Shown: in pieces, positions 1 through 64,000 of the stretch
How positions within the stretch are numbered: position 1 is the stretch's first letter
How the letters are laid out: every line of letters starts with the position of its first letter
DNA from: an uncultured Gammaproteobacteria bacterium
Lineage (GTDB): Bacteria; Patescibacteriota; Microgenomatia; Levybacterales; UBA12049
Assembly (NCBI GenBank): GCA_964610465.1
Contig: CAZSWA010000006.1
Location: forward strand, 4,332-68,331
Length of the DNA: 64,000 nt
Direction: 5' to 3'
Made by a program: the position numbers and the translations under genes
Notes under the pieces: model-generated
The model's input: only the letters and a program-made list of their open reading frames with translations
What the model was told of the DNA's origin: nothing
Databases searched by the model: none

Positions 1-624
1 GGAAATGCAGTTATCACAGGAGATTTTACTACTGAACAAGCACAGACATTGCAAATTCAACTCAATGCAGGTGCATTACCAGTTTCTCTTTCAGTGCTTC
101 AGCAGCAAGCAATTGGCGCAACGCTTGGACAGTCCTCTCTTGCCAAAAGTTTACTTGCCGGAACGTTGGGCTTTTTTATTATCGTAGTCTTTATGATAGT
201 ACTCTATGGCAGGCTTGGAGTAGTTGCCAGTTTTGCACTTGCGATATACACGTTATTAGTGCTTTCACTCTTTAGACTTATTCCGGTAACACTTACTTTG
301 GCTGGTATAGCAGGGTTTATTTTGTCAATTGGTATTGCAGTTGATGCAAATATCCTGATATTTGAACGTATGAAAGAAGAATTACGCAAAGGTAGACAGC
401 AAGGAATGGCAATTGATTTGGGATTTTCAAGAGCATGGCCTTCCATTCGGGATTCAAATATTTCAAGTCTTATCACAAGTTCTATCCTTTACTATTTTGG
501 TACTGGTATTGTGAGAGGATTTGCATTTACTTTGGCACTTGGTGTATTGGTTTCAATGTTTTCAGCAATTGTGGTAACAAGAACATTCTTGAGAGTATTT
601 TATAGAAATAATTCGAATAATTAG
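1..624 (+). CDS. secD: Protein-export membrane protein SecD (C-terminal part; 5' end lies outside window)
   Basis: Frame 1 from base 1 reads GNAVITGDFTTEQAQTLQIQLNAGALP..., continuous with ORF 49..624; multi-TM C-terminal SecD region; immediately followed by secF; stop TAG at 622-624. Confidence 0.85.
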   Translation, partial: GNAVITGDFTTEQAQTLQIQLNAGALPVSLSVLQQQAIGATLGQSSLAKSLLAGTLGFFIIVVFMIVLYGRLGVVASFALAIYTLLVLSLFRLIPVTLTLAGIAGFILSIGIAVDANILIFERMKEELRKGRQQGMAIDLGFSRAWPSIRDSNISSLITSSILYYFGTGIVRGFAFTLALGVLVSMFSAIVVTRTFLRVFYRNNSNN

Positions 625-627
625 AGT

Positions 628-1581
628 ATGTTAAACATTATTGGCAAGAAAAACTGGTATTTTTTAATTTCACTTCTGGTAATCATTCCAGGACTTATTT
701 CTGTTATGGTGTGGGGACTTAGGTTGTCTATTGATTTTACGGGCGGTTCCCGTATCACTTACATGTTTCAAAAACCAGTGGATGATAAAACGGTAGGTAT
801 CATAACCAATGCATACAAACAGGAGAAAATTGATGTGCCAACAGTTCAAAAGTCAGGTACAACTGTAATTTTCCGAACGAGTTCAATCAATGAAAAACAA
901 AACGCACAGGTAATAAATCGTTTTCAAAAATCAGTTGGAAGTTTCAAAATGGAGGAGTTTGAAACAGTAGGTCCAACTATTGGACAGGAAGTAACAGCCA
1001 ATGCACTTAAGGCACTTCTAGTTGCATCGCTTTTGATTGTGTTGTATATCGCATACGCATTTAGAAAAGTACCAAAACCAACTTCAAGCTGGAGGTTTGG
1101 AATTACTGCTATTATTGCACTTCTTCATGATGTGCTGGTACTTGTTGGACTTTTTTCAATCTTTGGACATTTCTTTGGAGTAGAAGTTGATAGTTTATTC
1201 CTTACTGCACTTCTAACTGTCATGGGTTTCTCAGTTCATGATACTATTGTCGTCTTTGATAGAATTCGGGAAAATCTCTTAAAAATAGGAGGAGTTTCCT
1301 TTCAGCAAATTGTCAATGATTCTATTCTTCAGACAATGGTTCGTTCTTTAAATACTTCTCTTACGGCACTTCTTGTCCTTTTCGCATTACTGCTTTTTGG
1401 AGGAGAAAGTACAAGATGGTTTGTTATAGCGTTACTTATCGGTATTACATCAGGCACGTATTCATCTATCTTTAATGCAGCACCGCTTCTTGTGGTATGG
1501 CATGAACTTGATGAGAAAAGAAAAGCCAAAAAAGCAGCAGCAACTTCTTCAAAAACCCTAGCGTATTCTTTGAGGAAATAA
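628..1581 (+). CDS. secF: Protein-export membrane protein SecF
   Basis: 317 aa, N-terminal TM, periplasmic domain, C-terminal 5-TM bundle typical of SecF; 4 nt after secD. Confidence 0.85.
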   Translation: MLNIIGKKNWYFLISLLVIIPGLISVMVWGLRLSIDFTGGSRITYMFQKPVDDKTVGIITNAYKQEKIDVPTVQKSGTTVIFRTSSINEKQNAQVINRFQKSVGSFKMEEFETVGPTIGQEVTANALKALLVASLLIVLYIAYAFRKVPKPTSSWRFGITAIIALLHDVLVLVGLFSIFGHFFGVEVDSLFLTALLTVMGFSVHDTIVVFDRIRENLLKIGGVSFQQIVNDSILQTMVRSLNTSLTALLVLFALLLFGGESTRWFVIALLIGITSGTYSSIFNAAPLLVVWHELDEKRKAKKAAATSSKTLAYSLRK

Positions 1582-1583
1582 GT

Positions 1584-2603
1584 TTAGATTAACTCGCTCA
1601 TCTTTTCTCCAATATCACTATATCCATCATGATTGGGATGAAGCCCATCACTACACACTAAGGAAGAATCTATTTTGTAATCAAACAAATTTACAAATGC
1701 TAAATTATTGGCATTTGCAGTTTTTATCATTGCCAAATCCAATTCTACCAGTGCATATAAGATAGAATCTTTAATTTCTTTATCTTTACCAGGAATATAG
1801 AGAGCAAGGCTTTCTTTTTTTTGGATATAATCTTGAGTACTTTGCAAAGTCATGATATTAGGAAGTAATGTAAGGATGACTCGTCCTTCGTGATTTGGGA
1901 GTTCATCTATCATATTTTCCAGATTGGCTTTATATTGTGTAATAGTATCAGTGATTTTTTTTGGTGCTCTTTCTTCAATATGAAAGAGAAAGTCAGAGTC
2001 TACTCCATCTGCCAGTTTAAAAAGGTCATTGGCTCCGACAGATACTAAATAAACAGGGTTTTCGACTTTTATAAGGTCATCATGTGCATTTTTTACGAGA
2101 TCGAGAACTTTAGCTGATGTTTTACCTCCTTGATATGTTCCTTTTATATCTGCTTCTTGTAGTTTTAGTCCTTTATTTTGAGCATTGTAAATGAAAGTAG
2201 TTATGATACCGATGTCATCAACTCTATGTCTTTTCCCTTGTTCATCTACTGCAGTATCATCTTGACATACGCCTTGCATAATACTGTCTCCAATACGGAC
2301 TATTTTATATTGAAGAGAAGGATTTAGCTGTATTTTTCTTGACTTAGCAGTCCTTACTTTATGAAGGTCAGTACCTTCTTTATCTGCGATTTGCGTTCTT
2401 AAATCATCAAAGCTTGAATGAGAATGAGATTCTTGATGCCCTGTACTACCGCGTATTTTATTTATTTCATACACAACGCCTGCTGCGGCAATAGCTCCTC
2501 CGAGACGTGCTGCTTTTCCAAAGAATTCCCGGCGGGAATAGGCAGGCGGTTTGGTTTCCTGAAATAAAACTAAGTCTTGAGTCCTTTCCTTTACAACTGT
2601 CAT
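1584..2603 (-). CDS. SGNH/GDSL-family hydrolase with Tat-like signal peptide
   Basis: RREFFGKAARLGGAIAAAG twin-arginine-like N-term; GDS block (VRIGDSIMQG), GxND block (VSVGANDL), DGLHPN block. Confidence 0.65.
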   Translation of the reverse strand: MTVVKERTQDLVLFQETKPPAYSRREFFGKAARLGGAIAAAGVVYEINKIRGSTGHQESHSHSSFDDLRTQIADKEGTDLHKVRTAKSRKIQLNPSLQYKIVRIGDSIMQGVCQDDTAVDEQGKRHRVDDIGIITTFIYNAQNKGLKLQEADIKGTYQGGKTSAKVLDLVKNAHDDLIKVENPVYLVSVGANDLFKLADGVDSDFLFHIEERAPKKITDTITQYKANLENMIDELPNHEGRVILTLLPNIMTLQSTQDYIQKKESLALYIPGKDKEIKDSILYALVELDLAMIKTANANNLAFVNLFDYKIDSSLVCSDGLHPNHDGYSDIGEKMSELI

Positions 2604-2755
2604 TACAATAATTATTCTTATTATAATCGTAACTTATTGATTTTCAATAACTAATCCTTTTTGCTCTGGTTTATATTACTTTCTTTTTGGTAACTACTTT
2701 ACAAATTTTTCTCAAAGTGCTAATCTGGCAAAGATAAAGCCTCTTTGCTAAAATT

Positions 2756-3727
2756 ATGGATGCGTTTACCACACACAAAGAATCAATAGATGATAAAGAA
2801 ATCCTTGACGCATATTCTCATGCAGTTATCAACGTTGTTGAAAAAGTAGGTCCGGCAGTTGTCAAAGTTGATGTTATACGCACCAATGGCAATCCATATC
2901 TTCAGGAGCAACAAGGATTGGGTTCGGGAGTTATCATAACGCCTGATGGATTTATGATAACCAATCATCATGTCATCGATGGAGCCAAAAAAATTGAAGT
3001 ATCTTTGACAAACGGTAAGAACTACAAAGCACAAATCATAGGAAAAGATGCGGCAACTGATACGGCGCTTTTGCGTTTGCCAACCAATGATTTACCCTTT
3101 GCAGAGTTTGGCAATTCAGACCGCATTAAAGTTGGACAGCTGGCAATTGCGATAGGCAATCCTCTTGGTTTCCAGAGCACTGTCTCAACAGGTGTTGTCT
3201 CAGCACTTGGAAGGTCACTTCGAAGCGACGCAGGAAGGCTTATTGAAAATGTTATCCAGACTGATGCATTATTAAATCCTGGTAATAGTGGTGGACCATT
3301 GGTTAATAGCAATGGACAAATTATTGGAATCAATACTGCAATGATTCCAATGGCACAGGGAATTGGTTTGGCAATTCCTTCCAATACAGTTTCCTGGGTA
3401 GTTAGTGAACTTCTCTCAAAAGGCAAAGTACAAAGAGCGTATCTTGGTATTTTGGGAAGAGGGCGGCCGCTTGAGAGGCAACTGCAGCGCTATTTTAAAT
3501 TAACCAATGACACCTGTGTTGAGATAATTCATGTGGAGCCAAAAAGTCCGTCCCGTGGACTTCTGCAAATAGGAGATTTTATTGTTGCATTAAATGGTCA
3601 GAAAGTAACCAGCATTGATGATTTGCACAAATATATGTCGCGCAAACCAGGAGGTACTCTTTTTAAGTTGACTATAGTGAGAGATTTTAAGAAGAGAAAT
3701 ATCTATATCACCGCAGGCGTAGCGTAA
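2756..3727 (+). CDS. HtrA/DegP-family trypsin-like serine protease with C-terminal PDZ domain
   Basis: Catalytic triad context TNHHV / DTALLRL / GNSGGPL; PDZ-like C-terminus. Confidence 0.85.
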   Translation: MDAFTTHKESIDDKEILDAYSHAVINVVEKVGPAVVKVDVIRTNGNPYLQEQQGLGSGVIITPDGFMITNHHVIDGAKKIEVSLTNGKNYKAQIIGKDAATDTALLRLPTNDLPFAEFGNSDRIKVGQLAIAIGNPLGFQSTVSTGVVSALGRSLRSDAGRLIENVIQTDALLNPGNSGGPLVNSNGQIIGINTAMIPMAQGIGLAIPSNTVSWVVSELLSKGKVQRAYLGILGRGRPLERQLQRYFKLTNDTCVEIIHVEPKSPSRGLLQIGDFIVALNGQKVTSIDDLHKYMSRKPGGTLFKLTIVRDFKKRNIYITAGVA

Positions 3728-3750
3728 ACAATATAGAGGTTAGCAATATT

Positions 3751-4263
3751 TTATTCTTCAAAATTCTTTTTAACTATTTTTAGACATTCTTCAATCGACA
3801 TCTTTTCTGTATCCAAATGAATGGTTCCTTCTATCGGATTTTCTATTACCTTTCTATATAACCCTTCAATTAACTCATCTCCCAGCGGTGGGAACCATCC
3901 TTCTTTCACTCCTTTTCTCGTTTTATCTCTAAGTTTTAATGTCTTAAGTGGACAGTCTAACTGATATACAATGACAGGAATATTTTTCTCTTGTGCTGCT
4001 GTAATAAAAGCATGAATATGCTCAGGTTTTTTAAAAATACCATCAACAATTACTGAAAATTTCCGATCAAGTATGTCTTTTAGGGCTACAAGAGCAGATT
4101 TATTCACATCATCCAGCGCAGAGTCTTGAAAATTAGAAAAAATACGCTTGAAGTTATCGATAGAAATCCATGCAACTTTTGTGTCATAGTCTCTTAAAAC
4201 TTCAGCTATCGTTGTTTTCCCGCTACATGATGTTCCTCGTAAAATTACTACTTTTTGTATCAT
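3751..4263 (-). CDS. P-loop NTPase / small-molecule kinase-like protein (AAA_33-like)
   Basis: Walker A ILRGTSCSGKTT near N-terminus, 170 aa. Confidence 0.45.
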   Translation of the reverse strand: MIQKVVILRGTSCSGKTTIAEVLRDYDTKVAWISIDNFKRIFSNFQDSALDDVNKSALVALKDILDRKFSVIVDGIFKKPEHIHAFITAAQEKNIPVIVYQLDCPLKTLKLRDKTRKGVKEGWFPPLGDELIEGLYRKVIENPIEGTIHLDTEKMSIEECLKIVKKNFEE

Positions 4264-4271
4264 GATGTGTA

Positions 4272-4592
4272 TTACACTTTTGTTTGCTCGGCCCAGGCGG
4301 CCATACTATCAAATACTTTTCTAAGTGATTCCCCTTTTTTGGTAAGACTGTATTCTACATGCAAGGGAACTTCCGCAAACACTTTTTTGGTAATAATACC
4401 TTCTTTCTCAAGTTCAGAAAGTCGTTCTGACAGAGTCTTGGGACTAATACCTGGAAGTGATCTTTGTAGTTCACCAAAACGTTTCTTGCCTTCACAAAGA
4501 TTGTGAAGGAGAAGCATTGTCCATTTGCTGCCGATAATCTTAAGTGTTTTGGCAACATTGCAGTTCGTATGTTCCTGATTTACTTTTTTCAT
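4272..4592 (-). CDS. HxlR-family winged-helix transcriptional regulator
   Basis: 106 aa; HxlR signature region CNVAKTLKIIGSKWTMLLLHNL...FGELQRSLPGISPKTLSERLSELE; divergent from the next gene. Confidence 0.75.
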   Translation of the reverse strand: MKKVNQEHTNCNVAKTLKIIGSKWTMLLLHNLCEGKKRFGELQRSLPGISPKTLSERLSELEKEGIITKKVFAEVPLHVEYSLTKKGESLRKVFDSMAAWAEQTKV

Positions 4593-4710
4593 AAATTTAT
4601 TTACTGCTTATAATTTGCTCGCAATTAATTATTCTTGTGAATTATTATATCATATACTTCATAAAATGTAAGTACTTTACAAAATGAAGTTGAACTGCTA
4701 ATATATTGTT

Positions 4711-5358
4711 ATGAACAAAACAACAGTTGTTCCATTAAAAACTTTACAAGATAAATGGACCACACTTGCTGATGGAAAAACTTTACAACAAACAGTAGAT
4801 GCGTTAGAACAAAATGGATTCCATACTATTGTCGTAGACAATGCTGAAGAAGCCAAACAAAAAGCATTAGAATTACTGCCCATTGGTTCACAGGTTTTTA
4901 CTATGACTTCCAAAACTCTTGAAAAAATCGGGCTTGCCCAAAAAATTCAAGAATCAGGTGAATATGATTCAGTAAAAAACGCGCTTACTAAATTGGATAG
5001 AAATACGCAAGGGAGAAAAATGCAAATACTGGGAAGCGCTCCGGAATATGCAGTGGGTAGTGTACATGCGGTAACTACTGATGGACACGTACTTATCGCG
5101 TCACGTTCAGGAAGCCAATTACCAGGATATGTGTATGGGGCAGACCATGTAATTTGGATAGTAAGTACACAAAAAATAGTAAAAAATATTGATGAGGGAA
5201 TAAAAAGAATTTATGAGCATGTATTACCGCTTGAGTCTCAAAGGGTAAGAGAAGTCTACGGTATGCCCGAAAGCAGTGTTGATAAATTACTTATATTCAA
5301 CAGAGAACGCCCGGGAAGAATAACAGTTATTCTGGTAAAAGAAAAGTTAGGCTTCTAA
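4711..5358 (+). CDS. LUD-domain (LutC/YkgG-like, DUF162) protein
   Basis: 215 aa; overall similarity in motif order to lactate-utilisation LutC family; modest certainty. Confidence 0.4.
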   Translation: MNKTTVVPLKTLQDKWTTLADGKTLQQTVDALEQNGFHTIVVDNAEEAKQKALELLPIGSQVFTMTSKTLEKIGLAQKIQESGEYDSVKNALTKLDRNTQGRKMQILGSAPEYAVGSVHAVTTDGHVLIASRSGSQLPGYVYGADHVIWIVSTQKIVKNIDEGIKRIYEHVLPLESQRVREVYGMPESSVDKLLIFNRERPGRITVILVKEKLGF

Positions 5359-5432
5359 ATACTTGTAAAATTAAATATTGTATTTATACAACTACTACAT
5401 TATAATCTCTTTATCTCAGTAGTATATAAAAA

Positions 5433-6806
5433 ATGGCAGCTGAAATAAGAGAACAATCAAATTATTCTTCAAGGTCCCCTCAAGAACTCATCCGTGCAAA
5501 AATAGAAACAGAACGTTTGGAAACGATACCTCTTGCTCATGTAAAAACAGAACATGCGTTAGTTGATGAATCTCACGCAAAAGATTTAGGAAACTCTATG
5601 AAGCAGAAAAGAGGACAAATATCTCCGATAGTCGTGAGAGCAAGAATGGAAGATAATGAAGTTGTATATGATGTAATAGATGGGTTCCATAGGACTGAAG
5701 GGAAAAAATTAAATGGGGATGAAAACATAAATGCTACTGTTGTATATAATTGTTCTGATGAAGAGATGTTTGATTTGAGAATACTCGCTGCAAGTTCTGT
5801 ACGTTCTGTTCAATATCCTCGTATTGCTCAATGGATTTCACGATCATTTGACCAAACACCATGGAAAGAAAAAGGTTTAAATGTAGCTCAAGCGTTTGGT
5901 ATCGCTGTAAATGATAGTGTAAAAACTCGAGGCATTGAATTAAATCCGGAAGAAATTGAAGACCTGAAAGAATGGGTGCAGGGGAAAACACAAAAATGGG
6001 GAAAAAGTATCGCTGGAACGTATCAAATTTTACGTGTTGTATCAAATGCTGATCCTGATCTTGTAAAGCAAGTACGAACCTCTGGAGGTGGAAAAGATAG
6101 AAACGGAAGAATTACACCTGCTCGCTTACAGACAGTAGTTGAACAGTTTCCTGGAGAAAAGAATTTTGAGACTCAAAGAGCAGTTCTTAAAGTAGTTGTT
6201 GAAAAAAGACTCTATGCAGAAGAAACTGCTCAACTGGTAAGAGATGTACAAAAACATATACAACCTGGTATGAGCGAGTCAGAAATTTATGAAGTTGCCA
6301 ATAACATTGTGATTACCCATCAGGTATTTCCTGAGAGAGATTCTCAAAAAGATGAATTGGGAGGATGGGATGCGTCAGTAGATGAATTTAGAGAGAAACC
6401 TCATAAAAAACGGACGAGGGCATCTGCAAAAATAATACAAGCTGAAGTAGTAGAAGAACTTCGAAAGCATAGGGATGAAAACAAGAGTCTAAGGAAAGAG
6501 AATGAAAGCTTAAAAACAAAAAATGCTATGCTGGAAGATAGATTGAGAGAACAAAAAGCAGGAACTGATACACTGGGTAGACTCGCTACTCGTATAACAG
6601 AATGGATAGAAACCGCGACATATCTTACAAAAAATGAAAGAGTATGTCTTGAAAGAGTATTTCTCATGCAGGAAAATATAGATGTCGTTGCAAGGTCCTT
6701 CAATATAGCTCCTATGCAGGTATCAAAATTTATACAGAGTGCTCTTTATAGGAAAGGTGTTGAAGAACTAGCAAAGCATAATCCATACTCTTCTCAAACT
6801 AATTAA
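5433..6806 (+). CDS. ParB-like nuclease (ParB/Srx) domain protein with coiled coil and C-terminal sigma-70 region-4-like HTH
   Basis: N-terminal ISPIVVRAR...VIDGFHRTEG (ParB N-domain DGxHR motif); heptad-rich segment KSLRKENESLKTKNAMLEDRLREQ; C-terminal LTKNERVCLERVFLMQENIDVVARSFNIAPMQVSKFIQSAL resembles sigma70_r4. Confidence 0.5.
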   Translation: MAAEIREQSNYSSRSPQELIRAKIETERLETIPLAHVKTEHALVDESHAKDLGNSMKQKRGQISPIVVRARMEDNEVVYDVIDGFHRTEGKKLNGDENINATVVYNCSDEEMFDLRILAASSVRSVQYPRIAQWISRSFDQTPWKEKGLNVAQAFGIAVNDSVKTRGIELNPEEIEDLKEWVQGKTQKWGKSIAGTYQILRVVSNADPDLVKQVRTSGGGKDRNGRITPARLQTVVEQFPGEKNFETQRAVLKVVVEKRLYAEETAQLVRDVQKHIQPGMSESEIYEVANNIVITHQVFPERDSQKDELGGWDASVDEFREKPHKKRTRASAKIIQAEVVEELRKHRDENKSLRKENESLKTKNAMLEDRLREQKAGTDTLGRLATRITEWIETATYLTKNERVCLERVFLMQENIDVVARSFNIAPMQVSKFIQSALYRKGVEELAKHNPYSSQTN

Positions 6807-6825
6807 AGTTTAATAGTTAGGACAA

Positions 6826-7284
6826 TTGATATCGTGGAATATGAAAAAATCCAAGATGAATAAACAGATTACAGTTATTGCAGGTGTGGTAATAAAAGAC
6901 AATAAAGTTTTAATGGTTTTGCGTAATGAAGAGGAGCAACCGGATGCGCATCTCAAATGGGAATTTCCTGGAGGCAAAGTTGATTTTAGCGAAACAATAG
7001 AAGAATCACTCGCAAGAGAATTTTTGGAAGAAACAGGGGTTGAGGTAAAAGTGAAGGAACTTTTGCCATTTGTCCAGACAAGCTATTGGAACTATGAATG
7101 GGGAACACAGCAAACTCTTTGTTTTGTATTTCTTTGTGAATTTATCAAACAGCATGCTGTTCCATTAGATCATCATGTAAAGAAAATTGAGTGGATTGAG
7201 ATTGAGAAAATAAAAGATTTAGCATCACTTCCCGGAACAAATGAGGTAATAGAGATTGTGAAGAAAGAATTGGCAATAAGTTAA
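6826..7284 (+). CDS. NUDIX hydrolase
   Basis: Nudix box GGKVDFSETIEESLAREFLEETGV. Confidence 0.8.
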   Translation: MISWNMKKSKMNKQITVIAGVVIKDNKVLMVLRNEEEQPDAHLKWEFPGGKVDFSETIEESLAREFLEETGVEVKVKELLPFVQTSYWNYEWGTQQTLCFVFLCEFIKQHAVPLDHHVKKIEWIEIEKIKDLASLPGTNEVIEIVKKELAIS

Positions 7285-7320
7285 TTTTTCACGAAGTCTC
7301 TCTCCTTTTAGGAGAAGGAA

Positions 7321-7776
7321 TTATGACTTACTTAGCTCCTCTTTCACAATCTTGCTTACCAGGCTTCCGTCTGCTTTACCTTTAACTTTAGGCATAAGAG
7401 CACCCATAACTTTGCCCATATCTTGAGGTGAGGAAGCACCTGTTTGCGTGATAGCATCTGCGACTAGCTTTTTTATTTCCTCTTCTCCCATTTGCTCAGG
7501 CATATATTTCTGAAGAATTGCAAGTTCTTTTTCTTCTTTCTCAGCTAAGTCTTTTCTTCCACCAGTGGTAAATTGTTCAATAGAATCTCTGTGCTGTTTG
7601 ACTTCTCTTTGGATTACTGTCATGACATCCTCGTCATTGGCTTCATAATTTGCTCCGGCTTTTTGGATTTCATAATAATTGATAGCTGATAAAAGCATGC
7701 GAAGCACAGAAGTTCTGGTCGTATCTTTGGCAAGCATGGATTGTTTGAGCTCGTCACGAAGTTGTTGCTTTAACAT
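7321..7776 (-). CDS. GatB/YqeY domain-containing protein
   Basis: 151 aa; typical YqeY N-terminus MLKQQLRDELKQSMLAKD..R..LRMLLSAI. Confidence 0.8.
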   Translation of the reverse strand: MLKQQLRDELKQSMLAKDTTRTSVLRMLLSAINYYEIQKAGANYEANDEDVMTVIQREVKQHRDSIEQFTTGGRKDLAEKEEKELAILQKYMPEQMGEEEIKKLVADAITQTGASSPQDMGKVMGALMPKVKGKADGSLVSKIVKEELSKS

Positions 7777-7869
7777 ATGAGTATTATAGCATTTTCGAAT
7801 GGGAGTTCACAGTTATTGGTTCACTGGAGATAAAACATTATTACTAATTGGACTGAAATGTCAACTAAA

Positions 7870-8259
7870 TTACTTCTTATCTTGTTTTGTTTGTTCTTGA
7901 TGTAGTGTCTGTTGTCCTGTGAATGGTCTGCCTCCATCATAGCCTTTGGTATGAAATTGTCTTCCTTCACCTTCAGATGTAATAGGCTTTCTTATACCCT
8001 TAGACCGCATATCATACTCCGCGTCAAAAATTCTAGTAATATCCCACTCAGGATTATTACCTTTTGCATGTTTTTCTAGGTTAGCAAACTCCTTATCATA
8101 TCTATCTTCTTCACCTTTGGACATATCTTCAATCCAATCATTAGCAGAACGTGCTATATAACCTTCAGGTATATTACCAGTAGCACCTGGAGGAGTAGGC
8201 GGTCTCTGTGCACGCTTTTTAGCAACTTGGTCATAGCTGCGTGGATTTCTTTCTGTCAT
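7870..8259 (-). CDS. Hypothetical protein (charged, no TM)
   Basis: 129-aa ORF with coding-like composition; no recognisable motif. Confidence 0.3.
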   Translation of the reverse strand: MTERNPRSYDQVAKKRAQRPPTPPGATGNIPEGYIARSANDWIEDMSKGEEDRYDKEFANLEKHAKGNNPEWDITRIFDAEYDMRSKGIRKPITSEGEGRQFHTKGYDGGRPFTGQQTLHQEQTKQDKK

Positions 8260-8301
8260 ACTATGAGCAATTATAGCCTATAAAGGCTAAGTGTTCAATA
8301 T

Positions 8302-9735
8302 TTACCTTTTTATTTTTTCTAATTCCGGTTGGAGTTCTTTTATTCTTTTGAGCAAATAGTCTCGATTATTTTTCTCCAAATCTTCATCCACTTCTTCAAA
8401 AAGTTTTTGTAAAATCCGGCCGATGATTGGTCCGGGTTTAATATCAAGCTCTTTCATAACATCATTGCCATCAACTACCAGATTTTTGATAGAAAAAGGT
8501 TCAGGAGCAAGTTGTTCTTCAAGCCGTTTTTTAAATAATTTAAGTCTCCAGCTTTCTGCAGTTTGAGTACCTCCACCAAGTCTGTCTCCAATGCGAAGTT
8601 CCATCATATCCTTCACATTTTCAACCCCAACGCGCCTTATAAACCTTCTGACCGCAGCATCAGTGATGTGCTCATCAACTGTAAACATATGCCATCTGAC
8701 AAGCGTCACGATTTTCTGTTTGTCTTTTCTGGAAAACCGTAATCTATCTGCTATCTCTGCAGCAATCTTTGCGCCTTCTATCTCGTGATTGTGGAAAATA
8801 ACATACCCATGCTCATCTGTTGCTGCAACTTTTGGCTTGCCGATGTCATGGATAAGTGCTGCCAAACGGACAACCGGGTCAGATGCTGGAGTAAATTTAA
8901 GAGAAAGAATATTGTGAGTGAAGACATCTGTTTTGTGATGTCTGCCAGGACGCTCCTGAGATACGTCAATACCTTCAAGAAGTTCCGGGATAATATAGTT
9001 TAAAAGTCCTGTATTTTTAAGAAGCATGATACCTTCATACGGATAGTTGCTTGTCAGGATTTTGAGTAACTCATCGTGGATTCTTTCTTTGGATATCTCA
9101 GAAAGAAGCCGCGCATCTTGTACAATTGCTTGAAATGTCCTCTCGTCAATGGTAAATCCAAGCTGTGTTGCTAGGCGAATCGCACGCATGAGACGAAGCG
9201 CATCTTCTTTAAATCTAAGATTTGGATCGCCGACTGCACGTAACACTTTATTTCTTATATCTTCCTGTCCATAGTAAGGGTCGATAAGGTGAGTGTGTAG
9301 TCGATTGTCTTCAGTACGCACCTCAAGCGCAATTGCGTTGATAGTAAAATCACGACGGGACAAATCTTCCTCAACTGTTTTGCCCCACTCAACCCCTGCG
9401 GGATGGCGTCTATCTTTATATTCTTTTTCAGTTCTATATGTAGTAATTTCAAGTACTTCACTTTTTTCTTGTGAGTCTGGCACGCCAAAATTCTCTAACG
9501 CTTCGGTTGGTAAACCTACCGTACCAAACTGATTATCATAAAAACCGCCAGGAAAAAGTTTGAGAATTTGTTCGGGTGTAGCATTGGTGGTAAAATCCCA
9601 GTCGCTTGTTGGTCTGCCAAGAATCAAATCTCTCACACATCCACCAACCAGATAAATTTGAAATCCAGCTTCATGAAATATTCTATTTACTTTTAGTACA
9701 TGTGCTGGAATACCTTCGACCATACCTTGTCCCAT
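8302..9735 (-). CDS. cca: CCA-adding tRNA nucleotidyltransferase with HD domain
   Basis: Head domain GGCVRDLILGRPTSDWDFTT; HD motif LAALIHDIGKP; 477 aa. Confidence 0.8.
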   Translation of the reverse strand: MGQGMVEGIPAHVLKVNRIFHEAGFQIYLVGGCVRDLILGRPTSDWDFTTNATPEQILKLFPGGFYDNQFGTVGLPTEALENFGVPDSQEKSEVLEITTYRTEKEYKDRRHPAGVEWGKTVEEDLSRRDFTINAIALEVRTEDNRLHTHLIDPYYGQEDIRNKVLRAVGDPNLRFKEDALRLMRAIRLATQLGFTIDERTFQAIVQDARLLSEISKERIHDELLKILTSNYPYEGIMLLKNTGLLNYIIPELLEGIDVSQERPGRHHKTDVFTHNILSLKFTPASDPVVRLAALIHDIGKPKVAATDEHGYVIFHNHEIEGAKIAAEIADRLRFSRKDKQKIVTLVRWHMFTVDEHITDAAVRRFIRRVGVENVKDMMELRIGDRLGGGTQTAESWRLKLFKKRLEEQLAPEPFSIKNLVVDGNDVMKELDIKPGPIIGRILQKLFEEVDEDLEKNNRDYLLKRIKELQPELEKIKR

Positions 9736-9772
9736 GCAGTGGGGTCTGCTATAGTATATCAGATAAAATCAT

Positions 9773-11482
9773 ATGAAAAAGTGGGAAATCTTAGAAGAAT
9801 CAAGAATTAAGAATCCTGCCAAGGGCGAGGCTCGCCAAAAGCGGCAAGAATTAAGAATAGAAAAAAATATAGAAATTCTACTTAAAAATAGGAGACTAAC
9901 AAGTCAAAAAGAAATTGATGAATTTCTACATCCAAGTCTTGATGAAATTACAGCAGAGAAGGTTGGGATAGATAAAAAACAACTGAAAAAAGCGTTGACG
10001 AGAATTAAAAAGGCGATGAAAGAGAAAGAGCAAATTGTAATCTTTGGTGACTATGATGTTGATGGAATTACTGCAACTGCAATTCTTTGGGAAACACTTA
10101 ATTCTATGAGTGCAACTGCTATTCCATATATCCCGAACAGATTTGAAGAAGGATATGGGCTTTCTGTCATTGGAATTACCAATCTTGAATCACAAATTAC
10201 CAACACAAAACTCATTATTACTGTGGATAACGGAATTGTTGCCAATGAAGCAGTGGATTTTGCCAATAGTCACGGGATAGATGTAATTATCACTGATCAT
10301 CACACTATTGGTGAGAAATTGCCAAACGCTCATGCGATTGTGCATACTACTAAATTGTGTGGAGCAGGAATTGCATATGCGGTTGCGCAAGAATTAAGAA
10401 TTAAGAATCAAGAATCAAGGAGTAAAGAAGAGGATAACCATTTGGAATTAGCTGCGTTGGGGACAGTTGCTGATTTGGTTCCATTGGTTGGTGCAAATCG
10501 GGCAATTGTGAAATTTGGCATAGAGAAACTAAATACAACAAGAAGATTTGGTCTTCTTGAACTCTACAAGCTTGCCGGTCTTAGAAGTAAGTTCGGAGTA
10601 TATGAAATAGGATATATCATTGGACCGCGTCTTAATGCAGCAGGAAGAATTGAAACAGCAATGGATAGTTTAAGACTTTTGTGTACCAGAAATCGGGAAA
10701 GAGCAGAAGAGCTTGCAGCCAAACTTGAGATTATCAATAAAGAAAGACAAATGCTCATGAAAGAATCAGCCGAACATGCCAAGCTATATGTGAAAACAAA
10801 TCAAACGACTATCAAAAAAATACTGGTTGTATCTCATGAATCATATCAAGAAGGAGTGATAGGGCTTATCGCAGGACGTTTAGTTGAGGAATTTTACCGT
10901 CCGACTATTATTATTTCCAAAAAAGAAAAAGTCAGCAAAGCCTCTGCCCGTTCAATTCATGGGTTTAATATTATTGAATTTTTGCGGGGTGCATCTGACT
11001 TTTTTGTCAATGTCGGTGGTCATCCAATGGCAGCAGGATTTACTGTAGAGACTGAGAAAATTGAATTATTGCAGCAAACGCTTGAGCAAATGGCAGAAAA
11101 TTTACTAAATGACGGACATTTTATACGGAACTTGCGGATTGATTGTGAAATTCCGCTTGTTTCTATTACCAATACGTTTTATAACAGTCTTCAGATTCTG
11201 GCTCCTTTTGGCATGAATAATCCAGAACCTGTTTTTGCAAGTAAAAAGGTAACTATTGAGGACATGAGACTTATGGGTAAAGAGCAACAGCATCTGCGTC
11301 TTAGTGTAAGTCAAGAAAATGCAGTATTTGAAGCAGTATGTTTTGGCATGGGAGAGCTTGGAACAAAACTTAAGATAGGAGACAAAATTGATATTGCATA
11401 CACAATAGATGAAAATAGCTGGAATGGAAATACAAAGTTACAACTGAAGGTGAAGGATATACAAACTCTGCAAGAAGACTAA
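9773..11482 (+). CDS. recJ: Single-stranded-DNA-specific exonuclease RecJ
   Basis: DHH motifs (GDYDVDGITATAIL, DHH), DHHA1 region, C-terminal OB-like domain; 569 aa. Confidence 0.85.
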   Translation: MKKWEILEESRIKNPAKGEARQKRQELRIEKNIEILLKNRRLTSQKEIDEFLHPSLDEITAEKVGIDKKQLKKALTRIKKAMKEKEQIVIFGDYDVDGITATAILWETLNSMSATAIPYIPNRFEEGYGLSVIGITNLESQITNTKLIITVDNGIVANEAVDFANSHGIDVIITDHHTIGEKLPNAHAIVHTTKLCGAGIAYAVAQELRIKNQESRSKEEDNHLELAALGTVADLVPLVGANRAIVKFGIEKLNTTRRFGLLELYKLAGLRSKFGVYEIGYIIGPRLNAAGRIETAMDSLRLLCTRNRERAEELAAKLEIINKERQMLMKESAEHAKLYVKTNQTTIKKILVVSHESYQEGVIGLIAGRLVEEFYRPTIIISKKEKVSKASARSIHGFNIIEFLRGASDFFVNVGGHPMAAGFTVETEKIELLQQTLEQMAENLLNDGHFIRNLRIDCEIPLVSITNTFYNSLQILAPFGMNNPEPVFASKKVTIEDMRLMGKEQQHLRLSVSQENAVFEAVCFGMGELGTKLKIGDKIDIAYTIDENSWNGNTKLQLKVKDIQTLQED

Positions 11483-11489
11483 GATATTT

Positions 11490-11918
11490 TTAGGATTCGT
11501 TTACAGCTTCTTTGGGATAAAAGTGATTATACACATGAGAAGCAGTTTTAAGCAAATCTATGCCATCCCTTTTCGCAGCAGAACGTACACCATTTGTTTT
11601 CGCAAGCCCTTCCTTTATATTTGTAATTCTTGCATCTAATGTGGCAATTAACTCTTGGAGATTGTTTCCACCTATATTACATTTTGAATAGACTTTTGTA
11701 TAGGCATCTCTTGCTCCTTGTAATGCTTGTTCTCCTACTGTGTCTAAGAGCATACCTGCAGTGCCTATAAGACCGTTGGGCAGCACTATTTCTGGTCGTT
11801 GTTTCTTTTCAGGAACAACAGTGCCTCTAAATACAACCTGTTCACCAATATCATTACTCCTTTCTAAAGGAGTTTGTTGTCTAGTTTCTTGAATTGGTGC
11901 TAAACTTTCTAACGCCAT
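11490..11918 (-). CDS. Hypothetical protein
   Basis: 142-aa ORF, second gene of a two-gene minus-strand unit; no motif recognised. Confidence 0.3.
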   Translation of the reverse strand: MALESLAPIQETRQQTPLERSNDIGEQVVFRGTVVPEKKQRPEIVLPNGLIGTAGMLLDTVGEQALQGARDAYTKVYSKCNIGGNNLQELIATLDARITNIKEGLAKTNGVRSAAKRDGIDLLKTASHVYNHFYPKEAVNES

Positions 11919-11924
11919 ATTATT

Positions 11925-12263
11925 TTATCTCTTTTCTCCGTATGGTTTGTGACGAGATGCGTGTAATTGTGCAGCTGTAAATATAAGGTTTTTTGCATAT
12001 ATTTTTGCCAAGCCAGCCCGTTCAGGTATTGCAAGATCATCTCTCGTTTTATTAACTTTGCGGTCTAATTCTGTCATTAATGGTCGTCTGTCACTTAGTT
12101 GAGGACAAACTTCTTTATATACTCTATTAAATTCTGACTGAGCTCTTCTAAGTATTGGTTCAGCTGTTTTAGGATCAGACAGAAGATCGTCAAATTTACC
12201 TTCTATTCTAACGAATCCTTCACTCATTGGTTGTTCTATATAATCTATTTTTTCTCTTTCCAT
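11925..12263 (-). CDS. Hypothetical protein
   Basis: 112-aa ORF; ATG at 12263 preceded by GAGGA RBS; structured leader upstream. Confidence 0.3.
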   Translation of the reverse strand: MEREKIDYIEQPMSEGFVRIEGKFDDLLSDPKTAEPILRRAQSEFNRVYKEVCPQLSDRRPLMTELDRKVNKTRDDLAIPERAGLAKIYAKNLIFTAAQLHASRHKPYGEKR

Positions 12264-12273
12264 ATTTTTTCCT

Positions 12274-12302
12274 CAAAAAAAATCTCCCATTTCTTGGGAG
12301 AT
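12274..12302 (-). terminator. Leader stem-loop plus U-tract (intrinsic-terminator-like attenuator) immediately 5' of the RBS of gene 11925..12263
   Basis: Minus strand reads ATCTCCCAAGAAATGGGAGAT (8-bp stem) followed by TTTTTTTT, then GAGGAAAAAATATG. Confidence 0.45.
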
Positions 12303-12511
12303 TGGTCTTTGTTCCTTTTGCGCCTTTACGCCATTACCAATCTCCCTCGCCCTTAAAGGGAAGGAGATGCATAATTCCAACGTATTGACACCAAAAATTT
12401 TTCATATGCCAAAAGATAGTATAAAACGCAATCACCATCTTGTCAAGCACAAGAAATCCATGTATCATATGCAGAGTAAGCGCAAGCTAAAAGCGTAAAA
12501 AAAAGGCTAAA

Positions 12512-13888
12512 ATGAATAGTATGAAACGAACACTAGCCAAAGATACAGCCTCAGAAGCGGGGAAGGAAATTCTCGTTGAGGGGTGGGTTCAGGCACGACG
12601 TGACCATGGAAAGCTCATATTTATTGATTTGAGGGATAGAAGCGGGCTTCTGCAAATTGTATTTAATCCAAAAGTCTCACAACAAGCCTATGAAACAGCC
12701 ATAAAGCTCCGGCCTGAGTTTATTGTTTCGATAAAAGGTAAAGTCAATCCCAGACCTGAACGGCTTATAAACCCCAAAATCGTAAGCGGTACTGTAGAGC
12801 TTGAGGCAATTGAGGCTACTATTATAAGTAGCGCCGAAACTCTGCCTTTTGACATGGGTGGAGAAGCGCTTAATCTTGAATTACCAACCCTTCTTGATTA
12901 CCGATCCCTTACCTTAAAACATGAAAAAGTCCGAAAGATATTTCTCATCCAGGCAGCACTTGCTGAAGAATTTAGAAAAGTCGCAAAATCTCTTGAGTGT
13001 GTTGAAATTTTTGTCCCAACCATTGCTGCTGGGGCTACAGAAGGCGGAGCTGAAGTATTTAAACTAGATTATTATGAGCATGAAGCATTTATGACGCAAA
13101 GCCCGCAGCTTTACAAGCAAATTATGGTAGCAGTGTTTGAGAGAGTATTTACCATTGCCAAAGCGTATCGTGCTGAACCATCAGTTACTACACGGCATTT
13201 ATCAGAAGCAACTCAAATGGATATTGAAATTGGATTTATCAGTAAGTTTGAAGAACTTTTGGATGTTTTAGAGTTGGTAGGAACGACCATGATAAAAAAT
13301 GTTTCTGAACAGTATGAAAATGTTCTTAAAGAATTTGGTGTTGAGAAGCCACTCGTTCCTCACAAAGTGCCAAGACTCACGTTAAGAGAAGCACAAGTAA
13401 TTGTTACAAAGCGTACAGGTCGTGACTTATCAAGAGAGAAAGATTTAAATCCCGAAGATGAGAAAGAAATATGCGCCTGGGCCAAGGAAGAGCATAAATC
13501 AGATTTTGTCACAATTACCCATTTCCCAACAAAAAAACGCGCATTTTATACTATGCCTGACCCCAAAGACCCAGAATACAGTTTAAGTTATGATTTACTC
13601 TTTCGAGGGCTTGAAATCTTAAGCGGCAGCCAACGTATTCATGACTACAACGAATTGGTTGAGATGATGAAGAAAAAAGGAGTAAACCCACAGACTTTTG
13701 GCATGTATCTTATGGCATTTAAGTATGGCATGCCGCCAGAAGGCGGGTTTTCATTTGGGCTGGAAAGACTTACAATGAAATTACTGGAATTGCAGAATGT
13801 ACGTGAGGCATCTCTTTTCCCACGGGATATGGAGCGTGTTGATGAAAGATTTTCAGTTACTGATAAAACTGCTACTAAAAATAAGTAA
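12512..13888 (+). CDS. aspS: Aspartyl-tRNA synthetase, short archaeal/eukaryal-type (possibly non-discriminating; AsnRS not fully excluded)
   Basis: Class II aaRS motifs: QSPQLYKQ, FRAEPS..TRHLSE, C-terminal GGFSFGLERL; 458 aa with no bacterial GAD insertion. Confidence 0.75.
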   Translation: MNSMKRTLAKDTASEAGKEILVEGWVQARRDHGKLIFIDLRDRSGLLQIVFNPKVSQQAYETAIKLRPEFIVSIKGKVNPRPERLINPKIVSGTVELEAIEATIISSAETLPFDMGGEALNLELPTLLDYRSLTLKHEKVRKIFLIQAALAEEFRKVAKSLECVEIFVPTIAAGATEGGAEVFKLDYYEHEAFMTQSPQLYKQIMVAVFERVFTIAKAYRAEPSVTTRHLSEATQMDIEIGFISKFEELLDVLELVGTTMIKNVSEQYENVLKEFGVEKPLVPHKVPRLTLREAQVIVTKRTGRDLSREKDLNPEDEKEICAWAKEEHKSDFVTITHFPTKKRAFYTMPDPKDPEYSLSYDLLFRGLEILSGSQRIHDYNELVEMMKKKGVNPQTFGMYLMAFKYGMPPEGGFSFGLERLTMKLLELQNVREASLFPRDMERVDERFSVTDKTATKNK

Positions 13889-14825
13889 AGAACTTATTTC
13901 ATATCTTAAACTTCTTGAAGAGGATATTCAGCTTGCGCTTGTTCCACTTATACTTTTGACTATTTTTATCATCATAAGTATTCTGAATGCAAACACAGAG
14001 TATCAGTTATATAGAAACAAACTTTTTCCGGTTGATGTGTCAACCAAGGTAAACCCTTATCCTATGACAAGCGGAATAATCAACCCACCTATTAGTGCAA
14101 AAGCTGCAATTGTCATGGATGATGCAACCCATGTAGTACTGTTTGAAAAAAATCCTGCTATCCGGTTTTCTATGGCATCAACAACCAAAATTATGACTGC
14201 ACTTGTCGCACTTGATTATTATAAAACAGACTCACTTCTAACTGTCAAAACCGCAACTATTGAGGGATCTCTTATAGGACTTCAAGTTGGGGAGACATTT
14301 CGGTTTAAGGACTTACTCTATGCGATGCTTCTGCCTTCTGCAAATGACGCTGCGATAGCAATTGCAGATAATTATCCGGGAGGATTGGAAGCATTTGTGA
14401 ATGAAATGAATGCAAAGGCGTTTAGTCTTCATCTTCTCAATACGCATTATGCAGATCCAGCAGGTCTTGATGATGATGGTAACTATACCACAGTTACAGA
14501 CCTTGCTCAGCTTGCGTCCTTTGCTGAACGAAATCCATTATTTGCCAAGGTTACTTCAACCAGACAAACAAGTATCTCAACTATTGACAATAGGAGACAA
14601 TTTATACTTTATAATCTTAATAAACTTTTGGGAACAAACGGGATTGATGGTATAAAAACGGGTACTACAGAAGGAGCAGGTGAAGTGTTGGTGACTTCTG
14701 AAGTTACCAGAGGTCATAGGTTTATCATTATTGTTATGAAAAGTGAAGATAGATTTCTTGATACGCTCTCAATTTTATCTGCTGTAAATAATACTATCGG
14801 CTATCTAACTCCCTTATATCCATAG
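13842..14825 (+). CDS. Serine-type D-Ala-D-Ala carboxypeptidase (peptidase S11, PBP5-like), membrane-anchored
   Basis: SxxK (ASTTK), SxN (SANDAA), KTG (KTGTT) motifs; N-terminal TM; start uncertain (ORF begins 13797 and overlaps aspS 3' end). Confidence 0.7.
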   Translation: MKDFQLLIKLLLKISKELISYLKLLEEDIQLALVPLILLTIFIIISILNANTEYQLYRNKLFPVDVSTKVNPYPMTSGIINPPISAKAAIVMDDATHVVLFEKNPAIRFSMASTTKIMTALVALDYYKTDSLLTVKTATIEGSLIGLQVGETFRFKDLLYAMLLPSANDAAIAIADNYPGGLEAFVNEMNAKAFSLHLLNTHYADPAGLDDDGNYTTVTDLAQLASFAERNPLFAKVTSTRQTSISTIDNRRQFILYNLNKLLGTNGIDGIKTGTTEGAGEVLVTSEVTRGHRFIIIVMKSEDRFLDTLSILSAVNNTIGYLTPLYP

Positions 14826-14876
14826 CATTTAGGAAAAGAAGTTAATAACTATAAGCTAAGTACTAAACGCTAGACG

Positions 14877-16034
14877 CTATTTTATCCATGCATCCTGAAT
14901 TGCTGATACATACGCAAAAAATCCGTTATCTCCTTCAAATACAATAACTGGCATGACATAATCCTGCAGAGTATTCCCAAGATAGTATGCTAAGAAAATA
15001 TTGGTTATATGTACATTGTTTGATGAACCATAGAAAGATGCAACATATCCTTTTCCGCTCTTCAGTTCTTCAAATGCTTGCTGAGCTGTTTTGATAGGGT
15101 AGGTTGCGTCTTTGGCAGCTCTATCTATTTTTTGGTGTGTATAATGTGCTTGTACCACAGTGGTATCATTATCTCCTGAGCCGACGAGAAAATTTATCGT
15201 TGAGTAAGGTGGATGAGGATAGAGAATTGGAATGTCCATTTTTATCTTTTGTGAGTCAGGACTGCTTAGCGTATGTTTTCCTGTATCAAGCGGATAAGTT
15301 AAATTGCTCTGATACATATCAACGCGTATGATATTGGCAGAGGATAAGCTGGTAGTTTGTACGAGTGTCCCGTTTTGTATTGCAAATAGTTGAGGATAGG
15401 TGAGATAATTAATATCTCTTGATGGGTTTGTTGTTTTGCTCAAATCAATATCGTCAGGGAATAATTCCATAGAATCAAGCAAAGCTTTACTTATTTTTAC
15501 AGCATTATCCTCATTATCAAGATGAAGCGCTGAGATAACAGATGGATATGTTAAAAATCTGGAATTCATAACAAAATTAAATGTTACAATGTTCATAATT
15601 ACCTGTCTATTCATGCCTTGCGGTTCATCCCATTCATAATTTGCATTGCCCAGAGAAGTTTCTGGTACCAAATGTCCTTGTGAATCAGTTATTCCAAGTG
15701 CAGACATTTTACTTTTCGTTTTATCAAGGTTTAGAAAATTTGCTTCAGGATGAATAATTGGATAGATATTAACTCTATCTACTAAGTCAGGGGGTTTTCC
15801 AGACAACGTATCAAGCGTATAAGTAAGTGGTGAAGTAGTAGCATTGGCAGGAAATGTAATTGCCGGGATTTTCCCGTAAAGAACATTTGGAGGGTCAGTT
15901 CTTGGAGGGTTGAGTGCATCAATGATAGTAAGAGTGACCTTATACAATATAAAAAGTAAAATAAGCGCAGTTATCCCAATAGCGCCGCCAATACTACCTT
16001 TTATTAAATATATTTGTGTCTGGTGGAGGGTCAT
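14877..16034 (-). CDS. Hypothetical membrane-anchored extracytoplasmic protein
   Basis: Long ORF (to 16136; start placed at MTLHQTQ to avoid gltX overlap); single N-terminal TM; no motif. Confidence 0.35.
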   Translation of the reverse strand: MTLHQTQIYLIKGSIGGAIGITALILLFILYKVTLTIIDALNPPRTDPPNVLYGKIPAITFPANATTSPLTYTLDTLSGKPPDLVDRVNIYPIIHPEANFLNLDKTKSKMSALGITDSQGHLVPETSLGNANYEWDEPQGMNRQVIMNIVTFNFVMNSRFLTYPSVISALHLDNEDNAVKISKALLDSMELFPDDIDLSKTTNPSRDINYLTYPQLFAIQNGTLVQTTSLSSANIIRVDMYQSNLTYPLDTGKHTLSSPDSQKIKMDIPILYPHPPYSTINFLVGSGDNDTTVVQAHYTHQKIDRAAKDATYPIKTAQQAFEELKSGKGYVASFYGSSNNVHITNIFLAYYLGNTLQDYVMPVIVFEGDNGFFAYVSAIQDAWIK

Positions 16035-16072
16035 ATCTTGAGTATAAGGGAAATTTGAAGTACAATGCAACC

Positions 16073-17476
16073 ATGGTACGAACACGAATGGCGCCAAGTC
16101 CAACAGGAGAATATCATATTGGACACATACGGACAATTTTGTATGATATAGCCTTTGCGAAGAAACATAAGGGCAAATTTATTATACGAATTGAAGACAC
16201 GGATAGAGGCCGATATGTGGAAGGTGCAATGGATAGAATTCTGGATGTGATTAAGGATTATGGATTTACATGGGATGAAGGTCCCCGGGTTGGCGGATCG
16301 TATGGTCCATATATCCAATCAGAGAGATTACCGATTTATAAAAAGTATGCATTAGAACTTGTTGATAAAAAAGCTGCATATTATTGCTTTTGTACTACGG
16401 AACGCTTGGAACAAATGCGTGAAGAACAAAAAAAGCGAGGAATTACTTCTCCCAAATACGATAAATTTTGTTTACGTCTGACACAAGAAGAGATAGAAAA
16501 AAATCTCAAAGAAGAGAAGCCATATGTTATACGACTCAACGTAGTTCCAGACAAGATAATCACTTTTGACGATGTGGTATTTGGCAAAATCAGCGTCAAC
16601 AGTAATGAGATTGATGATCAAATTCTTCTCAAGTCTGATGGATTTCCTACATATCATCTGGCAGTAGTGATAGATGATCATCTCATGGAAATAACTCACA
16701 TTCTTCGTGGTAATGATTGGTTGCCTTCAACACCAAAACATATCATATTGTATGATGCATTTGGGTGGGAATTGCCGACTTATATCCATCTTCCCAATCT
16801 CAAAGAACTGGGCAGTACGAAAAAACTTTCCAAACGATTTGGTCCTGTTTCTGCAAGAGAATTTTTGGATGCAGGATATTTGCCAGAAGCTATGATAAAT
16901 TTTCTCATGTTTTTGGGCTGGAATCCTGGAACAGAGAAAGAAATTTATTCCTTTGAAGAATTTGTAAAAGATTTTGATGTCCACAAAATCCATAAAACAG
17001 ATTTGGTGGCATTTAATCGTGAAAAACTTGACTGGATGAATGGGTATTATATTCAAAATATGCCTACAGAACAATTACTGGAAAGGCTCAAAACATTTTA
17101 TAACGCTGATGAAGACATGCAGAAATTTTTCCATCATAACAAATCATATCTTCTCTCTCTGGTAGAGCTTGCCAAAACTCGTATAAAGAGGCTTAAAGAA
17201 TTTAAAGATATCGTTCTTCCATCTGATACTCCTTTGTCAGATGAAGAGAAGAAAGTGGCTCACGTATTAAATAAAGAGTTCACCAAAATTTCTGATTGGA
17301 ACAAGGACACTATTCTTGCTGCTATGCGTGCGACATTCAAAACAACAAGTGCCAAAGGCAATATGCTCTACAAAATTCTCACAGGACGTGATAAAGGTTT
17401 ACCGCTTCCTGAAACCCTTACCCTTTTTGGAAAAGAAAAAACACTGGCAATGCTTAAAAAGCATATCACACAATGA
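16073..17476 (+). CDS. gltX: Glutamyl-tRNA synthetase
   Basis: HIGH motif PSPTGEYHIGH and KMSKS-like KLSKRFG; start placed at MVRTRMAPSPTG. Confidence 0.85.
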   Translation: MVRTRMAPSPTGEYHIGHIRTILYDIAFAKKHKGKFIIRIEDTDRGRYVEGAMDRILDVIKDYGFTWDEGPRVGGSYGPYIQSERLPIYKKYALELVDKKAAYYCFCTTERLEQMREEQKKRGITSPKYDKFCLRLTQEEIEKNLKEEKPYVIRLNVVPDKIITFDDVVFGKISVNSNEIDDQILLKSDGFPTYHLAVVIDDHLMEITHILRGNDWLPSTPKHIILYDAFGWELPTYIHLPNLKELGSTKKLSKRFGPVSAREFLDAGYLPEAMINFLMFLGWNPGTEKEIYSFEEFVKDFDVHKIHKTDLVAFNREKLDWMNGYYIQNMPTEQLLERLKTFYNADEDMQKFFHHNKSYLLSLVELAKTRIKRLKEFKDIVLPSDTPLSDEEKKVAHVLNKEFTKISDWNKDTILAAMRATFKTTSAKGNMLYKILTGRDKGLPLPETLTLFGKEKTLAMLKKHITQ

Positions 17477-18060
17477 GAAGTTTACAGATTGCCCACATAA
17501 TCTCAGTTCTTCTCAATCCATTAGTGGTACTTATACCTGTTCCTTATGTTCTTGTGTTTACTACATCAGGAGACTTTGTTTACGCATTTCACTGGGCAGT
17601 TTTTTCATGGGTGTTTCTTCTCGCATTGGTCGCGTTTGTACTTTTGGGAATAGAGCGGGGAGTTTTCAGCAACATTGATGTGTCTATCAAAGAACAGCGT
17701 CCTACACTTTACGTATTTTGTACCTTTGTCGCAGTGCTCTATATTACTACTTTGCACTTTTTACATGGACCAAACATTTTACTTATTACCACTCTTGGAA
17801 TTCTTGTTGGTATCCTCGTGATGTCAGTAGTGAACCAATTTGTTAAAGCCAGTGTGCATATGGCAACTATCGCATCGCTTCTTTTTGCTCTTATGATTTT
17901 ATACCATCAAATGATTGTAATATCTCTTGTGGTTATGCCACTCCTTGCTTGGGCAAGGATAAAAACCGGAAGACATAGTGCAACAGAAGTTCTTACTGGA
18001 GGAATCTTAGGAAGTTTGCTAACATTAGGTATATATCTCGCTTACAGATTATTTTTTTGA
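17473..18060 (+). CDS. PAP2-like (phosphatidic acid phosphatase type 2 superfamily) membrane protein
   Basis: 6 TM; weak KxxxxRP / SxH / RxxxxxHxxxE(D)-like motifs (KEQRP, SVHMA, GRHSATEVLTGG). Confidence 0.4.
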   Translation: MRSLQIAHIISVLLNPLVVLIPVPYVLVFTTSGDFVYAFHWAVFSWVFLLALVAFVLLGIERGVFSNIDVSIKEQRPTLYVFCTFVAVLYITTLHFLHGPNILLITTLGILVGILVMSVVNQFVKASVHMATIASLLFALMILYHQMIVISLVVMPLLAWARIKTGRHSATEVLTGGILGSLLTLGIYLAYRLFF

Positions 18061-18061
18061 T

Positions 18062-18436
18062 ATGCTGAATTTTAAGAAATTAAAGAAGTCATTTGGCTAT
18101 GCACTCACTGGTATATGGTATGCGCTCAAAAGTGATCAAAACTTACGCATTCATTTCGTAGTCGCCTATTTAGTCATCCTTGCAAGCATTTATTTCCATG
18201 TCAATCCATTTGAAATGGGAATTTTAGGTGTTATGATACTTCTTGTCATTACAACTGAAATGATAAACACTGCAATTGAAAAAATGGTTGATCTTATTAC
18301 AAAAGAACATCGTGAAGAAGCAAAGATTGCCAAAGATGTTTCGTCTGGAATGGTCCTCGTCACTGCAGTAGGTTCAGTGATTGTAGGAATTCTTATCTTT
18401 GTTCCTCATATTTTACAATTATTTCAAGTACAATAA
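18062..18436 (+). CDS. dgkA: Diacylglycerol kinase / undecaprenol kinase DgkA
   Basis: 124 aa, 3 TM; EMINTAIEKMVDLITKEHREEAKIAKD matches prokaryotic DgkA core. Confidence 0.75.
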   Translation: MLNFKKLKKSFGYALTGIWYALKSDQNLRIHFVVAYLVILASIYFHVNPFEMGILGVMILLVITTEMINTAIEKMVDLITKEHREEAKIAKDVSSGMVLVTAVGSVIVGILIFVPHILQLFQVQ

Positions 18437-18437
18437 T

Positions 18438-19742
18438 ATGCTACAAACTCTTAAACTCGACAATGGAATATCAGTCGTAACGTACAATATACCAGGGCTT
18501 CGGTCATTTCATCTTGGTATAAATGTCAAAGGCGGCTCCCTTGGAGAACCAAAAGAAAAAAGCGGCATTGCACATTTTATGGAACATATGCTGGTACAAG
18601 GTATTCCATCCTACAAAAATGCTGAAGAATTATCATCCTTTGTTGAAAGTATTGCAGGCAGTTATCGTGCTACCACGTCATTTCTTACTGTCGCCTTTTC
18701 TATTTTTGTCCCTATTTCTCATCTCGAAGACGCAGTGCAGATAGCAAGTGAAGTATTCTTCAAACCGCTTTTTCCTGAGGAAGCATTGGAAAAAGAACGC
18801 CATGCGGTTATTAATGAAATTAAACAGGATGAAGATGCTAAAACATTTAAAATAAATCAATTTTTCAAAAATGTCCGCTACACTAAAGAAAGTCCTCTTA
18901 AACTTCGAGTCGGCGGAACAATGGAGACAGTCCAAAAACTCACACGAGAAGATTTGGTTCAGTATTGGACCACTCATTTCCTTCCAGAAAACACCTATAT
19001 TTCAATTATCGGCAGTTTCAAAGATGAAGAACTACAAACAATACTTACCAAGTATTTTGGAGGCGTTAAAAGCTCACAACAATTTCAAGGATATCCAGAG
19101 CTTTCAAACAGCAAAGATTTATCAACCTATAAAGTTGCACTTCGAACAGATAAAGAGCTTAAAGTAAATTATCTTGATTTGACTTTTCCGTCACTTCCCT
19201 TAGATACGGATTTATTAACTCGCATCAAACAAAATATTGCTTTTATTATTCTTGGCAATCTTCGAAGCAGCAGATTGTTTAAATTACTTCGTTACCAGAA
19301 AGGATTGGTGTATGGAGTGTCAACAGGAGATGCAGCATTTCCGGGAACAGGCTATGGATATGTGAGTTCTGAAGTCGCATCTGAACACCTGGATGAAGTA
19401 TTGACGCTTATTGTACAGACACTTTCAGAGTACATGAAAAACGGCCCAATAAGTGAAGAAGTAGAAGTTACCAAAAATTATCTTTCCAACAACTGGCTTA
19501 TGGCATTTGACAATCCCTCATCAATCAGCAGCTGGATAAAAGGAGAACTTTTGTGGCGGGATAAAATCCGTTTGCCTGAGGAGTATATTGAACTTATCAA
19601 AGATATTACTCCCAAAGACTTGGTTAAAGTGATGCAAACGTATTGGGATATGAAGAATCTTAATCTTATTATCCAGGGACCGATTACAGATTCCAAAGAA
19701 CAGGTAGAGAAGTATACAGAGATGGTCAAAGACCTCAAATAG
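18438..19742 (+). CDS. M16-family (insulinase-like) zinc peptidase
   Basis: Inverted zinc motif HFMEHM (HxxEH); start placed at MLQTLKLDNG. Confidence 0.75.
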   Translation: MLQTLKLDNGISVVTYNIPGLRSFHLGINVKGGSLGEPKEKSGIAHFMEHMLVQGIPSYKNAEELSSFVESIAGSYRATTSFLTVAFSIFVPISHLEDAVQIASEVFFKPLFPEEALEKERHAVINEIKQDEDAKTFKINQFFKNVRYTKESPLKLRVGGTMETVQKLTREDLVQYWTTHFLPENTYISIIGSFKDEELQTILTKYFGGVKSSQQFQGYPELSNSKDLSTYKVALRTDKELKVNYLDLTFPSLPLDTDLLTRIKQNIAFIILGNLRSSRLFKLLRYQKGLVYGVSTGDAAFPGTGYGYVSSEVASEHLDEVLTLIVQTLSEYMKNGPISEEVEVTKNYLSNNWLMAFDNPSSISSWIKGELLWRDKIRLPEEYIELIKDITPKDLVKVMQTYWDMKNLNLIIQGPITDSKEQVEKYTEMVKDLK

Positions 19743-19884
19743 TCTATACATAGTCATACTGAGCCAAAGGTGAAGGACTCTTTCCCTATCATTTAGCATT
19801 ATCCTTTAGGGACTGAGGTAGCGAAGAATCTTTTTTGTGCACAAGCATTTGATTAAAAAATAAAAATGTCCTATAACTATCATC

Positions 19885-20835
19885 ATGTCTAAGGAATTAC
19901 CTTTTTCATTGAGAACAGGAGAAGTGGCTCCTAATAAAAGCAGAATCGGGTTTGATAGCTTATTAAAACTGGATAGAGTTGCAGATGGAGAAGCAGCTAG
20001 GATTGCTCTAGCAAAGGAAGGAGTTAGTGCGATATTCAAAGAAACCTCCGGTGGAATCCCCTTGAATGAAGATCTTCTACGAATGATAGGTTCTGACTAT
20101 ATTAAGCGTTGGGAACTTATATATTGTTCTATTGCGCCTTCAATGCTGATTATTGGAGGAGAAAAACCAGAAGAAGGAAGGCTTGAACTAGATGATGCAA
20201 CTGCAACTATTTTTCTAAATCGCCATGTTCATGCTGGTACAAACAATAAAGTAGTATTTTACTCTGCTCGTTTTGCAGATATTATTCCTGATACAAAAAC
20301 CATACTGGAATTTTCTTACGGTGATCCTGATATATCGAAAAGCAGAAAAAAAGAAATTCCATTTAGTTTCCGATTAAGTCATATTGGATTTTCTGTTTCT
20401 CCTAAAGAGTTACCAGAAGATCCTTCTCAATTATTAAGTGGTAGTGGCATTTATGTTGGACATGGTATAAAAAATACTTCTAATGGTCAAACCATCTATA
20501 CTCCATGTTACGAGACATTTCCAATGGATAGAGAAATAGATATATTATTTGATAATGAATTAGACTTTTATTCTGGTTCTGTTATCACAGAACGAATGAG
20601 AAAACGAACTGGAGAGGATAAGAGAATGTTACGGACAGAATATAATGAATGGGCAAGAAAACCGGAGCATGTTATCTATTTAGGTGGAGAACGTGAAAAT
20701 TCACATGATCCAGCAGGAGCATCAGGATTCTATTCACATGCTGATGAAGAACAAGTATGGTTTGGGAGAAATATACAAGATTTACGAGAAGGTATCTCCT
20801 GGAGAGTAAGTTTACCACAATTCTTGAAAAGATAG
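19885..20835 (+). CDS. Hypothetical protein (316 aa, soluble)
   Basis: Long ORF with coding-like composition; no recognisable domain. Confidence 0.35.
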   Translation: MSKELPFSLRTGEVAPNKSRIGFDSLLKLDRVADGEAARIALAKEGVSAIFKETSGGIPLNEDLLRMIGSDYIKRWELIYCSIAPSMLIIGGEKPEEGRLELDDATATIFLNRHVHAGTNNKVVFYSARFADIIPDTKTILEFSYGDPDISKSRKKEIPFSFRLSHIGFSVSPKELPEDPSQLLSGSGIYVGHGIKNTSNGQTIYTPCYETFPMDREIDILFDNELDFYSGSVITERMRKRTGEDKRMLRTEYNEWARKPEHVIYLGGERENSHDPAGASGFYSHADEEQVWFGRNIQDLREGISWRVSLPQFLKR

Positions 20836-20954
20836 TCTCCTTGACATTTATCCTATAGCTTGATAGTATTTCTCTGTACTTTAACATGTTGCGGTAGTGC
20901 GTTCTCGTAGTGCATTGTTTAGTTTTAACAACAGATAACACAAAGGAGAAGCAG

Positions 20955-21227
20955 GTGCCAGATTCCAACGACACGGTGAGAGTCAATTTGTTCAACGATG
21001 CGGTGCGCAATTTAAAGGCACATATCGATGAACAACGTCATCAAGGCGTGCAGATGTTTGACATCCCAGTCATCTTTCTCAAGCATGCGAATTTTTTCTT
21101 CGACGAAGACAGCCCTCTGTGCAGAGAGGTACTGCTTGAGTTGAAGCAGCTTTTCCTTAAGGAAGGGTTGACCATGGATGTGGTTCCTAACAAGGACCGT
21201 TCCTTGTTGCAGCTCGTACTGAACTAG
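20955..21227 (+). CDS. Hypothetical small protein (GTG start), possibly a divergent HicB-like paralogue
   Basis: AGGAGA RBS then GTG at 20955; shares short motif AVRNLK with the downstream HicB ORF; preceded by the same leader repeat. Confidence 0.3.
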   Translation: MPDSNDTVRVNLFNDAVRNLKAHIDEQRHQGVQMFDIPVIFLKHANFFFDEDSPLCREVLLELKQLFLKEGLTMDVVPNKDRSLLQLVLN

Positions 21228-21282
21228 TACATGTAGTGCGTTGTTTAGTTGAAAAAAACCGACAGCATGAAGGAGAGAGACA

Positions 21283-21489
21283 GTGCGTAGTTATCTCGCA
21301 GTGCTATGTCTAGAAGGTGATGTCTATGTAGCTGATTGTCCTCAGCTTGGGACTGTGAGTCAAGGACTTACCATCGAGGAAGCAGTTCGTAACCTCAAAG
21401 AGGCAACAGAAGTCTTTCTTGAATGTGCTCCAACTAGAGAGTCTAGAAAGGTGGTAATAACGACATTCGAAGTTGATACCGCAACATAG
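21283..21489 (+). CDS. hicB: HicB-family (UPF0150) antitoxin-like protein
   Basis: 68 aa; YLAVLCLEGDVYVADCPQLGTVSQGLTIEEAVRNLKEATEVFLE matches HicB N-domain consensus; GTG start with AGGAGA RBS. Confidence 0.7.
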   Translation: MRSYLAVLCLEGDVYVADCPQLGTVSQGLTIEEAVRNLKEATEVFLECAPTRESRKVVITTFEVDTAT

Positions 21490-21578
21490 AATTGCAATAT
21501 TTCCGGGATGGGAAGGAGTCACAATGCTGTGACAAAATTCCATTCCATCTTTGGAAAAGAGGGAAACCTCAACAATAA

Positions 21579-21605
21579 TCCCGCAGATAACCCTGCGGGA
21601 TTTTT
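21579..21605 (+). terminator. Rho-independent terminator after the HicB cassette
   Basis: TCCCGCAG-ATAAC-CCTGCGGGA followed by TTTTT. Confidence 0.5.
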
Positions 21606-21626
21606 CATATTTGCCTATCCAATGAA

Positions 21627-21896
21627 TTATTTTGAAAAACTAAGGAACAATGTGCTATAGAGAAGCGCGTCTTCAGCACGTTTTTTGAAATCTTTTTCTT
21701 CTGACAATTTTTCTACTTTTTTTACTAATTTTTTCATTGTCTGGGATAATGATAAGAAATCCAATTGTTTTTCTCTTTTTATTACTTCCTGCAAGAATCT
21801 ATCTGCCATTTGTATTGACCCTGAATGATACCCAATAGCAACACGTTTTAAATCAAGTGCTATCGTTTGTAATAGTGCATTATTGTTCATATACAT
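21627..21896 (-). CDS. Hypothetical protein
   Basis: ORF 21627..21926; start trimmed to MNNNALL to reduce overlap with the upstream gene. Confidence 0.25.
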   Translation of the reverse strand: MYMNNNALLQTIALDLKRVAIGYHSGSIQMADRFLQEVIKREKQLDFLSLSQTMKKLVKKVEKLSEEKDFKKRAEDALLYSTLFLSFSK

Positions 21897-22224
21897 TCTG
21901 GAAAAAAAACTTAGTGAGTTTTTCATATGTATATCTTAATTTGGTATCTTGTATTTCAATACTCGTATTCTTTTGTTGTGGACGAATATTGATAAATGAG
22001 TTAAAGTCTATTTCTTTCGTTTCCAGATTAATGCCGCCACCCCATATATCTTCCTGTTTTGAGCCTTCCTGCAGAAGAATCTTTTCAGAATCAGCATGTA
22101 AATCACACCCTGCGGAACAAATTCTATTTTTCATATCGATAACTGTTTTGATATATATATAATATTTCTCTGCAAGTTTTGTAATCTCTTTTTTTGTAAA
22201 AGGAGTTGTTTTTGTAATTATCAT
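21880..22224 (-). CDS. Hypothetical protein
   Basis: 114-aa ORF; no motif recognised. Confidence 0.3.
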   Translation of the reverse strand: MIITKTTPFTKKEITKLAEKYYIYIKTVIDMKNRICSAGCDLHADSEKILLQEGSKQEDIWGGGINLETKEIDFNSFINIRPQQKNTSIEIQDTKLRYTYEKLTKFFFQNVYEQ

Positions 22225-22571
22225 TTACTTATTATAACATCTATGAAAATGTTTCTTCCACGACATTGTACCATCTTTTAAAGATGTGTAAACCTAATCG
22301 TTAGGCATCTATTCGTGTCTTCATCCACATGATTTCTGATTCAACGCCAATCAGAATCTTCAGGTCTTCCCAGTCAAAACGAACGAGAGCATATTACTAT
22401 CTCTCAGGTATAATAGCGGGACAAGGCTTGTTTTGATCGTTTCTCATATGATCTGTTTTCTTTAAGAACTGTATACACAATGAGACCAGTTTTTCTCGCA
22501 AGCGCTACTATTGCCTTCTTTTTCCCGGTTCAATAACTTAGCCTGTCAACAAATTGCTTGAACTTCTTTTT

Positions 22572-23093
22572 TTACGTCAGTTCAGAAATTATTTCCAGCG
22601 CTTTTAAATATGTTTTGTGCCTTATGTTTTTTTTTGCTTCCTTTTTGGTAACCCATTTTGTCTCATTGAATTCTGTTAAGTCCACATGTACTTTTGTTGT
22701 TTGTAACAAATACCAACTATCATAATGAGCTTTGCAAGGTTGTCCGTCATTATGAATATACATAACAGAAAATAAAAATGGTTCATCAATTTCTTTCACA
22801 TCAATTCCTAACTCTTCTTTTGCTTCCCTTTTTACAGCATCTTTCAATAATTCTCCCTTTTCAATATGTCCGCCAGGAACTACCCATTGTTTTGCTTTTT
22901 TATGATGAACAATAAAAATTTCTTTTGTTTTTGGATTAAAGGGGATAAAGAAAACGCAGCAATGATATTCTGAATTTTCATTTTTTGTGAGCTTACCACT
23001 TTTAACTAATTGAAAAAAGTCTTTATATTCTTTTTGATTGAGAAAAAGCTGAGGGGTAATAAGGTGAGAAAGTTCGCTTGTCAAATTTTGCAT
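22572..23093 (-). CDS. NUDIX hydrolase
   Basis: Nudix box GGHIEKGELLKDAVKREAKEELGI. Confidence 0.75.
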   Translation of the reverse strand: MQNLTSELSHLITPQLFLNQKEYKDFFQLVKSGKLTKNENSEYHCCVFFIPFNPKTKEIFIVHHKKAKQWVVPGGHIEKGELLKDAVKREAKEELGIDVKEIDEPFLFSVMYIHNDGQPCKAHYDSWYLLQTTKVHVDLTEFNETKWVTKKEAKKNIRHKTYLKALEIISELT

Positions 23094-23164
23094 CTTCCAA
23101 TTATATCATTTGAAGCTAAAAGAGGATATTTAACCTTATTTCGGTCACAATTATTCCTATGCAG

Positions 23165-24085
23165 TTATTTTCCTTCGTAGGCTGTTTTTAATGCAGCGAT
23201 ATCAAATTTTTTCATAGGTAAAAATGCCTGGGTTACTCTCGCAATTTGTTCCGGAGTTCCTTTTTCCATCATCTCACCCATGGCAGTAGGTACAACCTGC
23301 CAGGAAACACCAAATTTGTCCTTTAACCAACCACATTGTTCCGATTCAGGAACTGCAGAAAGCTTTTCCCAATAATAATCTATTTCTTCCTGTGTTTTAC
23401 AGGGGACAATAAAAGAGATTGCTTCATTGAAAGAGAATTTGTGTTCTTTTGCGCTATCCATTGCTCCAAACTCCATACCTTCAAGCATGAAAGCAGCATA
23501 TTTTACAGTACCTTCTTTATCCGGTTCTTCTCCTTTGCCGTACTTTTGAAGAAAGAACGTTTTTGAGTTATTTCCGCCGGAGGCGAGATCTCGCCCTGGA
23601 CGGGCGGAGAATACTGATGTATAGAAATTGACCGCTTCTTCAGTTTTTCCACATACATTCCCAACAAACATAAGCACAGGAGTTATTGCCTGTTTAAATT
23701 CATTCTTTCCTGCATAAATCACTTGCCAGGAAAGACCATATTTATCTTGTATCCAGCCATATCGCTCACTAAATGGATAACTGTCAAGCGGCATCAAAAC
23801 CTTTCCACCTTCAGAAAGTTTTTTCCATATCGCATCGACTTCTTCCTTCGTTTTAAATTTTACATGGAATGAAATAGATGGATTAAACGTAAACAAAGGA
23901 CCGGCACTAATAGCCATAAATGGTTGGCCAGCAAGTACGAATGAAACGATATCAGTGTCACCTGAAGGAGTATTGTGAATGGTTGTTACACTGGTTACTT
24001 TTGAATCCGGCAATAAAGAGGTATAAAACTCACAAGCTTCTTTTGCTTCTTTATCAAACCATAAATGCGGGGTAATCTGTCTCAT
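23165..24085 (-). CDS. VOC-family protein with two tandem PhnB-like domains
   Basis: ITPHLWFD...EA.EFY at N-terminus, repeated as ITPVLMFVG...EAVNFY in second half. Confidence 0.6.
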
Positions 24086-24107
24086 AAATATATCTTCTTA
24101 TATTGTA

Positions 24108-24794
24108 TCATATTTTTCTTTGTATTCTATCTTTAATAATGTCCCCATCTGAAAGAGTAATGCCTCTATCTGCAAGCTTTGCATAATCCTCTTCATGAGT
24201 CACCATAACGATTGTTAAATTTTCCGTTTTATTCAATCTCAAAAATATATCTAAAATCGTTTTTGAAGATTGAGTATCAAGATTTGCAGTGGGTTCATCA
24301 GCAAAAAGTATCTTTGGGTTATGGGTAATTGCTCTGGCAATACTTACTCTTTGTTGTTGGCCGCCAGATAATTGACTTGGTAAATTGTCCAGTTTGTCTC
24401 CAAGTTCTACACGCTCGAGTGCATGCTTTGCCAGCTCTTTTGCTTTCGCAGTTTCAATTCCCTGCATTAAAAGTGGCAGCATTACATTTTCTCTAGCAGT
24501 AAGTGTGGATAAAAGCGCATATTCCTGGAAAATAAAACCAAAATTATCCCGTCGATAGATAACACACTTCTTATCATCAAGTGTGTCTACGTCCTGTCCA
24601 TCAATTATGATACTACCTTCAGTAGGTTTATCAAGAAGACTTATGTTGTAGAGCAACGTACTTTTTCCTGCTCCTGATTTCCCTGTTATTGCGAGAAATT
24701 GCCCGGTTGGTACTTCAAAAGTTAAGTTTTTTAACGCAATGAGTTCTGTGTCTCCCATATGAAATTTTCTTACTAAATTCTTAACAGTAATCAT
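24108..24794 (-). CDS. ABC transporter ATP-binding protein (MacB/LolD-type)
   Basis: Walker A GKSGAGKST, signature LSGGQQQRVSIARA, Walker B ILFADEPT. Confidence 0.85.
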   Translation of the reverse strand: MITVKNLVRKFHMGDTELIALKNLTFEVPTGQFLAITGKSGAGKSTLLYNISLLDKPTEGSIIIDGQDVDTLDDKKCVIYRRDNFGFIFQEYALLSTLTARENVMLPLLMQGIETAKAKELAKHALERVELGDKLDNLPSQLSGGQQQRVSIARAITHNPKILFADEPTANLDTQSSKTILDIFLRLNKTENLTIVMVTHEEDYAKLADRGITLSDGDIIKDRIQRKI

Positions 24795-24795
24795 A

Positions 24796-26067
24796 TTATC
24801 TTCCTAAAATTGCATCGAGCGTATTTTGTTTTGTTACAAGCCAGGCGGGAATAAATCCTGATATGAACGCAGTTATAATAAGAGCTATTCCATTTGGGAT
24901 GACATCACCCATACCAATTGCGAGTGTTGCGTTAATACTGGCAAAGTTAATAGGATGAATATCAAAATATGGTTTCAAAAGTCCTAAAATAAAAATAGTT
25001 GAAATGGTAATTCCGGAAATTGCATAAAAAAGAGATTGAAAAATGTAAGAGAGTTCTATTGCCCGGGCTGATATTCCTATGCCTTTTAAAATTCCAATAA
25101 ACTTCCGTCTGGTAATCGCGTTCACATAAATAACGATAAAAATAGTTACTGCACTTACCATAAGCGCAATTGCACCTACTAGATTTCCAAGTTTTCCTAG
25201 AGCCTGAATAATAGTATAAATACTGCTTGGTAACGCTTCAGTTGATGTCTCAACAATAACACCCTCATTTGGTGGTAAATTTTTTATCACATAATTTTTT
25301 GCTTCATCAGCCGATGCATGTGGAAGTAATCGTATCGCAATCTCGTTAGCATTTAGATTATTATTTTTGGTCATTTCTCTAAACGAAGGTTCAGTTATAT
25401 AAATCCTCGAATCAACAAAGACACTGTTTGTGGTAAATACCCCTTTTATCGTTACTTCTTTTTGTATACCATTAATTGTTAATCTTACTCGTGAACCGAC
25501 ATCAGCAGTCTCCAAAATTTTTGATCCAACAGCAAGCGCTGCTCCTCTTACTGTTGCATATTTTTTAATTAAGTTTGAACCAATTATTACTTCATTAGCA
25601 TCTGAAGGAGAAAGATATGTCCCAGCAACCATCGCATTTGATAATTGACTCATTTTCTCTTCTGCAAGAGGATCAATTCCTGCTACAGTTCCTGATGCGG
25701 ATTCTGAAAGATCTGTTACACGAAGTTTATTCTGATAATTATATTCTAAAATTCCAGCTGTAGTTTCTCGTACCGATACTGCCTTAACTGTAGGTAAACT
25801 TTTTGCAATAGTTACAATACTTGAGGTATCTTCGATAGTGTTTTTATTTGTCGCGGGAATGATAAAAATATCACCTGAATAGTATTGTGGGTACGTGCCG
25901 ATAGCTGATTTTGCAAAACCAATCAAAATCCCACCCAGAAAAAGCATGTTAAAAAATGTGAGGCTGATTACTAAAATAATAAGCGCAACAGTCCAGGGAT
26001 TACTCCGTTTTATATCTCTTACTGCCAGGAAAAACCCAACATAAAAAGAATTGTCTTTCCATATCAT
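24796..26067 (-). CDS. ABC transporter permease, FtsX-like (MacB-type)
   Basis: N-terminal TM, large extracytoplasmic domain, C-terminal 3-TM FtsX-like bundle; 1-nt gap to ATPase gene. Confidence 0.75.
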   Translation of the reverse strand: MIWKDNSFYVGFFLAVRDIKRSNPWTVALIILVISLTFFNMLFLGGILIGFAKSAIGTYPQYYSGDIFIIPATNKNTIEDTSSIVTIAKSLPTVKAVSVRETTAGILEYNYQNKLRVTDLSESASGTVAGIDPLAEEKMSQLSNAMVAGTYLSPSDANEVIIGSNLIKKYATVRGAALAVGSKILETADVGSRVRLTINGIQKEVTIKGVFTTNSVFVDSRIYITEPSFREMTKNNNLNANEIAIRLLPHASADEAKNYVIKNLPPNEGVIVETSTEALPSSIYTIIQALGKLGNLVGAIALMVSAVTIFIVIYVNAITRRKFIGILKGIGISARAIELSYIFQSLFYAISGITISTIFILGLLKPYFDIHPINFASINATLAIGMGDVIPNGIALIITAFISGFIPAWLVTKQNTLDAILGR

Positions 26068-26076
26068 AGTATTTAC

Positions 26077-27237
26077 TCAATCTGGATTGGTAACAATAAG
26101 TGTTCCTGACGGTAACCCATTCGTTACTTCTGTTTTTGTAACACCTTTTATCCCAATTGAGATTGGAAGTAACGTATGTGATTTTGCCTGTTCAACATAG
26201 TTCATACCATTTTTCATAATAACCGCGCTATTTGGTACATCAATGACATTATCGCGTCGTAATGTTTCAATGGTAATAAGAGCGGTCATATTAGGTTTAA
26301 TTACATCTGGCAAATCATTTGCTTTGATTCGAGCTGAGTAGGTTACAATTCCTTGATTTGCTGTTCCAACTGTTGCGATATTAGTAACAACTCCTTGAAA
26401 TGTTTTATCTTTCATGGCGTCAAAAACAATTTCTGCTTTTTGTCCTACGTTTACTCGTGCGGCATAATCTTCAGAAATATCAGCGGTTATATATGGATTA
26501 CCTAAATTTGCAATCAGTAAAACCGGTTGCACTTGTGTAGTTAATGATGACGTTTGTGCAGTAGTTGGTAATGGTGCAGTTACCTGGTTTCCCGTATTTA
26601 CAAGCAGGTTTACAATTGTTCCATTAGCTGGTGCAATAACTGTCGTGCTTTGGGTTTCACTATAGAGGAGATAAGCGTTAGCAAGTGTAGCTTGATCTTG
26701 GGCAATTATGCCTTGTTGATTTTTATAGTTTGCTTCTGCGGCAAGCCAATCTGCATTCTCTTCGATATATTTTGGGTCTGCTTTGTCTGAATCGCTTGGA
26801 TTTTGTATTCCTTTATCTTTTACAAATGTTTGGTTTGCTTGAAACATAAGACTTTGTAATGTATTTAATTTTGCCGTGTCAGCATTAATAGTTGTTTTTG
26901 CCAAGAGATAATTCGCATATGCTGCATTTTGCTGATCTTGTGTTGCACTGCTTTGAACATGAAAAAGTGGATCTCCTTTTTTTACTTCCTGACCATTTTC
27001 AACATACAACTCACTAATCGTACCATTCGTGGGAGAGGTTACTTGAATTTGTGAAGCAGTAGTATATGTTCCGCTTACTTGCACTGTATCTACAAGGTCT
27101 TCCTGTTTTACCATATATGTTAATTCTGTATTTGGTTTTTGTAAAAGGATAGTTCTTGCTACAAAGAAAAGAATAATTGCAAATAAAGGTATAAAAAAAA
27201 TCTTTCTTGCTTTAATAAAAGACAGAATATGATTCAT
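26077..27237 (-). CDS. HlyD/MacA-family periplasmic adaptor (membrane fusion) protein
   Basis: N-terminal TM, lipoyl-like hairpin segments, long coiled coil, beta-barrel C-terminus; upstream gene of efflux operon. Confidence 0.7.
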   Translation of the reverse strand: MNHILSFIKARKIFFIPLFAIILFFVARTILLQKPNTELTYMVKQEDLVDTVQVSGTYTTASQIQVTSPTNGTISELYVENGQEVKKGDPLFHVQSSATQDQQNAAYANYLLAKTTINADTAKLNTLQSLMFQANQTFVKDKGIQNPSDSDKADPKYIEENADWLAAEANYKNQQGIIAQDQATLANAYLLYSETQSTTVIAPANGTIVNLLVNTGNQVTAPLPTTAQTSSLTTQVQPVLLIANLGNPYITADISEDYAARVNVGQKAEIVFDAMKDKTFQGVVTNIATVGTANQGIVTYSARIKANDLPDVIKPNMTALITIETLRRDNVIDVPNSAVIMKNGMNYVEQAKSHTLLPISIGIKGVTKTEVTNGLPSGTLIVTNPD

Positions 27238-27439
27238 AGTACTGAACTAATTCAATCATATCAAATAATTAGATTCAATGATGCAAGGAGAAGAGAGTAG
27301 TATGAAAAGTTTGAAAGTAATTCTTCTGCGTGTATAATAGGAACCTTGCCAATTTAAAACTTAACTACGCAATTTTATTGTTTTAATAATTTCTGCAGGA
27401 CTTATGCCATCTCCTCTGACAAGGTAGGAAGTTTTTATA

Positions 27440-27805
27440 TTACTCAGCAGTACCAATATACTGTTTAATTTTATCTAATAAATCTTTCATATCAAATGGT
27501 TTTGCTAAAAAATCATCCGCGCCCGCTTCTTTGGCTGAAGTTTGTATATCACGGCTTGCTGAAACCATAATAATAGGAATATGCTTAGTAAAAGGATTCT
27601 TTTTTAAATACTTACAAATTTCTCGTCCATCTTCTCCTGACATCCAGATATCAAGTAGAAGTATATCAGGATACTCTTTCTCCATCTTATAAATTGTCTG
27701 TCCATCAAGGGTTGAATCCACTTCATATCCAAACTCTTCTAAAATAAGGGTTGTCGATTCTACAATAGCTGGATCATCATCAGCGATTAATATTTTTTTT
27801 GCCAT
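27440..27805 (-). CDS. Single-domain response regulator (CheY-like receiver)
   Basis: KILIADDD...LLDIWM...MVSA receiver motifs; 121 aa. Confidence 0.8.
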   Translation of the reverse strand: MAKKILIADDDPAIVESTTLILEEFGYEVDSTLDGQTIYKMEKEYPDILLLDIWMSGEDGREICKYLKKNPFTKHIPIIMVSASRDIQTSAKEAGADDFLAKPFDMKDLLDKIKQYIGTAE

Positions 27806-27871
27806 ATACTATCCTTTCATGTCAATTTACTAGTGAAATTGTAAAACAAATTTATGAAAACTCTGAAAGAG

Positions 27872-29494
27872 TTATTCATGTTTGATTTCTTCCTCAGCTT
27901 GTTGTGATAGGCTACCTTTCTTTTTCTTACCAGCTTTTTTTAATGGTAATGTGAAGCAGAAGGTTGAGCCTTTTCCTTCTATACTTTCTACCCATATTTT
28001 TCCACTCAAACGTTTAACAATTTCGCTTGAAATATATAATCCAAGACCAAGTCCAGGATACGTCTCTTTTCCTGGTCCACTTGCTCGAAAAAAACGCTCA
28101 AATACTTTATCTTGCTTATCTTTTGGTATGCCTACTCCAAAGTCTTGAACACAAAGTTTTATGCTTTCTTTTTCTACTGATGACCATATATGTATTTCTT
28201 TTGCATAGGGAGAATATTTTATTGCATTGGAGATGAGGTTATTAAGTACCTGACTAATACGTTCATGATCTGCATAAATAGTTTTGCCTGTTTTGCCTTT
28301 TTTTATCAGTACATGCTTATCTGTTGTTCGTTGCAATTCCTCAACTACCTCATCCACTAATTCATCAAATGAGAATTGCGCACTATTAAACTGCATTTTG
28401 CCTGATTCGATCTTGGTGATATCAAGCAAATCACCAATAAGGTTAGTTAATTTATCTACCTGTGCATCAAGCTTACCAATCAGTTCTGCTGCGTTTTGAT
28501 TCCCTTCTTTGGTGAATCGATGTTTTAACAACTGCGCGAATGATTTGATACTAGTTACTGGCGTTTTTAATTCATGACTTGCAATACCTAAAAACTCATC
28601 TTTTTGACGTTCCAAATGTTTTTCTTGGGTAATATCTCTTGCTATTTTAGAAGCTCCAATAACGTGCCCATCTTTATCTTTAATGGGTGAAACGGTAAGT
28701 GATATATCAATTCTCCTTCCATCCTTTGCCGTTCGAACTGTTTGAAAGTGATCTATACGCTTTCCTTGTCTAAGAGTGGTAAGGATTTCATCTTCTTGAT
28801 ATTGAAGTTCAAGCGGTATAATAGTTCGAATAGATTTACCAATTATCTCGTGTGCTTTATATCCAAAGATTTTTTCTGCACCTTTATTCCAAGTCATGAC
28901 AATACCGTCTAGATTTTTGCTAACAATTGCAACGTCAGATGATTCAACAATTGCTGCTAGTCTAAACTGTTCTTCCTGGGCTTTTAAAAAATATCCATGG
29001 AAGGTAAAAGCAACTTGAGAACCAATAGTATCAATAAATATGCTAAGTTTTTGTGAAAGCTCATAGATTTCATCTGCTGTTAATTTTTTTACCAGCCCTG
29101 TTTCTTCTAGTTTTTTCCATATTGCTTGTTTAAGATAGATCGATCCATTAACTAACTCTTCTATAGTTAGTCCCTTCTTGAGCGCTTCTTCTGCTATTTG
29201 CTTTCCAAACTTTCTTATTTCTTGCGAAGCCTTCTGTATATCTTTTGATTCTAGTGAGTTAGCAACCTTTTGAACAACTTTTATATGTTGTCCTTTAAAC
29301 TTTTTTAAATAGTCATTACGAAGACCTTTACTAGTTAAATACATTTTATGATAATGTGTTGCTTTATCTTCTATTTCCTCAGCATTATCAAGAAGAAATT
29401 GCTTAATCTTTAAAAACTTTGGCTGCAGGATTTTATCTTGAGACTTGCTTTTATCATTTAATTTTTGCATAACAAATATACGATAAAATACCAT
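27872..29494 (-). CDS. Sensor histidine kinase with PAS domain (cytoplasmic)
   Basis: PAS segment, HisKA H-box HELKTPVTSI, HATPase_c G-boxes (DFGVGI, GLGLGL); alternative start MQKLNDK at 29470. Confidence 0.8.
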   Translation of the reverse strand: MVFYRIFVMQKLNDKSKSQDKILQPKFLKIKQFLLDNAEEIEDKATHYHKMYLTSKGLRNDYLKKFKGQHIKVVQKVANSLESKDIQKASQEIRKFGKQIAEEALKKGLTIEELVNGSIYLKQAIWKKLEETGLVKKLTADEIYELSQKLSIFIDTIGSQVAFTFHGYFLKAQEEQFRLAAIVESSDVAIVSKNLDGIVMTWNKGAEKIFGYKAHEIIGKSIRTIIPLELQYQEDEILTTLRQGKRIDHFQTVRTAKDGRRIDISLTVSPIKDKDGHVIGASKIARDITQEKHLERQKDEFLGIASHELKTPVTSIKSFAQLLKHRFTKEGNQNAAELIGKLDAQVDKLTNLIGDLLDITKIESGKMQFNSAQFSFDELVDEVVEELQRTTDKHVLIKKGKTGKTIYADHERISQVLNNLISNAIKYSPYAKEIHIWSSVEKESIKLCVQDFGVGIPKDKQDKVFERFFRASGPGKETYPGLGLGLYISSEIVKRLSGKIWVESIEGKGSTFCFTLPLKKAGKKKKGSLSQQAEEEIKHE

Positions 29495-29727
29495 TGATTA
29501 TCGAAAACAAGTTTGATTATACGAAAAACAATGTGAGAATTGTGTAAGATGGGATACTATATTATGCCAGTTAATATTGTTGAACACATTTGAATTTCTT
29601 CGTTGTAAATAATATTGCTGAGTAAATTAAGGCGCTCTAATAGATCAAACACAGATTAAAAAAACGGAGATTGGCTGCGACATTAGAATCTATTTTATGA
29701 GTATTTAAATGTATTTCCTTGTAATTG

Positions 29728-29798
29728 CTGCGGAGCAGGGACTCGAACCCCAATAAACGGATCCAGATTCCGTTGTCCTACCATTAGACGACTCCGCA
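29728..29798 (-). tRNA. tRNA-Gln (anticodon CUG)
   Basis: Hand-folded cloverleaf: U1-A72 acceptor (7 bp), D stem GTCT/GGAC, anticodon stem ACGGA/TCCGT with loop ATCTGGA, T arm TGGGG-TTCGAGT-CCCTG, discriminator G; CCA not encoded. Confidence 0.8.
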
Positions 29799-30016
29799 AT
29801 GTTAACTTTTTTAAATTGTCAAAAACTTTTCCTTGAGTTTTTTCTCCTTCGGAGTTCGTTGTAGCCGCTATATGGCTTGATTTTCAATCACCGTCCCCTT
29901 ACACGACTCCGCACTATTTACCGCTTAATTGTACTAAAATCAGGCTGAAAAAGCGAGAACAGCTATAAAATAACAACTACTTTTCAACAATTGTAATTTT
30001 TGGTATAAGTATATTT

Positions 30017-30199
30017 ATGGCAGTAGAACGTTATCGACCAACGGAGAAACCTAAGAAAAAAACTATTGTTGATCCAGAAAAGCTTATAAAAGAAATGGAC
30101 GAATTAGAAATATTAGGAAAACGAGCACATCGTCTTGGTAGCGTTTCCCGGGATTTCACTCATACAAAACCTCGTCATAAAGCAAATAGAGGTTTTTAA
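30017..30199 (+). CDS. Hypothetical small basic protein
   Basis: 60-aa ORF, Lys/Arg-rich; no motif. Confidence 0.3.
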   Translation: MAVERYRPTEKPKKKTIVDPEKLIKEMDELEILGKRAHRLGSVSRDFTHTKPRHKANRGF

Positions 30200-30266
30200 A
30201 CCTTAGCTTCTTATAACCCATGCACTTTCTTTTTGTTTATCTTTATTTGCGTTATACTAATATAGT

Positions 30267-31085
30267 ATGAAGAACACTGTCGCAACAGAGAATATTCTTC
30301 AAATAACCAATCTCACTAAAAAATTCAAAGACTTTACTGCGGTGAATTCTATTTCATTTAATGTAAAAAAGGGAGAGATATTTGCTTTTTTAGGCCCAAA
30401 TGGAGCGGGGAAGTCGACCACAATAAAAATGCTGACAACACTTCTTCTTCCCACATCAGGAGAAATGATAATCAATGGCTACAACCCTGTGCAAGAACAA
30501 GATGAAGTAAGGAAATCATTTGGCATTGTGTTTCAGGATCCAAGTCTTGATGAAGAGCTTACAGCATATGAAAATATGGAATTTCATGGAGTTTTATATA
30601 AAGTACCTAAAGATTTACGAAAAAAAAGAATTCAAGAACTACTTATTATAGTTGATTTATGGGATAGAAAAGACCATTTGGTTAAAACTTTTTCAGGAGG
30701 TATGCGCCGAAGACTGGAAATTGCCAGAGGACTCCTGCATCATCCCAAAATCTTCTTTCTTGATGAACCAACTATTGGTCTTGATCCGCAAACACGAAAT
30801 CAAATGTGGTCATATATTGAAGATTTAAACAAAAAAGAAGGAATAACCGTTTTTTTTACTACGCATTATATGGAAGAAGCAGAACGGGTCGCACAAAGAA
30901 TTGCCATTATTGATAATGGACAAATAATTGCTCAAGGTACAGCAGATATGTTAAAAAAACAAACAAAAACGACCTCTTTGGAAGATGCATTTCTTGCCAT
31001 GACAGGACGCGCAATACGGGAAGAAGGAGCAAGCGCAGCAGAACATATGCGTATGAGCAGACAAATGTTTAGAGGAAGAAGATAA
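30267..31085 (+). CDS. ABC transporter ATP-binding protein (ABC-2 exporter type)
   Basis: Walker A GPNGAGKST, signature FSGGMRRRLEIARG, Walker B FFLDEPT. Confidence 0.85.
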   Translation: MKNTVATENILQITNLTKKFKDFTAVNSISFNVKKGEIFAFLGPNGAGKSTTIKMLTTLLLPTSGEMIINGYNPVQEQDEVRKSFGIVFQDPSLDEELTAYENMEFHGVLYKVPKDLRKKRIQELLIIVDLWDRKDHLVKTFSGGMRRRLEIARGLLHHPKIFFLDEPTIGLDPQTRNQMWSYIEDLNKKEGITVFFTTHYMEEAERVAQRIAIIDNGQIIAQGTADMLKKQTKTTSLEDAFLAMTGRAIREEGASAAEHMRMSRQMFRGRR

Positions 31086-31087
31086 TT

Positions 31088-31831
31088 ATGCAAGCAATTT
31101 ATATATTATGGCTTAGACAACTCAAACGATACATACGTTCCCGTTCTCGAATTATTGGTTCATTGGGACAGCCGGCATTGTTTTTGGTTGCTTTGGGATT
31201 TGGATTTGGTCCAATATTTCAGCGTGCAGGTGGAGGAAACTATATTAACTTTTTGGCTCCTGGCATTATTGCCCAGGGAATTTTGTTTACTGCAATTTTT
31301 TCAGGAATAGAACTCATATGGGATAGACAATTTGGATTTCTCAAAGAGACTCTTGTTGCTCCAGTATCAAGACTTGAAATAATGATAGGCAGAACTCTGG
31401 GGGGGGCCACCATTGCAACACTACAAGGAATTATTGTTTTTGTGTTAACTTTACTTATCGGCTTTCGGCCCTATATTTATTATCTGCCACTGGCAATTAT
31501 TATGATGTTTATTATTTCACTTTTATTCACTGCGCTTGGAACAGCAATTGCTTCTATGCTTGAAGATTTTCAAGGGTTTCAACTCATTATGAACTTTCTT
31601 GTAATGCCTTTGTTTTTTCTTTCCGGTTCGTTATTTCCGTTAACCGTTGCTCCTCAATTTCTTAAAATTATTTCAGATATTGATCCTCTCACCTATGGAG
31701 TTGACGGGTTGCGGGGAACACTTAGTGCTGTGTCACAATTTAGTCTCACTTTGGATATTACAATTTTGGCGGTCTTGACGATTATCCTGCTTTCTCTTGG
31801 AGCATACTTTTTCTCAAAAATTCAAATTTAG
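31088..31831 (+). CDS. ABC-2 family transporter permease
   Basis: 6 predicted TM; 2-nt gap to the ATPase. Confidence 0.7.
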   Translation: MQAIYILWLRQLKRYIRSRSRIIGSLGQPALFLVALGFGFGPIFQRAGGGNYINFLAPGIIAQGILFTAIFSGIELIWDRQFGFLKETLVAPVSRLEIMIGRTLGGATIATLQGIIVFVLTLLIGFRPYIYYLPLAIIMMFIISLLFTALGTAIASMLEDFQGFQLIMNFLVMPLFFLSGSLFPLTVAPQFLKIISDIDPLTYGVDGLRGTLSAVSQFSLTLDITILAVLTIILLSLGAYFFSKIQI

Positions 31832-31833
31832 TT

Positions 31834-32079
31834 ATGACATTTTTTGTCTATATTCTTGAATGTTCTGATAAAACATATTACATAGGATGTACCAATAATT
31901 TAGAGAAAAGATTTCATGAACACAATGCCTTAAAACGCGGTGCCCGTTATACAAAGATACGAAGACCTGTGATATTAAAATATTCAGAAAAATTTTCTAC
32001 TCTTCGTGATGCTAGAAGAAGGGAAAGTGAAATCAAAAAATGGAAAAGAGTACAAAAAGAAAAATTATGGAAAATATAA
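31834..32079 (+). CDS. GIY-YIG nuclease family protein (UPF0213-like)
   Basis: FFVYILECSDKTYYIGCTNNLEKRFHEHN. Confidence 0.75.
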   Translation: MTFFVYILECSDKTYYIGCTNNLEKRFHEHNALKRGARYTKIRRPVILKYSEKFSTLRDARRRESEIKKWKRVQKEKLWKI

Positions 32080-32121
32080 ATTGACTTTATTTTATATTTT
32101 TATTAGGCTTGATGTATATCA

Positions 32122-32427
32122 ATGAAACTGCCAAAAGAATTAACTACTGTTACTCGACTTTTCAAGACACTTGCGTTTATTCTGTTTATCAGTATGCCAA
32201 TTATTGCCTTCTTTTTGGACAGACAGTATCAACAAACAATAGATATCCAAGCAATGCAACAAAGTGTTTTATATACTCCAACACCTACAATTGAAAATAG
32301 TCAATCATCTTGTACTTCTGATGCTGATTGTCATAATGGTGCACGATGCATGGTAACAGGACCGCTTATCGCCAATCAGACTCCTCATAAAGTCTGTGTT
32401 CCAAGAGGTCAAGCAGTACCACTCTAA
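32122..32427 (+). CDS. Small secreted/membrane-anchored cysteine-rich hypothetical protein
   Basis: N-terminal hydrophobic segment; 6 Cys in the C-terminal half. Confidence 0.35.
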   Translation: MKLPKELTTVTRLFKTLAFILFISMPIIAFFLDRQYQQTIDIQAMQQSVLYTPTPTIENSQSSCTSDADCHNGARCMVTGPLIANQTPHKVCVPRGQAVPL

Positions 32428-32466
32428 AACCTTCCATAGATAATTCATTTCTGTTATACTAAATTA

Positions 32467-32829
32467 ATGCTATTTTTATTGGGACTTATTGTACTTGGAG
32501 TATTGGCTGGAATATTAAGCGGTCTTATAGGCATAGGAGGAGGAGTACTGATTGTTCCATCTCTTATTTTCTTTTTTGGATTTACTCAGAAAATTGCACA
32601 AGGCACAACGCTTGCACTGCTTGTTTTGCCAATTGGAATACTGGCTGCATGGACCTACTACAAACAAGGGTATGTAGACTTTCGAGTTGTTGCACTTATT
32701 ACGTTGGGTTTTATTGTCGGAGGATGGCTTGGTGCGCAATTTGCAACCAGAATTCCCAATGTTTTGTTAGCTAAGCTATTTGGTATCGTGCTTATATTAA
32801 TTGGTTTGAAGATGGTATTTTGGAAGTAA
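32467..32829 (+). CDS. TSUP/TauE-SafE-like half-size membrane protein (DUF81)
   Basis: 120 aa, 4 TM, Gly-rich LIGIGGGVLIVP motif. Confidence 0.55.
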   Translation: MLFLLGLIVLGVLAGILSGLIGIGGGVLIVPSLIFFFGFTQKIAQGTTLALLVLPIGILAAWTYYKQGYVDFRVVALITLGFIVGGWLGAQFATRIPNVLLAKLFGIVLILIGLKMVFWK

Positions 32830-32908
32830 TGCTTTATATAAAAATATTTTCATAATTCCTGTTTGTAATTCTTTTCCTTCTCCATGCTATAATCAATTTG
32901 TTTTTTTC

Positions 32909-33679
32909 ATGAAAAATCAGTTAAGAATTTGTACATGGAATATCCATTTCGGACACGAACTTCCCCTTATTCTCAAAATAATTAAAAAGTCAAAAGATTT
33001 TCAAAACATAGATTTACTTGCATTGCAAGAAACTTCAATACATAACGGCATTGACGATGCTTTGACAATTGCTCAGATACTTGGCAAGGAGTATGACTAT
33101 TTTCAAGTGAATGCACATTTGTTTAAAAAAATTCCACAAGCCAATGCACTTATCTGGAATACCAAAAGAATTATGGTTACAAAAAAAGAAAGTTTTTTTC
33201 TCCCGAAAGTATATCAAGGCAATATCTCACGACTTGAAAAAACGTTTTTCTTGTTTGTTCCGAAACAGCAGCGTAATAGTCTTGTTATTGAAGGAAAATT
33301 TAGTAAGAAAACAATTCGTATATATGTAAGTCATCTTGATGTGTTTGGTTTCGCTCATAAACGCGCACAACTCGCAACGGTTTTTCTGGATGAAAAAATA
33401 CGGGAAGAAGTTGATATGACTTTTATCGCAGGAGATTTTAATACCTTTAAATTTTATAAAAGACCAACCTGGCAATCGCTTGCTGATGATACTGCGCTTT
33501 ATGGATTTAAAGATATTACATCTGATATTATATGGACTTTTTTTCACCCCAAACTTCGGATGAGACAAAAACTTGACGCGATTTTTATAAAACCTCAGAA
33601 TCTTTCTTATACATCATGGAGTCTTGATATACCTGGCTCTGATCATATTCCTGTATTTGCCAATATAAATCTGCCATAG
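32909..33679 (+). CDS. Endonuclease/exonuclease/phosphatase (EEP) family protein
   Basis: N-terminal LRICTWNIHFG and C-terminal SDHIPV motifs. Confidence 0.7.
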   Translation: MKNQLRICTWNIHFGHELPLILKIIKKSKDFQNIDLLALQETSIHNGIDDALTIAQILGKEYDYFQVNAHLFKKIPQANALIWNTKRIMVTKKESFFLPKVYQGNISRLEKTFFLFVPKQQRNSLVIEGKFSKKTIRIYVSHLDVFGFAHKRAQLATVFLDEKIREEVDMTFIAGDFNTFKFYKRPTWQSLADDTALYGFKDITSDIIWTFFHPKLRMRQKLDAIFIKPQNLSYTSWSLDIPGSDHIPVFANINLP

Positions 33680-33750
33680 TACTGCCCGCTGTTGTTCCGC
33701 ACTTGTCGAATATCTTACGGTTGCGGAATCCAGGTTCCGTTTTCACGGGA

Positions 33751-35277
33751 ATGACAAAAAGTATGAAAAAAGAAAAAGGATTACTTATTCTCCATATCGA
33801 TGGGTTAAGCTTTAAAGCATTAGAAAGAGCATTGGAAAAAAACTATATGCCATTCACAAAAAAATTACTACAAAATGAGGAATATGAAATGCTTTCCTAT
33901 CGATGTGGTATTCCATCAACCACTCCATTTGTACAAGCGGGAATTATTTATGGCGACAATCAGGAAATTCCATCTTTTAACTGGTGGGATAAGCAATCAG
34001 GACTAAATGTTCATTTTGGATTGCAGTCAAGTTTTGGTAATGTGGCACATAAATATTTTTCTCATACAAAATCTCTTGCAGGATATGGAGCATGCATTGG
34101 GACATGCTTCCCCGGGAAAGCAAAAGAAACATTTGCACTTGCATATAGACGCCGTATCGCTGATGGAAGTTCGAAAACAATGAGAAGAGCACTTTTGTTT
34201 CATTGGATACGAAATCCGTTTCATATTATCGATTGGCTTTACAATTGTAGCTTGGTGTTGTTGAAGTTATTCATAGAAGTGATTTTTGCAACTTTTCAAG
34301 GCAGAAAAATTCCGCTTAAATATCTTGCCGGGAATCTTATGAACGAGTTTTTTTTACATCACTTAACCCGTTATGCAACTATGCTTGCAATGAAAAATAA
34401 TTATCCTGTTATTTACGCAGCGTTTTATGCATATGATGAAGTATCACATGCATTTGGACCTGAAGATCCATTTACAGAAAAAACACTTTTTCAAGTTGAT
34501 AAGACAATTCAATACCTAACAAAAAGAAGAACAGCTGAAGGATATTTGCCGAACAAACTGCTACTTTTTTTTGGACTTAAACCTAGATTTACACAAAGAG
34601 AGTATGAAGTCATAGTGCTTTCAGATCACGGACAAATACCAACGGTAAATTTCAAAACAAAAAATGGAAAACAAGTACATGAAATTATCGGTGAGTTTTT
34701 GCCAAATTATATTATTACAGACAAAACCGGAACAACCCACAAAAATAATGATAGATTCGATGGACATATTTTTATCACCTATTCTGGAGGATTAGCACAT
34801 CTTTATTTTACTGATATTTCCTGGCGTTTAAAATATAAGGAGATTCAGAAATATTTCCCAAAACTCCTGAGTAATATTCTTACTATAAAAGAAATAGAAG
34901 GAGTAATGATGAAAAATGAAAAAGGTATAGTGTTTCTTACCAAAAATAAAAAGTTTTACATCACAAAAAAACTTACAAAAGAGACAAAACAATTTTTGCA
35001 AAAATTTGATAATCCAGAAATTCTTGCAAAGCAATTACAGTTTTTAAATTCTTTTGAGAGAGCAGGAGATATTATCTTGTTTGGGAAATATGATAAGAAT
35101 ACGCAAATTAATTTTGAAGTACAATCAGGAGGACATGGTGGAATTGGAGGAGAACAAATGTTTCCATTTATTCTTGCAAGAAAACAGTGGAAAATTCCAG
35201 ACACTTCAATAGAAAGTGCTGTTGAAATGCACAAAGTACTCAAGATAATTAGAGAAAAACTTGTTAGTAAGAGATAA
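33751..35277 (+). CDS. Alkaline-phosphatase-superfamily nucleotide pyrophosphatase/phosphodiesterase (type I PDE)-like protein
   Basis: LILHIDGLSF metal-binding motif, VLSDHGQ, SGGHGGIGG; ORF begins 33703, start placed at MTKSMKKEKG. Confidence 0.65.
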   Translation: MTKSMKKEKGLLILHIDGLSFKALERALEKNYMPFTKKLLQNEEYEMLSYRCGIPSTTPFVQAGIIYGDNQEIPSFNWWDKQSGLNVHFGLQSSFGNVAHKYFSHTKSLAGYGACIGTCFPGKAKETFALAYRRRIADGSSKTMRRALLFHWIRNPFHIIDWLYNCSLVLLKLFIEVIFATFQGRKIPLKYLAGNLMNEFFLHHLTRYATMLAMKNNYPVIYAAFYAYDEVSHAFGPEDPFTEKTLFQVDKTIQYLTKRRTAEGYLPNKLLLFFGLKPRFTQREYEVIVLSDHGQIPTVNFKTKNGKQVHEIIGEFLPNYIITDKTGTTHKNNDRFDGHIFITYSGGLAHLYFTDISWRLKYKEIQKYFPKLLSNILTIKEIEGVMMKNEKGIVFLTKNKKFYITKKLTKETKQFLQKFDNPEILAKQLQFLNSFERAGDIILFGKYDKNTQINFEVQSGGHGGIGGEQMFPFILARKQWKIPDTSIESAVEMHKVLKIIREKLVSKR

Positions 35278-35281
35278 ATAG

Positions 35282-35809
35282 TTATTTATCTCTATAAATA
35301 TGATATTCAACTATATCTAAAATGTTATCTGACATATTTTGCTTTTTATATTCTGTCTTTGCGATTCCTCCTAACCATTCTGCTATTTTTCTACTTGCAA
35401 TATTCCTTTTATCAACAGGGTATTTTATATACTTGTAATGAATATTATTATCTAACCATTCTTTGATTGCAGTTACTGCTTCTCTGCCATATTTATGACC
35501 ATGAGCAGATTTTTTAATCCAAATGCCAAGCTCAGGCGTATCTGTATTAACTTTATGTGCTCCTCCACCTCCCAAAAATTCCTCAGTATTAATTTTGAGA
35601 ATAGTGACAGTAAGGTCTTCTCCTTTTAGCAATTTTTCTTGTGCAGTTTTAATAAATTGTAATGTATCATTGATATCTCTTGGTGGTTTGGGAAACATGT
35701 AGGTTGTTACTTCAGGTGTAAACTCATGAAATATTTTGTTAGCATATATTTCAGATACTGGTACTAACTCTAATCTCTTAGTTGTAATAGTTACGTTAGT
35801 TAAGTTCAT
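35282..35809 (-). CDS. GNAT-family N-acetyltransferase (RimJ/RimL-like)
   Basis: 175 aa; RLELVPVSEIYANKIFHEF N-terminus and acetyl-CoA-binding region. Confidence 0.75.
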   Translation of the reverse strand: MNLTNVTITTKRLELVPVSEIYANKIFHEFTPEVTTYMFPKPPRDINDTLQFIKTAQEKLLKGEDLTVTILKINTEEFLGGGGAHKVNTDTPELGIWIKKSAHGHKYGREAVTAIKEWLDNNIHYKYIKYPVDKRNIASRKIAEWLGGIAKTEYKKQNMSDNILDIVEYHIYRDK

Positions 35810-36061
35810 TCTAAAAAGATTATTATCTCTATCTTACTACTTTTTACAATTTTAAATAGGAAGGTTGATATTCTCGTCCAGGTAGTTCTTCTATCCGAAA
35901 CTGTAATCCTTTTGACTTTATTATATTCTGATAAACCGGGAAGCTGTCATAGCTCATCATCTTTTCTTTGTTCCCAAAATGAAAAGAATTCTCTTGTACC
36001 TTGTATTTCAGCTTTTGTCATTTGAATAGTATAGTAAAAGTAAGATTTTTTTTCAAAAAAA

Positions 36062-36814
36062 ATGTATAATGTTTGTGCTATGGAAATAAAAGATAAAGTT
36101 GTGATTGTGACGGGTGCGTCATCTGGCATAGGGAAAGCAACAGCAGAACTTTTTGCAAAAAAAGGTGCAAAGGTTGCGTTGGTTGCGCGAAGTAACGACA
36201 AACTTGAAGAGCTTGCAAAAAATTTCCCAGGGTCTTTGGTAGTGACAGATGATATGTCAAAAGAAGATGAAGTAAAAGCAATGGTTGCCAAAGTGTATAA
36301 ACATTTTGGCAGAATAGATATTCTAATAAACAATGCAGGTCAAGGGTATGATGCCTTAGTTGAGAAAATTAATAACAAAACATTTCATTATCTTTTTGAT
36401 TTAAACGTAGCAGGTGCTCTTATTGCTATGCAAGAAGTAATTCCAATTATGAGAAAACAAAAAGGAGGAGCAATTGTTAATATCAGTTCCGGTACTGCAC
36501 TTATGTATCTTCCTAAGATGAGTCCATATTCATCTCTCAAAAGAGCGTTGGTTGGAATTAGTTTAACAGCTCGTGAAGAACTAAAAAAAGATACCATCAA
36601 AGTAAGTGTGGTATATCCATATATCACAGAAACTGACTTTGAAAAAAATACCATCAAAGATTCACAAACTACATGGAGCGATGAAGAAGATGATAATTTT
36701 GAATTACCAAAAGGAGACAGTCCGAAATATGTTGCAAAAAAAATTCTTGAGGCAGTAACAAGTGGAGATGCGGAAGTATTTGCGCATGATTGGATGAAAA
36801 ACAGGAGAACATAA
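36062..36814 (+). CDS. SDR-family short-chain dehydrogenase/reductase
   Basis: TGASSGIGKATA Rossmann motif, NNAG, YxxxK (YSSLK); alternative start ATG 36080 (MEIKDK). Confidence 0.85.
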   Translation: MYNVCAMEIKDKVVIVTGASSGIGKATAELFAKKGAKVALVARSNDKLEELAKNFPGSLVVTDDMSKEDEVKAMVAKVYKHFGRIDILINNAGQGYDALVEKINNKTFHYLFDLNVAGALIAMQEVIPIMRKQKGGAIVNISSGTALMYLPKMSPYSSLKRALVGISLTAREELKKDTIKVSVVYPYITETDFEKNTIKDSQTTWSDEEDDNFELPKGDSPKYVAKKILEAVTSGDAEVFAHDWMKNRRT

Positions 36815-36864
36815 ATACCTATAGTATCTTGTTTCTTGCCAAAAGAAACTGTACAATAAAGAGC

Positions 36865-37572
36865 ATGTATCAAACAGATGTCCAAAAGCGCATGCTTGCT
36901 GCATACAATTTATTGACTGATTCTTCTTTCACACATGCTAAACTTGATGAAATAAGAACTCTTATTAAAGATATCAATCCTCGTCTTGATACTACACTTG
37001 AAAAGGTTTCACATGCGTTTTCAGAATATGAAAAAATCTCACAGGGAGAAATAATTGAACTAACAGCTGAACATTTACCCGAACAAACTGAAGAAGAAAA
37101 GAAACGCAAAAAGAAATTCTTATTTTTGTTCCAATCACTCAAAGATTTGCAGGGTGAAATAAAACGAGTGCAAAATGAATTAGAAAATAATTCCTCTTAT
37201 CGTTCTCCTCAAGAGCAAGTAAGGCGTTTTGGTAGACTTATTACTGGAGCAAAAGGAGCATTTGGTGTTGTTACCATAATTGCAGTTGCAATTGTTGGGT
37301 TTATGATAATTACCAATATTCATCAAACAAAACCTGCAGAAAAACAAGTGGCGGGAGCTGCAACAGGAAAAACATCGATAAAAGGAATCATTGTAAATGG
37401 CAAAAAAATTCCACTGGGTGCATTATATATTGGTTATGGTCCTGATTGTGATAGTCCACATTACCATGCTATAAATGAGAAAGCCCAAGCACTCGATGGA
37501 AGTATCGTGCAAGATCCTGGCGGATGCGGATTTGGAAGAGTCAAAGATGTAGCAGTTGTAGATATCCAATAA
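36865..37572 (+). CDS. Hypothetical membrane protein with coiled-coil region
   Basis: ORF from 36790; start placed at MYQTDVQ; one TM (VVTIIAVAIVGFMIITNI). Confidence 0.3.
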   Translation: MYQTDVQKRMLAAYNLLTDSSFTHAKLDEIRTLIKDINPRLDTTLEKVSHAFSEYEKISQGEIIELTAEHLPEQTEEEKKRKKKFLFLFQSLKDLQGEIKRVQNELENNSSYRSPQEQVRRFGRLITGAKGAFGVVTIIAVAIVGFMIITNIHQTKPAEKQVAGAATGKTSIKGIIVNGKKIPLGALYIGYGPDCDSPHYHAINEKAQALDGSIVQDPGGCGFGRVKDVAVVDIQ

Positions 37573-37617
37573 ACACCATTAATCTATTTGATTTTTAAAT
37601 TATTCTAATCATAGCTT

Positions 37618-38229
37618 ATGAACACTTATAAAAAAATATATAAACGCGATATAGAATTTCTCTTTGAAATTGGTAGTTTGCGGTTTATTCAACGTACATG
37701 GAAGCGTTTTTTAAATCTTGATGTAGAAAATCTTGCAGAACATCATTTGCGTGTAGTTTGGATTTCATTATATATTGCGAAATATGAGAAAGTAAAAAAT
37801 ACAGACAAAATAATGAAAATGGCATTACTTCATGATATCGCAGAAAGTAGGACTGGAGATGCTGACTATATTTCACGACAATATGTAACGAGAATGGAAG
37901 ATGTAGGAATTCATGATATGCTGGAAAATACAGCTCTTAAGGAAGAGTTTTTACAACTTTGGGAGGAGTATGAAAAAAAAGAGTCAATTGAAGCAAAAAT
38001 TGTCAAAGATGCAGATAATTTAGATGTTGATTTTGAAATAAAAGAACTTGAATCAAAAGGAAATCGTATAGTTGATGGGTGGAAGGAAAATAGAAAATTT
38101 ATAGCAGAAAATAAACTCTATACCGAAACGGCAAAACACATATGGAGTGAATTACAATCTGCAAATCCTCATAACTGGCATTATAAAGGAAGAAACCGTT
38201 TTAATAGTGGAGACCTAAAAAAGAAATAA
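37618..38229 (+). CDS. HD-domain hydrolase (YfbR-like 5'-deoxynucleotidase family)
   Basis: HHLRV...LLHDIAESRTGDADYISRQ. Confidence 0.7.
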   Translation: MNTYKKIYKRDIEFLFEIGSLRFIQRTWKRFLNLDVENLAEHHLRVVWISLYIAKYEKVKNTDKIMKMALLHDIAESRTGDADYISRQYVTRMEDVGIHDMLENTALKEEFLQLWEEYEKKESIEAKIVKDADNLDVDFEIKELESKGNRIVDGWKENRKFIAENKLYTETAKHIWSELQSANPHNWHYKGRNRFNSGDLKKK

Positions 38230-38246
38230 TAATCTAAAACCTCAAT

Positions 38247-38831
38247 TTATTTTTTCTGGCTGTGGGAGCGAAGAGCATTATACTCGTAATCCTGAATATT
38301 TGGTACATTATTGTAAACTTGTAACCAATTCGTTGCTATTTCTTTTTGCGCATTTGATAAGCTTATCGCACCATTGCAAACCTGTTCATGTAAATAATTT
38401 TCAACCATATCTTTTTCATGAAATCCGGGACGGGGTTCTGCAGCTTCCGGCCAGAGGTTGGCGATATCGTTTGATCCTCCAAGTTCAAGACTGATAAGAT
38501 GATCAATTTCATATTCACCTGTATGATGTGAGTAGATGCCATATTCTTGATATACTCCCTTTTTCTCTTCACTTGGAACATTTCTGATACTGGAACTATA
38601 TCCTGCAACGCAAATAGTTTGATGAATGTTGTACTGAGTAACTTGCATATCAGTAGCACCCGGAGTACAGGCACTATCAGGCAAACTATTATTGACTTGA
38701 CAACCTGAGATTTTGGTACGTAGACCAATTTGAGCGGGGAGTACTTGCTTGTTGATTTGATTGGTATTTTTATAGTAATAAAAGAAGGCAATAGCGACTA
38801 TAATAAAAAGCAAGAATATTAATTGTTTCAT
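38247..38831 (-). CDS. Signal-peptide-bearing HNH-family endonuclease
   Basis: N-terminal hydrophobic signal/anchor MKQLIFLLFIIVAIAFF; HNH core GEYEIDHLISLELGGSNDIANLWPE...FHEKD. Confidence 0.55.
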   Translation of the reverse strand: MKQLIFLLFIIVAIAFFYYYKNTNQINKQVLPAQIGLRTKISGCQVNNSLPDSACTPGATDMQVTQYNIHQTICVAGYSSSIRNVPSEEKKGVYQEYGIYSHHTGEYEIDHLISLELGGSNDIANLWPEAAEPRPGFHEKDMVENYLHEQVCNGAISLSNAQKEIATNWLQVYNNVPNIQDYEYNALRSHSQKK

Positions 38832-38875
38832 GAAGTATAATTATATATTATCGGGTAAAATAAATTAATGCAACT

Positions 38876-39319
38876 ATGCAAGCTGAACGTTTTACACTAA
38901 GAGCTGCCGCTTATCTATTACTTATAAAAGATAACAAGATCTTGATTATAAGGAGATATAACACTGGCTGGAGTGATGGGGAATATAGTCTAATAGCTGG
39001 ACATCTGGATGGTAATGAAACAGTATTGGAAAGTATGGTTCGTGAAGCGAATGAAGAAGCTGGAATTACAGTTAAGCCCACAGATTTACATATCATTCAT
39101 GTAATGCATCGAAAATCCATAGGTGAAGATTTAGAATATATAGATTTTTTTGTTAGTGCGGATAAATGGAAAGGCATACCAAGAATTACTGAAAAAGATA
39201 AATGTGATAATATGCAATGGGTTCCATTAAATAATCTCCCACAGAATGTTATTCCTCATGTAAAACAAGCAATATATAATTATAAAAACAAGATTGCGTT
39301 TTCGGAATTTGGATTTTAA
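38876..39319 (+). CDS. NUDIX hydrolase
   Basis: Nudix box GHLDGNETVLESMVREANEEAGI. Confidence 0.8.
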   Translation: MQAERFTLRAAAYLLLIKDNKILIIRRYNTGWSDGEYSLIAGHLDGNETVLESMVREANEEAGITVKPTDLHIIHVMHRKSIGEDLEYIDFFVSADKWKGIPRITEKDKCDNMQWVPLNNLPQNVIPHVKQAIYNYKNKIAFSEFGF

Positions 39320-39322
39320 TAT

Positions 39323-40063
39323 ATGCAAATAAAAGTTATTACATGGAACATATGGCGTGGCAAATATCTTGATGGAGTTATTGATTTCTTAAAAAGTAGT
39401 AATGCTGATATTATCGGGCTTCAGGAAATAATAGAAGATGAAAGTCTAACAAGTCGGGAGAACTTAGCACAAATTATTGCCAAATCACTTGGATATAATT
39501 ATGTATATTGTAAGGCTTTTACTACAGATAGACATATGCCTATATATGATATAGGGAATGCAATACTTAGCAAGTACGAAATACAAAATACCATGTGTAT
39601 AGAATTAAGCGGATTGAGCGATTACAAAAGTGATTCTACAACCGAACCCCGTAATGCAATAAAAGCTGAGATTACTATTAATAATAGAACACTTACTATT
39701 CTTAATACACATCTTGCATACTCTCATGAACTTAAGCCGTTTGAGCTTCGAACAAAACAAGTAGAAAAATTAATTCCACCTATCAAGTCACAAAATACTA
39801 TTTTAATGGGAGATTTTAATAGTATGTTGGAAAATGAAGAAATGAAAAGAATACAAGAAGTTATTCCCAATGCAGATACGAGTACAGAAAAACAGGCAAC
39901 ATGGAGTGTCTACCCAACTGATTATAAAGGATTTATAGTGAAAGGACTTGAATATAGAATTGATAATATTTTTGTAAGTAATGACATTCGTGTAGTCAAT
40001 TTTGCGATAGAAAGTTCAAGAGCTTCTGATCATCTCCCAATAAGTGTCCTTGTTGAAATATAG
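39323..40063 (+). CDS. Endonuclease/exonuclease/phosphatase (EEP) family protein
   Basis: IKVITWNIWRG N-terminus and SDHLPISV C-terminus. Confidence 0.75.
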   Translation: MQIKVITWNIWRGKYLDGVIDFLKSSNADIIGLQEIIEDESLTSRENLAQIIAKSLGYNYVYCKAFTTDRHMPIYDIGNAILSKYEIQNTMCIELSGLSDYKSDSTTEPRNAIKAEITINNRTLTILNTHLAYSHELKPFELRTKQVEKLIPPIKSQNTILMGDFNSMLENEEMKRIQEVIPNADTSTEKQATWSVYPTDYKGFIVKGLEYRIDNIFVSNDIRVVNFAIESSRASDHLPISVLVEI

Positions 40064-40067
40064 CGAT

Positions 40068-40673
40068 ATGAATCTTAGAGTAGTAAAACCAACTGATACT
40101 ATCCTCCGTACAAAATGCAGTCCAGTTTCAAAAAAAGAATTACGTACAAAAAACATGCAAAATCTTATAGATGAATTGCTTAATTTCGTATATGGCAGCA
40201 GTAATAAAGGAAAAGAAAGAATTACAAAAAAACCAATGACAGTTGGTTTATCTGTCAATCAAGTAGGTATTCCCAAAAGGATAGCAATTGTTGATTTGGC
40301 AATTGGTAAGAAAACCTACAATGATTTATATGTACTTATAAATCCTGAAATCTTGTGGCATTCAAAAACACTCATTGAAAAAAGTGAAGGATGTGTTAAC
40401 CTACCTAACGTCTGGGGATATGTAAAACGATATAAAAAAATAAAAATAAAAGCACTTGATAGATCTGGAAATGAATTAATCCTTATGCTTCAAGGATAGC
40501 CCGCAATACTACTGCAGCATGAGATAGGACATCTCAATGGAGAACTGTTTATAGACAAACTTGAAAATCCACAAAAAGCACATCTGGTAAAAACCGGAGA
40601 ATATAAAGCATATAAAAAAACTAAAAAAAGCTGGAACAAATACATTGATATCTCATCATTAATTAAAAAATAA
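40068..40673 (+). pseudogene. def: Peptide deformylase interrupted by a single in-frame TAG (40497-40499); motif III QHEIGHLNG lies downstream of the stop
   Basis: Motif I GLSVNQVG and motif II EGCVNLP are in ORF 40044..40499; same frame continues PAILLQHEIGHLNGELFIDKL... to TAA at 40671-40673. Confidence 0.7.
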
Positions 40674-40685
40674 TATCCTCAATGT

Positions 40686-40733
40686 TTCTTTCTTAATCCT
40701 TACCGTTTTTTGGTTATTCTCTTATTGATAAGT
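40686..40733 (+). repeat. ~46-nt direct repeat, copy 1 (upstream of KGG gene)
   Basis: tctttcttaatccttaccgttttttggttattctcttattgataa vs copy 2 at 41039; ~85% identical. Confidence 0.5.
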
Positions 40734-40780
40734 CTTAGGATGAGACTAAACTAGATTAGTTAAAAGGGGGTGATAATAAT

Positions 40781-40957
40781 ATGGCACAAAAAGGAAATGG
40801 CAGAGGATTTGCCTCAATGGATCCTGATAAACAACGACAAATTGCAAGTAAAGGCGGAAGAGCAGCTCATTCAAAAGGTACAGCCCATGAATGGACAAGC
40901 GATGAAGCACGTGAAGCAGGTCGTAAAGGTGGACGCGCAAGACAGAAAAGTAGATAA
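40781..40957 (+). CDS. KGG-repeat stress-induced protein (YciG/Con-10-like)
   Basis: MAQKGNGRGFASMDPDKQRQIASKGGRAAHSKG...GRKGGRARQKSR; AAAGGGGGTGA RBS; frame differs from ORF-track entry 40770..41030. Confidence 0.7.
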   Translation: MAQKGNGRGFASMDPDKQRQIASKGGRAAHSKGTAHEWTSDEAREAGRKGGRARQKSR

Positions 40958-40986
40958 AAGCAAGTCTTACGTAAAGCAACAGAAAA

Positions 40987-41016
40987 ATATCCCTGTCCTT
41001 CAGGGATATTTTTTTA
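40987..41016 (+). terminator. Rho-independent terminator
   Basis: 9-bp stem ATATCCCTG/CAGGGATAT, 5-nt loop, then TTTTTTT. Confidence 0.7.
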
Positions 41017-41038
41017 GAATTTGCAACTGATAGTACAG

Positions 41039-41086
41039 TTCTTTCTCAATCCTTACGTTATTTTGGTTATTCTCTCATTCATAAAC
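41039..41086 (+). repeat. ~46-nt direct repeat, copy 2
   Basis: ttctttctcaatccttacgttattttggttattctctcattcataaa. Confidence 0.5.
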
Positions 41087-41240
41087 AGTAAGCTAACTCT
41101 AGTATCATGAATATCTCAAATATGTTTGTTTATAAAAAAGAAACTCCTGGCAAAGGCATCGAAAGTCTACGATATTGCGATATCACTTGCTATTTAAATT
41201 TTAGAAAAAATAGAGGGAAGCGAGGTGAGACACGCTTATT

Positions 41241-41492
41241 ATGAACATTTTGTCATGGATTTTTTTTGGTTTAATAGTTGGAATAATAGCAAATGCAATT
41301 GATCCACAACCAGCGCGCGGAGGATTACTCGGTGCAATATTGCTGGGAGTTGTTGGAGCTCTTGTTGGAGGTTTTCTTGCCAATTTAATATTTGGTATTA
41401 CGGTAACAGGATTTAATTTAACATCCTTCTTGATAGCAGTTGCTGGTTCACTGATATTACTCTTTATAGGCAGAGCTATAAGAAGAGTATAA
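41241..41492 (+). CDS. GlsB/YeaQ/YmgE-family stress-response membrane protein
   Basis: 83 aa, Gly-rich TM helices GGLLGAILLGVVGALVGGFLANLIFG. Confidence 0.8.
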   Translation: MNILSWIFFGLIVGIIANAIDPQPARGGLLGAILLGVVGALVGGFLANLIFGITVTGFNLTSFLIAVAGSLILLFIGRAIRRV

Positions 41493-41503
41493 AAATAGAA
41501 CAG

Positions 41504-41549
41504 GGTATGGATGGATGCAAGCAAGCATGAGCACATCTATCCATACCCA
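41504..41549 (+). terminator. Long GC-rich stem-loop after glsB-like gene (terminator-like, weak U-tract)
   Basis: GGGTATGGATGGATG ... CATCTATCCATACCC, 15-bp stem. Confidence 0.4.
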
Positions 41550-41606
41550 TTTGGGGTAAAGGAATTTTAGTTTAAAAAATAATCAAGGAAAGCGAGGTGA
41601 TAAAAG

Positions 41607-41903
41607 ATGGAACATAATTATCGAGATAGGAATGGAGTAAATCCAGTAACAGCAGGTTTTGTAGGTATTGTGCTAGGAGCTGCGGGTGCAGTAGCAGTTC
41701 TTTTATCAGATGAAGAAATAAGAAAAAAAGCAACAAAACGATATCATCAATTAAAAAAGAATCTGAGCGATTGGAGTGATGAAAATTTAAAAGAACTCAA
41801 AGATGAGAAGAAAGCGATTAAAGAGAGAGTACGAGAGAAAGCAAGTAATGTAATGGAATCTGAAATAGTTGATGAGGGAAAAATTGAGGAGAAGAAAGAA
41901 TAA
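41607..41903 (+). CDS. YtxH-like small membrane-anchored coiled-coil protein (putative stress protein)
   Basis: N-terminal GFVGIVLGAAGAVAVLL then charged helical tail; leader shares motif with glsB-like gene. Confidence 0.35.
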   Translation: MEHNYRDRNGVNPVTAGFVGIVLGAAGAVAVLLSDEEIRKKATKRYHQLKKNLSDWSDENLKELKDEKKAIKERVREKASNVMESEIVDEGKIEEKKE

Positions 41904-41916
41904 ATTATTCAATCAC

Positions 41917-42603
41917 CTATAAGGAATAATCAAGTGTTGAGTGTTCTTGAGAAATAAATAGAATTTCTTCTTCCAGTTTTTTAATATTTCTTAACAATAA
42001 GAATTTCCCTTCCCGTGCCACAAAACCGGCTTTTTCTAACTTTTTCATCTCAAGTGATGTAGTTTCTCTTGTAATTCCAACAAGGGTTGCAATATCTTTA
42101 TGTGTAAGCGGGACTTTGAAAATAATACTATCTCCCTGTTCTTCACCAAAACGTTTTGCACAGATAAGTAATGTTGCTGCGACTTTTATGTAGGCATTAC
42201 TGCATACGAGATATTCCATTCTTGAAAGAAATCCATCAAACCGTACTAGAAGACGCGATGTGAGATCTTCATATACATCAGGATTATCTTTTATAAAATG
42301 CAGAAATTGTTCTTGTGGGGCGCTCCAGAGTTCAAGCGGAGTTATCGCTTCAAGATAATATGGATTGGTAATATTATTCATTCCATACGTAAGCGGAAAA
42401 AAATCATCAGGTTTAAGTATTGTTAAAGTAAGTTCTTCTCCTTGTTCTGAAAGTCTATATACTCGTACATATCCGCTTTTGATAAAAAATACGCTTGAGG
42501 AATTATCGTTAGCATGGAGAATCATACTGCGTTTTTTATATTTGAGGAGTTTATATTTTTGAAAAAATAAATTAATCTTAGATACCGAATTAAGTATCAA
42601 CAT
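41917..42603 (-). CDS. Crp/Fnr-family transcriptional regulator
   Basis: cNMP-binding beta-roll region plus C-terminal HTH (HKDIATLVGITRETTSLEMKKLE). Confidence 0.8.
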   Translation of the reverse strand: MLILNSVSKINLFFQKYKLLKYKKRSMILHANDNSSSVFFIKSGYVRVYRLSEQGEELTLTILKPDDFFPLTYGMNNITNPYYLEAITPLELWSAPQEQFLHFIKDNPDVYEDLTSRLLVRFDGFLSRMEYLVCSNAYIKVAATLLICAKRFGEEQGDSIIFKVPLTHKDIATLVGITRETTSLEMKKLEKAGFVAREGKFLLLRNIKKLEEEILFISQEHSTLDYSL

Positions 42604-42742
42604 ACTGTTTTCTCTAATCTTGTGTAATGCATCTTACAGACACGACATCATAATAAAATAAAAAAGCTGTAAGAAAAGTATAAGAAGGTATAAATATACA
42701 TATTGCATCCATAGGATTTTCTGATAAGATAATGAACACAAT

Positions 42743-43915
42743 ATGGATAATGTCATAGAAAAGATATATAACTGTACTTTAAAATTATTAGCATCTACAG
42801 ATACAAAAGAGTTATACAAATCAATTGTTGTGGAAGGAAAAGAACTGGTAAATGCAGAATTCGGATCAATTTATCTAGACAATAACGATACCTTTTCTTT
42901 AGCATATAGTTCATTACCATTTCTCAATAAATTTAAATTAAGACGTAATGGATTTGTACAAAAAACCTTTCAGACAAGGAAAATTGTTATTCTTCATGAG
43001 AAAGACATACTAAAAATACGGCCTGCCTTAGGTCGAAAAGCGATGCAGTCAGTAATTATGATCCCATTGTCCTATGTAAATAAATCAATTGGTGTGCTTT
43101 GTTTTAATTCTTCAAAGCAGGAACATTTTTCGGATAATGAGTTACATATATTAAAACTTTTTGGATCAATTGCCAGTCTCGCAATTACCAAAGCACACCA
43201 TCTTGATTCAGCAAAAAACGCCATAGAAATTAGAGATAGATTTATATCTCTTGCCTCTCATGAGCTAAGAACTCCTTTAACTTCTATTAACGGATATATT
43301 CAGCTTCTCTATGCGAAACTTGCAAATAAAGGTACTTCTGAATCCCGTTGGGTAGAAGAATTGTATAAAGAAAATATAAGACTGACAACCTTAATTAAAG
43401 AACTTTTAGATGTGAATAGAATAAAACAAGGTCAATTACACTTTGTTCTTAAAGAAGTAAATATTTTAGAGCTACTAGAAAAAGCAATAAAATTGATACA
43501 CGCCAATTATTCTGAAAGAGATGTCCAATTTAAAAACTTAGTAAAACAGAAAAATACTGTATTGGTCATTGGAGACTATGAGAAATTGCTTGATATTTTG
43601 AATGCGCTTCTCAATAACGCAGTAAAATTTTCTCCTCCTCATTCAAAAATAGTAGTAGCTATTGAATTAAAGGATCGTACAATTTTTATCCATATTAAAG
43701 ATAAAGGAAAAGGTATTCCCAAAAAAGATATTCCCAAAATTTTTGAAGGATTCTATAAACATAATATAGAACAATATAAAGAAGGAATGGGAGTCGGGTT
43801 GTTACTTGCAAAACATATTATTGAGTATCATAAAGGGAAATTGAGCATTATTTCAGAAGAAAATAAAGGGACAACAATTACAATAGAACTTCCGTCAATT
43901 CAATATACTCATTAA
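42743..43915 (+). CDS. GAF-domain sensor histidine kinase (soluble)
   Basis: GAF-like N-half, H-box HELRTPLTSINGYIQLL, HATPase_c (KDKGKGIP, GMGVGL). Confidence 0.8.
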   Translation: MDNVIEKIYNCTLKLLASTDTKELYKSIVVEGKELVNAEFGSIYLDNNDTFSLAYSSLPFLNKFKLRRNGFVQKTFQTRKIVILHEKDILKIRPALGRKAMQSVIMIPLSYVNKSIGVLCFNSSKQEHFSDNELHILKLFGSIASLAITKAHHLDSAKNAIEIRDRFISLASHELRTPLTSINGYIQLLYAKLANKGTSESRWVEELYKENIRLTTLIKELLDVNRIKQGQLHFVLKEVNILELLEKAIKLIHANYSERDVQFKNLVKQKNTVLVIGDYEKLLDILNALLNNAVKFSPPHSKIVVAIELKDRTIFIHIKDKGKGIPKKDIPKIFEGFYKHNIEQYKEGMGVGLLLAKHIIEYHKGKLSIISEENKGTTITIELPSIQYTH

Positions 43916-43946
43916 TCTATTGATTTAAACTCAACAATGCATTAGC

Positions 43947-45563
43947 ATGATAAATAGCTTCATGAAAAGGAATTCAGGATTTACACTTATAGAACTTCTT
44001 ATAGTAATAGCAGTGTTATCTGTTATTTTGATATCTGTAATATTTTTTATGAATCCATTAGAAAATTTTGCAAAATCCCGTGATGCAGGAAGAATCAGTG
44101 AAGTAAATGAACTTGGAAGCGCTATCACAAGATTTATGACAAAAGGAAATTCTTCATATCCTATGTCTACACCAAACTGGCAGTCAACTATTCTTAAGGC
44201 AAATGCTGAGATAGCTGCTCCAATACAATCTACAGGAAGCAAATCATGTAACGCTGGCAACAATGAAGGTAATATTTGTTATATTTCAACAGGAGTTGAT
44301 GCAATTATCTGGACAAACGCAGAATCAAAAGCTGCTGCAATTATTGCTCAATGTCAACCAAATCAAGTTCCAGTGATTGCCTGGATAGCGTCTCAAGGCA
44401 GAACCGGATATACTTGTCTTGCAAATACTACTGCTGTTCCTTCTTCTGATGCCGCCAATAATATGTTTGATACTATTGTGTTATCTACTCCTAGTATAGT
44501 CATCGTATCAAATCAGCCGACTCCAACTCCTACTTCTACTCCATCAGGAGGAAGTATTATCATAATTTCATCATCAACAACTCCAAGCCCTACTCCTGTC
44601 AACAGAAATTATTACCCGGCTAATATCGATTTTCCTGCTTCAGGTGCTTATGGTCAGTATAGTCAAGCTGCTTTAAACAATCTAGGAATAAATGGGATAG
44701 ATATAAATATGAATTGGGTTGATGTAGAACCACAACAGGGAGTATATAACTTTGGACCAATTGACCAGGAAATAACAACATGGGTACAAGCGGGAAAGGA
44801 ATTTACTCTTGTCGTTCGTTATATTGCAGATACGGGTACCTGTACAGGTACACAATACATGCCACAATGGGAGATACAGCGCATTCCTCATTTTTGCGAT
44901 ACCTTAAAAGGAACTATAATTCCAAATTACTTTGATCAAACCTTTATCACCGATTTGGAAACATTTGTAAAAGCAATTGGCAGTCATTTTACCCAGAGTC
45001 CTTATAAAGCTAATTTAGCATATATTCGTGTTGGGTTAGGAGTAGCAGGAGAAGGATTCCCTATTTTTTCTTTAACAAGTAATCCTGATTGGTCACAACT
45101 TATAGCATATGGATATACTCCAGCTAGCTGGAGAGATTGGCAAAGAGCACGTATGGCCACTTTCAAAGCAGCATTTCCCTGGACAAAAGTTATTTATCCT
45201 ATTAATGTACAAGGTACAACTGATCCTGCCAACGGATTACCTTTACAGGTTTCTCAAGCTTATTGGGCCGCGGCAAATGGATTAGGAATTGGGTCTCAAA
45301 CTTTGTCACCAGGTTTTACCTATGCACAAATTAATACTATTGCTGCTTATATCAATAAAAATTATCCTGGGACTTACATCCAGTTTCAAACTAAAACAGG
45401 CGTAAATAGTAGTTCTACAGTTCAAGGAGATATACAAACAGCTCAAAACTATGGCGCAAGAAGTATTGAGTGGTATGAGAATGTTGTTGGGAACAATTCT
45501 TATACGCCTTTATTTCAGCAGTGGCAACAGTATGTGAACACAACATATGGGACAATGCCTTAA
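43947..45563 (+). CDS. Type IV pilin-like protein with Thr/Pro-rich linker and C-terminal glycoside-hydrolase-like TIM-barrel domain
   Basis: Prepilin signal KRNSG|FTLIELLIVIAVLSVIL (Gly-1, Phe+1, Glu+5); linker QPTPTPTSTPSGG...TTPSPTPV; C-domain motif NWVDVEPQQGVYNFGPIDQEI resembles GH5/GH42 family. Confidence 0.6.
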   Translation: MINSFMKRNSGFTLIELLIVIAVLSVILISVIFFMNPLENFAKSRDAGRISEVNELGSAITRFMTKGNSSYPMSTPNWQSTILKANAEIAAPIQSTGSKSCNAGNNEGNICYISTGVDAIIWTNAESKAAAIIAQCQPNQVPVIAWIASQGRTGYTCLANTTAVPSSDAANNMFDTIVLSTPSIVIVSNQPTPTPTSTPSGGSIIIISSSTTPSPTPVNRNYYPANIDFPASGAYGQYSQAALNNLGINGIDINMNWVDVEPQQGVYNFGPIDQEITTWVQAGKEFTLVVRYIADTGTCTGTQYMPQWEIQRIPHFCDTLKGTIIPNYFDQTFITDLETFVKAIGSHFTQSPYKANLAYIRVGLGVAGEGFPIFSLTSNPDWSQLIAYGYTPASWRDWQRARMATFKAAFPWTKVIYPINVQGTTDPANGLPLQVSQAYWAAANGLGIGSQTLSPGFTYAQINTIAAYINKNYPGTYIQFQTKTGVNSSSTVQGDIQTAQNYGARSIEWYENVVGNNSYTPLFQQWQQYVNTTYGTMP

Positions 45564-45573
45564 GCAAAGTTTC

Positions 45574-46245
45574 TTATTCTTTGATGACGTAGCCGAATCC
45601 ACGTACAGAGTGAAGGAGTTTTTTGGGATAGCCATTGTCAATTTTTTTTCTGAGGTAGCCCATGTAGACATCAACTACTCTGGTTTCTACTTCTGAGGAG
45701 TACAGCCAGATTCTACTTAAGATCATTTCTCGTGTTAATATTCTTCCTTTGTTACTCATTAAGTACTGAAGAAGTTTAAACTCCTGGGGAGTAAGTTGAA
45801 TAAGTTTTCCAGAGCGTTTAACCTCTAAGGTTTTATTATCTAACTCTAAATCATCAACTTTGAGCGTTGCATTGGTATCTCCTTGTTTTCTTAGCCTTGC
45901 TTTAATACGAGCTAAGAATTCATCAGCAACAAAAGGTTTGGTCATGTAATCATCAGCACCAAGGTTTAAGCCTTGAACAATATCATTGATGGAGTCTTTG
46001 GCAGTAAGAATGATGATAGGCAGGTCTTTATGTTTTTTTCTGATTTCCTGACACACTGCTTCACCACTCATGTTAGGAAGACCTAAATCAAGAACCACCA
46101 CATCCGGGTCTCCTTTTTTAAAGTATTCTAAAGCTTGAATACCATCTCCTACTGTATGCACAGCATACCCATTATCCAGCAACAACTCCTTCAAATACTT
46201 CTGCAATCCCTTATCATCTTCCACTACAAGTATTGTATGTACCAT
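45574..46245 (-). CDS. OmpR/PhoB-family response regulator (receiver + winged helix), copy A
   Basis: LVVEDD..., LDLGLP, TAKD receiver motifs; C-terminal wHTH VDVYMGYLRKK; ORF extends to 46284, start placed at MVHTILVVEDD. Confidence 0.85.
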   Translation of the reverse strand: MVHTILVVEDDKGLQKYLKELLLDNGYAVHTVGDGIQALEYFKKGDPDVVVLDLGLPNMSGEAVCQEIRKKHKDLPIIILTAKDSINDIVQGLNLGADDYMTKPFVADEFLARIKARLRKQGDTNATLKVDDLELDNKTLEVKRSGKLIQLTPQEFKLLQYLMSNKGRILTREMILSRIWLYSSEVETRVVDVYMGYLRKKIDNGYPKKLLHSVRGFGYVIKE

Positions 46246-46247
46246 AA
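45577..46247. repeat. Direct repeat A (~670 bp), near-identical to 50617..51287
   Basis: Sequence lines 45601-46227 match 50641-51267 base for base on inspection; boundaries approximate. Confidence 0.8.
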
Positions 46248-46402
46248 GTGCCCAAATTATAACAATATTTGTCCAGATTCTCAAAGGGGAAAATAAGAAA
46301 TGCGAAATAACCCTATATAAAATGTAAGAGTTTTGCTGCCGCGCTTGACTTCTCTTACCAATAGTTGTAGATTCTCTTACAATATTCTAATATTTAAATC
46401 AT

Positions 46403-47716
46403 ATGGATACTTACTCTTTACGAAACATGATTTATCAATCTATCCTAGAGCTTGCAACAGAAGAAGGAATAAATGCCTCCGGGAAAGAAGAAATATATGG
46501 ATGTATCTTTGGAAGAGATAGTTTTGTCACTATCCTTAAGATAATGAAATCACTTTCCAACACCAATTCAGCACCTTTTATTGAGACGCAATTACTTCTT
46601 GATATCTGCAGACGTTCACTTTTAACTCTTGTTCAGCTTCAAGGAAAAGAAACCAATATTGAAAGTGGAGAAGAACCTGGTAAATTTATCCATGAATACA
46701 GGAAAGAAAAATACGAAAGATTGGTCAATCGACCTGTCAAACCATGGTATCTCTATCCGGATAAAATTTTGCGTAATTATGACTCCATAGATTCTACACC
46801 TCTTGGACTTATTGCACTTTATAGATATTGGAATATAACTAAAGATGATACCTTTTTGCTACAAGTGTTACCAGCAGTTGAGTCTGGACTTAACTGGATT
46901 ATTACTTACGGAGATAAAGATAAAGATGGACTTATTGAGTATGAACTTCATAAAGAGAGAAAACATGGAGGATTGGTAGTACAATCCTGGACTGACTCTC
47001 ATGAATCAATTACTCAAGCTGATGGAAGATTTCCTGATTATCCAATCGCACCGGTTGAAGCACAAGGATATGCGTGGCTTGCTCTTAAACTCTGGTCTGA
47101 TTTTTATGCTGATACTTCCAGAAATTATGCCAAAACTGAAAATTTCGCTCACAAACTGGCAACTCAGGCAGAGCTCATGAAAAAACGATTTAATGAAATA
47201 TTTCTTTATGAGGATGAAGAACTGCTTTTCCCGGCTCAAGCACTTGACGGGAGCAAAAATCAATTACGCACAGTGACAGGGAATTCACTCCTTCTGCTTT
47301 GGGCGACATACTATAATAATGGTAAGTCCGAGTCAATTCTTGATGATACATTTATTCCTGATTTGGTGAAGCGTTCCTTTATGGATGATTTGTTTGACTC
47401 AGAAGCGGGTATCCGTACAATGAGTACAAAGGCTGCAACCTATATTTCAGGGCAAAATTCATACCATAATGGCAGTTTCTGGCCAAAGCTCAATGGTATG
47501 GTACATGAAGGACTTACAAACTGGAATTATTTGAAAGAAGCAGAGCATCTCAAAGAAGCAACCCTTAAACCTATTCAGTACTTTGGTACACCAATAGAAC
47601 TTTATGTGAAAGGAGAAAATGGAAACTATCTGCCATTTCGTAACTCTGCAGGCCGTGAAGGATGCAGGCAACAAGCCTGGTCAGCAGCTGTCGCCCTTGA
47701 TCTTCTAACCCTATAA
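46403..47716 (+). CDS. Amylo-alpha-1,6-glucosidase / glycogen-debranching-enzyme C-domain-like six-hairpin glycosidase
   Basis: GCIFGRDS motif near N-terminus and QAWSAA near C-terminus, as in GDE_C family. Confidence 0.55.
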   Translation: MDTYSLRNMIYQSILELATEEGINASGKEEIYGCIFGRDSFVTILKIMKSLSNTNSAPFIETQLLLDICRRSLLTLVQLQGKETNIESGEEPGKFIHEYRKEKYERLVNRPVKPWYLYPDKILRNYDSIDSTPLGLIALYRYWNITKDDTFLLQVLPAVESGLNWIITYGDKDKDGLIEYELHKERKHGGLVVQSWTDSHESITQADGRFPDYPIAPVEAQGYAWLALKLWSDFYADTSRNYAKTENFAHKLATQAELMKKRFNEIFLYEDEELLFPAQALDGSKNQLRTVTGNSLLLLWATYYNNGKSESILDDTFIPDLVKRSFMDDLFDSEAGIRTMSTKAATYISGQNSYHNGSFWPKLNGMVHEGLTNWNYLKEAEHLKEATLKPIQYFGTPIELYVKGENGNYLPFRNSAGREGCRQQAWSAAVALDLLTL

Positions 47717-47845
47717 CATTATAATTAACCTCAACTTAGTAGGAAACTTTGTCAGGTTTTAGTCATAGTTGTCAAGCATAATGGTCAAGGTGTTTCTACA
47801 ATTGCGATAATAATAGTATTAGTAAGGTAAATTACATCTTGTAGT

Positions 47846-50605
47846 ATGATAATAGAAGGTGATAGAAGACCTGATAATGGTTCTATCCATAACCAAAAAA
47901 TTCCCTTTGACACTCCTAAAATAGGAGATCCTCATGGAGAAGTTTCTGGTAGGATAGGATTTACAGAGTTGCAGCAACTCTATCAAGCTCCAAAAGAATC
48001 CCGTGAAGTAAAATCTCCAACAGGAAAAGAGTGGATGTTTGTAGTGGAAGGATATACTCCGGAAGATTCAATAGAAGAAGAACGAAGAGAAAGACTCCTG
48101 GCATTAGGAAACGGAAATTTTACGATTGAACAAAAAGGTATAGATGGTTCAATACATATGGTATATCAAAAAGGTTTTTACATGCGTAACTCGGAGTCAG
48201 AATCTTCTGATTCAAGTCCTGTTGCTGCTGCGTTTAATATCGCAGGTTTTGGACTCCATATCAATAACGGTGAGCATTTAAATCCACGTACTTCTGATTT
48301 ATCTGACATAAAGAGAGAATATGACTTACGTCATGCAACTCTTACCACTTCGTATACATGGCATGAGCATGATAAAGGTCAGGAAAGAAAAACTGATGTA
48401 GAAATTGAATTATTTGTGAGTCAAACAGACCCAAATATCATTGCAAGAAAAATAACACTTAAGCCAAATTATAATGGTTCGCTGACAGTGAAAATGGGTA
48501 TTGAAGGGAACGCAGATAATGGTGGTATAGATTTTGTTGAAGAAGCACAGACAGAAGAAGTAGATGCTAAGATAACCCATTATAGTGCAAAAGCAAGATC
48601 ACATACTGAAGTATCAAAACCCAAAGATATTGCAATCGCACATAAAATAGATACCAATAGTGATGATATACAAAGAAAAATACTGCATGAAAATAGAAGC
48701 ATACACCAGGATATTACTGTAGCTGAAGCAAAAGCAGGTCAACCGTTGGTATTTGAAGAAATTATCAGTCTGCATACGAGTGTTGACCAAAAGTATGGAG
48801 ATAAATTTGGATGTACACCAGGAGAAGCTGCAATAGCTGAAATTAAAGAGGTAAAAAATTATGATGAGCTTAAAAAAGCTCATATAAAAGCCTGGGATAC
48901 AATTTGGGAAGATTCTGAACTTGAAGTAGAAGGTGACCCTGAAGTTGTATTTGCGCATCATTTTAACCGTTCACATTCCTTACAAGATGAACGAGAAGGT
49001 TATGATGAAGGCAGCACTGGAGCAAAGTTTAATCCTAAGCCGAGAAAAGGGTATGGTAGGCGCTCATTTCATGATGATAGATATCGAGCCCATAAAAAAC
49101 CTGAACTTTTAGAAACACACTTAAACTTCCGAATGAAATTAATGGAAGCAGCAAGAAAAAAAGCCAAGAGAACCCTATATGATTTTCGAATGAGAACAGC
49201 AACAACAGATGAAGAACGGGCAAAAGCAGAAACGCTTTATCACTCAAACATTGATGAAGGAATCCATTTGCCCTGGGAAGCATACTCTCCACCAGAGGAC
49301 GGAGAAGACCCAGAAGGCGGTCCAAAATGGATAATAAATGCTAAAGGAGAAAAAGTTGAAGTAGAAGCACTAGAAGAAGAAATTCATATTAATGCTGCAT
49401 TTGTACGGCAGATAGTGGAGCTCTATCATATGACAGGAGATAAAGAAAAACTCAGGAAATTTGCTCCATTTATTTTGGAATCAGCAAGATTCTATTCACT
49501 TCGTGGTTCTGAAGATGGAGTATATCGTGGAGTTATGGGTACTAATGAATACCATCCTCATGTGGATAATAATGGTTTAACCCAGACATATAGTAAATAT
49601 ACTATTGATAAAGCGCTTTGGTTATTGCAAGAAGGAATTGTCACAGATGAACAAATAAAAGAATTACATCTTACACAAGAAGAACTAGATAAATGGGAAG
49701 ATATGAGACAAAAAATTCATATTCCTCTTAATACAAAGACAATGATACTTAGTGCATTTGATGGGTATGAAGAAAAACAACATATTGATTTAAACTCGCC
49801 AGAGTATAAAGGTGTTGTTGGAATGGATAGTTTTCTTCTAAAAAAAGGGATACATGTGAGAGACACTGATGTTATTAAACAACCTGATGCAACACTTGTA
49901 TTACGGGAACTTTATTATGATTTTCTCAATCTTCTTTCACCTGAACAACTTAAGGAATTACGATTGAATAATCCTGGAAAATCAGATAATGAGATAATGG
50001 CTCTTATTTTTAAGACCAATCAGAAGTACTATAGAGAACATACGTGTCATGGTTCATCTCTCTCTCCAAATGAAAATGTGATAGCAGATCTTTTGGCTGG
50101 TGAAGATCCAAATACTGTATTTGAAACATACAAAGAGACTATTGCTATGGATGTATCACACAAGAATACTCATAACACACAAGACGGGTTACATAGTGGA
50201 AATATAAATGCAGCAGAAAAAGCTTTAGATGAAGGCTATGGAGGTGTTACAATAAATAAAGACGGTATTCATATGATACCAAGACTTCCTGATGCTAGTA
50301 AAATCTCAGTTATTCGAAGTACTGAATATTATAATGGAAATAAAGTAGGGATTGAAGTAAATCAAAATACAAATAAAATTACTGCAACTGCACTGGAATT
50401 TGCGCAAGGTGAAGAAGGAAGTGTGCCTGTATACTTAAATGGCAATTTTATATCCCTTTCAAGGGAGCATCGAACTGAATCAGTTGCACTTAAAGATACA
50501 GCTCAAGAACAACAGGAAAAAACAATTTTCTCTTCTACGCCGAAATTACCACAATTTTCACTTCCTCAACAACCTATATTTAATGGACAAACCTACGCTC
50601 AATAA
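47846..50605 (+). CDS. Glycoside hydrolase family 65-like protein (disaccharide phosphorylase family) with large charged insertion
   Basis: GH65 N-domain signature EWMFVVEGYTPEDSIEEERRERLLALGNGNF; 919 aa with Lys/Arg/Glu-rich insert around residues 380-470. Confidence 0.55.
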   Translation: MIIEGDRRPDNGSIHNQKIPFDTPKIGDPHGEVSGRIGFTELQQLYQAPKESREVKSPTGKEWMFVVEGYTPEDSIEEERRERLLALGNGNFTIEQKGIDGSIHMVYQKGFYMRNSESESSDSSPVAAAFNIAGFGLHINNGEHLNPRTSDLSDIKREYDLRHATLTTSYTWHEHDKGQERKTDVEIELFVSQTDPNIIARKITLKPNYNGSLTVKMGIEGNADNGGIDFVEEAQTEEVDAKITHYSAKARSHTEVSKPKDIAIAHKIDTNSDDIQRKILHENRSIHQDITVAEAKAGQPLVFEEIISLHTSVDQKYGDKFGCTPGEAAIAEIKEVKNYDELKKAHIKAWDTIWEDSELEVEGDPEVVFAHHFNRSHSLQDEREGYDEGSTGAKFNPKPRKGYGRRSFHDDRYRAHKKPELLETHLNFRMKLMEAARKKAKRTLYDFRMRTATTDEERAKAETLYHSNIDEGIHLPWEAYSPPEDGEDPEGGPKWIINAKGEKVEVEALEEEIHINAAFVRQIVELYHMTGDKEKLRKFAPFILESARFYSLRGSEDGVYRGVMGTNEYHPHVDNNGLTQTYSKYTIDKALWLLQEGIVTDEQIKELHLTQEELDKWEDMRQKIHIPLNTKTMILSAFDGYEEKQHIDLNSPEYKGVVGMDSFLLKKGIHVRDTDVIKQPDATLVLRELYYDFLNLLSPEQLKELRLNNPGKSDNEIMALIFKTNQKYYREHTCHGSSLSPNENVIADLLAGEDPNTVFETYKETIAMDVSHKNTHNTQDGLHSGNINAAEKALDEGYGGVTINKDGIHMIPRLPDASKISVIRSTEYYNGNKVGIEVNQNTNKITATALEFAQGEEGSVPVYLNGNFISLSREHRTESVALKDTAQEQQEKTIFSSTPKLPQFSLPQQPIFNGQTYAQ

Positions 50606-51285
50606 TTACTTTTACTCTCTTTGATGACGTAGCCGAATCCACGTACAGAGTGAAGGAGTTTTTTGGGATAGCCATTGTCAATTTTTTTTCTGAGGTAGCC
50701 CATGTAGACATCAACTACTCTGGTTTCTACTTCTGAGGAGTACAGCCAGATTCTACTTAAGATCATTTCTCGTGTTAATATTCTTCCTTTGTTACTCATT
50801 AAGTACTGAAGAAGTTTAAACTCCTGGGGAGTAAGTTGAATAAGTTTTCCAGAGCGTTTAACCTCTAAGGTTTTATTATCTAACTCTAAATCATCAACTT
50901 TGAGCGTTGCATTGGTATCTCCTTGTTTTCTTAGCCTTGCTTTAATACGAGCTAAGAATTCATCAGCAACAAAAGGTTTGGTCATGTAATCATCAGCACC
51001 AAGGTTTAAGCCTTGAACAATATCATTGATGGAGTCTTTGGCAGTAAGAATGATGATAGGCAGGTCTTTATGTTTTTTTCTGATTTCCTGACACACTGCT
51101 TCACCACTCATGTTAGGAAGACCTAAATCAAGAACCACCACATCCGGGTCTCCTTTTTTAAAGTATTCTAAAGCTTGAATACCATCTCCTACTGTATGCA
51201 CAGCATACCCATTATCCAGCAACAACTCCTTCAAATACTTCTGCAATCCCTTATCATCTTCCACTACCAATGTAGTATTTACCAT
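50599..51285 (-). CDS. OmpR/PhoB-family response regulator, copy B
   Basis: Protein identical to copy A from residue 6 onward except for the C-terminal extension SKSNY. Confidence 0.85.
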   Translation of the reverse strand: MVNTTLVVEDDKGLQKYLKELLLDNGYAVHTVGDGIQALEYFKKGDPDVVVLDLGLPNMSGEAVCQEIRKKHKDLPIIILTAKDSINDIVQGLNLGADDYMTKPFVADEFLARIKARLRKQGDTNATLKVDDLELDNKTLEVKRSGKLIQLTPQEFKLLQYLMSNKGRILTREMILSRIWLYSSEVETRVVDVYMGYLRKKIDNGYPKKLLHSVRGFGYVIKESKSNY

Positions 51286-51287
51286 TA
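50617..51287. repeat. Direct repeat B (~670 bp)
   Basis: See repeat A. Confidence 0.8.
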
Positions 51288-51486
51288 CTCGAAATTATAA
51301 CAAATAAATAGAGACTTACAAGAGAAATGATACATTTCTTGCAATCTTATTACAGAAAGTAAGAGATTTATTACCAAATTATCATACTAGCTCTTCTGTT
51401 TTACAGAAAGCACTGATAATAGAAAGAAAATGTACTATGTTTTTACATATTTCTTACGCTCTAATAGTTGCATTTTTACAAAAAAC

Positions 51487-51514
51487 TTGACAAAATAAAA
51501 TATTTTGGTATAAT
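51487..51514 (+). promoter_or_regulatory. Sigma-70-type promoter upstream of the GH18 gene
   Basis: TTGACA -35, 16-nt spacer, TGgTATAAT extended -10; about 80 nt upstream of ATG 51593. Confidence 0.45.
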
Positions 51515-51592
51515 TCGCCCCAAGTCCTTCGGTTTTATTCTTAACATATTATCTTTAACAATCAAAATCAGTTATTCCTAAATAAATAACTT

Positions 51593-52951
51593 ATGGATTT
51601 GAAACTGCCCGGTTATAGACAAAAACAATTTATACGATTCTTACAACAAAACGGTACTTCCACAAGTGCATATAAGAAAAAAAGCCTACTAGTCTCTCTT
51701 GAATACATTTGGGCATTTCTCATTTGTGCATTTACGCTTCTCACACTTCTTCTTTTTTATGTCCCAATGACCCATACAAACAAAAGTAAATTTGTTTCAC
51801 CAATGGTTCTCGACTGGAAAAAGACTAATCTTAAACCACTTACCCAAAGTAAAAAAGGATATGAAGTATTTGGATTTGCACCCTATTGGACAATTAATAA
51901 ACTTGATAATGTTGATTTTAGTACATTGACCACTTTTTCTTACTTTGGCGTACCAGTTGATGCATATGGTAATTTGCAAAGAGATGATCAAGGGTATCTT
52001 ACATTTATAAGTGATAAGGCAAGTGATATCTTCAAAAAAGCTCATGCAACAAATACTAGAGTTGTCTTGACTGTTACCCAAATGGATAATTATTCTATTG
52101 CGTCTCTTCTTGATAATCCTGATGCACAAGCTAACGCGATTTCCCAAATAGTAACTGAAGTAAAAAATCGCGGTATCGATGGAGTAAACGTGGATTTTGA
52201 ATATGTAGGCGATCCAGGAGACGGATATCGTACAGAGTTTACCAATTTTGTGAGTAACTTAACTGATAAGCTGCATCAGCAAGTACCAAACTCAAAAGTA
52301 ACAGTATCTGTATATGCTCTTTCAGTACGCGATCCAAAACTCTACAATATTGCAAGTCTTGCAAAACATACGGACGGAATTTTTATGATGGCTTATGATT
52401 TTGCAGGAGTTGGTGCTGACAATGCGATGCCTACTGCCCCATTATATGGATACAATCAAGGAAAATATCCATATGATGTATCAACTGCGGTAAATGATTT
52501 TCTTAAAGTAATGCCATCTGAAAAACTCATTCTTGGAGTCCCGTATTATGGATATAACTATCTGGTTTATCAACCTCAAGTAAATAGCCAAACGCTTCCC
52601 TATTGGACATGGAAAGGTCAGCCAATGACACAGACATATTCTATCGCACAAGATGATATCCAGCCAACCATGGATGGTGTTGACGCGTATACCACTGGTT
52701 GGGATGCTGTAGGGGATGTAGGATACAAAGCCTATCATGATACGTATAACGATACCTGGAGAATGATATTTGTAGAAGATACCAAATCACTGGGGATGAA
52801 ATATGACTTCGCAAAAAATAAAAATCTTGCTGGAATAGGAATTTGGGCTCTTGGATTTGATGATGGTAAAAAGGAACTATGGGCATTATTACGACAAAAA
52901 TTCGGAGAGAAATTAGCTGATAGCAGAGGAGCAAACTATGGAACAAATTGA
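51593..52951 (+). CDS. Glycoside hydrolase family 18 (chitinase-like) protein, membrane-anchored
   Basis: N-terminal TM; catalytic motif DGVNVDFEY (DxxDxDxE). Confidence 0.7.
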   Translation: MDLKLPGYRQKQFIRFLQQNGTSTSAYKKKSLLVSLEYIWAFLICAFTLLTLLLFYVPMTHTNKSKFVSPMVLDWKKTNLKPLTQSKKGYEVFGFAPYWTINKLDNVDFSTLTTFSYFGVPVDAYGNLQRDDQGYLTFISDKASDIFKKAHATNTRVVLTVTQMDNYSIASLLDNPDAQANAISQIVTEVKNRGIDGVNVDFEYVGDPGDGYRTEFTNFVSNLTDKLHQQVPNSKVTVSVYALSVRDPKLYNIASLAKHTDGIFMMAYDFAGVGADNAMPTAPLYGYNQGKYPYDVSTAVNDFLKVMPSEKLILGVPYYGYNYLVYQPQVNSQTLPYWTWKGQPMTQTYSIAQDDIQPTMDGVDAYTTGWDAVGDVGYKAYHDTYNDTWRMIFVEDTKSLGMKYDFAKNKNLAGIGIWALGFDDGKKELWALLRQKFGEKLADSRGANYGTN

Positions 52952-54032
52952 AAAGATCTTACAAATAATTGAAGAGAATATCTCATTTTCACCTTTTCAA
53001 ATACGTATTTTTATCGGTACCTGCACTGCCATGTTTATCATGGTAGTATTGCAACATTTGGGTATTCAATCTCCGCTTAGGTTACAAAAATTAATTTCAC
53101 CAATTACTAAAAAAACAGATATTTTTATGACAATTCGTCAAAAACTTGATGGGAAACCTACTCAATATAAATTGCATGGACAATCATCACTTATCCAAAG
53201 CACATACGCTGCTTCAGATTACGATTCAGCCAATTCATATGCAGTGATAGATTTTGATTCAGGGAATGTTCTTGCACAGAAAGATATCAGTAAAAAAATT
53301 TCTATTGCCTCTCTCACTAAGCTTATGACTGCTGTTGTGGCACTTGATCTCACATCACCTGATGAGGTTTTTACCGTTACTCCGACTGCTGCAAATATGC
53401 CTCCCACAAAACTTGGACTTACTCCTGGTGAAAAATTAACACTTTATGAATTATTGCATGGTGCACTTATGACATCTGCCAATGATGCAGCAGAGGAGAT
53501 AAAAGATGGAATTAATCAAAAATATAACTCTGATATTTTTGTACGGGCAATGAATGAAAAAGCACAATTTTTAGGACTCAAAAACTCTAACTTTACCAAC
53601 CCGCAAGGACTTGATTGGGGCGATAATTATAGTAGCGTAGAGGATTTGGCAATACTTACAAATTATGCATTTACCAATTATCCTTTAATTTCAGAGATTG
53701 TCCAAAAAGATTTCCAGCATTTTGCAGCCAATGAAAACCACCCTCAAATGGATTTAAACAATTGGAACGGGTTGTTGGATGTATATCCAGATACAAAAGG
53801 AGTAAAGATAGGCAATACCAGAGCTGCCGGATATACCACAATTGCATTGTCTAACAGGGGAGGAAAAAGAATACTTGCAGTAGTACTAGGTGCTCCCGGA
53901 ATTTTACAAAGGGATCTATGGGCATCTGAACTTTTGGATTTGGGATACCAAAAGACGTTAAACCTTGATCCCATAAATATAACAGAGAGTCAACTAAAAG
54001 AAAAATATAACAGTTGGCAGTATTGGAATTAA
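52938..54032 (+). CDS. Serine-type D-Ala-D-Ala carboxypeptidase (peptidase S11), second paralogue
   Basis: SxxK (ASLTK), SxN (SANDAA), K(T/I)G (KIGNT); overlaps GH18 gene by 14 nt. Confidence 0.7.
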   Translation: MEQIEKILQIIEENISFSPFQIRIFIGTCTAMFIMVVLQHLGIQSPLRLQKLISPITKKTDIFMTIRQKLDGKPTQYKLHGQSSLIQSTYAASDYDSANSYAVIDFDSGNVLAQKDISKKISIASLTKLMTAVVALDLTSPDEVFTVTPTAANMPPTKLGLTPGEKLTLYELLHGALMTSANDAAEEIKDGINQKYNSDIFVRAMNEKAQFLGLKNSNFTNPQGLDWGDNYSSVEDLAILTNYAFTNYPLISEIVQKDFQHFAANENHPQMDLNNWNGLLDVYPDTKGVKIGNTRAAGYTTIALSNRGGKRILAVVLGAPGILQRDLWASELLDLGYQKTLNLDPINITESQLKEKYNSWQYWN

Positions 54033-54281
54033 AACTTTGTAAATAATCAAAAGATTTGAAAGGTGGTGAAGATTGATGAAGGAGTTTATAAGAAGATTGA
54101 TTAGTATATTTGGAAGAAAACCAGCCTACGCGCCAGTACGAGTGAGATAGTTTTTTTGCTTTTTTTACATTTTCCTCATGTGATATCTTCTATTATCTTG
54201 TATTCTCAAGATAAATCTTACAAATTTTTTTCAATTCCTTTACAAAGTAAACAGTATTGTATAGGTATACTTTTCACAAAA

Positions 54282-56423
54282 ATGAAACACCTAACTGCTC
54301 TTATCTATCCATACAAAACTGAACTATTAATTTCTTCAATAGCAATACTCGGTTTTGTGTTATTTATTCCTGTGTTTACCTATGTCTATTTTGCCAATGA
54401 TTTAAAAAGTAAAGATGCAATCATGAACAGGAATAATACAGGGATTATTTTAACTGATAGAAATAACAAACCATTTTTTACGTTTTATCAAGCAAAATAT
54501 ACAAGTTCTGTTTCCCTTTCTCAAATACCGGCGTTTGTGCAGGAAGCGGTTATTGCCTCAGAAGATAAAGATTTTTATCATCACTCAGGATTCTCATTCG
54601 TATCAATTATTCGTGCTTCATTATATGATTTGCTTCATCAGGATGTAAGTTATGGCGGCTCTACAATTACTCAGCAATTAGTAAAAAATGCCCTGTTAAA
54701 TTCCAATAAAAATTTTTTGCGAAAATATCAAGAACTGGTACTTGCACAAGAAATTGAAAGACGGTATAGCAAACAAGAGATTCTGGAAATGTATTTGAAT
54801 TCCGTATATCTTGGAGAAGGAGCATTTGGAGTTGATAATGCCGCACTCACTTATTTTGGCAAGCATGCAAAAGACCTCACTCTTGCACAAACAAGTTTTT
54901 TGGCTGCAATTCTCCCATCACCTTCAACTTTGTCTCCTTTTACTGGAAGTATTTTACAAGCAAAAGTGAGGCAAAGGATAGTTCTTGAAAAAATGTATGA
55001 GCAAAACTACATTAACAAATATCAAGAATTGCAGGCAGAAAAAGAACAGCTTACTTTTAATAATTCTAATCAAGATATCAATTCCTATGCTCCGCATTTT
55101 GCGCTCATGGTTCGGGACGAGCTTATAAAAAAATATGGTGAGGAATATATTTCCCGCTCAGGATTTCGAGTACGAACTACACTAGATCTTGAGAAACAAA
55201 AAGTTGCAGAACAAGCGGTCAAAAAACAAGTCACAAATCTCGCTCTCGATAATGTATCAAACGGCGCAGCGGTTGCAATTGATCCAAAAACCGGAGAAAT
55301 ACTTGCGCTTGTTGGGAGTACCAACTGGTATGATAATAAATTTGGCAAAATGAATCTGGCTACTACCCCTCGTTCTGTTGGTTCTTCCTTTAAACCTATC
55401 GTGTACTCGGCAGCTTTTGAAGAACATCTCATTACCCCTGCGACACTACTTCATGATGTGCCAACGGTATTTCCCGGAGGATATGCTCCTCTTGATTATG
55501 ATAGAAAATTTAGAGGAAGTGTAACAGTACGACGGGCATTATCAAATTCTCTCAATGTTCCAGCAGTTGAAGTAATGACAAAAGTAGGTTTACCTAACGC
55601 TCTTGCAATGGCAAAGAGACTTGGTGTCACATCACTTGGTGATCCATCAAACTACGGTTTGTCTCTTGTTCTTGGCACAGGTGAAGTTCCTCTTGTTGAG
55701 CTTACTGATGCTTATGCTGTTTTTGCCAACAATGGAATACATAATCAACCAGTAACAATACTTGATATTTATAATAAATACAATACAAAAGTGTATTACT
55801 ACAAACCAAAACCTCAGCAAGTGCTAAGTCCGGCTGTTGCATTTCTTATCTCATTAATTCTTTCTGATAACAACGCACGGGCTGAAGAATTTGGAAATTT
55901 GTTAACTATTTCACGGCCTGCTGCGGTTAAAACGGGTACGGCAGAGGATTATAAAGATGCATTAACTATCGGCTATACTCCAAGTCTTGTCGTTGGAGTA
56001 TGGGTTGGCAACAATGATAATAGCGTGATGGATAGTGTTGCAGGTTCCCTTGGGGCTGCGCCAATTTGGAAAGATATGATGGAAAATTATTTAGCAAATA
56101 CGATAGTTGAAAATTTTTCTCCGCCATCAGATATTGTACAAGCAAATGTTTGTGGCAATGGAACTGTAATACGAGATGGAAACAGAATATCATACGGTCA
56201 GACAGAGTATTTTATAAAAGGTACACAGCCTATCAATACTTTTTGTACTGTAGCTCCAAGAATTGCATTTCCAAATGGGGTAATTCCATCTCAGCAGCCT
56301 TTTCCAAATTACCAAAATCAAAGTCCAGATACCCAAAATATTGGTAAGGAAATACAAAAAAGAATACATGAGGAAATAAAGCAAACAGAACAAGCCAGAA
56401 AAACCAATGCTATATCTGAATAA
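54282..56423 (+). CDS. Class A penicillin-binding protein (bifunctional transglycosylase/transpeptidase, PBP1A family)
   Basis: GT51 motifs EDKDFYHHSGF, GGSTITQQLVKN; transpeptidase SVGSSFKP, SNS, KTGT; start placed at MKHLTAL. Confidence 0.85.
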   Translation: MKHLTALIYPYKTELLISSIAILGFVLFIPVFTYVYFANDLKSKDAIMNRNNTGIILTDRNNKPFFTFYQAKYTSSVSLSQIPAFVQEAVIASEDKDFYHHSGFSFVSIIRASLYDLLHQDVSYGGSTITQQLVKNALLNSNKNFLRKYQELVLAQEIERRYSKQEILEMYLNSVYLGEGAFGVDNAALTYFGKHAKDLTLAQTSFLAAILPSPSTLSPFTGSILQAKVRQRIVLEKMYEQNYINKYQELQAEKEQLTFNNSNQDINSYAPHFALMVRDELIKKYGEEYISRSGFRVRTTLDLEKQKVAEQAVKKQVTNLALDNVSNGAAVAIDPKTGEILALVGSTNWYDNKFGKMNLATTPRSVGSSFKPIVYSAAFEEHLITPATLLHDVPTVFPGGYAPLDYDRKFRGSVTVRRALSNSLNVPAVEVMTKVGLPNALAMAKRLGVTSLGDPSNYGLSLVLGTGEVPLVELTDAYAVFANNGIHNQPVTILDIYNKYNTKVYYYKPKPQQVLSPAVAFLISLILSDNNARAEEFGNLLTISRPAAVKTGTAEDYKDALTIGYTPSLVVGVWVGNNDNSVMDSVAGSLGAAPIWKDMMENYLANTIVENFSPPSDIVQANVCGNGTVIRDGNRISYGQTEYFIKGTQPINTFCTVAPRIAFPNGVIPSQQPFPNYQNQSPDTQNIGKEIQKRIHEEIKQTEQARKTNAISE

Positions 56424-56514
56424 TTATTGCTACTCTTACAATCCATTCTATTAGAATACGTATTGACAAGTTTCCGCTAATATTATTAGATGAATATAGT
56501 AGTATTTTCCTGCC

Positions 56515-57465
56515 ATGGATACAAATGATAAAAGCGCTATTCCAAACCAAGAACCACGAGTTCAGCCAAATAACACTTTACCCAACAATACTGTTCCACT
56601 AGCTTCGACTCCAGCACAACCGGTAGCTTCAACACCCCCTCCACCTGTTTCCTCACAGCACAAAAGTAATTACTCTACCGCATTTGTTATTATTTTTCTC
56701 ATTTGTGCTTTTCTTAGCGGTCTTATTCTAGCAATGGTATTTTTCCAAAACGAACTGCAAAAACTCAACGCTGCAAAACCATCGGCAAGTAGTACATCAT
56801 CTATTTCCAAAACTGTAATTGTTGGTACTGACGCAACAGCTCCGCCTATGGAATCGGTGAATAAACAAGGAGGGTTAATAGGATATGATATTGATTTAGG
56901 ATATCGTTTAGCCAATGAAATGGGGGTAAAAGCTGAGTTTAAAAACATTCCCTGGGATAATATATTTCAGGCACTTTTGGATAAGAAAATTGACATGATT
57001 ATATCTTCAGTTACTATTACTGACGAAAGAAAACAAAAATATGCATTTTCAGATTCATATATAAATGCAGGACAGGTTATCGTTTCAAGGAAAGATCATC
57101 CGTATAAAACTACAGCAGAACTTATGGGTAAGAAGCTATCTGTTCAAAAAGGGACAACGGATGAAAAAGAAGCATTAACACTTACAAATCCTAATCTTGT
57201 AGTAAGTTTCAGTGATTTTGTTGATGCGACAAAAGCTTTAGCCAATGGGCAAGTAGATGCGATGATATCTGATCTTACATTTGCAAAAGGATTTATCAGT
57301 GAATACGATAATTTAAAAATTACGAGTGATCCTTTCACCAATGAATATTATGGAGTAGTTATGAGAAAAGAAAATAAAGATCTTCTAAAAAAAGTAAACG
57401 ATGCGTTAAATATTTTACAGGTAAACGGCGTACTCACAGACTTAAAACAGAAATGGCTCAATTAG
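56515..57465 (+). CDS. Membrane-anchored amino-acid ABC-type substrate-binding protein (SBP_bac_3 family)
   Basis: Low-complexity N-terminus and TM, then VIVGTDATAPPMESV...GYDIDLG...IDMIISSVTIT.. Confidence 0.7.
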   Translation: MDTNDKSAIPNQEPRVQPNNTLPNNTVPLASTPAQPVASTPPPPVSSQHKSNYSTAFVIIFLICAFLSGLILAMVFFQNELQKLNAAKPSASSTSSISKTVIVGTDATAPPMESVNKQGGLIGYDIDLGYRLANEMGVKAEFKNIPWDNIFQALLDKKIDMIISSVTITDERKQKYAFSDSYINAGQVIVSRKDHPYKTTAELMGKKLSVQKGTTDEKEALTLTNPNLVVSFSDFVDATKALANGQVDAMISDLTFAKGFISEYDNLKITSDPFTNEYYGVVMRKENKDLLKKVNDALNILQVNGVLTDLKQKWLN

Positions 57466-57481
57466 GAGACACAATAAATGA

Positions 57482-59761
57482 ATGAAATTCTCAATACGTA
57501 CAAAGTTACTTATCGGTTTTGCATTGCTTCTTACGTTATCCTCGTTAATCCAGACATTTTCCTTTAGTATCACACGGGATTATATTTATTCACAAATCAG
57601 TAACTCACAATTAAACGAGGCAAATAAAGGTGCTAATACAATACAGGCATTTTTTAAGAATTTAAGTTCTATTAACTTCGGCCTTGCACATACATATAAA
57701 GAGAATATTTCTACCCCAAGCGCCTCAAGTAGCTCAAATTTTGTCTATATTAATGAATATACTATAAAGAATAATGATCACATCAAGAAAATTTCCTATC
57801 TTACTCCTGCAGGACGTGAACTATATAAATTTGATGAGCATGGGCAGATGTCACAAGATCAGCTTAACTATGAATTATTTACTGAAGAATTTAAGTCAGC
57901 AGCTTCAGGCAAAACAACTATTTCAAAAGTATATTATCTCGATAAGGAATTAGGTCCTCATATAGATATATTTACTCCCATTTTTCTCAATAATACTGTT
58001 TCGGCTGTTATTAAAATGCAGATTAGCCTGGAAAATTTAAGGCTTACTCTTGCCGATATAAAAGTCGGAGACAACGGGTATGTATATGTAGTAGACGAAA
58101 AAGGGAGACTTATTGCGCATCCATCACAACAATTCCTGTCGCAAAGACCTAATCTATCTAAAAGAAAAGTTATCACAGCAGCTTTGCAAGGCAAAGAATT
58201 ACCAAGGGCGGCTGAGGTTTATAAAGATGAAAAAAATACTATCGTAGCTGCAAAAGCAGTAAAAATTTCGGGAATAAACTGGGTAGTTGTTTTTGAACAA
58301 CCTATATCTGAAGTATATGGTTTTCTGGATTTTACCAGAAACCTATTTATTTTTACTCTCATATCTTCAAGTTTACTACTCCTCTTGATTGCTCTTTTTA
58401 TTAGTGAAAATTTAACTCGATCGATAAGAACACTAGAAAAAGCTACTACATTACTTGAAAAAGGAATGCTTGATAAACCAATTAATATCAAGACAGGGGA
58501 CGAGATTGAATCATTAGCCGAATCATTTAATTTAATGACATATAACTTGCTGCAATGGGAAAATTCTCTAAAAAAAGAAAAGCGGGAAATGGAAATCCTG
58601 CTTCAATCATTAACAGATGGAGTAATAGCACTTGACCAGAATTTTACTATACTTCTTTTTAATAACGCGGCCGAAAAAATAACAGGCTTAGCTGCAAAAG
58701 CAGTTATATCACGAAAAATAGATGAGGTGTTGTATTTATATATGAACGACAAAAGGATACAACTCTCTACGTCAGATATCACTTCTCAAGAATTTGAGAA
58801 AAAATTACTTGAAAAAGGGTTAAATTTTATGAATCTAAACGGGAAAAAAATATCTATCTCTGTTACCATCTCTCCTCTTTTGTTTGATGATAAAACACAT
58901 TCTGGATGGATAATGACTTTTCGTGATACCACAAAAGATGCAGAACTTGAAGAAATGAAAATAGACTTCGTCTCAATGGCTGCACATGAATTGCGTACAC
59001 CTCTTACTGCTATCAGAGGATACGCCTCTCTTTTGCTGGAGGTAAGCACGAAACTCACTGATGAAGAGAGAGATTATGTAAAACGATTAATTATTAACAG
59101 TGAAAACTTAGCCAGTCTTATTGATAATTTACTCAATGTTTCAAAGATTGAACGAAATCAATTCAATATTGTAAAAGCTCCACTGGATTTAGCAGAAATT
59201 ATAAAAAGTATAGTCGAAGGATTAAAAGAACTAGCCAAAACAAAAAGCCAAACACTTGAGCTCAATATTCCTAATGATAAACTTCCTATAGTCATGGCTG
59301 ATAAATTCCGTATTAGTCAGGTAATAGCAAATCTTGTTTCTAATGCACTTAATTATACTCCTGAGAAGGGTAAGATAATAGTAACCGTTGATATACGAGG
59401 AGATTATTTACAAGTGGCAGTAGCTGATAACGGACGCGGAATTCCAAAAGATGCGATTCCAAAATTGTTTACCAAATTCTTCCGTGTAGCAGGGAAATTA
59501 GAACAAGGAAGTAAAGGCACAGGGCTTGGGCTCTTTATCTCACGCTCAATAATTGATATGCATAGAGGAAAAATTTGGGTAGAAAGTGAAGAAGGGAAAG
59601 GCACAACATTTACCTTTGTTTTACCTCTTGCAAAACCCGAAGAAATAGCAGAATATCAAGAACAAAAAGGGAAAACTACCTTGACTGGTCAGCACACACC
59701 AGGTATTATTAATAGAGATTTAAATACAATAACAACAAAAGAGGTTGATAAAACAATATAA
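57482..59761 (+). CDS. Sensor histidine kinase with extracytoplasmic Cache-like domain, HAMP, PAS, HisKA and HATPase
   Basis: Two TMs flank a ~270-aa periplasmic domain; H-box HELRTPLTAIRGY; G-boxes DNGRGIP, GTGLGL. Confidence 0.8.
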   Translation: MKFSIRTKLLIGFALLLTLSSLIQTFSFSITRDYIYSQISNSQLNEANKGANTIQAFFKNLSSINFGLAHTYKENISTPSASSSSNFVYINEYTIKNNDHIKKISYLTPAGRELYKFDEHGQMSQDQLNYELFTEEFKSAASGKTTISKVYYLDKELGPHIDIFTPIFLNNTVSAVIKMQISLENLRLTLADIKVGDNGYVYVVDEKGRLIAHPSQQFLSQRPNLSKRKVITAALQGKELPRAAEVYKDEKNTIVAAKAVKISGINWVVVFEQPISEVYGFLDFTRNLFIFTLISSSLLLLLIALFISENLTRSIRTLEKATTLLEKGMLDKPINIKTGDEIESLAESFNLMTYNLLQWENSLKKEKREMEILLQSLTDGVIALDQNFTILLFNNAAEKITGLAAKAVISRKIDEVLYLYMNDKRIQLSTSDITSQEFEKKLLEKGLNFMNLNGKKISISVTISPLLFDDKTHSGWIMTFRDTTKDAELEEMKIDFVSMAAHELRTPLTAIRGYASLLLEVSTKLTDEERDYVKRLIINSENLASLIDNLLNVSKIERNQFNIVKAPLDLAEIIKSIVEGLKELAKTKSQTLELNIPNDKLPIVMADKFRISQVIANLVSNALNYTPEKGKIIVTVDIRGDYLQVAVADNGRGIPKDAIPKLFTKFFRVAGKLEQGSKGTGLGLFISRSIIDMHRGKIWVESEEGKGTTFTFVLPLAKPEEIAEYQEQKGKTTLTGQHTPGIINRDLNTITTKEVDKTI

Positions 59762-59762
59762 G

Positions 59763-60161
59763 ATGAAAAAAATTTTATTAGCAGAAGATGATTTTTTTAT
59801 TAGAGATATCTATAAAAGAATTTTTGTAAATGGTGGCTATGAGGTTGATGTTGCTGAAGATGGCGAAATTACATTGAATAAGCTGAAAGCCCAGCCTTAT
59901 GATCTAGTATTGCTTGATATCATGATGCCAAAAGTCACGGGGATTGATGTACTAAAAACATGTAAAGCATTTGATTCTCCAATAAAGAATATCCCTATTT
60001 TCCTCATTACTAACTTGGGTCAAGAAAGTATTATAAAAGAGGCATTTAGACTAGGCGCAAATGGATATTTCTTAAAGGCTCAACTGACTCCACAACAAAT
60101 TCTTGCAGAAATAAATGCTTTTTTTGAGAATAAAGAAAATCCTAATGCACCTATTACATAG
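59763..60161 (+). CDS. Single-domain response regulator (CheY-like)
   Basis: KILLAEDD, LLDIMMP, receiver fold; starts 2 nt after the kinase stop. Confidence 0.8.
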   Translation: MKKILLAEDDFFIRDIYKRIFVNGGYEVDVAEDGEITLNKLKAQPYDLVLLDIMMPKVTGIDVLKTCKAFDSPIKNIPIFLITNLGQESIIKEAFRLGANGYFLKAQLTPQQILAEINAFFENKENPNAPIT

Positions 60162-60401
60162 AATCATTTACCACCTATTAAACCATAGAAAATCATTGAA
60201 AGATTATGCAGCAAGCATTCTCGATATCTGTACGCCTTTTTTTCGGTAGCAAATTCCAAGAAATTCAAGCTGAAGAGTCACTTCTCATAAAAACTATTGT
60301 GCGACATAACCTACAGGAACGAAATTTATTCTCCACTAAGTTTGACCGGTACCCCATATACTAAGACAATATTCTGAGATAATTTGAGAGAATAAAGATA
60401 T

Positions 60402-61056
60402 ATGGGGTTTGTAAAAGTAACACCAAAAGAGATAAGAGATGAAATTCTTGCGAAAGTAAAAGCGGGAGAAAGAGTCGCGGCTCTTGTAAAGCAGTATGGA
60501 CTATCTGATAGAATAATTTATGGATGGCTGCATAAAACCACAGGAGAAGGAACTGTTTCCATATGATTTATGGGTTTCAGACGTAAGTTTTCTAAAATTT
60601 CAAGGAAGATTCTGGTATTTAGTAACCATTGAAGAGATTGTAAACAGAAGGATTATTGGAGCGCATGTTGGCAAAAAACATGATAGGTATTTAGTATTAA
60701 CCGCTGTAAAAGAAGTCCTCATTCAAACAAAAGAAGCTCCTTCAATTTTTCATTCTGATCAAGGCACAGAATTTATGGCAGAGGAGGTAACTTCCTTTTT
60801 GAAAAACTTAGGAACTCAAATTTCAGCCTCTGACAAAGCAAGTTCCTGGCAAAACGGCTATCAAGAAAGTTTCTTTGGACGCTTTAAAGATGAAATTGGA
60901 GATATAAATCGCTTTGACACTATTGGAGAATTAATTGAAGAAATTTATCTGCATATCCACTATTACAATACTCAAAGAATTTATACCGCATTAGAAATGC
61001 CACCCGCCGTTTACGCAAATGCTCTCAGAGCATTGTCGGAAAAAATGGGTACTTGA
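60402..61056 (+). mobile_element. Degenerate IS3-family insertion-sequence remnant (truncated OrfA HTH plus frameshifted OrfB integrase-core fragment)
   Basis: OrfA' 60402..60566 MGFVKVTPKEIRDEILAKVKAGERVAALVKQYGLSDRIIYGWLHK (HTH), no leucine zipper or frameshift window; no terminal inverted repeats recognised by eye. Confidence 0.7.
60520..61056 (+). pseudogene. IS3-family transposase OrfB (rve integrase core) fragment
   Basis: DLWVSDVSFLKF..., HSDQGTEF, NGYQESFFGRFKDE = DDE catalytic-core region. Confidence 0.65.
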
Positions 61057-61475
61057 CACACGGGCGACGAGGACAGTTATTCCCTTCCATGCGCCAGCCA
61101 GGTACGGGGATGTTTCGGAAAGCGGACATGCTGAGAGAGGCGCCAAAAGGTGACGACGTACGGCTCTATGTTGAGTTGTTGCGCCGTGCGCATCGTCGCG
61201 AGACGGGAGGATCGCTTCCTCATCCAGCCAAGTGTCTATGCGTCGCTGTGCCTGCTCGAGGCTGGCGTTCCACACCTTTGGATATACGAGCAGATGTCCC
61301 ACCCCAATCGCGGAAATCGCCGAAGTGGCCGATGTCCTGAATGGCTACATCGTGAAGAGCCCATGCGCTCAGGCCGACGGCGATGCTGAAGATCTTCTTG
61401 GGCTCAGGGAGCGGGCGGGAATGACAATGGGGGATGACAGGAATCTTGTTCTGGAAGAGATTTTTACTTATTATC
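61057..61475. other. ~420-bp high-GC (roughly 55-60%) segment of foreign composition between the IS remnant and purA
   Basis: Abrupt compositional shift; overlapping ORFs in five frames (61053..61340+, 61150..61389+, 61232..61483+, 61220..61486-, 60991..61302-) as expected for high-GC DNA. Confidence 0.5.
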
Positions 61476-62816
61476 TTACCTAACAATTATCGCATTTCTC
61501 TGCGGCCCTGTAGAAATATATGTAACCTTTAAATTTGTTTGTTTTTCTACCTCTTCAATATATTTTTTTGCAAGAGGAGGTAAATCAGCATATTTTTTTA
61601 TCCCTTTTAGTGATTGCTGCCAGCCTTTGAGTGTTTTATATACGGGTTGTATTTCTGCAAGGAGTAGTTCATTGACTTCATAATATGATACTTTCTTGCC
61701 TTTATAGAGGTAGCCTGTACAAATTTTAATTTCTTTAAAAGTATCAAGTACATCAATTTTGGTAATGGCAATTCCTGTAAATCCACATATTTGTCCGGCA
61801 AATCTCACAAGCTCTGCATCAAACCAGCCGCATCTTCGTGGTCTTCCGGTAGTAGTTCCATACTCTGCTCCAATTTTACGAAGGCTTTCTCCTGTATCAT
61901 CAAATAATTCAGTCGGGAAAGGTCCTGCACCAACCCGTGTCGTATAGGCTTTCACGACACCTATCACATCATCAATGTATTTGGGAGGAATACCGGCTCC
62001 TGCATTGAGTCCGCCTGGTACTACATTTGATGCAGTGACATAGGGATACGTGCCCCAATCATTGTCCAGAAATAATGCATGTGCGCCTTCAATCAGAATA
62101 GATTTATTTTGAGAAAGCGCTTTTTGAATAAAGGGATATGGTTCTTTGATGTAGGGAAGTAGTTTTTTGCGGAAGCCAAAAAATATATCTTCAATTTCTT
62201 TTTGGTTGAATTGTTGCTCAGCAAAGGTGGCAATAATTTTATTTTTGACTGATGAATGTTTGCGAAAAGGAAATAAATTTTCTTTGTTACTTAGTGCACT
62301 TATAATCTTATTTTTTATCGCGAGTTGCGTTGAAAGCTTTTCTGAGAAGTGCTTTTTATCCAGAAGATCAAAAAGTCGTATGCCGTTATAACTTACCTTA
62401 TCAGCATAGGTTGGTCCAATTCCGCGGCCGGTTGTTCCTGTTTTGGCTTTGCCTTTGGCTTCCTCATAGAGTTTGTCCAGTATTTTGTGGTAGGGCATAA
62501 TGATATGACAGCGTGGAGAAATAAAAAGTCTGTCTTTAAGGTCAATTCCAGCTTTTGTAAGTATCTCTATCTCTGAGATAAGTACTTCAAGATCCAAAAT
62601 AACGCCATTGCAAATATATGCTTTTATTTTGGGAGCAAATATACCTGATGGAATAAGATGCATGGGGAATTTGCCATACTCATTGACAACTGTATGTCCT
62701 GCGTTGTTGCCTCCATGAAATCTGAGAGTCACATCTGAAGATGTTGAGATGAAATCAATTATTTTCCCTTTGCCTTCGTCTCCCCATTGAGAGCCAATAA
62801 CAAGTGTGACTGCCAT
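61476..62816 (-). CDS. purA: Adenylosuccinate synthetase
   Basis: N-terminal GSQWGDEGKGKI P-loop; 446 aa. Confidence 0.9.
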   Translation of the reverse strand: MAVTLVIGSQWGDEGKGKIIDFISTSSDVTLRFHGGNNAGHTVVNEYGKFPMHLIPSGIFAPKIKAYICNGVILDLEVLISEIEILTKAGIDLKDRLFISPRCHIIMPYHKILDKLYEEAKGKAKTGTTGRGIGPTYADKVSYNGIRLFDLLDKKHFSEKLSTQLAIKNKIISALSNKENLFPFRKHSSVKNKIIATFAEQQFNQKEIEDIFFGFRKKLLPYIKEPYPFIQKALSQNKSILIEGAHALFLDNDWGTYPYVTASNVVPGGLNAGAGIPPKYIDDVIGVVKAYTTRVGAGPFPTELFDDTGESLRKIGAEYGTTTGRPRRCGWFDAELVRFAGQICGFTGIAITKIDVLDTFKEIKICTGYLYKGKKVSYYEVNELLLAEIQPVYKTLKGWQQSLKGIKKYADLPPLAKKYIEEVEKQTNLKVTYISTGPQRNAIIVR

Positions 62817-62900
62817 TTTACAGCTTAAGTTTAGACTAGCTTATTGATAAAAGCAATAAGTATTTAATAACTACAAATAGGAATTAAAAATATATAACTG

Positions 62901-63158
62901 TTATTCTCTAACAGGTTTTGATTCTCTAACAGGCTTTGTGGAAAAGTAAACCATTTGTTCTTGACTATTTCCTGCAATTTCTGCTTTTGATAAATCTCTC
63001 ACAATATTAGTTCTGTTCTCACGTGTTACCTCTGATGCAAATACCCCTCTGATTACTCTCCCTGATAATTCTTGTCTATCTCTTCCATGAAACTTATTGT
63101 GCAGTTCACTTACATCAAGTATTTGGGAACTAAATCTTACTTTTCCATAATTTTTCAA
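62901..63158 (-). CDS. Hypothetical small protein (non-ATG start)
   Basis: 85-aa ORF starting at TTG; frame open upstream to a stop at ~63228. Confidence 0.3.
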   Translation of the reverse strand: MKNYGKVRFSSQILDVSELHNKFHGRDRQELSGRVIRGVFASEVTRENRTNIVRDLSKAEIAGNSQEQMVYFSTKPVRESKPVRE

Positions 63159-63273
63159 AATATCCTTTGCTTCCTCAATCTTATCCTGAGGGCAAACAAA
63201 TTCAAAACGATTCTATTTTAGCTGTTCATTCGAGATATCATTATTTATAAATTTTTTCAGTTCTAATTATAAC

Positions 63274-63666
63274 TTACTCTTCGAAAATGAAGGTATAGCT
63301 TATTTCTCTTCTTCTTGGGCCATCGAGTTCTACAAGTACTATTCTTTGCCAGGTGCCAAGGACGAGTTTTCCATCTTGTACAGGAATAGTAAGTGATGCG
63401 CCGATAAGAGATGAAAGAATATGATAGGTTACATGGGACGGGTTGTGCGGATGACGATAATGAAGCTTTGGCATCATTGCCTCAAACGCATCAAGCATAT
63501 CGAGGTCTGTTCCCGGATCTAAATCAGCAGTAGTCAGAGCAGCTGTAGTATGTTTTACAAAGAGTATACAGATACCATTTTCTTGATTTTCGATTTCGTT
63601 TTCAATCGTATGAGTAATATCAAGGATTTGTTTCTTCTTCTGGGTTGAGATTGTTACTGTTTTCAT
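63274..63666 (-). CDS. YjbQ-family (UPF0047) protein
   Basis: FVKHTTAALTTADLDPGTDLDM ... HILSSLIGASLTIPV matches YjbQ family. Confidence 0.75.
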   Translation of the reverse strand: MKTVTISTQKKKQILDITHTIENEIENQENGICILFVKHTTAALTTADLDPGTDLDMLDAFEAMMPKLHYRHPHNPSHVTYHILSSLIGASLTIPVQDGKLVLGTWQRIVLVELDGPRRREISYTFIFEE

Positions 63667-63832
63667 TTAGATAATTATATCAAAGAATTTTTATGCAATT
63701 CTTACAGTATTTTTATTGTATTTACAATAATCAATTGTACGATGGTTTAGATATTACTCAGTATTTACTATGAAGTTATTTTTATTGAGAGAATTTTACT
63801 ATTTTAGATTAGTAGTCAATCAAGGAAAGGGG

Positions 63833-63882
63833 GCTGGACTTTGCGAAGTCCAGCATCCCTTCCAATCTCTTGATTGGAAGGG
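63833..63882 (+). promoter_or_regulatory. Two tandem GC-rich stem-loops in the 5' leader; the second overlaps the RBS of the downstream gene
   Basis: SL1 GCTGGACTT-tgcg-AAGTCCAGC (9 bp); SL2 CCCTTCCAAT-ctcttg-ATTGGAAGGG (10 bp), whose 3' arm runs into GGGAGGTGA RBS. Confidence 0.35.
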
Positions 63883-63893
63883 AGGTGACATGG

Positions 63894-64000
63894 ATGATTA
63901 GAACAGCAGTAGTTGCAGGAATTGTATTTGCTCTGTCATTATTTGCAGCCGGAGCAGTTGCATTTGGACAAACGTCAACATCAACACCATCTCCAAGTCC
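63894..64000 (+). CDS. Secreted/exported protein, N-terminal fragment (continues beyond window)
   Basis: MIRTAVVAGIVFALSLFAAGAVAFGQTSTSTPSPS = signal-peptide-like; track lists 63896..64000. Confidence 0.4.
   Translation, partial: MIRTAVVAGIVFALSLFAAGAVAFGQTSTSTPSPS

Follow-up and report, generated by a model that had tools for sequence, protein, structure and literature searches.

Modular type IV pilins form a recognised class of proteins whose effector modules mediate adhesion. Two of them come from Streptococcus sanguinis, namely PilB, a pilin joined to a vWA module for which the structure has been solved, and PilC, with its lectin module (Raynaud et al. 2021, PMC8179133). In that study, the count of modular pilins exceeded 1,200, spread over 264 architectures and with many from lineages of the Candidate Phyla Radiation (CPR); the known examples act mostly via binding modules (lectin, vWA, PA14), and they have been argued to be probably exposed at the pilus tip, with positions along the shaft possible where the linker is flexible (PMC8179133). 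A new CPR pilus system was also considered (2026 preprint); it concerns chaperone-usher-like pili and has no bearing on the present protein. The protein described here differs from the surveyed modular pilins in its module: these act mostly through binding domains, whereas here the pilin is joined to an enzyme-type TIM barrel that scores below the Pfam threshold. The pilin module also differs, resembling a pilin encoded next to pilD, as opposed to a dedicated minor pilin.

None of the modular pilins characterised so far is, to our knowledge, of the glycosidase type. We take the InterPro entry IPR013529 to be the GH42 N-terminal domain. The combination 'IPR012902 - IPR013529' is entered for two proteins in Dataset S1 of the survey (PMC8179133), and fusions of a pilin with a GH42-type domain may already be present there, though never discussed.

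For the barrel, the closest described enzymes are glycosidases with which it shares part of its features. The fold class, (β/α)8, is common to the barrel and to GH42 and GH35 enzymes of clan GH-A (Thermus A4 β-galactosidase, 1kwg; Xanthomonas GH35, 7kmn). However, the acid/base motif of GH42 and GH35 is N-E, as against G-x-G-x-x-G-E in the barrel, and the trimerisation and C-terminal β domains of GH42 are missing here, the protein stopping ~20 residues past the last barrel helix. The barrel also resembles in fold the β-amylase cores of GH14 (soybean, 1bfn; Bacillus cereus, 1b90; Paenibacillus, 3voc), and the motif of the GH14 general acid Glu186, G-x-[SA]-G-E, is matched by that of Glu369. On the other hand, the barrel is ~120 residues shorter than the GH14 β-amylases and is without their long loops, and the GH14 base on β7, Glu380, falls in a gap, within a C-terminal part of the hhalign alignment that has zero confidence. 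Glycosidases that process polysaccharides, such as PslG, PelA and BcsZ, have their genes in exopolysaccharide operons. The free-standing representatives of the barrel family, which are anchored ectoproteins, can likewise be encoded beside genes for GT4, Polysacc_synt and DUF1616, a likeness of setting; the copy described here, unlike genes of the PslG/PelA/BcsZ type, lies outside any exopolysaccharide locus.

Architecture of the gene and its pilin module

The gene occupies a single open frame (positions 43947..45563, forward strand, in the open reading frame listing) of the window, which is the whole 64-kb stretch of DNA that was analysed. This frame encodes 538 amino acids; the public gene call (NCBI, Logan) starts at Met6 (43962) and yields 533. 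Three modules can be distinguished in the 538-residue form: a class III signal peptide with a type IV pilin (residues 1–175), a linker (residues 176–221), and a (β/α)8 barrel (residues 222–538). The original prediction had described this frame, together with a prepilin-peptidase site with Glu at +5, a Thr/Pro linker joining pilin and barrel in frame, and a C-terminal domain; each of these was recovered, with the amendment that the domain comprises ~317 residues (222–538) rather than ~330.

The class III (prepilin) leader (43947..43979, forward strand) extends from M1, or from M6 at 43962, to G11, with cleavage predicted between G11 and F12. The N-terminus reads MINSFMKRNSG/FTLIELLIVIAVLSV, placing Gly at –1, Phe at +1, and Glu at +5; when read from M6, the leader becomes MKRNSG/FTLIELLIVIAVLSVILISVIFF, with the shortness and terminal Gly that characterize class III. 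Two family models match above their cut-offs, namely N_methyl of Pfam (E 4.5e-8; 32.8 bits, cut-off 21.2) and TIGR02532 (26.6 bits, cut-off 16.3), and residues G6, F7, T8, L9, I10, and E11 (533-residue numbering) are invariant across 66 aligned pilins. No other prepilin motif occurs in any of the six reading frames of the 64-kb window, and the same search revealed no second pilin gene.

The mature pilin module (residues 12–175; 43980..44471, forward strand), assigned by pilin homology and pilin fold, consists of a hydrophobic α1N helix (residues 12–34, with Glu16 as the +5 residue), a long α1, and a head formed by a four-stranded β-sheet. It contains four cysteines (Cys101, Cys111, Cys136, and Cys157), and three Cys are invariant in the 66-sequence pilin alignment. 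The predicted model resembles solved pilins, with the long α1 packed on the antiparallel β-sheet head. Residues 1–185 (533-residue numbering) used as a query retrieved 229 pilin homologues. Among the 120 of these matches that were listed, lengths range from 130 to 212 residues and nearly all proteins carry N_methyl, the best matches sharing 40–46% identity over 82–89% of the query; the closest standalone pilins among the matches listed have ~180 residues, and those with named sources come from Candidatus Woesebacteria. As judged from sequence and predicted structure, the N-terminal half is a complete and genuine pilin, beyond a mere signal.

The three closest pilin relatives examined in their contigs are each encoded directly upstream of a Peptidase_A24 gene (pilD), after which come more N_methyl/T2SSG genes, for minor pilins, as well as PilM; T2SSE/T2SSF genes occur nearby at one of the three loci. 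Since all three precede pilD in this manner, the pilin module derives from the type of pilin that heads type IV pilus clusters in related Patescibacteria genomes.

The linker (residues 176–221; 44472..44609, forward strand) comprises 46 residues rich in Thr, Pro, and Ser (TIVLSTPSIVIVSNQPTPTPTSTPSGGSIIIISSSTTPSPTPVNRN), and its start agrees with the end of the pilin alignment and with low pLDDT. Specifically, standalone pilins in the 66-sequence alignment stop near residues 170–175, which is where the linker starts, and pLDDT falls below 50 at residues 173–178 (533-residue form). A similar S/T/P linker lies ahead of the sequence 'YPANID' in standalone barrel homologues.

Fold and family of the barrel

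Structure prediction for the barrel (residues 222–538; 44610..45560, forward strand) returned a model of eight β/α units with a pLDDT of 87 and a pTM of 0.87, confirming the (β/α)8 (TIM-barrel) fold that had been proposed from the sequence. The nearest solved folds are GH14 β-amylases, followed by GH35/GH42 galactosidases, and Foldseek gave the same ranking (TMq 0.66–0.72 for GH14 and ~0.6 for GH35). The assignment to a GH5/GH42 type made in the original prediction was not upheld: GH14 enzymes are nearer in fold, and Pfam Glyco_hydro_42 reaches 16.2 bits on this protein against a cut-off of 21, covering only residues 243–316. The segment W-V-D-V-E-P-Q-Q-G-V-Y-N-F, taken as typical of those families, is indeed present at residues 257–269, but WxxVEP is a general β2 motif of such barrels and is not diagnostic of GH5 or GH42. 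Besides WVDVEP (residues 257–262), the barrel is marked by Cys299 and Cys317, by GLGVAGE with Glu369 after β4, by YIQFQT on β7 (residues 477–482) with Phe480, and by SIEWY on β8 (residues 506–510) with Glu508-Trp509.

Using residues 219–538 as a query, 25 homologues with 40–55% identity were obtained, none of which (0 of 25) has a recorded Pfam domain. These close homologues are 340–420 residues long (with one of 528) and share a common layout, in which a TM anchor or lipobox and an S/T/P linker are followed by the domain from 'YPANID' onwards. When 1.84 billion cluster representatives were searched by profile, 52 members were obtained at E ≤ 1e-30, 310 at E ≤ 1e-10, and 1,250 at E ≤ 1e-3, with the family occurring in Ktedonobacterales, other Chloroflexi, Acidimicrobiales, and Dormibacteria. 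A scan of GTDB genomes with the barrel profile returned four loci, all from other phyla, and the source genome was not among the matches.

More distant relationships were evaluated at the level of profiles. Pfam GH42 matches 33 of 60 distant superfamily members (best E 8.4e-11), and hhalign with a 139-sequence family profile gave a probability of 93.5% against the Thermus GH42 enzyme 1kwg and of 70.6% against soybean β-amylase; both reference sequences were checked and are identical or near-identical to the PDB chains. Membership of GH14 was not adopted, given that the narrow 24-sequence profile reached a non-significant 0.4% against the β-amylase and the broad profile just 70.6%. We place the barrel, on its profile matches and modeled fold, in an undescribed branch of the GH42/GH35/GH14-like glycosidase barrels.

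Where members of this family stand alone, they are usually membrane-anchored or lipoprotein ectoproteins. The other members with long N-termini that were inspected carry TM anchors, lipoboxes, a dockerin-like repeat, or apparent TIG and carboxypeptidase-regulatory-like domains, and a PQQ-type propeller is another fusion partner. The two invariant cysteines of the barrel and the S/T/P linkers of its homologues fit an extracytoplasmic location. A search for other pilins sharing the C-terminal domain, as the original prediction had proposed, was carried out by applying a regular expression for the prepilin motif to ~195 family representatives and close homologues; this protein alone was positive, and no other pilin–barrel fusion was found among the ~195 inspected. 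As is characteristic of modular pilins, the extra domain is found in proteins unconnected with pili as well (52 representatives at E ≤ 1e-30).

Candidate catalytic residues

Residues that are invariant in the family comprise Glu369, Glu508, Cys299, Cys317, and many aromatics (Trp257, Trp308, Tyr328, Trp395, Trp440, and Trp509), and all family-invariant residues are kept in this copy. Glu369, located after β4 in the motif V-G-L-G-V-A-G-E, is shared by 155 of the 162 superfamily sequences aligned, and Glu508 by 82 of 99. In the hhalign alignment, GLGVAGE369 lies opposite GLGPAGE186 of β-amylase (motif V-G-L-G-P-A-G-E); PDB entry 1v3h carries a mutation of this Glu186 (E186Q). The acid/base Glu141 of 1kwg falls opposite Val366, a β4 register that is three residues off from Glu369.

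The nucleophile of GH42 (Glu312 of 1kwg) is aligned with Phe480, in the β7 sequence Y-I-Q-F-Q-T, and the barrel family has F, Y, L, or M in this column. Consequently, the 'catalytic Glu pair' of GH5/GH42 that had been anticipated is broken at the β7 nucleophile position, and Phe480, together with the Pfam GH42 score below threshold, rules out a canonical GH42/GH5 enzyme equipped with such a pair. Membership of GH5 was also rejected, the barrel not showing the conserved N-E on β4 and Glu on β7. Standard retaining hydrolysis is excluded, because the canonical β7 nucleophile is replaced by Phe480. A Glu on β7 occurs in 7 of the 91 representatives that could be aligned over both strands, and none of these seven (0/7) has a Glu on β8; among the 84 representatives without a β7 Glu, 76 have one on β8. 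Because the β7 and β8 glutamates are mutually exclusive, we infer that the second catalytic carboxylate has been relocated from β7 to the neighbouring β8.

These residues also bear on the possibility that the protein is a modular pilin with a non-catalytic, lectin-like barrel, which would bind glycans only and would tether the pilus to the polysaccharide layer of the partner. The occupation of the GH42 nucleophile column by Phe480 is compatible with such a function, the many invariant aromatics would suit sugar stacking, and known modular pilins work mostly through binding modules (PMC8179133). However, the whole family, including the members at exopolysaccharide loci, keeps Glu369 and Glu508, and the presence of a β8 Glu where the β7 Glu is missing gives the impression of a catalytic group having moved rather than decayed. 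We therefore regard binding without catalysis as unlikely, albeit plausible enough to be kept in mind.

Genomic context

The pilin–barrel gene begins 31 nt downstream of a gene for a GAF-HisKA-HATPase histidine kinase (42743..43915, forward strand; assigned by Pfam), with which it may be co-transcribed, and is convergent with a gene for an OmpR-type regulator. Further downstream are genes for a GDE/MGH1-like hydrolase, a GH65 protein, a second and nearly identical regulator, a GH18 protein, and penicillin-binding proteins. A GAF-HisKA kinase also precedes one related standalone pilin; conserved kinase–pilin synteny was nevertheless given little weight, the two kinases being 31% identical over the generic kinase core. 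Among the 30 larger open reading frames of the 64-kb window, Pfam searches detected no prepilin peptidase, PilB/C/M, or other pilus assembly genes. Competence for assembly is accordingly argued from homology.

The loci of five free-standing homologues provide a view of the settings in which the barrel occurs by itself. Three of the five are of exopolysaccharide type, with GT4, a Polysacc_synt flippase, DUF1616, and PQQ propellers, and belong to Ktedonobacteria-type and actinobacterial genomes; the remaining two are not of this type.

The position of the gene, away from any pilus cluster within the window, is compatible with a product that is no fibre subunit, in which the pilin part would serve as a membrane anchor or as a device for export and surface display, and the barrel would be a cell-surface enzyme. 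Free-standing homologues possess one N-terminal TM anchor or lipobox and a like S/T/P linker, the pilin helix could replace the TM anchor of these homologues, and archaeal sugar-binding proteins with class III signal peptides offer an analogy. Against this stands the retention of the entire globular pilin head, with its conserved cysteines and confident fold, as well as the identity of the closest relatives, which are pilD-adjacent pilins in type IV pilus clusters. A role confined to anchoring or display thus appears improbable.

Authenticity, host, and origin of the barrel

Over 11,646 nt, the whole gene included, an independent Logan contig (SRR12266077; recorded in 6 samples) shows 100% identity to the window. 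The GC3 of the barrel part (0.24) and of the pilin part (0.21) lies within the range of host genes (0.20–0.34), and the GC content of the barrel (0.38) is typical of the source genome and unlike that of high-GC Ktedonobacteria or Actinobacteria. Although a singleton fusion among ~195 proteins inspected, with barrel relatives in unrelated phyla and a linker of low complexity, might suggest that a pilin gene was joined by error at the linker to an anchored glycosidase-like gene or to contaminating DNA, the sequencing or assembly chimera that had been raised as a refutation is ruled out by the identical independent assembly and the host-like GC3, and the frame open throughout and the exact coincidence of the join with the point at which the pilin naturally ends leave artefact of any kind with a negligible likelihood.

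The aspartyl-tRNA synthetase (AspRS) of the window shares 70–80% identity with its best-scoring homologues, of which the named ones are from Patescibacteria, Levybacteria, and Levyibacteriota, with one labelled Limnocylindrales. On account of these homologues and of the Woesebacteria pilin matches, which agree with one another, the host is placed by marker homology in the Microgenomates part of the CPR, in keeping with the Patescibacteria-type bacterium of small genome that had been assumed. The barrel was probably acquired by horizontal transfer from soil bacteria and, if so, would be fully ameliorated in its codon composition.

Proposed role

We favour, as a reasonably probable interpretation of the sequence comparisons and models, a pilus-displayed module that would bind glycans and probably cleave them. 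The prepilin leader would be cut by a prepilin peptidase whose gene lies in another part of the genome, and the α1 helix of the pilin module would then insert into a type IV pilus, with the linker keeping the 35-kDa barrel off the fibre, either at the tip or along the shaft. So positioned, the barrel would bind, and probably cleave or remodel, a polysaccharide of a surface or matrix, belonging either to a partner cell or to the environment. The putative catalytic pair would consist of Glu369 in the β4 loop, at the position of the GH-A acid/base and of β-amylase Glu186, and Glu508 on β8, which appears to stand in for the usual β7 carboxylate. It should be considered that polymerisation might be hindered by the bulk of a 35-kDa module where the pilin is of the pilD-adjacent type, and that the fusion, a singleton in one lineage, could be a recent and neutral rearrangement.

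A more far-reaching scenario, which we hold to be rather unlikely in its entirety, is that an episymbiont grafted an exopolysaccharide barrel of soil bacteria onto a pilin, resulting in an enzyme-armed retractable pilus and in a new GH family with its carboxylate moved from β7 to β8. The donor of the barrel would in this case be a bacterium of the filamentous host type (Ktedonobacteria or Actinobacteria), and the armed pilus would drill through or grip the polysaccharide layer of the host, by analogy with the tail-spike depolymerase of a phage.

The novelty of the pilin–barrel protein lies in its module, which is an unclassified GH42/GH14-like barrel with a non-canonical layout of carboxylates and, among the ~195 inspected, the only family member carried on a pilin. 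Its value is limited in that the fusion is a single occurrence, and that activity and assembly are a matter of inference. For the way in which cultivated Patescibacteria locate their hosts and adhere to them, type IV pili have the best support. The joining of a pilin to a glycosidase-type barrel points to a concrete class of ligand, namely the polysaccharide of a partner or of the matrix, and we believe that this would be the first enzyme-type pilus module to be examined. Finally, the barrel family itself, with 52 representatives at E ≤ 1e-30, a link to exopolysaccharide loci, and non-canonical carboxylates, is relevant to CAZy classification.

Genomic context of the pilin fusion

Two minus-strand genes encoding OmpR-type response regulators lie downstream of the pilin gene (copy 1, 45574-46284; copy 2, 50599-51285), sharing 99% identity over 222 aa and including an exact repeat (45578-45877 = 50618-50917). 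Between the two copies lies a 5-kb block that encodes, at 46403-47716, a GDE_C/MGH1-like hydrolase and, at 47846-50605, a GH65 protein. The Logan contig, an independent assembly, ends 44 nt past the pilin gene, i.e. at the regulator repeat. The arrangement may have arisen by recent duplication or may be a cassette that moves or recombines; it may also be a place where the assembly risks collapsing.

Cell-wall and glycan functions cluster around the pilin fusion. Beyond regulator copy 2, the interval 51593-56423 encodes a GH18 chitinase-like protein together with a D-Ala-D-Ala carboxypeptidase and a class A PBP, and a second S11 carboxypeptidase is encoded at 13797-14825. Three sizeable ORFs in the window had no Pfam match at E<=1e-4 (457 aa, 5433-6806, +; 419 aa, 14877-16136, –; 316 aa, 19885-20835, +).

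A GAF-HisKA-HATPase kinase lies directly 5′ of the pilin both in the window (region compared, 42743-45563) and in L013 (region compared, 4450-6534), the locus of the related standalone pilin P0029, which is followed there by pilD and a minor pilin. The two kinases are only 31% identical, and common ancestry of the arrangement is therefore uncertain.

Barrel homologues and a possible shift of a catalytic carboxylate

Free-standing homologues of the barrel occur in exopolysaccharide-type clusters at three loci (L006, 8001-9179; L008, 8001-9188; L009, 8001-9134), in the company of GT4, Polysacc_synt, DUF1616, PQQ-like propellers, acyltransferases, and a sulfotransferase. The Ktedonobacteria-type affiliation comes from the named relatives of the barrel family, not from these three contigs. 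Two homologues are themselves fusions, with a PQQ-type propeller (P0158) or a dockerin-like repeat (P0170) joined to the barrel.

Glu residues were counted at the columns of Phe480 (β7; nt 45384-45386) and Glu508 (β8; nt 45468-45470) among GH42-like superfamily representatives that the barrel profile had found. No representative combined a Glu at the canonical β7 nucleophile column with one on β8: β8 Glu was present in none of the 7 representatives with β7 Glu (0/7), versus 76 of the 84 without it. This exclusivity in the alignment suggests that a catalytic carboxylate migrated between the adjacent strands β7 and β8 of the barrel superfamily.

Follow-up and report, generated by a model that had tools for sequence, protein, structure and literature searches.

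Probable recent gene conversion between two response regulator genes of a Microgenomates-like CPR bacterium

The 64-kb stretch of DNA analyzed here (hereafter, the window) carries two complete minus-strand open reading frames for OmpR/PhoB-type response regulators, in line with the original prediction: RR1 (45574..46245; 223 aa, MVHTILVV...VIKE*) and a second copy, RR2 (50599..51285; 228 aa, MVNTTLVV...VIKESKSNY*). Both matched PF00072 and PF00486 at E-values of 1e-25 to 1e-31, with best matches among solved structures at 1e-44 to 1e-50, and they share the receiver and winged-helix architecture of Escherichia coli PhoB and of Mycobacterium tuberculosis PhoP (5ed4/3r0j), PrrA, MtrA, and RegX3. 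The receiver residues D10, D11, D53, T81, and K103 are present in RR1 and kept in RR2, and the DNA-binding domain is the same in both. The termini of RR1 (MVHTILVV and VIKE*) agree with those of all orthologues sampled. RR2 deviates at the N-terminus (H3N and I5T, while codons 4 and 6 are changed synonymously) and has a C-terminal extension of five residues, SKSNY, which runs into the 3′ end of a GH65-like gene to give a 7-nt convergent overlap.

The approximately 4.4 kb between the copies holds the two plus-strand genes that had been predicted. One encodes a GDE_C/MGH1-like glycoside hydrolase of 437 aa (46403..47716), whose closest solved relative is the archaeal-type debranching enzyme 7vma; the other encodes a GH65-like protein of 919 aa (47846..50605) with N-terminal and catalytic domains, in which the C-terminal domain PF03633 was not detected. 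The best solved matches of the GH65-like protein were kojibiose phosphorylase and the chains of 4ktp/4ktr; even the nearest cluster representative shares just 34% identity with it. Neither bracketed gene departs from the rest of the window in GC content, GC3, or codon usage. Divergent from RR2 lies a plus-strand row encoding GH18, a D-Ala-D-Ala carboxypeptidase (S11), and PBP1a (51593..56423). On the other side of the locus are the presumed cognate histidine kinase gene (GAF-HisKA-HATPase; 42743..43915, plus strand), which in relatives lies directly next to the regulator gene in convergent orientation, and a Crp/Fnr-type regulator gene (41917..42603, minus strand), a conserved member of the Crp-HK-RR neighborhood. 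Between the kinase gene and RR1 sits a gene for a 538-aa pilin-like protein bearing an N_methyl motif (43947..45563, plus strand); none was found at this position in the relatives examined. A single, truncated rve integrase fragment (178 aa; 60520-61056), unrelated to the repeat described below, lies 9 kb away.

A repeat search of the 64-kb window found one pair of long repeats and no other. Positions 45578-46227 and 50618-51267 are identical over 650 bp, with 0 mismatches in a single unbroken run (position i vs. i + 5040), and the two copies lie in direct orientation at an offset of 5,040 bp. Read on the minus strand, the tract extends from codon 7 of RR1 to the second base of codon 223, and its counterpart lies within RR2. 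The predicted near-identity over ∼670 bp was thus borne out as perfect identity over 650 bp, while the span of 45577-46247 was slightly too generous: position 45577 is a mismatch that bounds the tract on that side, and on the 5′ side of the genes 13–14 of the next 20 nt match. As anticipated, divergence is confined to the extreme ends, namely codons 3, 4, 5, 6, and 223 and the five-residue tail. Orthologues of RR1 are 87–90% identical in protein, yet only 73–75% identical in nucleotides and 42–46% at third codon positions, so that synonymous sites are saturated and neither chance nor purifying selection can explain 650 bp of identity. The original proposal that the identity stems from a very recent recombinational event is supported. 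A search of 5.8 billion protein clusters found no protein more than 90% identical to the regulator.

The edges of the tract are informative as to the kind of event. At the 5′ edge, 0 differences in 650 bp give way to 6 within the next 12 nt, in the same reading frame (codons 3–6), and this step at codon 7 from 0% to roughly 30–50% is the signature of a recombination tract rather than of uniform divergence after duplication. Homology extends past the tract: ATGGTA is common to both genes, the start codon has the same frame and position, 13 of the 18 nt in codons 1–6 match, and the family-typical extended −10 element TTGTTATAATTT occurs at both 5′ ends (for the proximal 60 nt, 4 of 500 shuffles reached the score). 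The spacer from the −10 element to the ATG differs by a 2-nt indel, and further upstream RR1 and RR2 have no similarity. This 5′ end, homologous but diverged over about 45 nt of evidence, suggests that the beginning of RR2 derives from a diverged member of the family. At the 3′ edge the identical tract reaches to within about 1–6 nt of the end of detectable homology; because a classical two-sided conversion tract needs homology on both sides, this boundary resembles a rearrangement junction. Judged from these sequence features, the regulator pair is a recombination mosaic.

Each copy also has its own putative regulatory region. The promoter-like site of RR1 (46256..46284, minus strand; TTGAGA, 17 nt, TGT-TATAAT with an extended −10; 11/12 matches) ends 10 nt before the ATG, a spacing that implies a leaderless or near-leaderless transcript, and the TGnTATAAT arrangement is likewise present in relatives. 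That of RR2 (51294..51321, minus strand; TTGTAA, 16 nt, TGT-TATAAT; 10/12 matches) has the same 12-mer but a different spacer to the ATG, shorter by 2 nt. In the Pho box recognized by PhoB, two 7-bp direct repeats are separated by 4 bp. Two candidate operators with this 7-4-7 geometry lie on the minus strand of the RR2-GH18 intergenic region (51336..51457): GTAAGAAATATGTAAAAA (51440-51457) matches the search pattern perfectly, and GTAATAAGATTGCAAGAA (51336-51353) abuts the RR2 −35 hexamer, as in autoregulated members of the OmpR/PhoB family. The RR1-GDE intergenic region has a weaker form, two in-phase GTAAGAG heptamers 22 nt apart (46352..46380, minus strand). The pattern occurs 14 times in the window against 2.85 expected, including the Crp-HK intergenic region (42669-42686), and its placement upstream of the regulator and in the Crp-HK spacer is conserved; in distant relatives it also precedes two small stress genes. 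The system differs from the known family members in its candidate heptamer, GTAAGAA, which is specific to this CPR lineage, in the cytoplasmic GAF sensor of the presumed kinase, and in having a Crp-type regulator constantly nearby. A promoter matching the consensus at 12/12 positions (51487-51514) precedes the GH18 row.

Comparison of gene order with relatives identified what is new at the locus. A single such regulator was present in all seven relatives with readable context (L003, L008, L010, L088, L090, L093/L094, and the contig carrying P0014), and two copies were not found in any sampled relative, so a long-established pair of paralogues has no example among them; these relatives are distant (neighboring proteins 46–70% identical), too far to indicate when RR2 arose. 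More than 100 relatives of the GDE-like gene were found at 63–71% identity, many of them on a contig with a regulator orthologue in divergent adjacency, and on this sequence-based comparison the GDE-like gene is the ancestral divergent neighbor of the regulator. The region 5′ of the regulator varies: the order is RR|GH18-S11-PBP1a in L008 and L003 and RR|GT4-GDE-GH65 on the P0014 contig, and the GH18-S11-PBP1a row directly follows either the regulator or GDE. In L093/L094 the order Crp-RR|GDE-GH18-S11-PBP1a-SBP equals that of the window minus GH65 and RR2, which identifies the GH65-like gene and RR2 as the extra material. RR1 is the orthologue both by position, beside the GAF kinase and divergently oriented to the GDE-like gene, and by its canonical sequence, and by the same comparison RR2 with the GH65-like gene is a lineage-specific addition.

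These gene orders bear directly on the earlier suggestions of a composite element or a cassette exchange. The repeat-cargo-repeat layout in direct orientation, a GH65-like gene with no close relative (34% to the best cluster representative), and the rve fragment 9 kb off (60520-61056) might all suggest regulator copies moving a GDE-GH65 module between genomes. However, the flanking units encode a regulator rather than a transposase or recombinase, no transposase, inverted repeat, or target-site duplication was found at the repeat copies within the window, the rve fragment is single and truncated, no second RR-GDE-GH65-RR unit was found in searches, and the module has native composition and includes an ancestral neighbor of the regulator. 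Since relatives hold one regulator, what is new here is its second copy, along with GH65, and not a cassette between two resident repeats; we give mobility of this kind almost no credence. Simple Campbell-type insertion of a foreign circle, also suggested earlier, does not by itself yield 100% identity over 650 bp beside a 5′ end diverged by about 30%. Assembly collapse was the third suggestion. In independently assembled public-read contigs (Logan, k = 31), contig L001 corresponds to window positions 46198-50647 and L002 begins at 51238, so that at three of four junctions a contig stops exactly k − 1 = 30 nt into the repeat (both ends within the RR2 copy included), which argues that the repeat is not a collapse. 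In the graph implied by the Logan contigs, two paths enter the repeat node and two leave it, which is compatible with two solutions and no others: the tandem path as assembled, or a deletion product (pilin-like gene-hybrid RR-GH18 on a one-copy chromosome) plus a separate 5,040-bp circle (RR-GDE-GH65), which, like a strain mixture, an assembler could have threaded into one path; the left outer junction, from the pilin-like gene to RR1, was not re-found among the Logan contigs. Such an artefact is nonetheless very improbable: collapse merges copies and does not make two, both regulator proteins are recorded on a single NCBI contig of 71,808 bp, and the GDE gene adjoins the same regulator in the chromosomes of many relatives. 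A 5-kb circle of one regulator and two glycoside-hydrolase-type genes, with no replication or mobilization gene, could not persist, and yet the same contigs recur in six read sets (SRR12266077 and five sister runs).

The main rival is a single recent homology-anchored rearrangement without an earlier paralogue, in which a diverged orthologue and its neighbors arrived from a related strain with another gene order (RR|GH18-S11-PBP1a vs. RR|GDE-GH65). A crossover near codon 7 and an illegitimate join at the stop codon, either Campbell-like or by homology-facilitated illegitimate recombination between sister copies, would duplicate the resident core in the same step. All three boundaries would be accounted for together: perfect identity by duplication of resident DNA, the abrupt 5′ change to diverged homologous sequence by the crossover point, and the destroyed stop codon followed by unrelated sequence by the illegitimate junction. 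Both gene orders needed exist (L008/L003 and the P0014 contig), in a region that is variable among relatives. However, the crossover has to lie at the very edge of the homologous core, as elsewhere the cores would differ; a donor close enough to recombine is needed, and the cluster collection held none above 90% protein identity; and neither the bracketed nor the flanking genes show compositional signs of recent import. We therefore hold this one-step origin to be possible but rather unlikely, and favor, with moderate confidence, gene conversion in which one of two homologous regulator copies was recently overwritten by the other in a Microgenomates-like CPR bacterium. The mechanism is our inference, and overwriting may have run in either direction, RR2 having the better operator match and RR1 the canonical termini. 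Conversion would have reached from codon 7 to the last codon, nearly all of the length shared by the two copies of this highly constrained gene (direct repeats at an offset of 5,040 bp), leaving unconverted the older diverged 5′ end (codons 3–6, the −10-to-ATG spacer, and the region upstream) and the non-homologous 3′ junction.

The closest parallels are gene conversion between the Salmonella genes tufA and tufB and, more broadly, the concerted evolution seen among bacterial paralogues (PMC5485169; PMC6053082), with two constrained copies near-identical in their coding regions and unrelated in their flanks, tracts reaching the bounds of the homologous gene, and RecA-type homologous recombination as the presumed engine. 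Here, by contrast, a transcription factor gene is involved, its copies lie only 5 kb apart as direct repeats, one end of the tract falls at an apparent rearrangement junction, and a single genome does not imply recurrence, that is, true concerted evolution. Concerted evolution is reported as recurrent in 26 prokaryotic genes, in an account that never mentions response regulators or two-component systems (PMC6053082). Campbell-type integration likewise yields a revertible or amplifiable repeat-insert-repeat in direct orientation, but here the insert is not foreign (GDE being an ancestral neighbor), the copies are not detectably reciprocal hybrids, RR1 has both canonical ends, and 100% identity beside about 30% divergence needs an extra assumption. 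Composite transposons (IS-cargo-IS) also place two long identical sequences around cargo genes, but with a transposase, inverted termini, and target duplication in place of a host regulator gene.

The addition of RR2 and the GH65-like gene would have divided an ancestral row (regulator|GDE-GH18-S11-PBP1a-SBP) in two, and each half now apparently has a regulator copy at its head, with a promoter and a candidate operator of its own. With identical receiver and winged-helix domains, RR1 and RR2 should share a kinase and bind the same sites, predicted to be the GTAAGAA-N4-GTAAGAA direct repeat upstream of both copies. The duplication may thus have doubled regulator dosage and placed a regulatory region close to the distal cell-wall genes. 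As originally suggested, the GDE-GH65 segment is probably prone to loss, the 650-bp perfect direct repeat being an evident substrate for RecA-type deletion or amplification of the 4.4 kb. If gene conversion is the correct reading, the locus would be a clean example of an ordinary process, one copy overwriting the other, rather than a mobile sugar-gene cassette.

When the window was compared with itself base by base at an offset of 5,040 bp, positions 45578–46227 and 50618–51267 matched in one continuous run of 650 bp with no mismatches; the original prediction was therefore right about the identity of the repeats, and its length of ~670 bp came down to 650 bp. A repeat search of the 64-kb window returned no second long repeat besides this pair. 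As had been predicted, each copy belongs to a complete minus-strand gene for an OmpR/PhoB-type regulator, here RR1 (45574–46245, 223 aa) and RR2 (50599–51285, 228 aa), and the two differ only at their extreme ends (MVHTILVV...VIKE* vs. MVNTTLVV...VIKESKSNY*). These differences are six nucleotides in codons 3–6, two of which change an amino acid from RR1 to RR2 (H3N and I5T), the third base of codon 223, and the stop codon, whose loss from RR2 adds five residues and creates a 7-nt overlap with the 3′ end of the neighboring GH65-like gene. Both proteins match the receiver domain (PF00072, E 5e-31 and 2e-30) and the winged-helix Trans_reg_C domain (PF00486, E 7e-25 in both copies), and the receiver residues D10, D11, D53, T81, and K103 are all present within the identical tract. 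The best solved matches, all full-length, were M. tuberculosis PhoP, PrrA, MtrA, and RegX3. Judging by context, RR1 and RR2 may be phosphorylated by a partner histidine kinase and, in that state, bind direct-repeat DNA: a GAF-HisKA-HATPase kinase is a conserved neighbor of the regulator, and a conserved candidate 7-4-7 direct-repeat box lies upstream. Between the copies lie the two expected plus-strand genes, a 437-aa GDE_C/MGH1-like gene (GDE, 46403–47716) and a 919-aa GH65-like gene (47846–50605).

Both regulator proteins were assigned by cluster membership to a single 71,808-bp NCBI contig. For independent evidence we used Logan, a k=31 assembly of public read sets, in which one contig corresponds exactly to window positions 46198–50647, i.e., 4,390 bp of unique sequence flanked on each side by 30 nt (k-1) of repeat. 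A second starts at window position 51238, 30 nt inside the repeat, and has no mismatches to the window as far as 62951; both contigs were found in six read sets. Because these contigs end 30 nt inside the repeat, the branch points of the read graph coincide exactly with the repeat boundaries in the assembly, which speaks against the assembly collapse that the original prediction had considered. Only two genome structures fit this graph: the assembled path, or its recombination product, in which a 5,040-bp circle accompanies a chromosome with one copy. Since such a circle would have no replication function, the sensible choice is the tandem structure as assembled. The outer-left junction, from a pilin-like gene to RR1, is known from the submitted contig alone. 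Exact look-ups of the pilin-like, kinase, and Crp-type proteins matched no record, probably through gaps in the collection or different gene calls, and an exact look-up of RR1 likewise matched none.

The boundaries of the identical tract are unlike each other. At the 5′ boundary (in gene sense) identity stops at codon 7 and the next 12 nt contain five to six differences, beyond which RR1 and RR2 agree once more, in the same frame, in the start codon and the Val codon after it. An extended −10 element, TTGTTATAATTT, precedes both copies (46256–46264 for RR1 and 51294–51302 for RR2); its distance to the ATG is 10 nt for RR1 and 8 nt for RR2 (a 2-nt indel), and the spacers are unrelated. A TGnTATAAT element 8–10 nt before the ATG also occurs in the relatives L003, L009, L088, and L090. 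The shared start frame and the family-typical −10 indicate that the 5′ end of RR2 is that of a genuine diverged family member rather than random sequence. No similarity was detected upstream of the −10 box (score reached by 64 of 500 shuffles over the full intergenic regions) or downstream of the two copies (124 of 500 shuffles). At the 3′ boundary identity ends at the last codon, as does detectable homology; we conjecture that the RR2 tail was derived from GAG-TAA via a 2-nt slip. With the −10 only 8–10 nt before the ATG there is no room for a Shine-Dalgarno sequence, an arrangement kept in the relatives that suggests leaderless or near-leaderless regulator transcripts.

The window is otherwise ordinary chromosome of 35.8% GC, with genes for SecDF, an HtrA-like protease, a tRNA nucleotidyltransferase/poly(A) polymerase-family protein, RecJ, class II and Glu/Gln-type aminoacyl-tRNA synthetases, PBP1a, and adenylosuccinate synthetase (AdSS). 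Among the matches listed, the closest named relatives of the regulator and GDE were Microgenomates-type CPR bacteria, e.g., Daviesbacteria and Levybacteria, and those listed for a contig search with RR1 included at least three relatives from the lineage (L008–L010). Rfam and tRNA scans gave nothing relevant at the locus, the sole match being a tRNA-Gln at 29727–29798. The interval 20900–22300, likewise without an Rfam match, holds small ORFs and no long genes; one 68-aa ORF there (21283–21489) looked HicB-antitoxin-like by eye.

The regulator is an exceptionally constrained transcription factor. Its protein is 87–90% identical to those of relatives, compared with only 46–70% for the neighboring Crp, kinase, GDE, GH18, S11, SBP, and AdSS proteins, and its GC3 of 0.34 is the highest of the 41 ORFs analyzed for composition. 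At the DNA level RR1 is 73–75% identical to its orthologues, with only 42–46% identity at third codon positions. Purifying selection was considered as the source of the 650-bp identity and ruled out by this saturation, since selection cannot yield 650 identical bases where synonymous sites are saturated. RR1 and RR2 are more alike (100% over 650 bp) than RR1 and its orthologues are, to a degree beyond the reach of selection, the pattern of paralogue homogenization.

All seven relatives with readable context have one copy of the regulator, with a Crp/Fnr-type regulator (Crp) adjoining. In window orientation, and with a slash closing each regulator block, their gene orders are Crp-HK-RR/def-GH18-S11-HK-RR-AdSS (L003), Crp-HK-RR/GT4-GDE-GH65-SBP-SBP-HK (P0014 contig), Crp-HK-RR/GDE ... 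SBP-SBP-HK-RR (L090), HK-x-x-RR/368-aa ORF-GDE-GH18-S11-PBP1a (L010), HK-RR/GH18-S11-PBP1a (L008), HK-RR with an apparent IS immediately upstream (L088), and Crp-RR/GDE-GH18-S11-PBP1a-SBP (L093/L094). The window reads Crp-HK-pilin-RR1/GDE-GH65-RR2/GH18-S11-PBP1a-SBP-HK-RR, i.e., the L093 order plus GH65, RR2, and a pilin-like gene between the kinase and RR1. A histidine kinase lies beside the regulator in every relative but L093/L094 and is of the GAF type wherever its sensor region was detectable. The termini of the RR1 type, MV(H/Y/Q)T(I/V)LVV and VIKE*, were found in all sampled orthologues. The two-copy state was not seen at the same positions in any of the seven relatives examined, which are distant (neighboring proteins 46–70% identical); this weakens the case for a long-standing pair and is still compatible with an older pair specific to the lineage.

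Several other differences were seen in this neighborhood. The pilin-like gene (43947–45563), wedged between the kinase and RR1, encodes a 538-aa protein with a type IV pilin-like N-terminal methylation motif and has the lowest codon-usage correlation of the neighborhood (0.69). In relatives having that kinase it abuts the regulator, except in L010, where two other genes occupy the same spot. In L088 a 362-aa rve-family gene (6905–7993) lies directly upstream of the regulator, between it and a candidate operator at 6678–6695, apparently because an IS inserted in the regulatory region. Peptide deformylase is encoded beyond Crp in the window (40044–40499) and between the regulator and GH18 in L003 (9360–9902), a shift that is further evidence of frequent rearrangement around the regulator.

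Of the two bracketed genes, GDE has more than 100 relatives at 63–71% identity, many on contigs equal in length to those of the regulator matches, and the GH65-like gene is the puzzling member and an outlier. Its protein matches PF03636 (E 2e-27) and PF03632 (E 4e-41), and PF03633, the GH65 C-terminal domain, was not detected in the 919 aa although present in most homologues. An exhaustive search of 1.8 billion clusters placed its nearest matches at 30–38% identity in about ten clusters of GH65-like proteins of 860–910 aa, the closest cluster representative being 34% identical. A word-indexed search gave no homologues above 25% identity, a search of genome contigs gave no confirmed relative, and a metagenome scan with a GH65 alignment recovered ordinary GH65 genes at 22–26% identity, its patterns being too generic.

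A jump from zero differences over 650 bp to ~30–50% divergence inside a single reading frame amounts to a recombination mosaic, and at the 5′ boundary it has the form expected of gene conversion. Conversion between the RR copies is the simplest account and, in our estimate, probably the correct one: two homologous regulator genes of unequal age or origin would have stood 5 kb apart, and one would have replaced the other over almost all of the homologous unit (the tract covers 650 of ~695 homologous bases). Its weak points are the absence of the two-copy state from relatives and the 3′ end of the tract, which coincides with the end of homology and looks like a rearrangement junction. Both are accommodated by the main rival, a one-step homology-anchored event, either Campbell-like or homology-facilitated illegitimate recombination, that joined RR/GH18 to RR/GDE-GH65 and duplicated the resident core. 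The price of such an event is a crossover at the outermost part of the core plus an unsampled donor, and we consider it unlikely. The direct duplication of the recombined gene on either side of an insert is as in Campbell integration. That process would also predict reciprocal hybrid copies and an insert absent from the ancestral locus; here both canonical termini belong to RR1 and both deviant ones to RR2, GDE is ancestral at this locus, and GH65 and RR2 are missing in L093/L094. Concerted evolution and gene conversion are well-known processes, and to our knowledge there is little direct evidence of intragenomic homologous recombination in CPR bacteria. Response regulators are absent from a survey of prokaryotic concerted evolution (PMC6053082).

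We regard it as very improbable that an artefact or a mixture of strains or molecules explains the two copies. The exact RR-GDE-GH65-RR unit was found only in the source organism's read sets. A composite mobile element or cassette, the resemblance noted in the original prediction, is the most doubtful reading and should be dropped. The repeats encode a response regulator only, with no transposase or recombinase; the repeat search found no terminal inverted repeats in the region, and there is no target-site duplication, the outer flanks TTTCTTAT and CAATGTAG having nothing in common. GDE and GH65 have GC contents of 0.38 and 0.36, GC3 of 0.28 and 0.20, and codon usage that correlates at 0.88–0.90 with that of the remaining window, all normal for the window. 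With this native composition, and with GDE a conserved regulator neighbor in relatives, the bracketed genes do not form an imported cassette; what is new at the locus is that the regulator has a second copy. The sole integrase-like ORF, 9 kb away, is a 178-aa rve integrase-core fragment (60520–61056) isolated between the genes for a single-domain response regulator and AdSS; no repeat elsewhere in the window pairs with it, and it is probably what is left of an IS.

The Pho box bound by PhoB is a direct repeat of heptamers with a 4-bp spacer, and comparison of upstream regions yielded a candidate operator of the same geometry, GTAAGAA-N4-GTAAGAA-like. Searched as GTAAGANNNNNGNAANAA with at most one mismatch, it has 14 matches in the window where 2.85 would be expected, a count reached in 0 of 100 whole-window shuffles, which leave uncontrolled the tendency of A-rich motifs to fall in AT-rich spacers. 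A stronger case for this candidate comes from its placement, which is conserved across relatives. It lies 55–130 nt upstream of the regulator in sense orientation in L003, L008, L009, L010, and L090; in or beside the Crp-HK spacer in the window (42669–42686, before the kinase gene at 42743–43915), L003, L090, and L010; and twice before small KGG and Transgly_assoc (GlsB/YmgE-like) stress genes in the window (40686 and 41039), L003, and L088. Sites in the relatives are at 9941, 11919, 13368, and 13732 (L003), 9873 (L008), 9903 and 13724 (L010), 9985 and 10890 (L088), and 7880 and 9880 (L090). The two window sites before the stress genes fall in a duplicated 46-nt promoter segment (40686–40731 and 41039–41084). 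Upstream of RR2, a perfect candidate box (51440–51457) stands ~30 nt upstream of a 12/12 consensus promoter of GH18, the first gene of the divergent GH18-S11-PBP1a row (51593–56423), and a second (51336–51353) abuts the RR2 −35; RR1 is preceded by no more than a pair of heptamers in phase, 22 nt from each other, which overlie the likely GDE promoter. Since RR1 and RR2 are identical in the receiver's functional residues and the whole DNA-binding domain, the GAF kinase and the operators should be common to both, and both copies would answer to that kinase and bind the same sites. Duplication would then double regulator dosage and hand the distal cell-wall genes GH18, S11, and PBP1a a regulator-plus-operator module of their own.

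A perfect 650-bp direct repeat is expected to allow both RecA-type deletion and amplification of GDE-GH65. Deletion would leave an MVNTT...VIKE* hybrid and the RR/GH18 order of L003 and L008. Judging from the repeat, strain or cell-to-cell variation of the segment is plausible, and the copy number of its 4.4 kb may differ from strain to strain or from cell to cell. On a broader reading, which we rate as a long shot, the conserved regulator gene would act in reduced CPR genomes as a portable homology anchor, with adjoining glycan and cell-wall blocks swapped, captured, deleted, and amplified by recombination inside it, and the two-copy state would represent either an intermediate that became trapped or a GDE-GH65 copy-number switch maintained by selection. 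If true, this would amount to IS-free cassette exchange in organisms poor in mobile elements.

The finding is real, ordinary recombination accounts for it well, and its interest is modest. It is a textbook-style mosaic, of use chiefly as a clean, assembly-independent example of paralogue homogenization in an uncultivated CPR bacterium, and the locus will break short-read assemblies. The highly constrained regulator and its candidate operator are possibly more useful to specialists: the Pho-box-like repeat marks a candidate regulon of a conserved regulator across Microgenomates-like genomes. Comprising the candidate operator before the regulator, its kinase and Crp partner, two small general-stress genes, and cell-wall and glycan genes, it would offer a testable regulon in a lineage with almost no characterized regulation.

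Follow-up and report, generated by a model that had tools for sequence, protein, structure and literature searches.

An internally deleted IS3-family element with intact ends beside an orphan GC-rich block 3′ of purA in a Levybacteria-like Patescibacteria genome

Between two convergent gene ends (response regulator and purA) of a Levybacteria-like Patescibacteria genome lies a new, defective insertion sequence (IS) of the IS3 family that keeps intact ends, with an orphan GC-rich block at its right terminus. We consider it fairly probable that the locus is genuine genome wear, an IS3 copy beside decayed foreign coding DNA. The stretch of DNA that was analyzed, called the window here, is 64 kb long and AT-rich (35.8% GC).

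The closest PurA sequences, in one-genome-per-species GTDB contigs and JGI metagenomes, are at most 66–67% identical to that of the window, and the best PurA matches are from Patescibacteria, chiefly Levybacteria/Levyibacteriota MAGs. The features of the locus are collected in Table 1. An earlier note on this DNA had placed the IS and the block upstream of purA, but that gene is encoded on the minus strand and its stop codon occupies 61476–61478, so the block is 3′ of purA, which converges with the IS. An ORF of 52 aa in the spacer left of the IS, which runs into the IS left end (60206–60364), had no match in PHROGs.

Table 1. Features of the IS3/GC-block locus and its neighbors in the 64-kb window
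Feature	Coordinates	Strand	Evidence or remark
PBP1A-type gene	54156–56423		
Solute-binding protein gene	56515–57465		
Cache/PAS histidine kinase gene	57482–59761		
Receiver-only response regulator gene, left native neighbor	59745–60161	+	PF00072, 9.6e-23
AT-rich spacer, regulator stop to IS left end	60162–60342		34% GC; no recognizable content
Internally deleted IS3-family insertion sequence, 716 bp	60343–61058	+	blastn to L082; full-length relative L083 is 1123 bp
Left terminal inverted repeat (IRL), TGACCGGTACCCCAT	60343–60357	+	
Truncated OrfA, 54 aa, HTH alone	60402–60566	+	Stop is a TGA made by the deletion junction
Truncated OrfB, open 178-aa ORF with DDE core	60520–61056	+	Different frame from OrfA; homologous from residue 10
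Deletion junction	60545–60563	+	~390–410 bp lost relative to L083
Right terminal inverted repeat (IRR), ATGGGTACTTGACA	61045–61058	+	Includes the transposase stop codon
Orphan GC-rich block	61059–61426		59.5% GC; phase signal coding-like, changes frame
IR-like motif at block right edge, ATGGGGGATGACA	61427–61439	+	IRR orientation; lead only
AT-rich 36 bp, GC block to purA stop	61440–61475		31% GC
purA (adenylosuccinate synthetase), intact, right native neighbor	61476–62816	-	PF00709, 2.2e-163; full-length matches to relatives
UPF0047 gene	63274–63666	-	

No terminal inverted repeats had been noticed before in this element, yet both are present, and six homologous copies end at the same bases. 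These copies are independent and come from other metagenomes (L083, L081, L082, L164/L165, L166 and L167). Compared by eye, IRL and IRR are complementary at 11 of 15 positions with one gap; they are imperfect repeats of the form 5′-TG...CA-3′, as in the IS3 family. Being short and imperfect, they were absent from the repeat-search listing. The IRL 15-mer is unique within the window. With up to three changes allowed, it precedes the transposase genes of L081, L082, L164, L166 and L167; it begins contig L081, and in L082 it is the start of homology to the window. Left ends resembling TGAC(C/T)GGTACCCC occur in all the further copies except L165. On the other side, GGGTACTTGACA or a variant differing by one or two bases is the IS end in L081, L082, L164/L165, L166 and L167, with flanks that diverge at once; the right ends of five further copies reach ...GGG(T/A)(A/G)CTTGACA or a close variant before divergence becomes complete. 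The sixth contig, L083, is 1123 bp long, opens with TGACCGGTGCCCCAT and closes with ATGGGTGCTTGACA (TGACC...TGACA), and since it begins and ends at IS termini it is exactly one IS. Because its ends are shared with six independent copies, the window element spans 60343–61058, and not 60402–61056. The start of the inverted repeat, TGACC..CCCC, may resemble that of the IS407 subgroup.

Two truncated ORFs fill the element. The 54-aa HTH ORF has a weak match to HTH_28/HTH_Tnp_1 in Pfam, is 58% identical to residues 1–53 of a related element's OrfA (84 aa), and covers positions 3–43 of the NCBIfam model NF033516 (transpos_IS3). The 178-aa ORF carries rve (PF00665, 2.4e-14), rve_3 (1.2e-10) and also rve_2. 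Its best NCBIfam model is NF033516 (3.2e-37, positions 215–366 of 369), with the IS481 model weaker (2.9e-10), so that the rve-type DDE transposase is scored best by the model of the IS3 family; as no more than profile positions 215–366 are present, it scores 128.6 and stays under the equivalog cut-off of 160. Homologs of the 178-aa ORF number 932 at E ≤ 1e-5; full-length forms have 255–295 aa, and those with names are called IS3 family, InsO-family or putative transposases. Residue 10 of the ORF aligns to residue 111 of P0087, an OrfB of 280 aa, and because the OrfB alignment begins only there, the element has neither the zipper nor the slippery A-run nor OrfB's N-terminus. The residues D21 (WVSD), D80 (HSDQG) and E116 (YQES), all conserved in P0087 and assigned by eye and motif from the alignment, would fit the DDE triad; by motif, their spacings of 59 and 36 agree with the ~60 and ~35 residues of the IS3 catalytic triad.

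The deletion was mapped by blastn HSPs to L082, the left arm having been misplaced in a MAFFT global alignment to L083. The left arm pairs window 60342–60520 with L082 102–273 and the right arm pairs window 60563–61058 with L082 730–1225, at 74% nucleotide and 69% amino-acid identity between the two copies. The deletion has removed the OrfA C-terminus together with an A9 slippery run and ~110 N-terminal OrfB residues, including the HTH_21 part. In the full-length relative L083 the A9 run stands between the ORFs. The frameshift architecture of OrfA and OrfB is thus kept by relatives in the family and gone from the window copy, whose deleted segment includes the A9 run, which makes it a defective IS3 member. 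Judged by its sequence, the window IS cannot make an OrfAB transposase. The reading of the element as a degenerate IS3 remnant was borne out in its details (a 54-aa HTH piece of OrfA, an out-of-frame DDE integrase core, a missing OrfB N-terminus); what changes is that it is no end-less fragment, as both ends stand intact around an internal deletion.

With the IS3 family (IS911, IS3, IS407) the window IS shares an HTH OrfA followed by an rve DDE OrfB, and imperfect TG...CA inverted repeats. It differs in being ~400 bp short and in lacking the frameshift region, the HTH_21 part of OrfB and a target-site duplication (TSD). It also resembles non-autonomous derivatives of IS that arise by internal deletion, in which both inverted repeats surround a truncated coding region. 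Such derivatives could be mobilized in trans, whereas here no autonomous copy, nor any second copy of the IS, was found within the 64-kb window.

Flanked by GTT on its left and CAC on its right, the window copy has no TSD of the 3–4 bp that go with the IS3 family. Three other copies have both flanks, of which one (L164, TAG/TAG) has a 3-bp TSD and two (L082 and L166) have none; given these two, the TSD is a noisy criterion in metagenome contigs. Its absence in the window is a weak hint that the element was rearranged later or that the junction is not transpositional.

The GC content is ~59% from 61059 to ~61439, against 36% in the window and 36% in the IS, and this is the sole stretch in 64 kb where a 300-bp window tops 50% GC. 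The block starts at the first base past the conserved terminal ...TTGACA. Maximum-likelihood (ML) change points in GC agree with these borders: on the left, the support interval (60984–61061) includes the IS end, and on the right the change point is at 61442 (61419–61461). As a side observation, the final 60 nt of the IS are already at ~50% GC. The earlier note had described a fragment of ~420 bp and 55–60% GC abutting the IS; the jump in GC and the abutment stand, while the length comes down to ~370–380 bp, the last 36 bp before the purA stop being AT-rich. At the six other IS copies the flanks have 35–39% GC and each flank is different. A reading of the block as cargo of the IS was ruled out by these unrelated AT-rich flanks. 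In 1.56 Mb of related loci, only three GC islands rise at least 18 points over background.

Several statistics give the block a coding-like character. Of the six frames, five have overlapping ORFs of 40 aa or more, seven in all, in keeping with what had been said of the fragment from its letters alone, and stop codons are depleted: 14 over six frames, compared with 24.3 +/- 4.1 in shuffles (P=0.006). The longest stop-free run, 95 codons, is not above chance (P=0.39). The spread of GC among codon phases, averaged in 120-nt windows, is 0.226 vs 0.132 +/- 0.036 in shuffles (P=0.012), and the same statistic is 0.20–0.23 for purA, the histidine kinase and the DDE ORF; the maximum phase spread of the block is by itself not significant (P=0.17). 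Along the block, GC peaks in different phases (coordinate mod 3), moving from 0 at 61080–61230 to 1 at 61230–61300 and 2 at 61290–61380. Such shifting is expected of a frameshifted pseudogene. The signal fits a reading of the minus strand that is frameshifted twice and takes in the protein-like IFSIAVGLSAWALHDVAIQDIGHFGDFRDWG of the earlier note; in the right half it also fits a single plus-strand frame at 61232–61483 (an 83-aa ORF). On moderate statistical support, we read the block as a frameshift-broken relic of protein-coding DNA from a GC-rich genome. Probably it has no present function.

The block itself matched nothing. The long ORFs, in five of the six frames, had no match in Pfam, PHROGs or NCBIfam, nor had concatenated six-frame readings in the PDB or, by tblastn, in plasmids. 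Six-frame readings gave 0 matches at E ≤ 1 among 5.8 billion clustered proteins, and the repaired minus-strand reading gave 0 with full HMMER among 1.84 billion representatives. At the thresholds used, these Pfam, PHROGs, NCBIfam, PDB, plasmid and cluster searches revealed no fragment of a known protein family. At the DNA level, blastn against plasmids, phages and E. coli genomes (common contaminants and vectors) found no match, blastn and tblastx against 163 related loci (1.56 Mb) found nothing similar, and exact or wobble DNA patterns from the block had 0 occurrences in JGI metagenomes (one pattern) and 0 in IMG/VR (three patterns). A separate candidate, a second and GC-rich IS3 transposase gene whose 3′ end would be the block, was rejected when a targeted IS3 OrfB profile gave E>1 in all six frames (Z=6).

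Similarity searches had been called for by the earlier note, with a best match in the same lineage as the result that would tell against its reading; blastn and six-frame protein searches returned no match, also among the 163 related loci. Its view of a GC-rich coding fragment from an unrelated organism is consequently left with indirect backing, from composition, GC periodicity and stop depletion, and with no homolog. Neither a homolog, on either strand, nor a donor was found in the resources searched.

The site 3′ of purA can be compared with that in relatives. L023, which is a complete Levybacteria chromosome, and L029 each have a response regulator, 52% identical to that of the window, that ends 1–10 bp from the purA stop, the two genes lying stop-to-stop. 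In L008, the most syntenic relative, a PBP1A homolog is found 22 bp past purA, and this place has none of the solute-binding, kinase and regulator genes, nor the IS or the block. These differing arrangements make the region 3′ of purA one that varies between lineages. The 1.3 kb at 60162–61475 has no counterpart in any relative examined, relatives that are distant (52–66% identical).

From these observations we infer a foreign and coding origin of the block, and a possible order and mechanism of events. An IS3-family element would have entered the short gap between the converging response-regulator gene and purA, and the IS would then have lost ~400 bp internally, keeping both inverted repeats and an open DDE-core ORF. 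The ~370–380 bp at the IS right terminus would be a decayed, frameshifted coding remnant from a far GC-richer source. A junction exactly at the IS end with no TSD points to either of two routes. The IS may have inserted into a larger acquired GC-rich island, of which the left side was later removed by an adjacent deletion anchored at the IS end; alternatively, incoming DNA with the same IS may have recombined through IS homology, its far end being joined illegitimately. Adjacent deletion anchored at an IS end is a behavior of IS, and flanking DNA is not itself carried by the copy-out-paste-in transposition of the IS3 family. The earlier proposal of a scar of IS-mediated acquisition fits the lack of a TSD and a block whose first base directly follows the IS terminus, and we keep it as an interpretation; since IS3 transposition does not carry flanks, the acquisition would here mean recombination at the IS and not transposition of the block. 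The idea that a recipient's non-functional IS might let donor DNA be captured by homologous recombination has been raised previously (PMC3410848).

Known cases of IS-mediated adjacent deletion and of homology-facilitated illegitimate recombination resemble this locus in the junction exactly at the IS terminus and the missing TSD. They differ in that the process is read here from the end state alone, with no donor, second IS copy or pre-event allele. The empty searches of huge protein sets count against the proposed origin, as a recent coding fragment from a sampled lineage should have a match.

We disfavor an assembly chimera. An assembly or amplification artifact, in which a 380-bp GC-rich piece of another organism in the metagenome was joined at the IS or a chimeric read was incorporated, is in our estimate rather unlikely. 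In its favor, the left junction coincides exactly with the end of a repeat, a place where branching of assembly graphs occurs, and L083 and L167 show assemblers breaking at this very IS terminus. The TSD is absent in two of the three other copies, as would follow from mis-paired flanks. The block matches nothing in this lineage, and its exact ORFs are absent from a protein collection in which flanking genes of the same contig are present. Yet the block is embedded: the sequence resumes at purA, which is the neighbor of the regulator in two relatives, so that a chimera needs two independent mis-joins ~380 bp apart. The right junction has no long repeat, there is no other compositional break across the window, and no E. 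coli, plasmid or phage match, including those of phiX and lambda type, was found.

A single mobile unit seems improbable to us. On this account a transposase acting in trans would have used a surrogate right end, ATGGGGGATGACA (61427–61439), so that the IS and 368 bp of 3′ flank from an earlier GC-rich location moved together, in the manner of ISEcp1. The pattern ATGGGN{2,5}TGACA has two sites only in 64 kb (0.44 expected), the IRR and the block edge, both in the same orientation, and the ML right change point is just 2–3 nt from the end of the motif. However, the pattern was devised after the match was seen, and an unbiased local alignment of the IRR against 61400–61460 is not significant, being no better than 13–50% of background tiles. 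In the six IS copies CTTGACA is invariant, and the motif does not have it. No TSD lies outside 60343/61439 (GTT vs GGA), and the window has no second copy of such a unit. The likeness to ISEcp1 transposition units, which use the IRL and an alternative downstream IRR, is in the succession of IS, flank and correctly oriented IR-like motif at a compositional edge; the window IS differs from them in family and chemistry, its motif match is weak and a TSD is missing. Flank capture through a surrogate end is not known as an established route among IS3-family elements, which move by copy-out-paste-in.

We give an equally small chance to a functional block, either a structured RNA that has escaped recognition or a small orphan protein gene, such as the plus-strand ORF of 83 aa at 61232–61483, expressed at the 3′ end of purA. 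In AT-rich genomes, islands of high GC often turn out to be RNA genes, and one GC island in a Levybacteria-like locus (L060, 11900–12520) has a strong, strand-specific folding signal (z=-4.7). The folding of the block is ordinary by comparison with shuffles, with z of -1.14 and +0.95 for the whole block on the two strands and values between -1.5 and +2.1 in all 120-nt windows. Rfam gave no match at E ≤ 1 on 59000–64000, and at gathering level over the whole window the block was unmatched. We rejected the structured RNA reading on this Rfam null and the unremarkable global and local folding z. As for a protein, the open 83-aa frame explains the phase signal at 61230–61430 without a frameshift, but the ORF matches no protein family and has neither a homolog nor anything similar in the 1.56 Mb of related loci; its AlphaFold2 model was uninformative (pLDDT 41), and no candidate start has a Shine-Dalgarno sequence at a suitable distance.

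Very improbable, and the least likely of these readings, is a native origin as a locally GC-rich remnant of a gene of the lineage, such as one for a Pro/Ala/Gly/Thr-rich secreted protein; a native low-complexity ORF does lift GC to 58% in a related genome of 37% GC (L113, 8428–8847), but low complexity or richness in P/T is seen in no reading of the block, in any of the six frames, and the block matches neither relatives nor any protein.

No new mechanism or system is revealed by this locus, which is ordinary and mostly of annotation value: the IS3 element should be annotated as an end-bounded, internally deleted copy, and the 3′ flank of purA as a variable site. Beyond annotation, small compositional islands in genomes of the candidate phyla radiation can be complete orphans. 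As a speculation to which we assign a low probability, the IS could have served as a portable homology anchor, or used the surrogate right end, while a competent, host-dependent Patescibacteria cell took up DNA from a GC-rich unsampled organism, possibly its host; if true, the block would be a physical trace of host-to-epibiont DNA flow via an IS3-family element. Reads together with a donor match would make the locus a documented case of IS-anchored capture of foreign, possibly host, DNA by Patescibacteria. If reads confirm it, the genome wear that we favor would be one small, datable case in which a reduced AT-rich genome took in foreign DNA at an IS end.

The orphan GC-rich DNA that separates the IS3-family element from purA (the GC block) has a right compositional edge that coincides exactly with the IR-like motif ATGGGGGATGACA at 61427-61439, though an unbiased alignment of this motif with the IS right end gave no significant likeness. 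The 1123-bp contig L083, which is exactly one full-length relative of the window IS, carries a slippery site. Its OrfB as called lies in the +1 frame relative to OrfA, not the classical -1, which hints at transcriptional slippage or at an indel in the L083 copy.

On the other side of purA, 457 bp (62817-63273) separate its start from the UPF0047 gene, compared with ~5-50 bp in the related loci L001, L008 and L020; this spacer may be another small insertion. It contains an 18-bp tandem duplication (62903-62938) and an orphan ORF for which no Pfam match was found. PurA itself (61476-62816) has 446 aa in the window and ~445 aa in a minority of relatives (L004, L005, L084, L085 and L146), while most relatives have 421-423 aa; this split in length therefore indicates a subgroup with a ~22-residue internal insertion. 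Three genes, listed below, are missing between PBP1A and purA in L008, the most syntenic relative. The entire two-component module may itself have arrived by insertion or may have been gained specifically in this lineage.

Features in the window and in related loci
Feature	Location	Strand or orientation	Remarks
Solute-binding protein, Cache/PAS histidine kinase and receiver-only regulator genes	window 56424-60161		not between PBP1A and purA in L008
IR-like motif ATGGGGGATGACA	window 61427-61439	as IS right end	
Orphan ORF	window 62901-63158	-	85 aa; inside purA-UPF0047 spacer
Slippery site	L083:285-305		A9 run between OrfA and OrfB
Second GC-rich island	L060:4700-5990		~1.3 kb; directly upstream of purA; 52-63% GC
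GC island	L060:11900-12520	+	contig CAYRKM010000001.1; 52-64% GC; Levybacteria-like genome background 39% GC

Two GC-rich islands were found in the related locus L060. On its plus strand, but not on the minus strand, the one at 11900-12520 folds much more strongly than its shuffles (z = -4.7 vs -0.08). No Rfam family was found for it, and it has no sequence relationship to the window GC block. By eye it contains two tandem units, each with a GC hairpin CCGGCGC(G/A)AGCCGG, a Shine-Dalgarno-like GGAAGG(A/G)G box, a start codon and a short hydrophobic ORF. In the island adjoining purA the ORFs overlap, and transmembrane-like stretches are predicted in some of them. Compositionally odd DNA seems to gather at the flanks of purA in more than one lineage.
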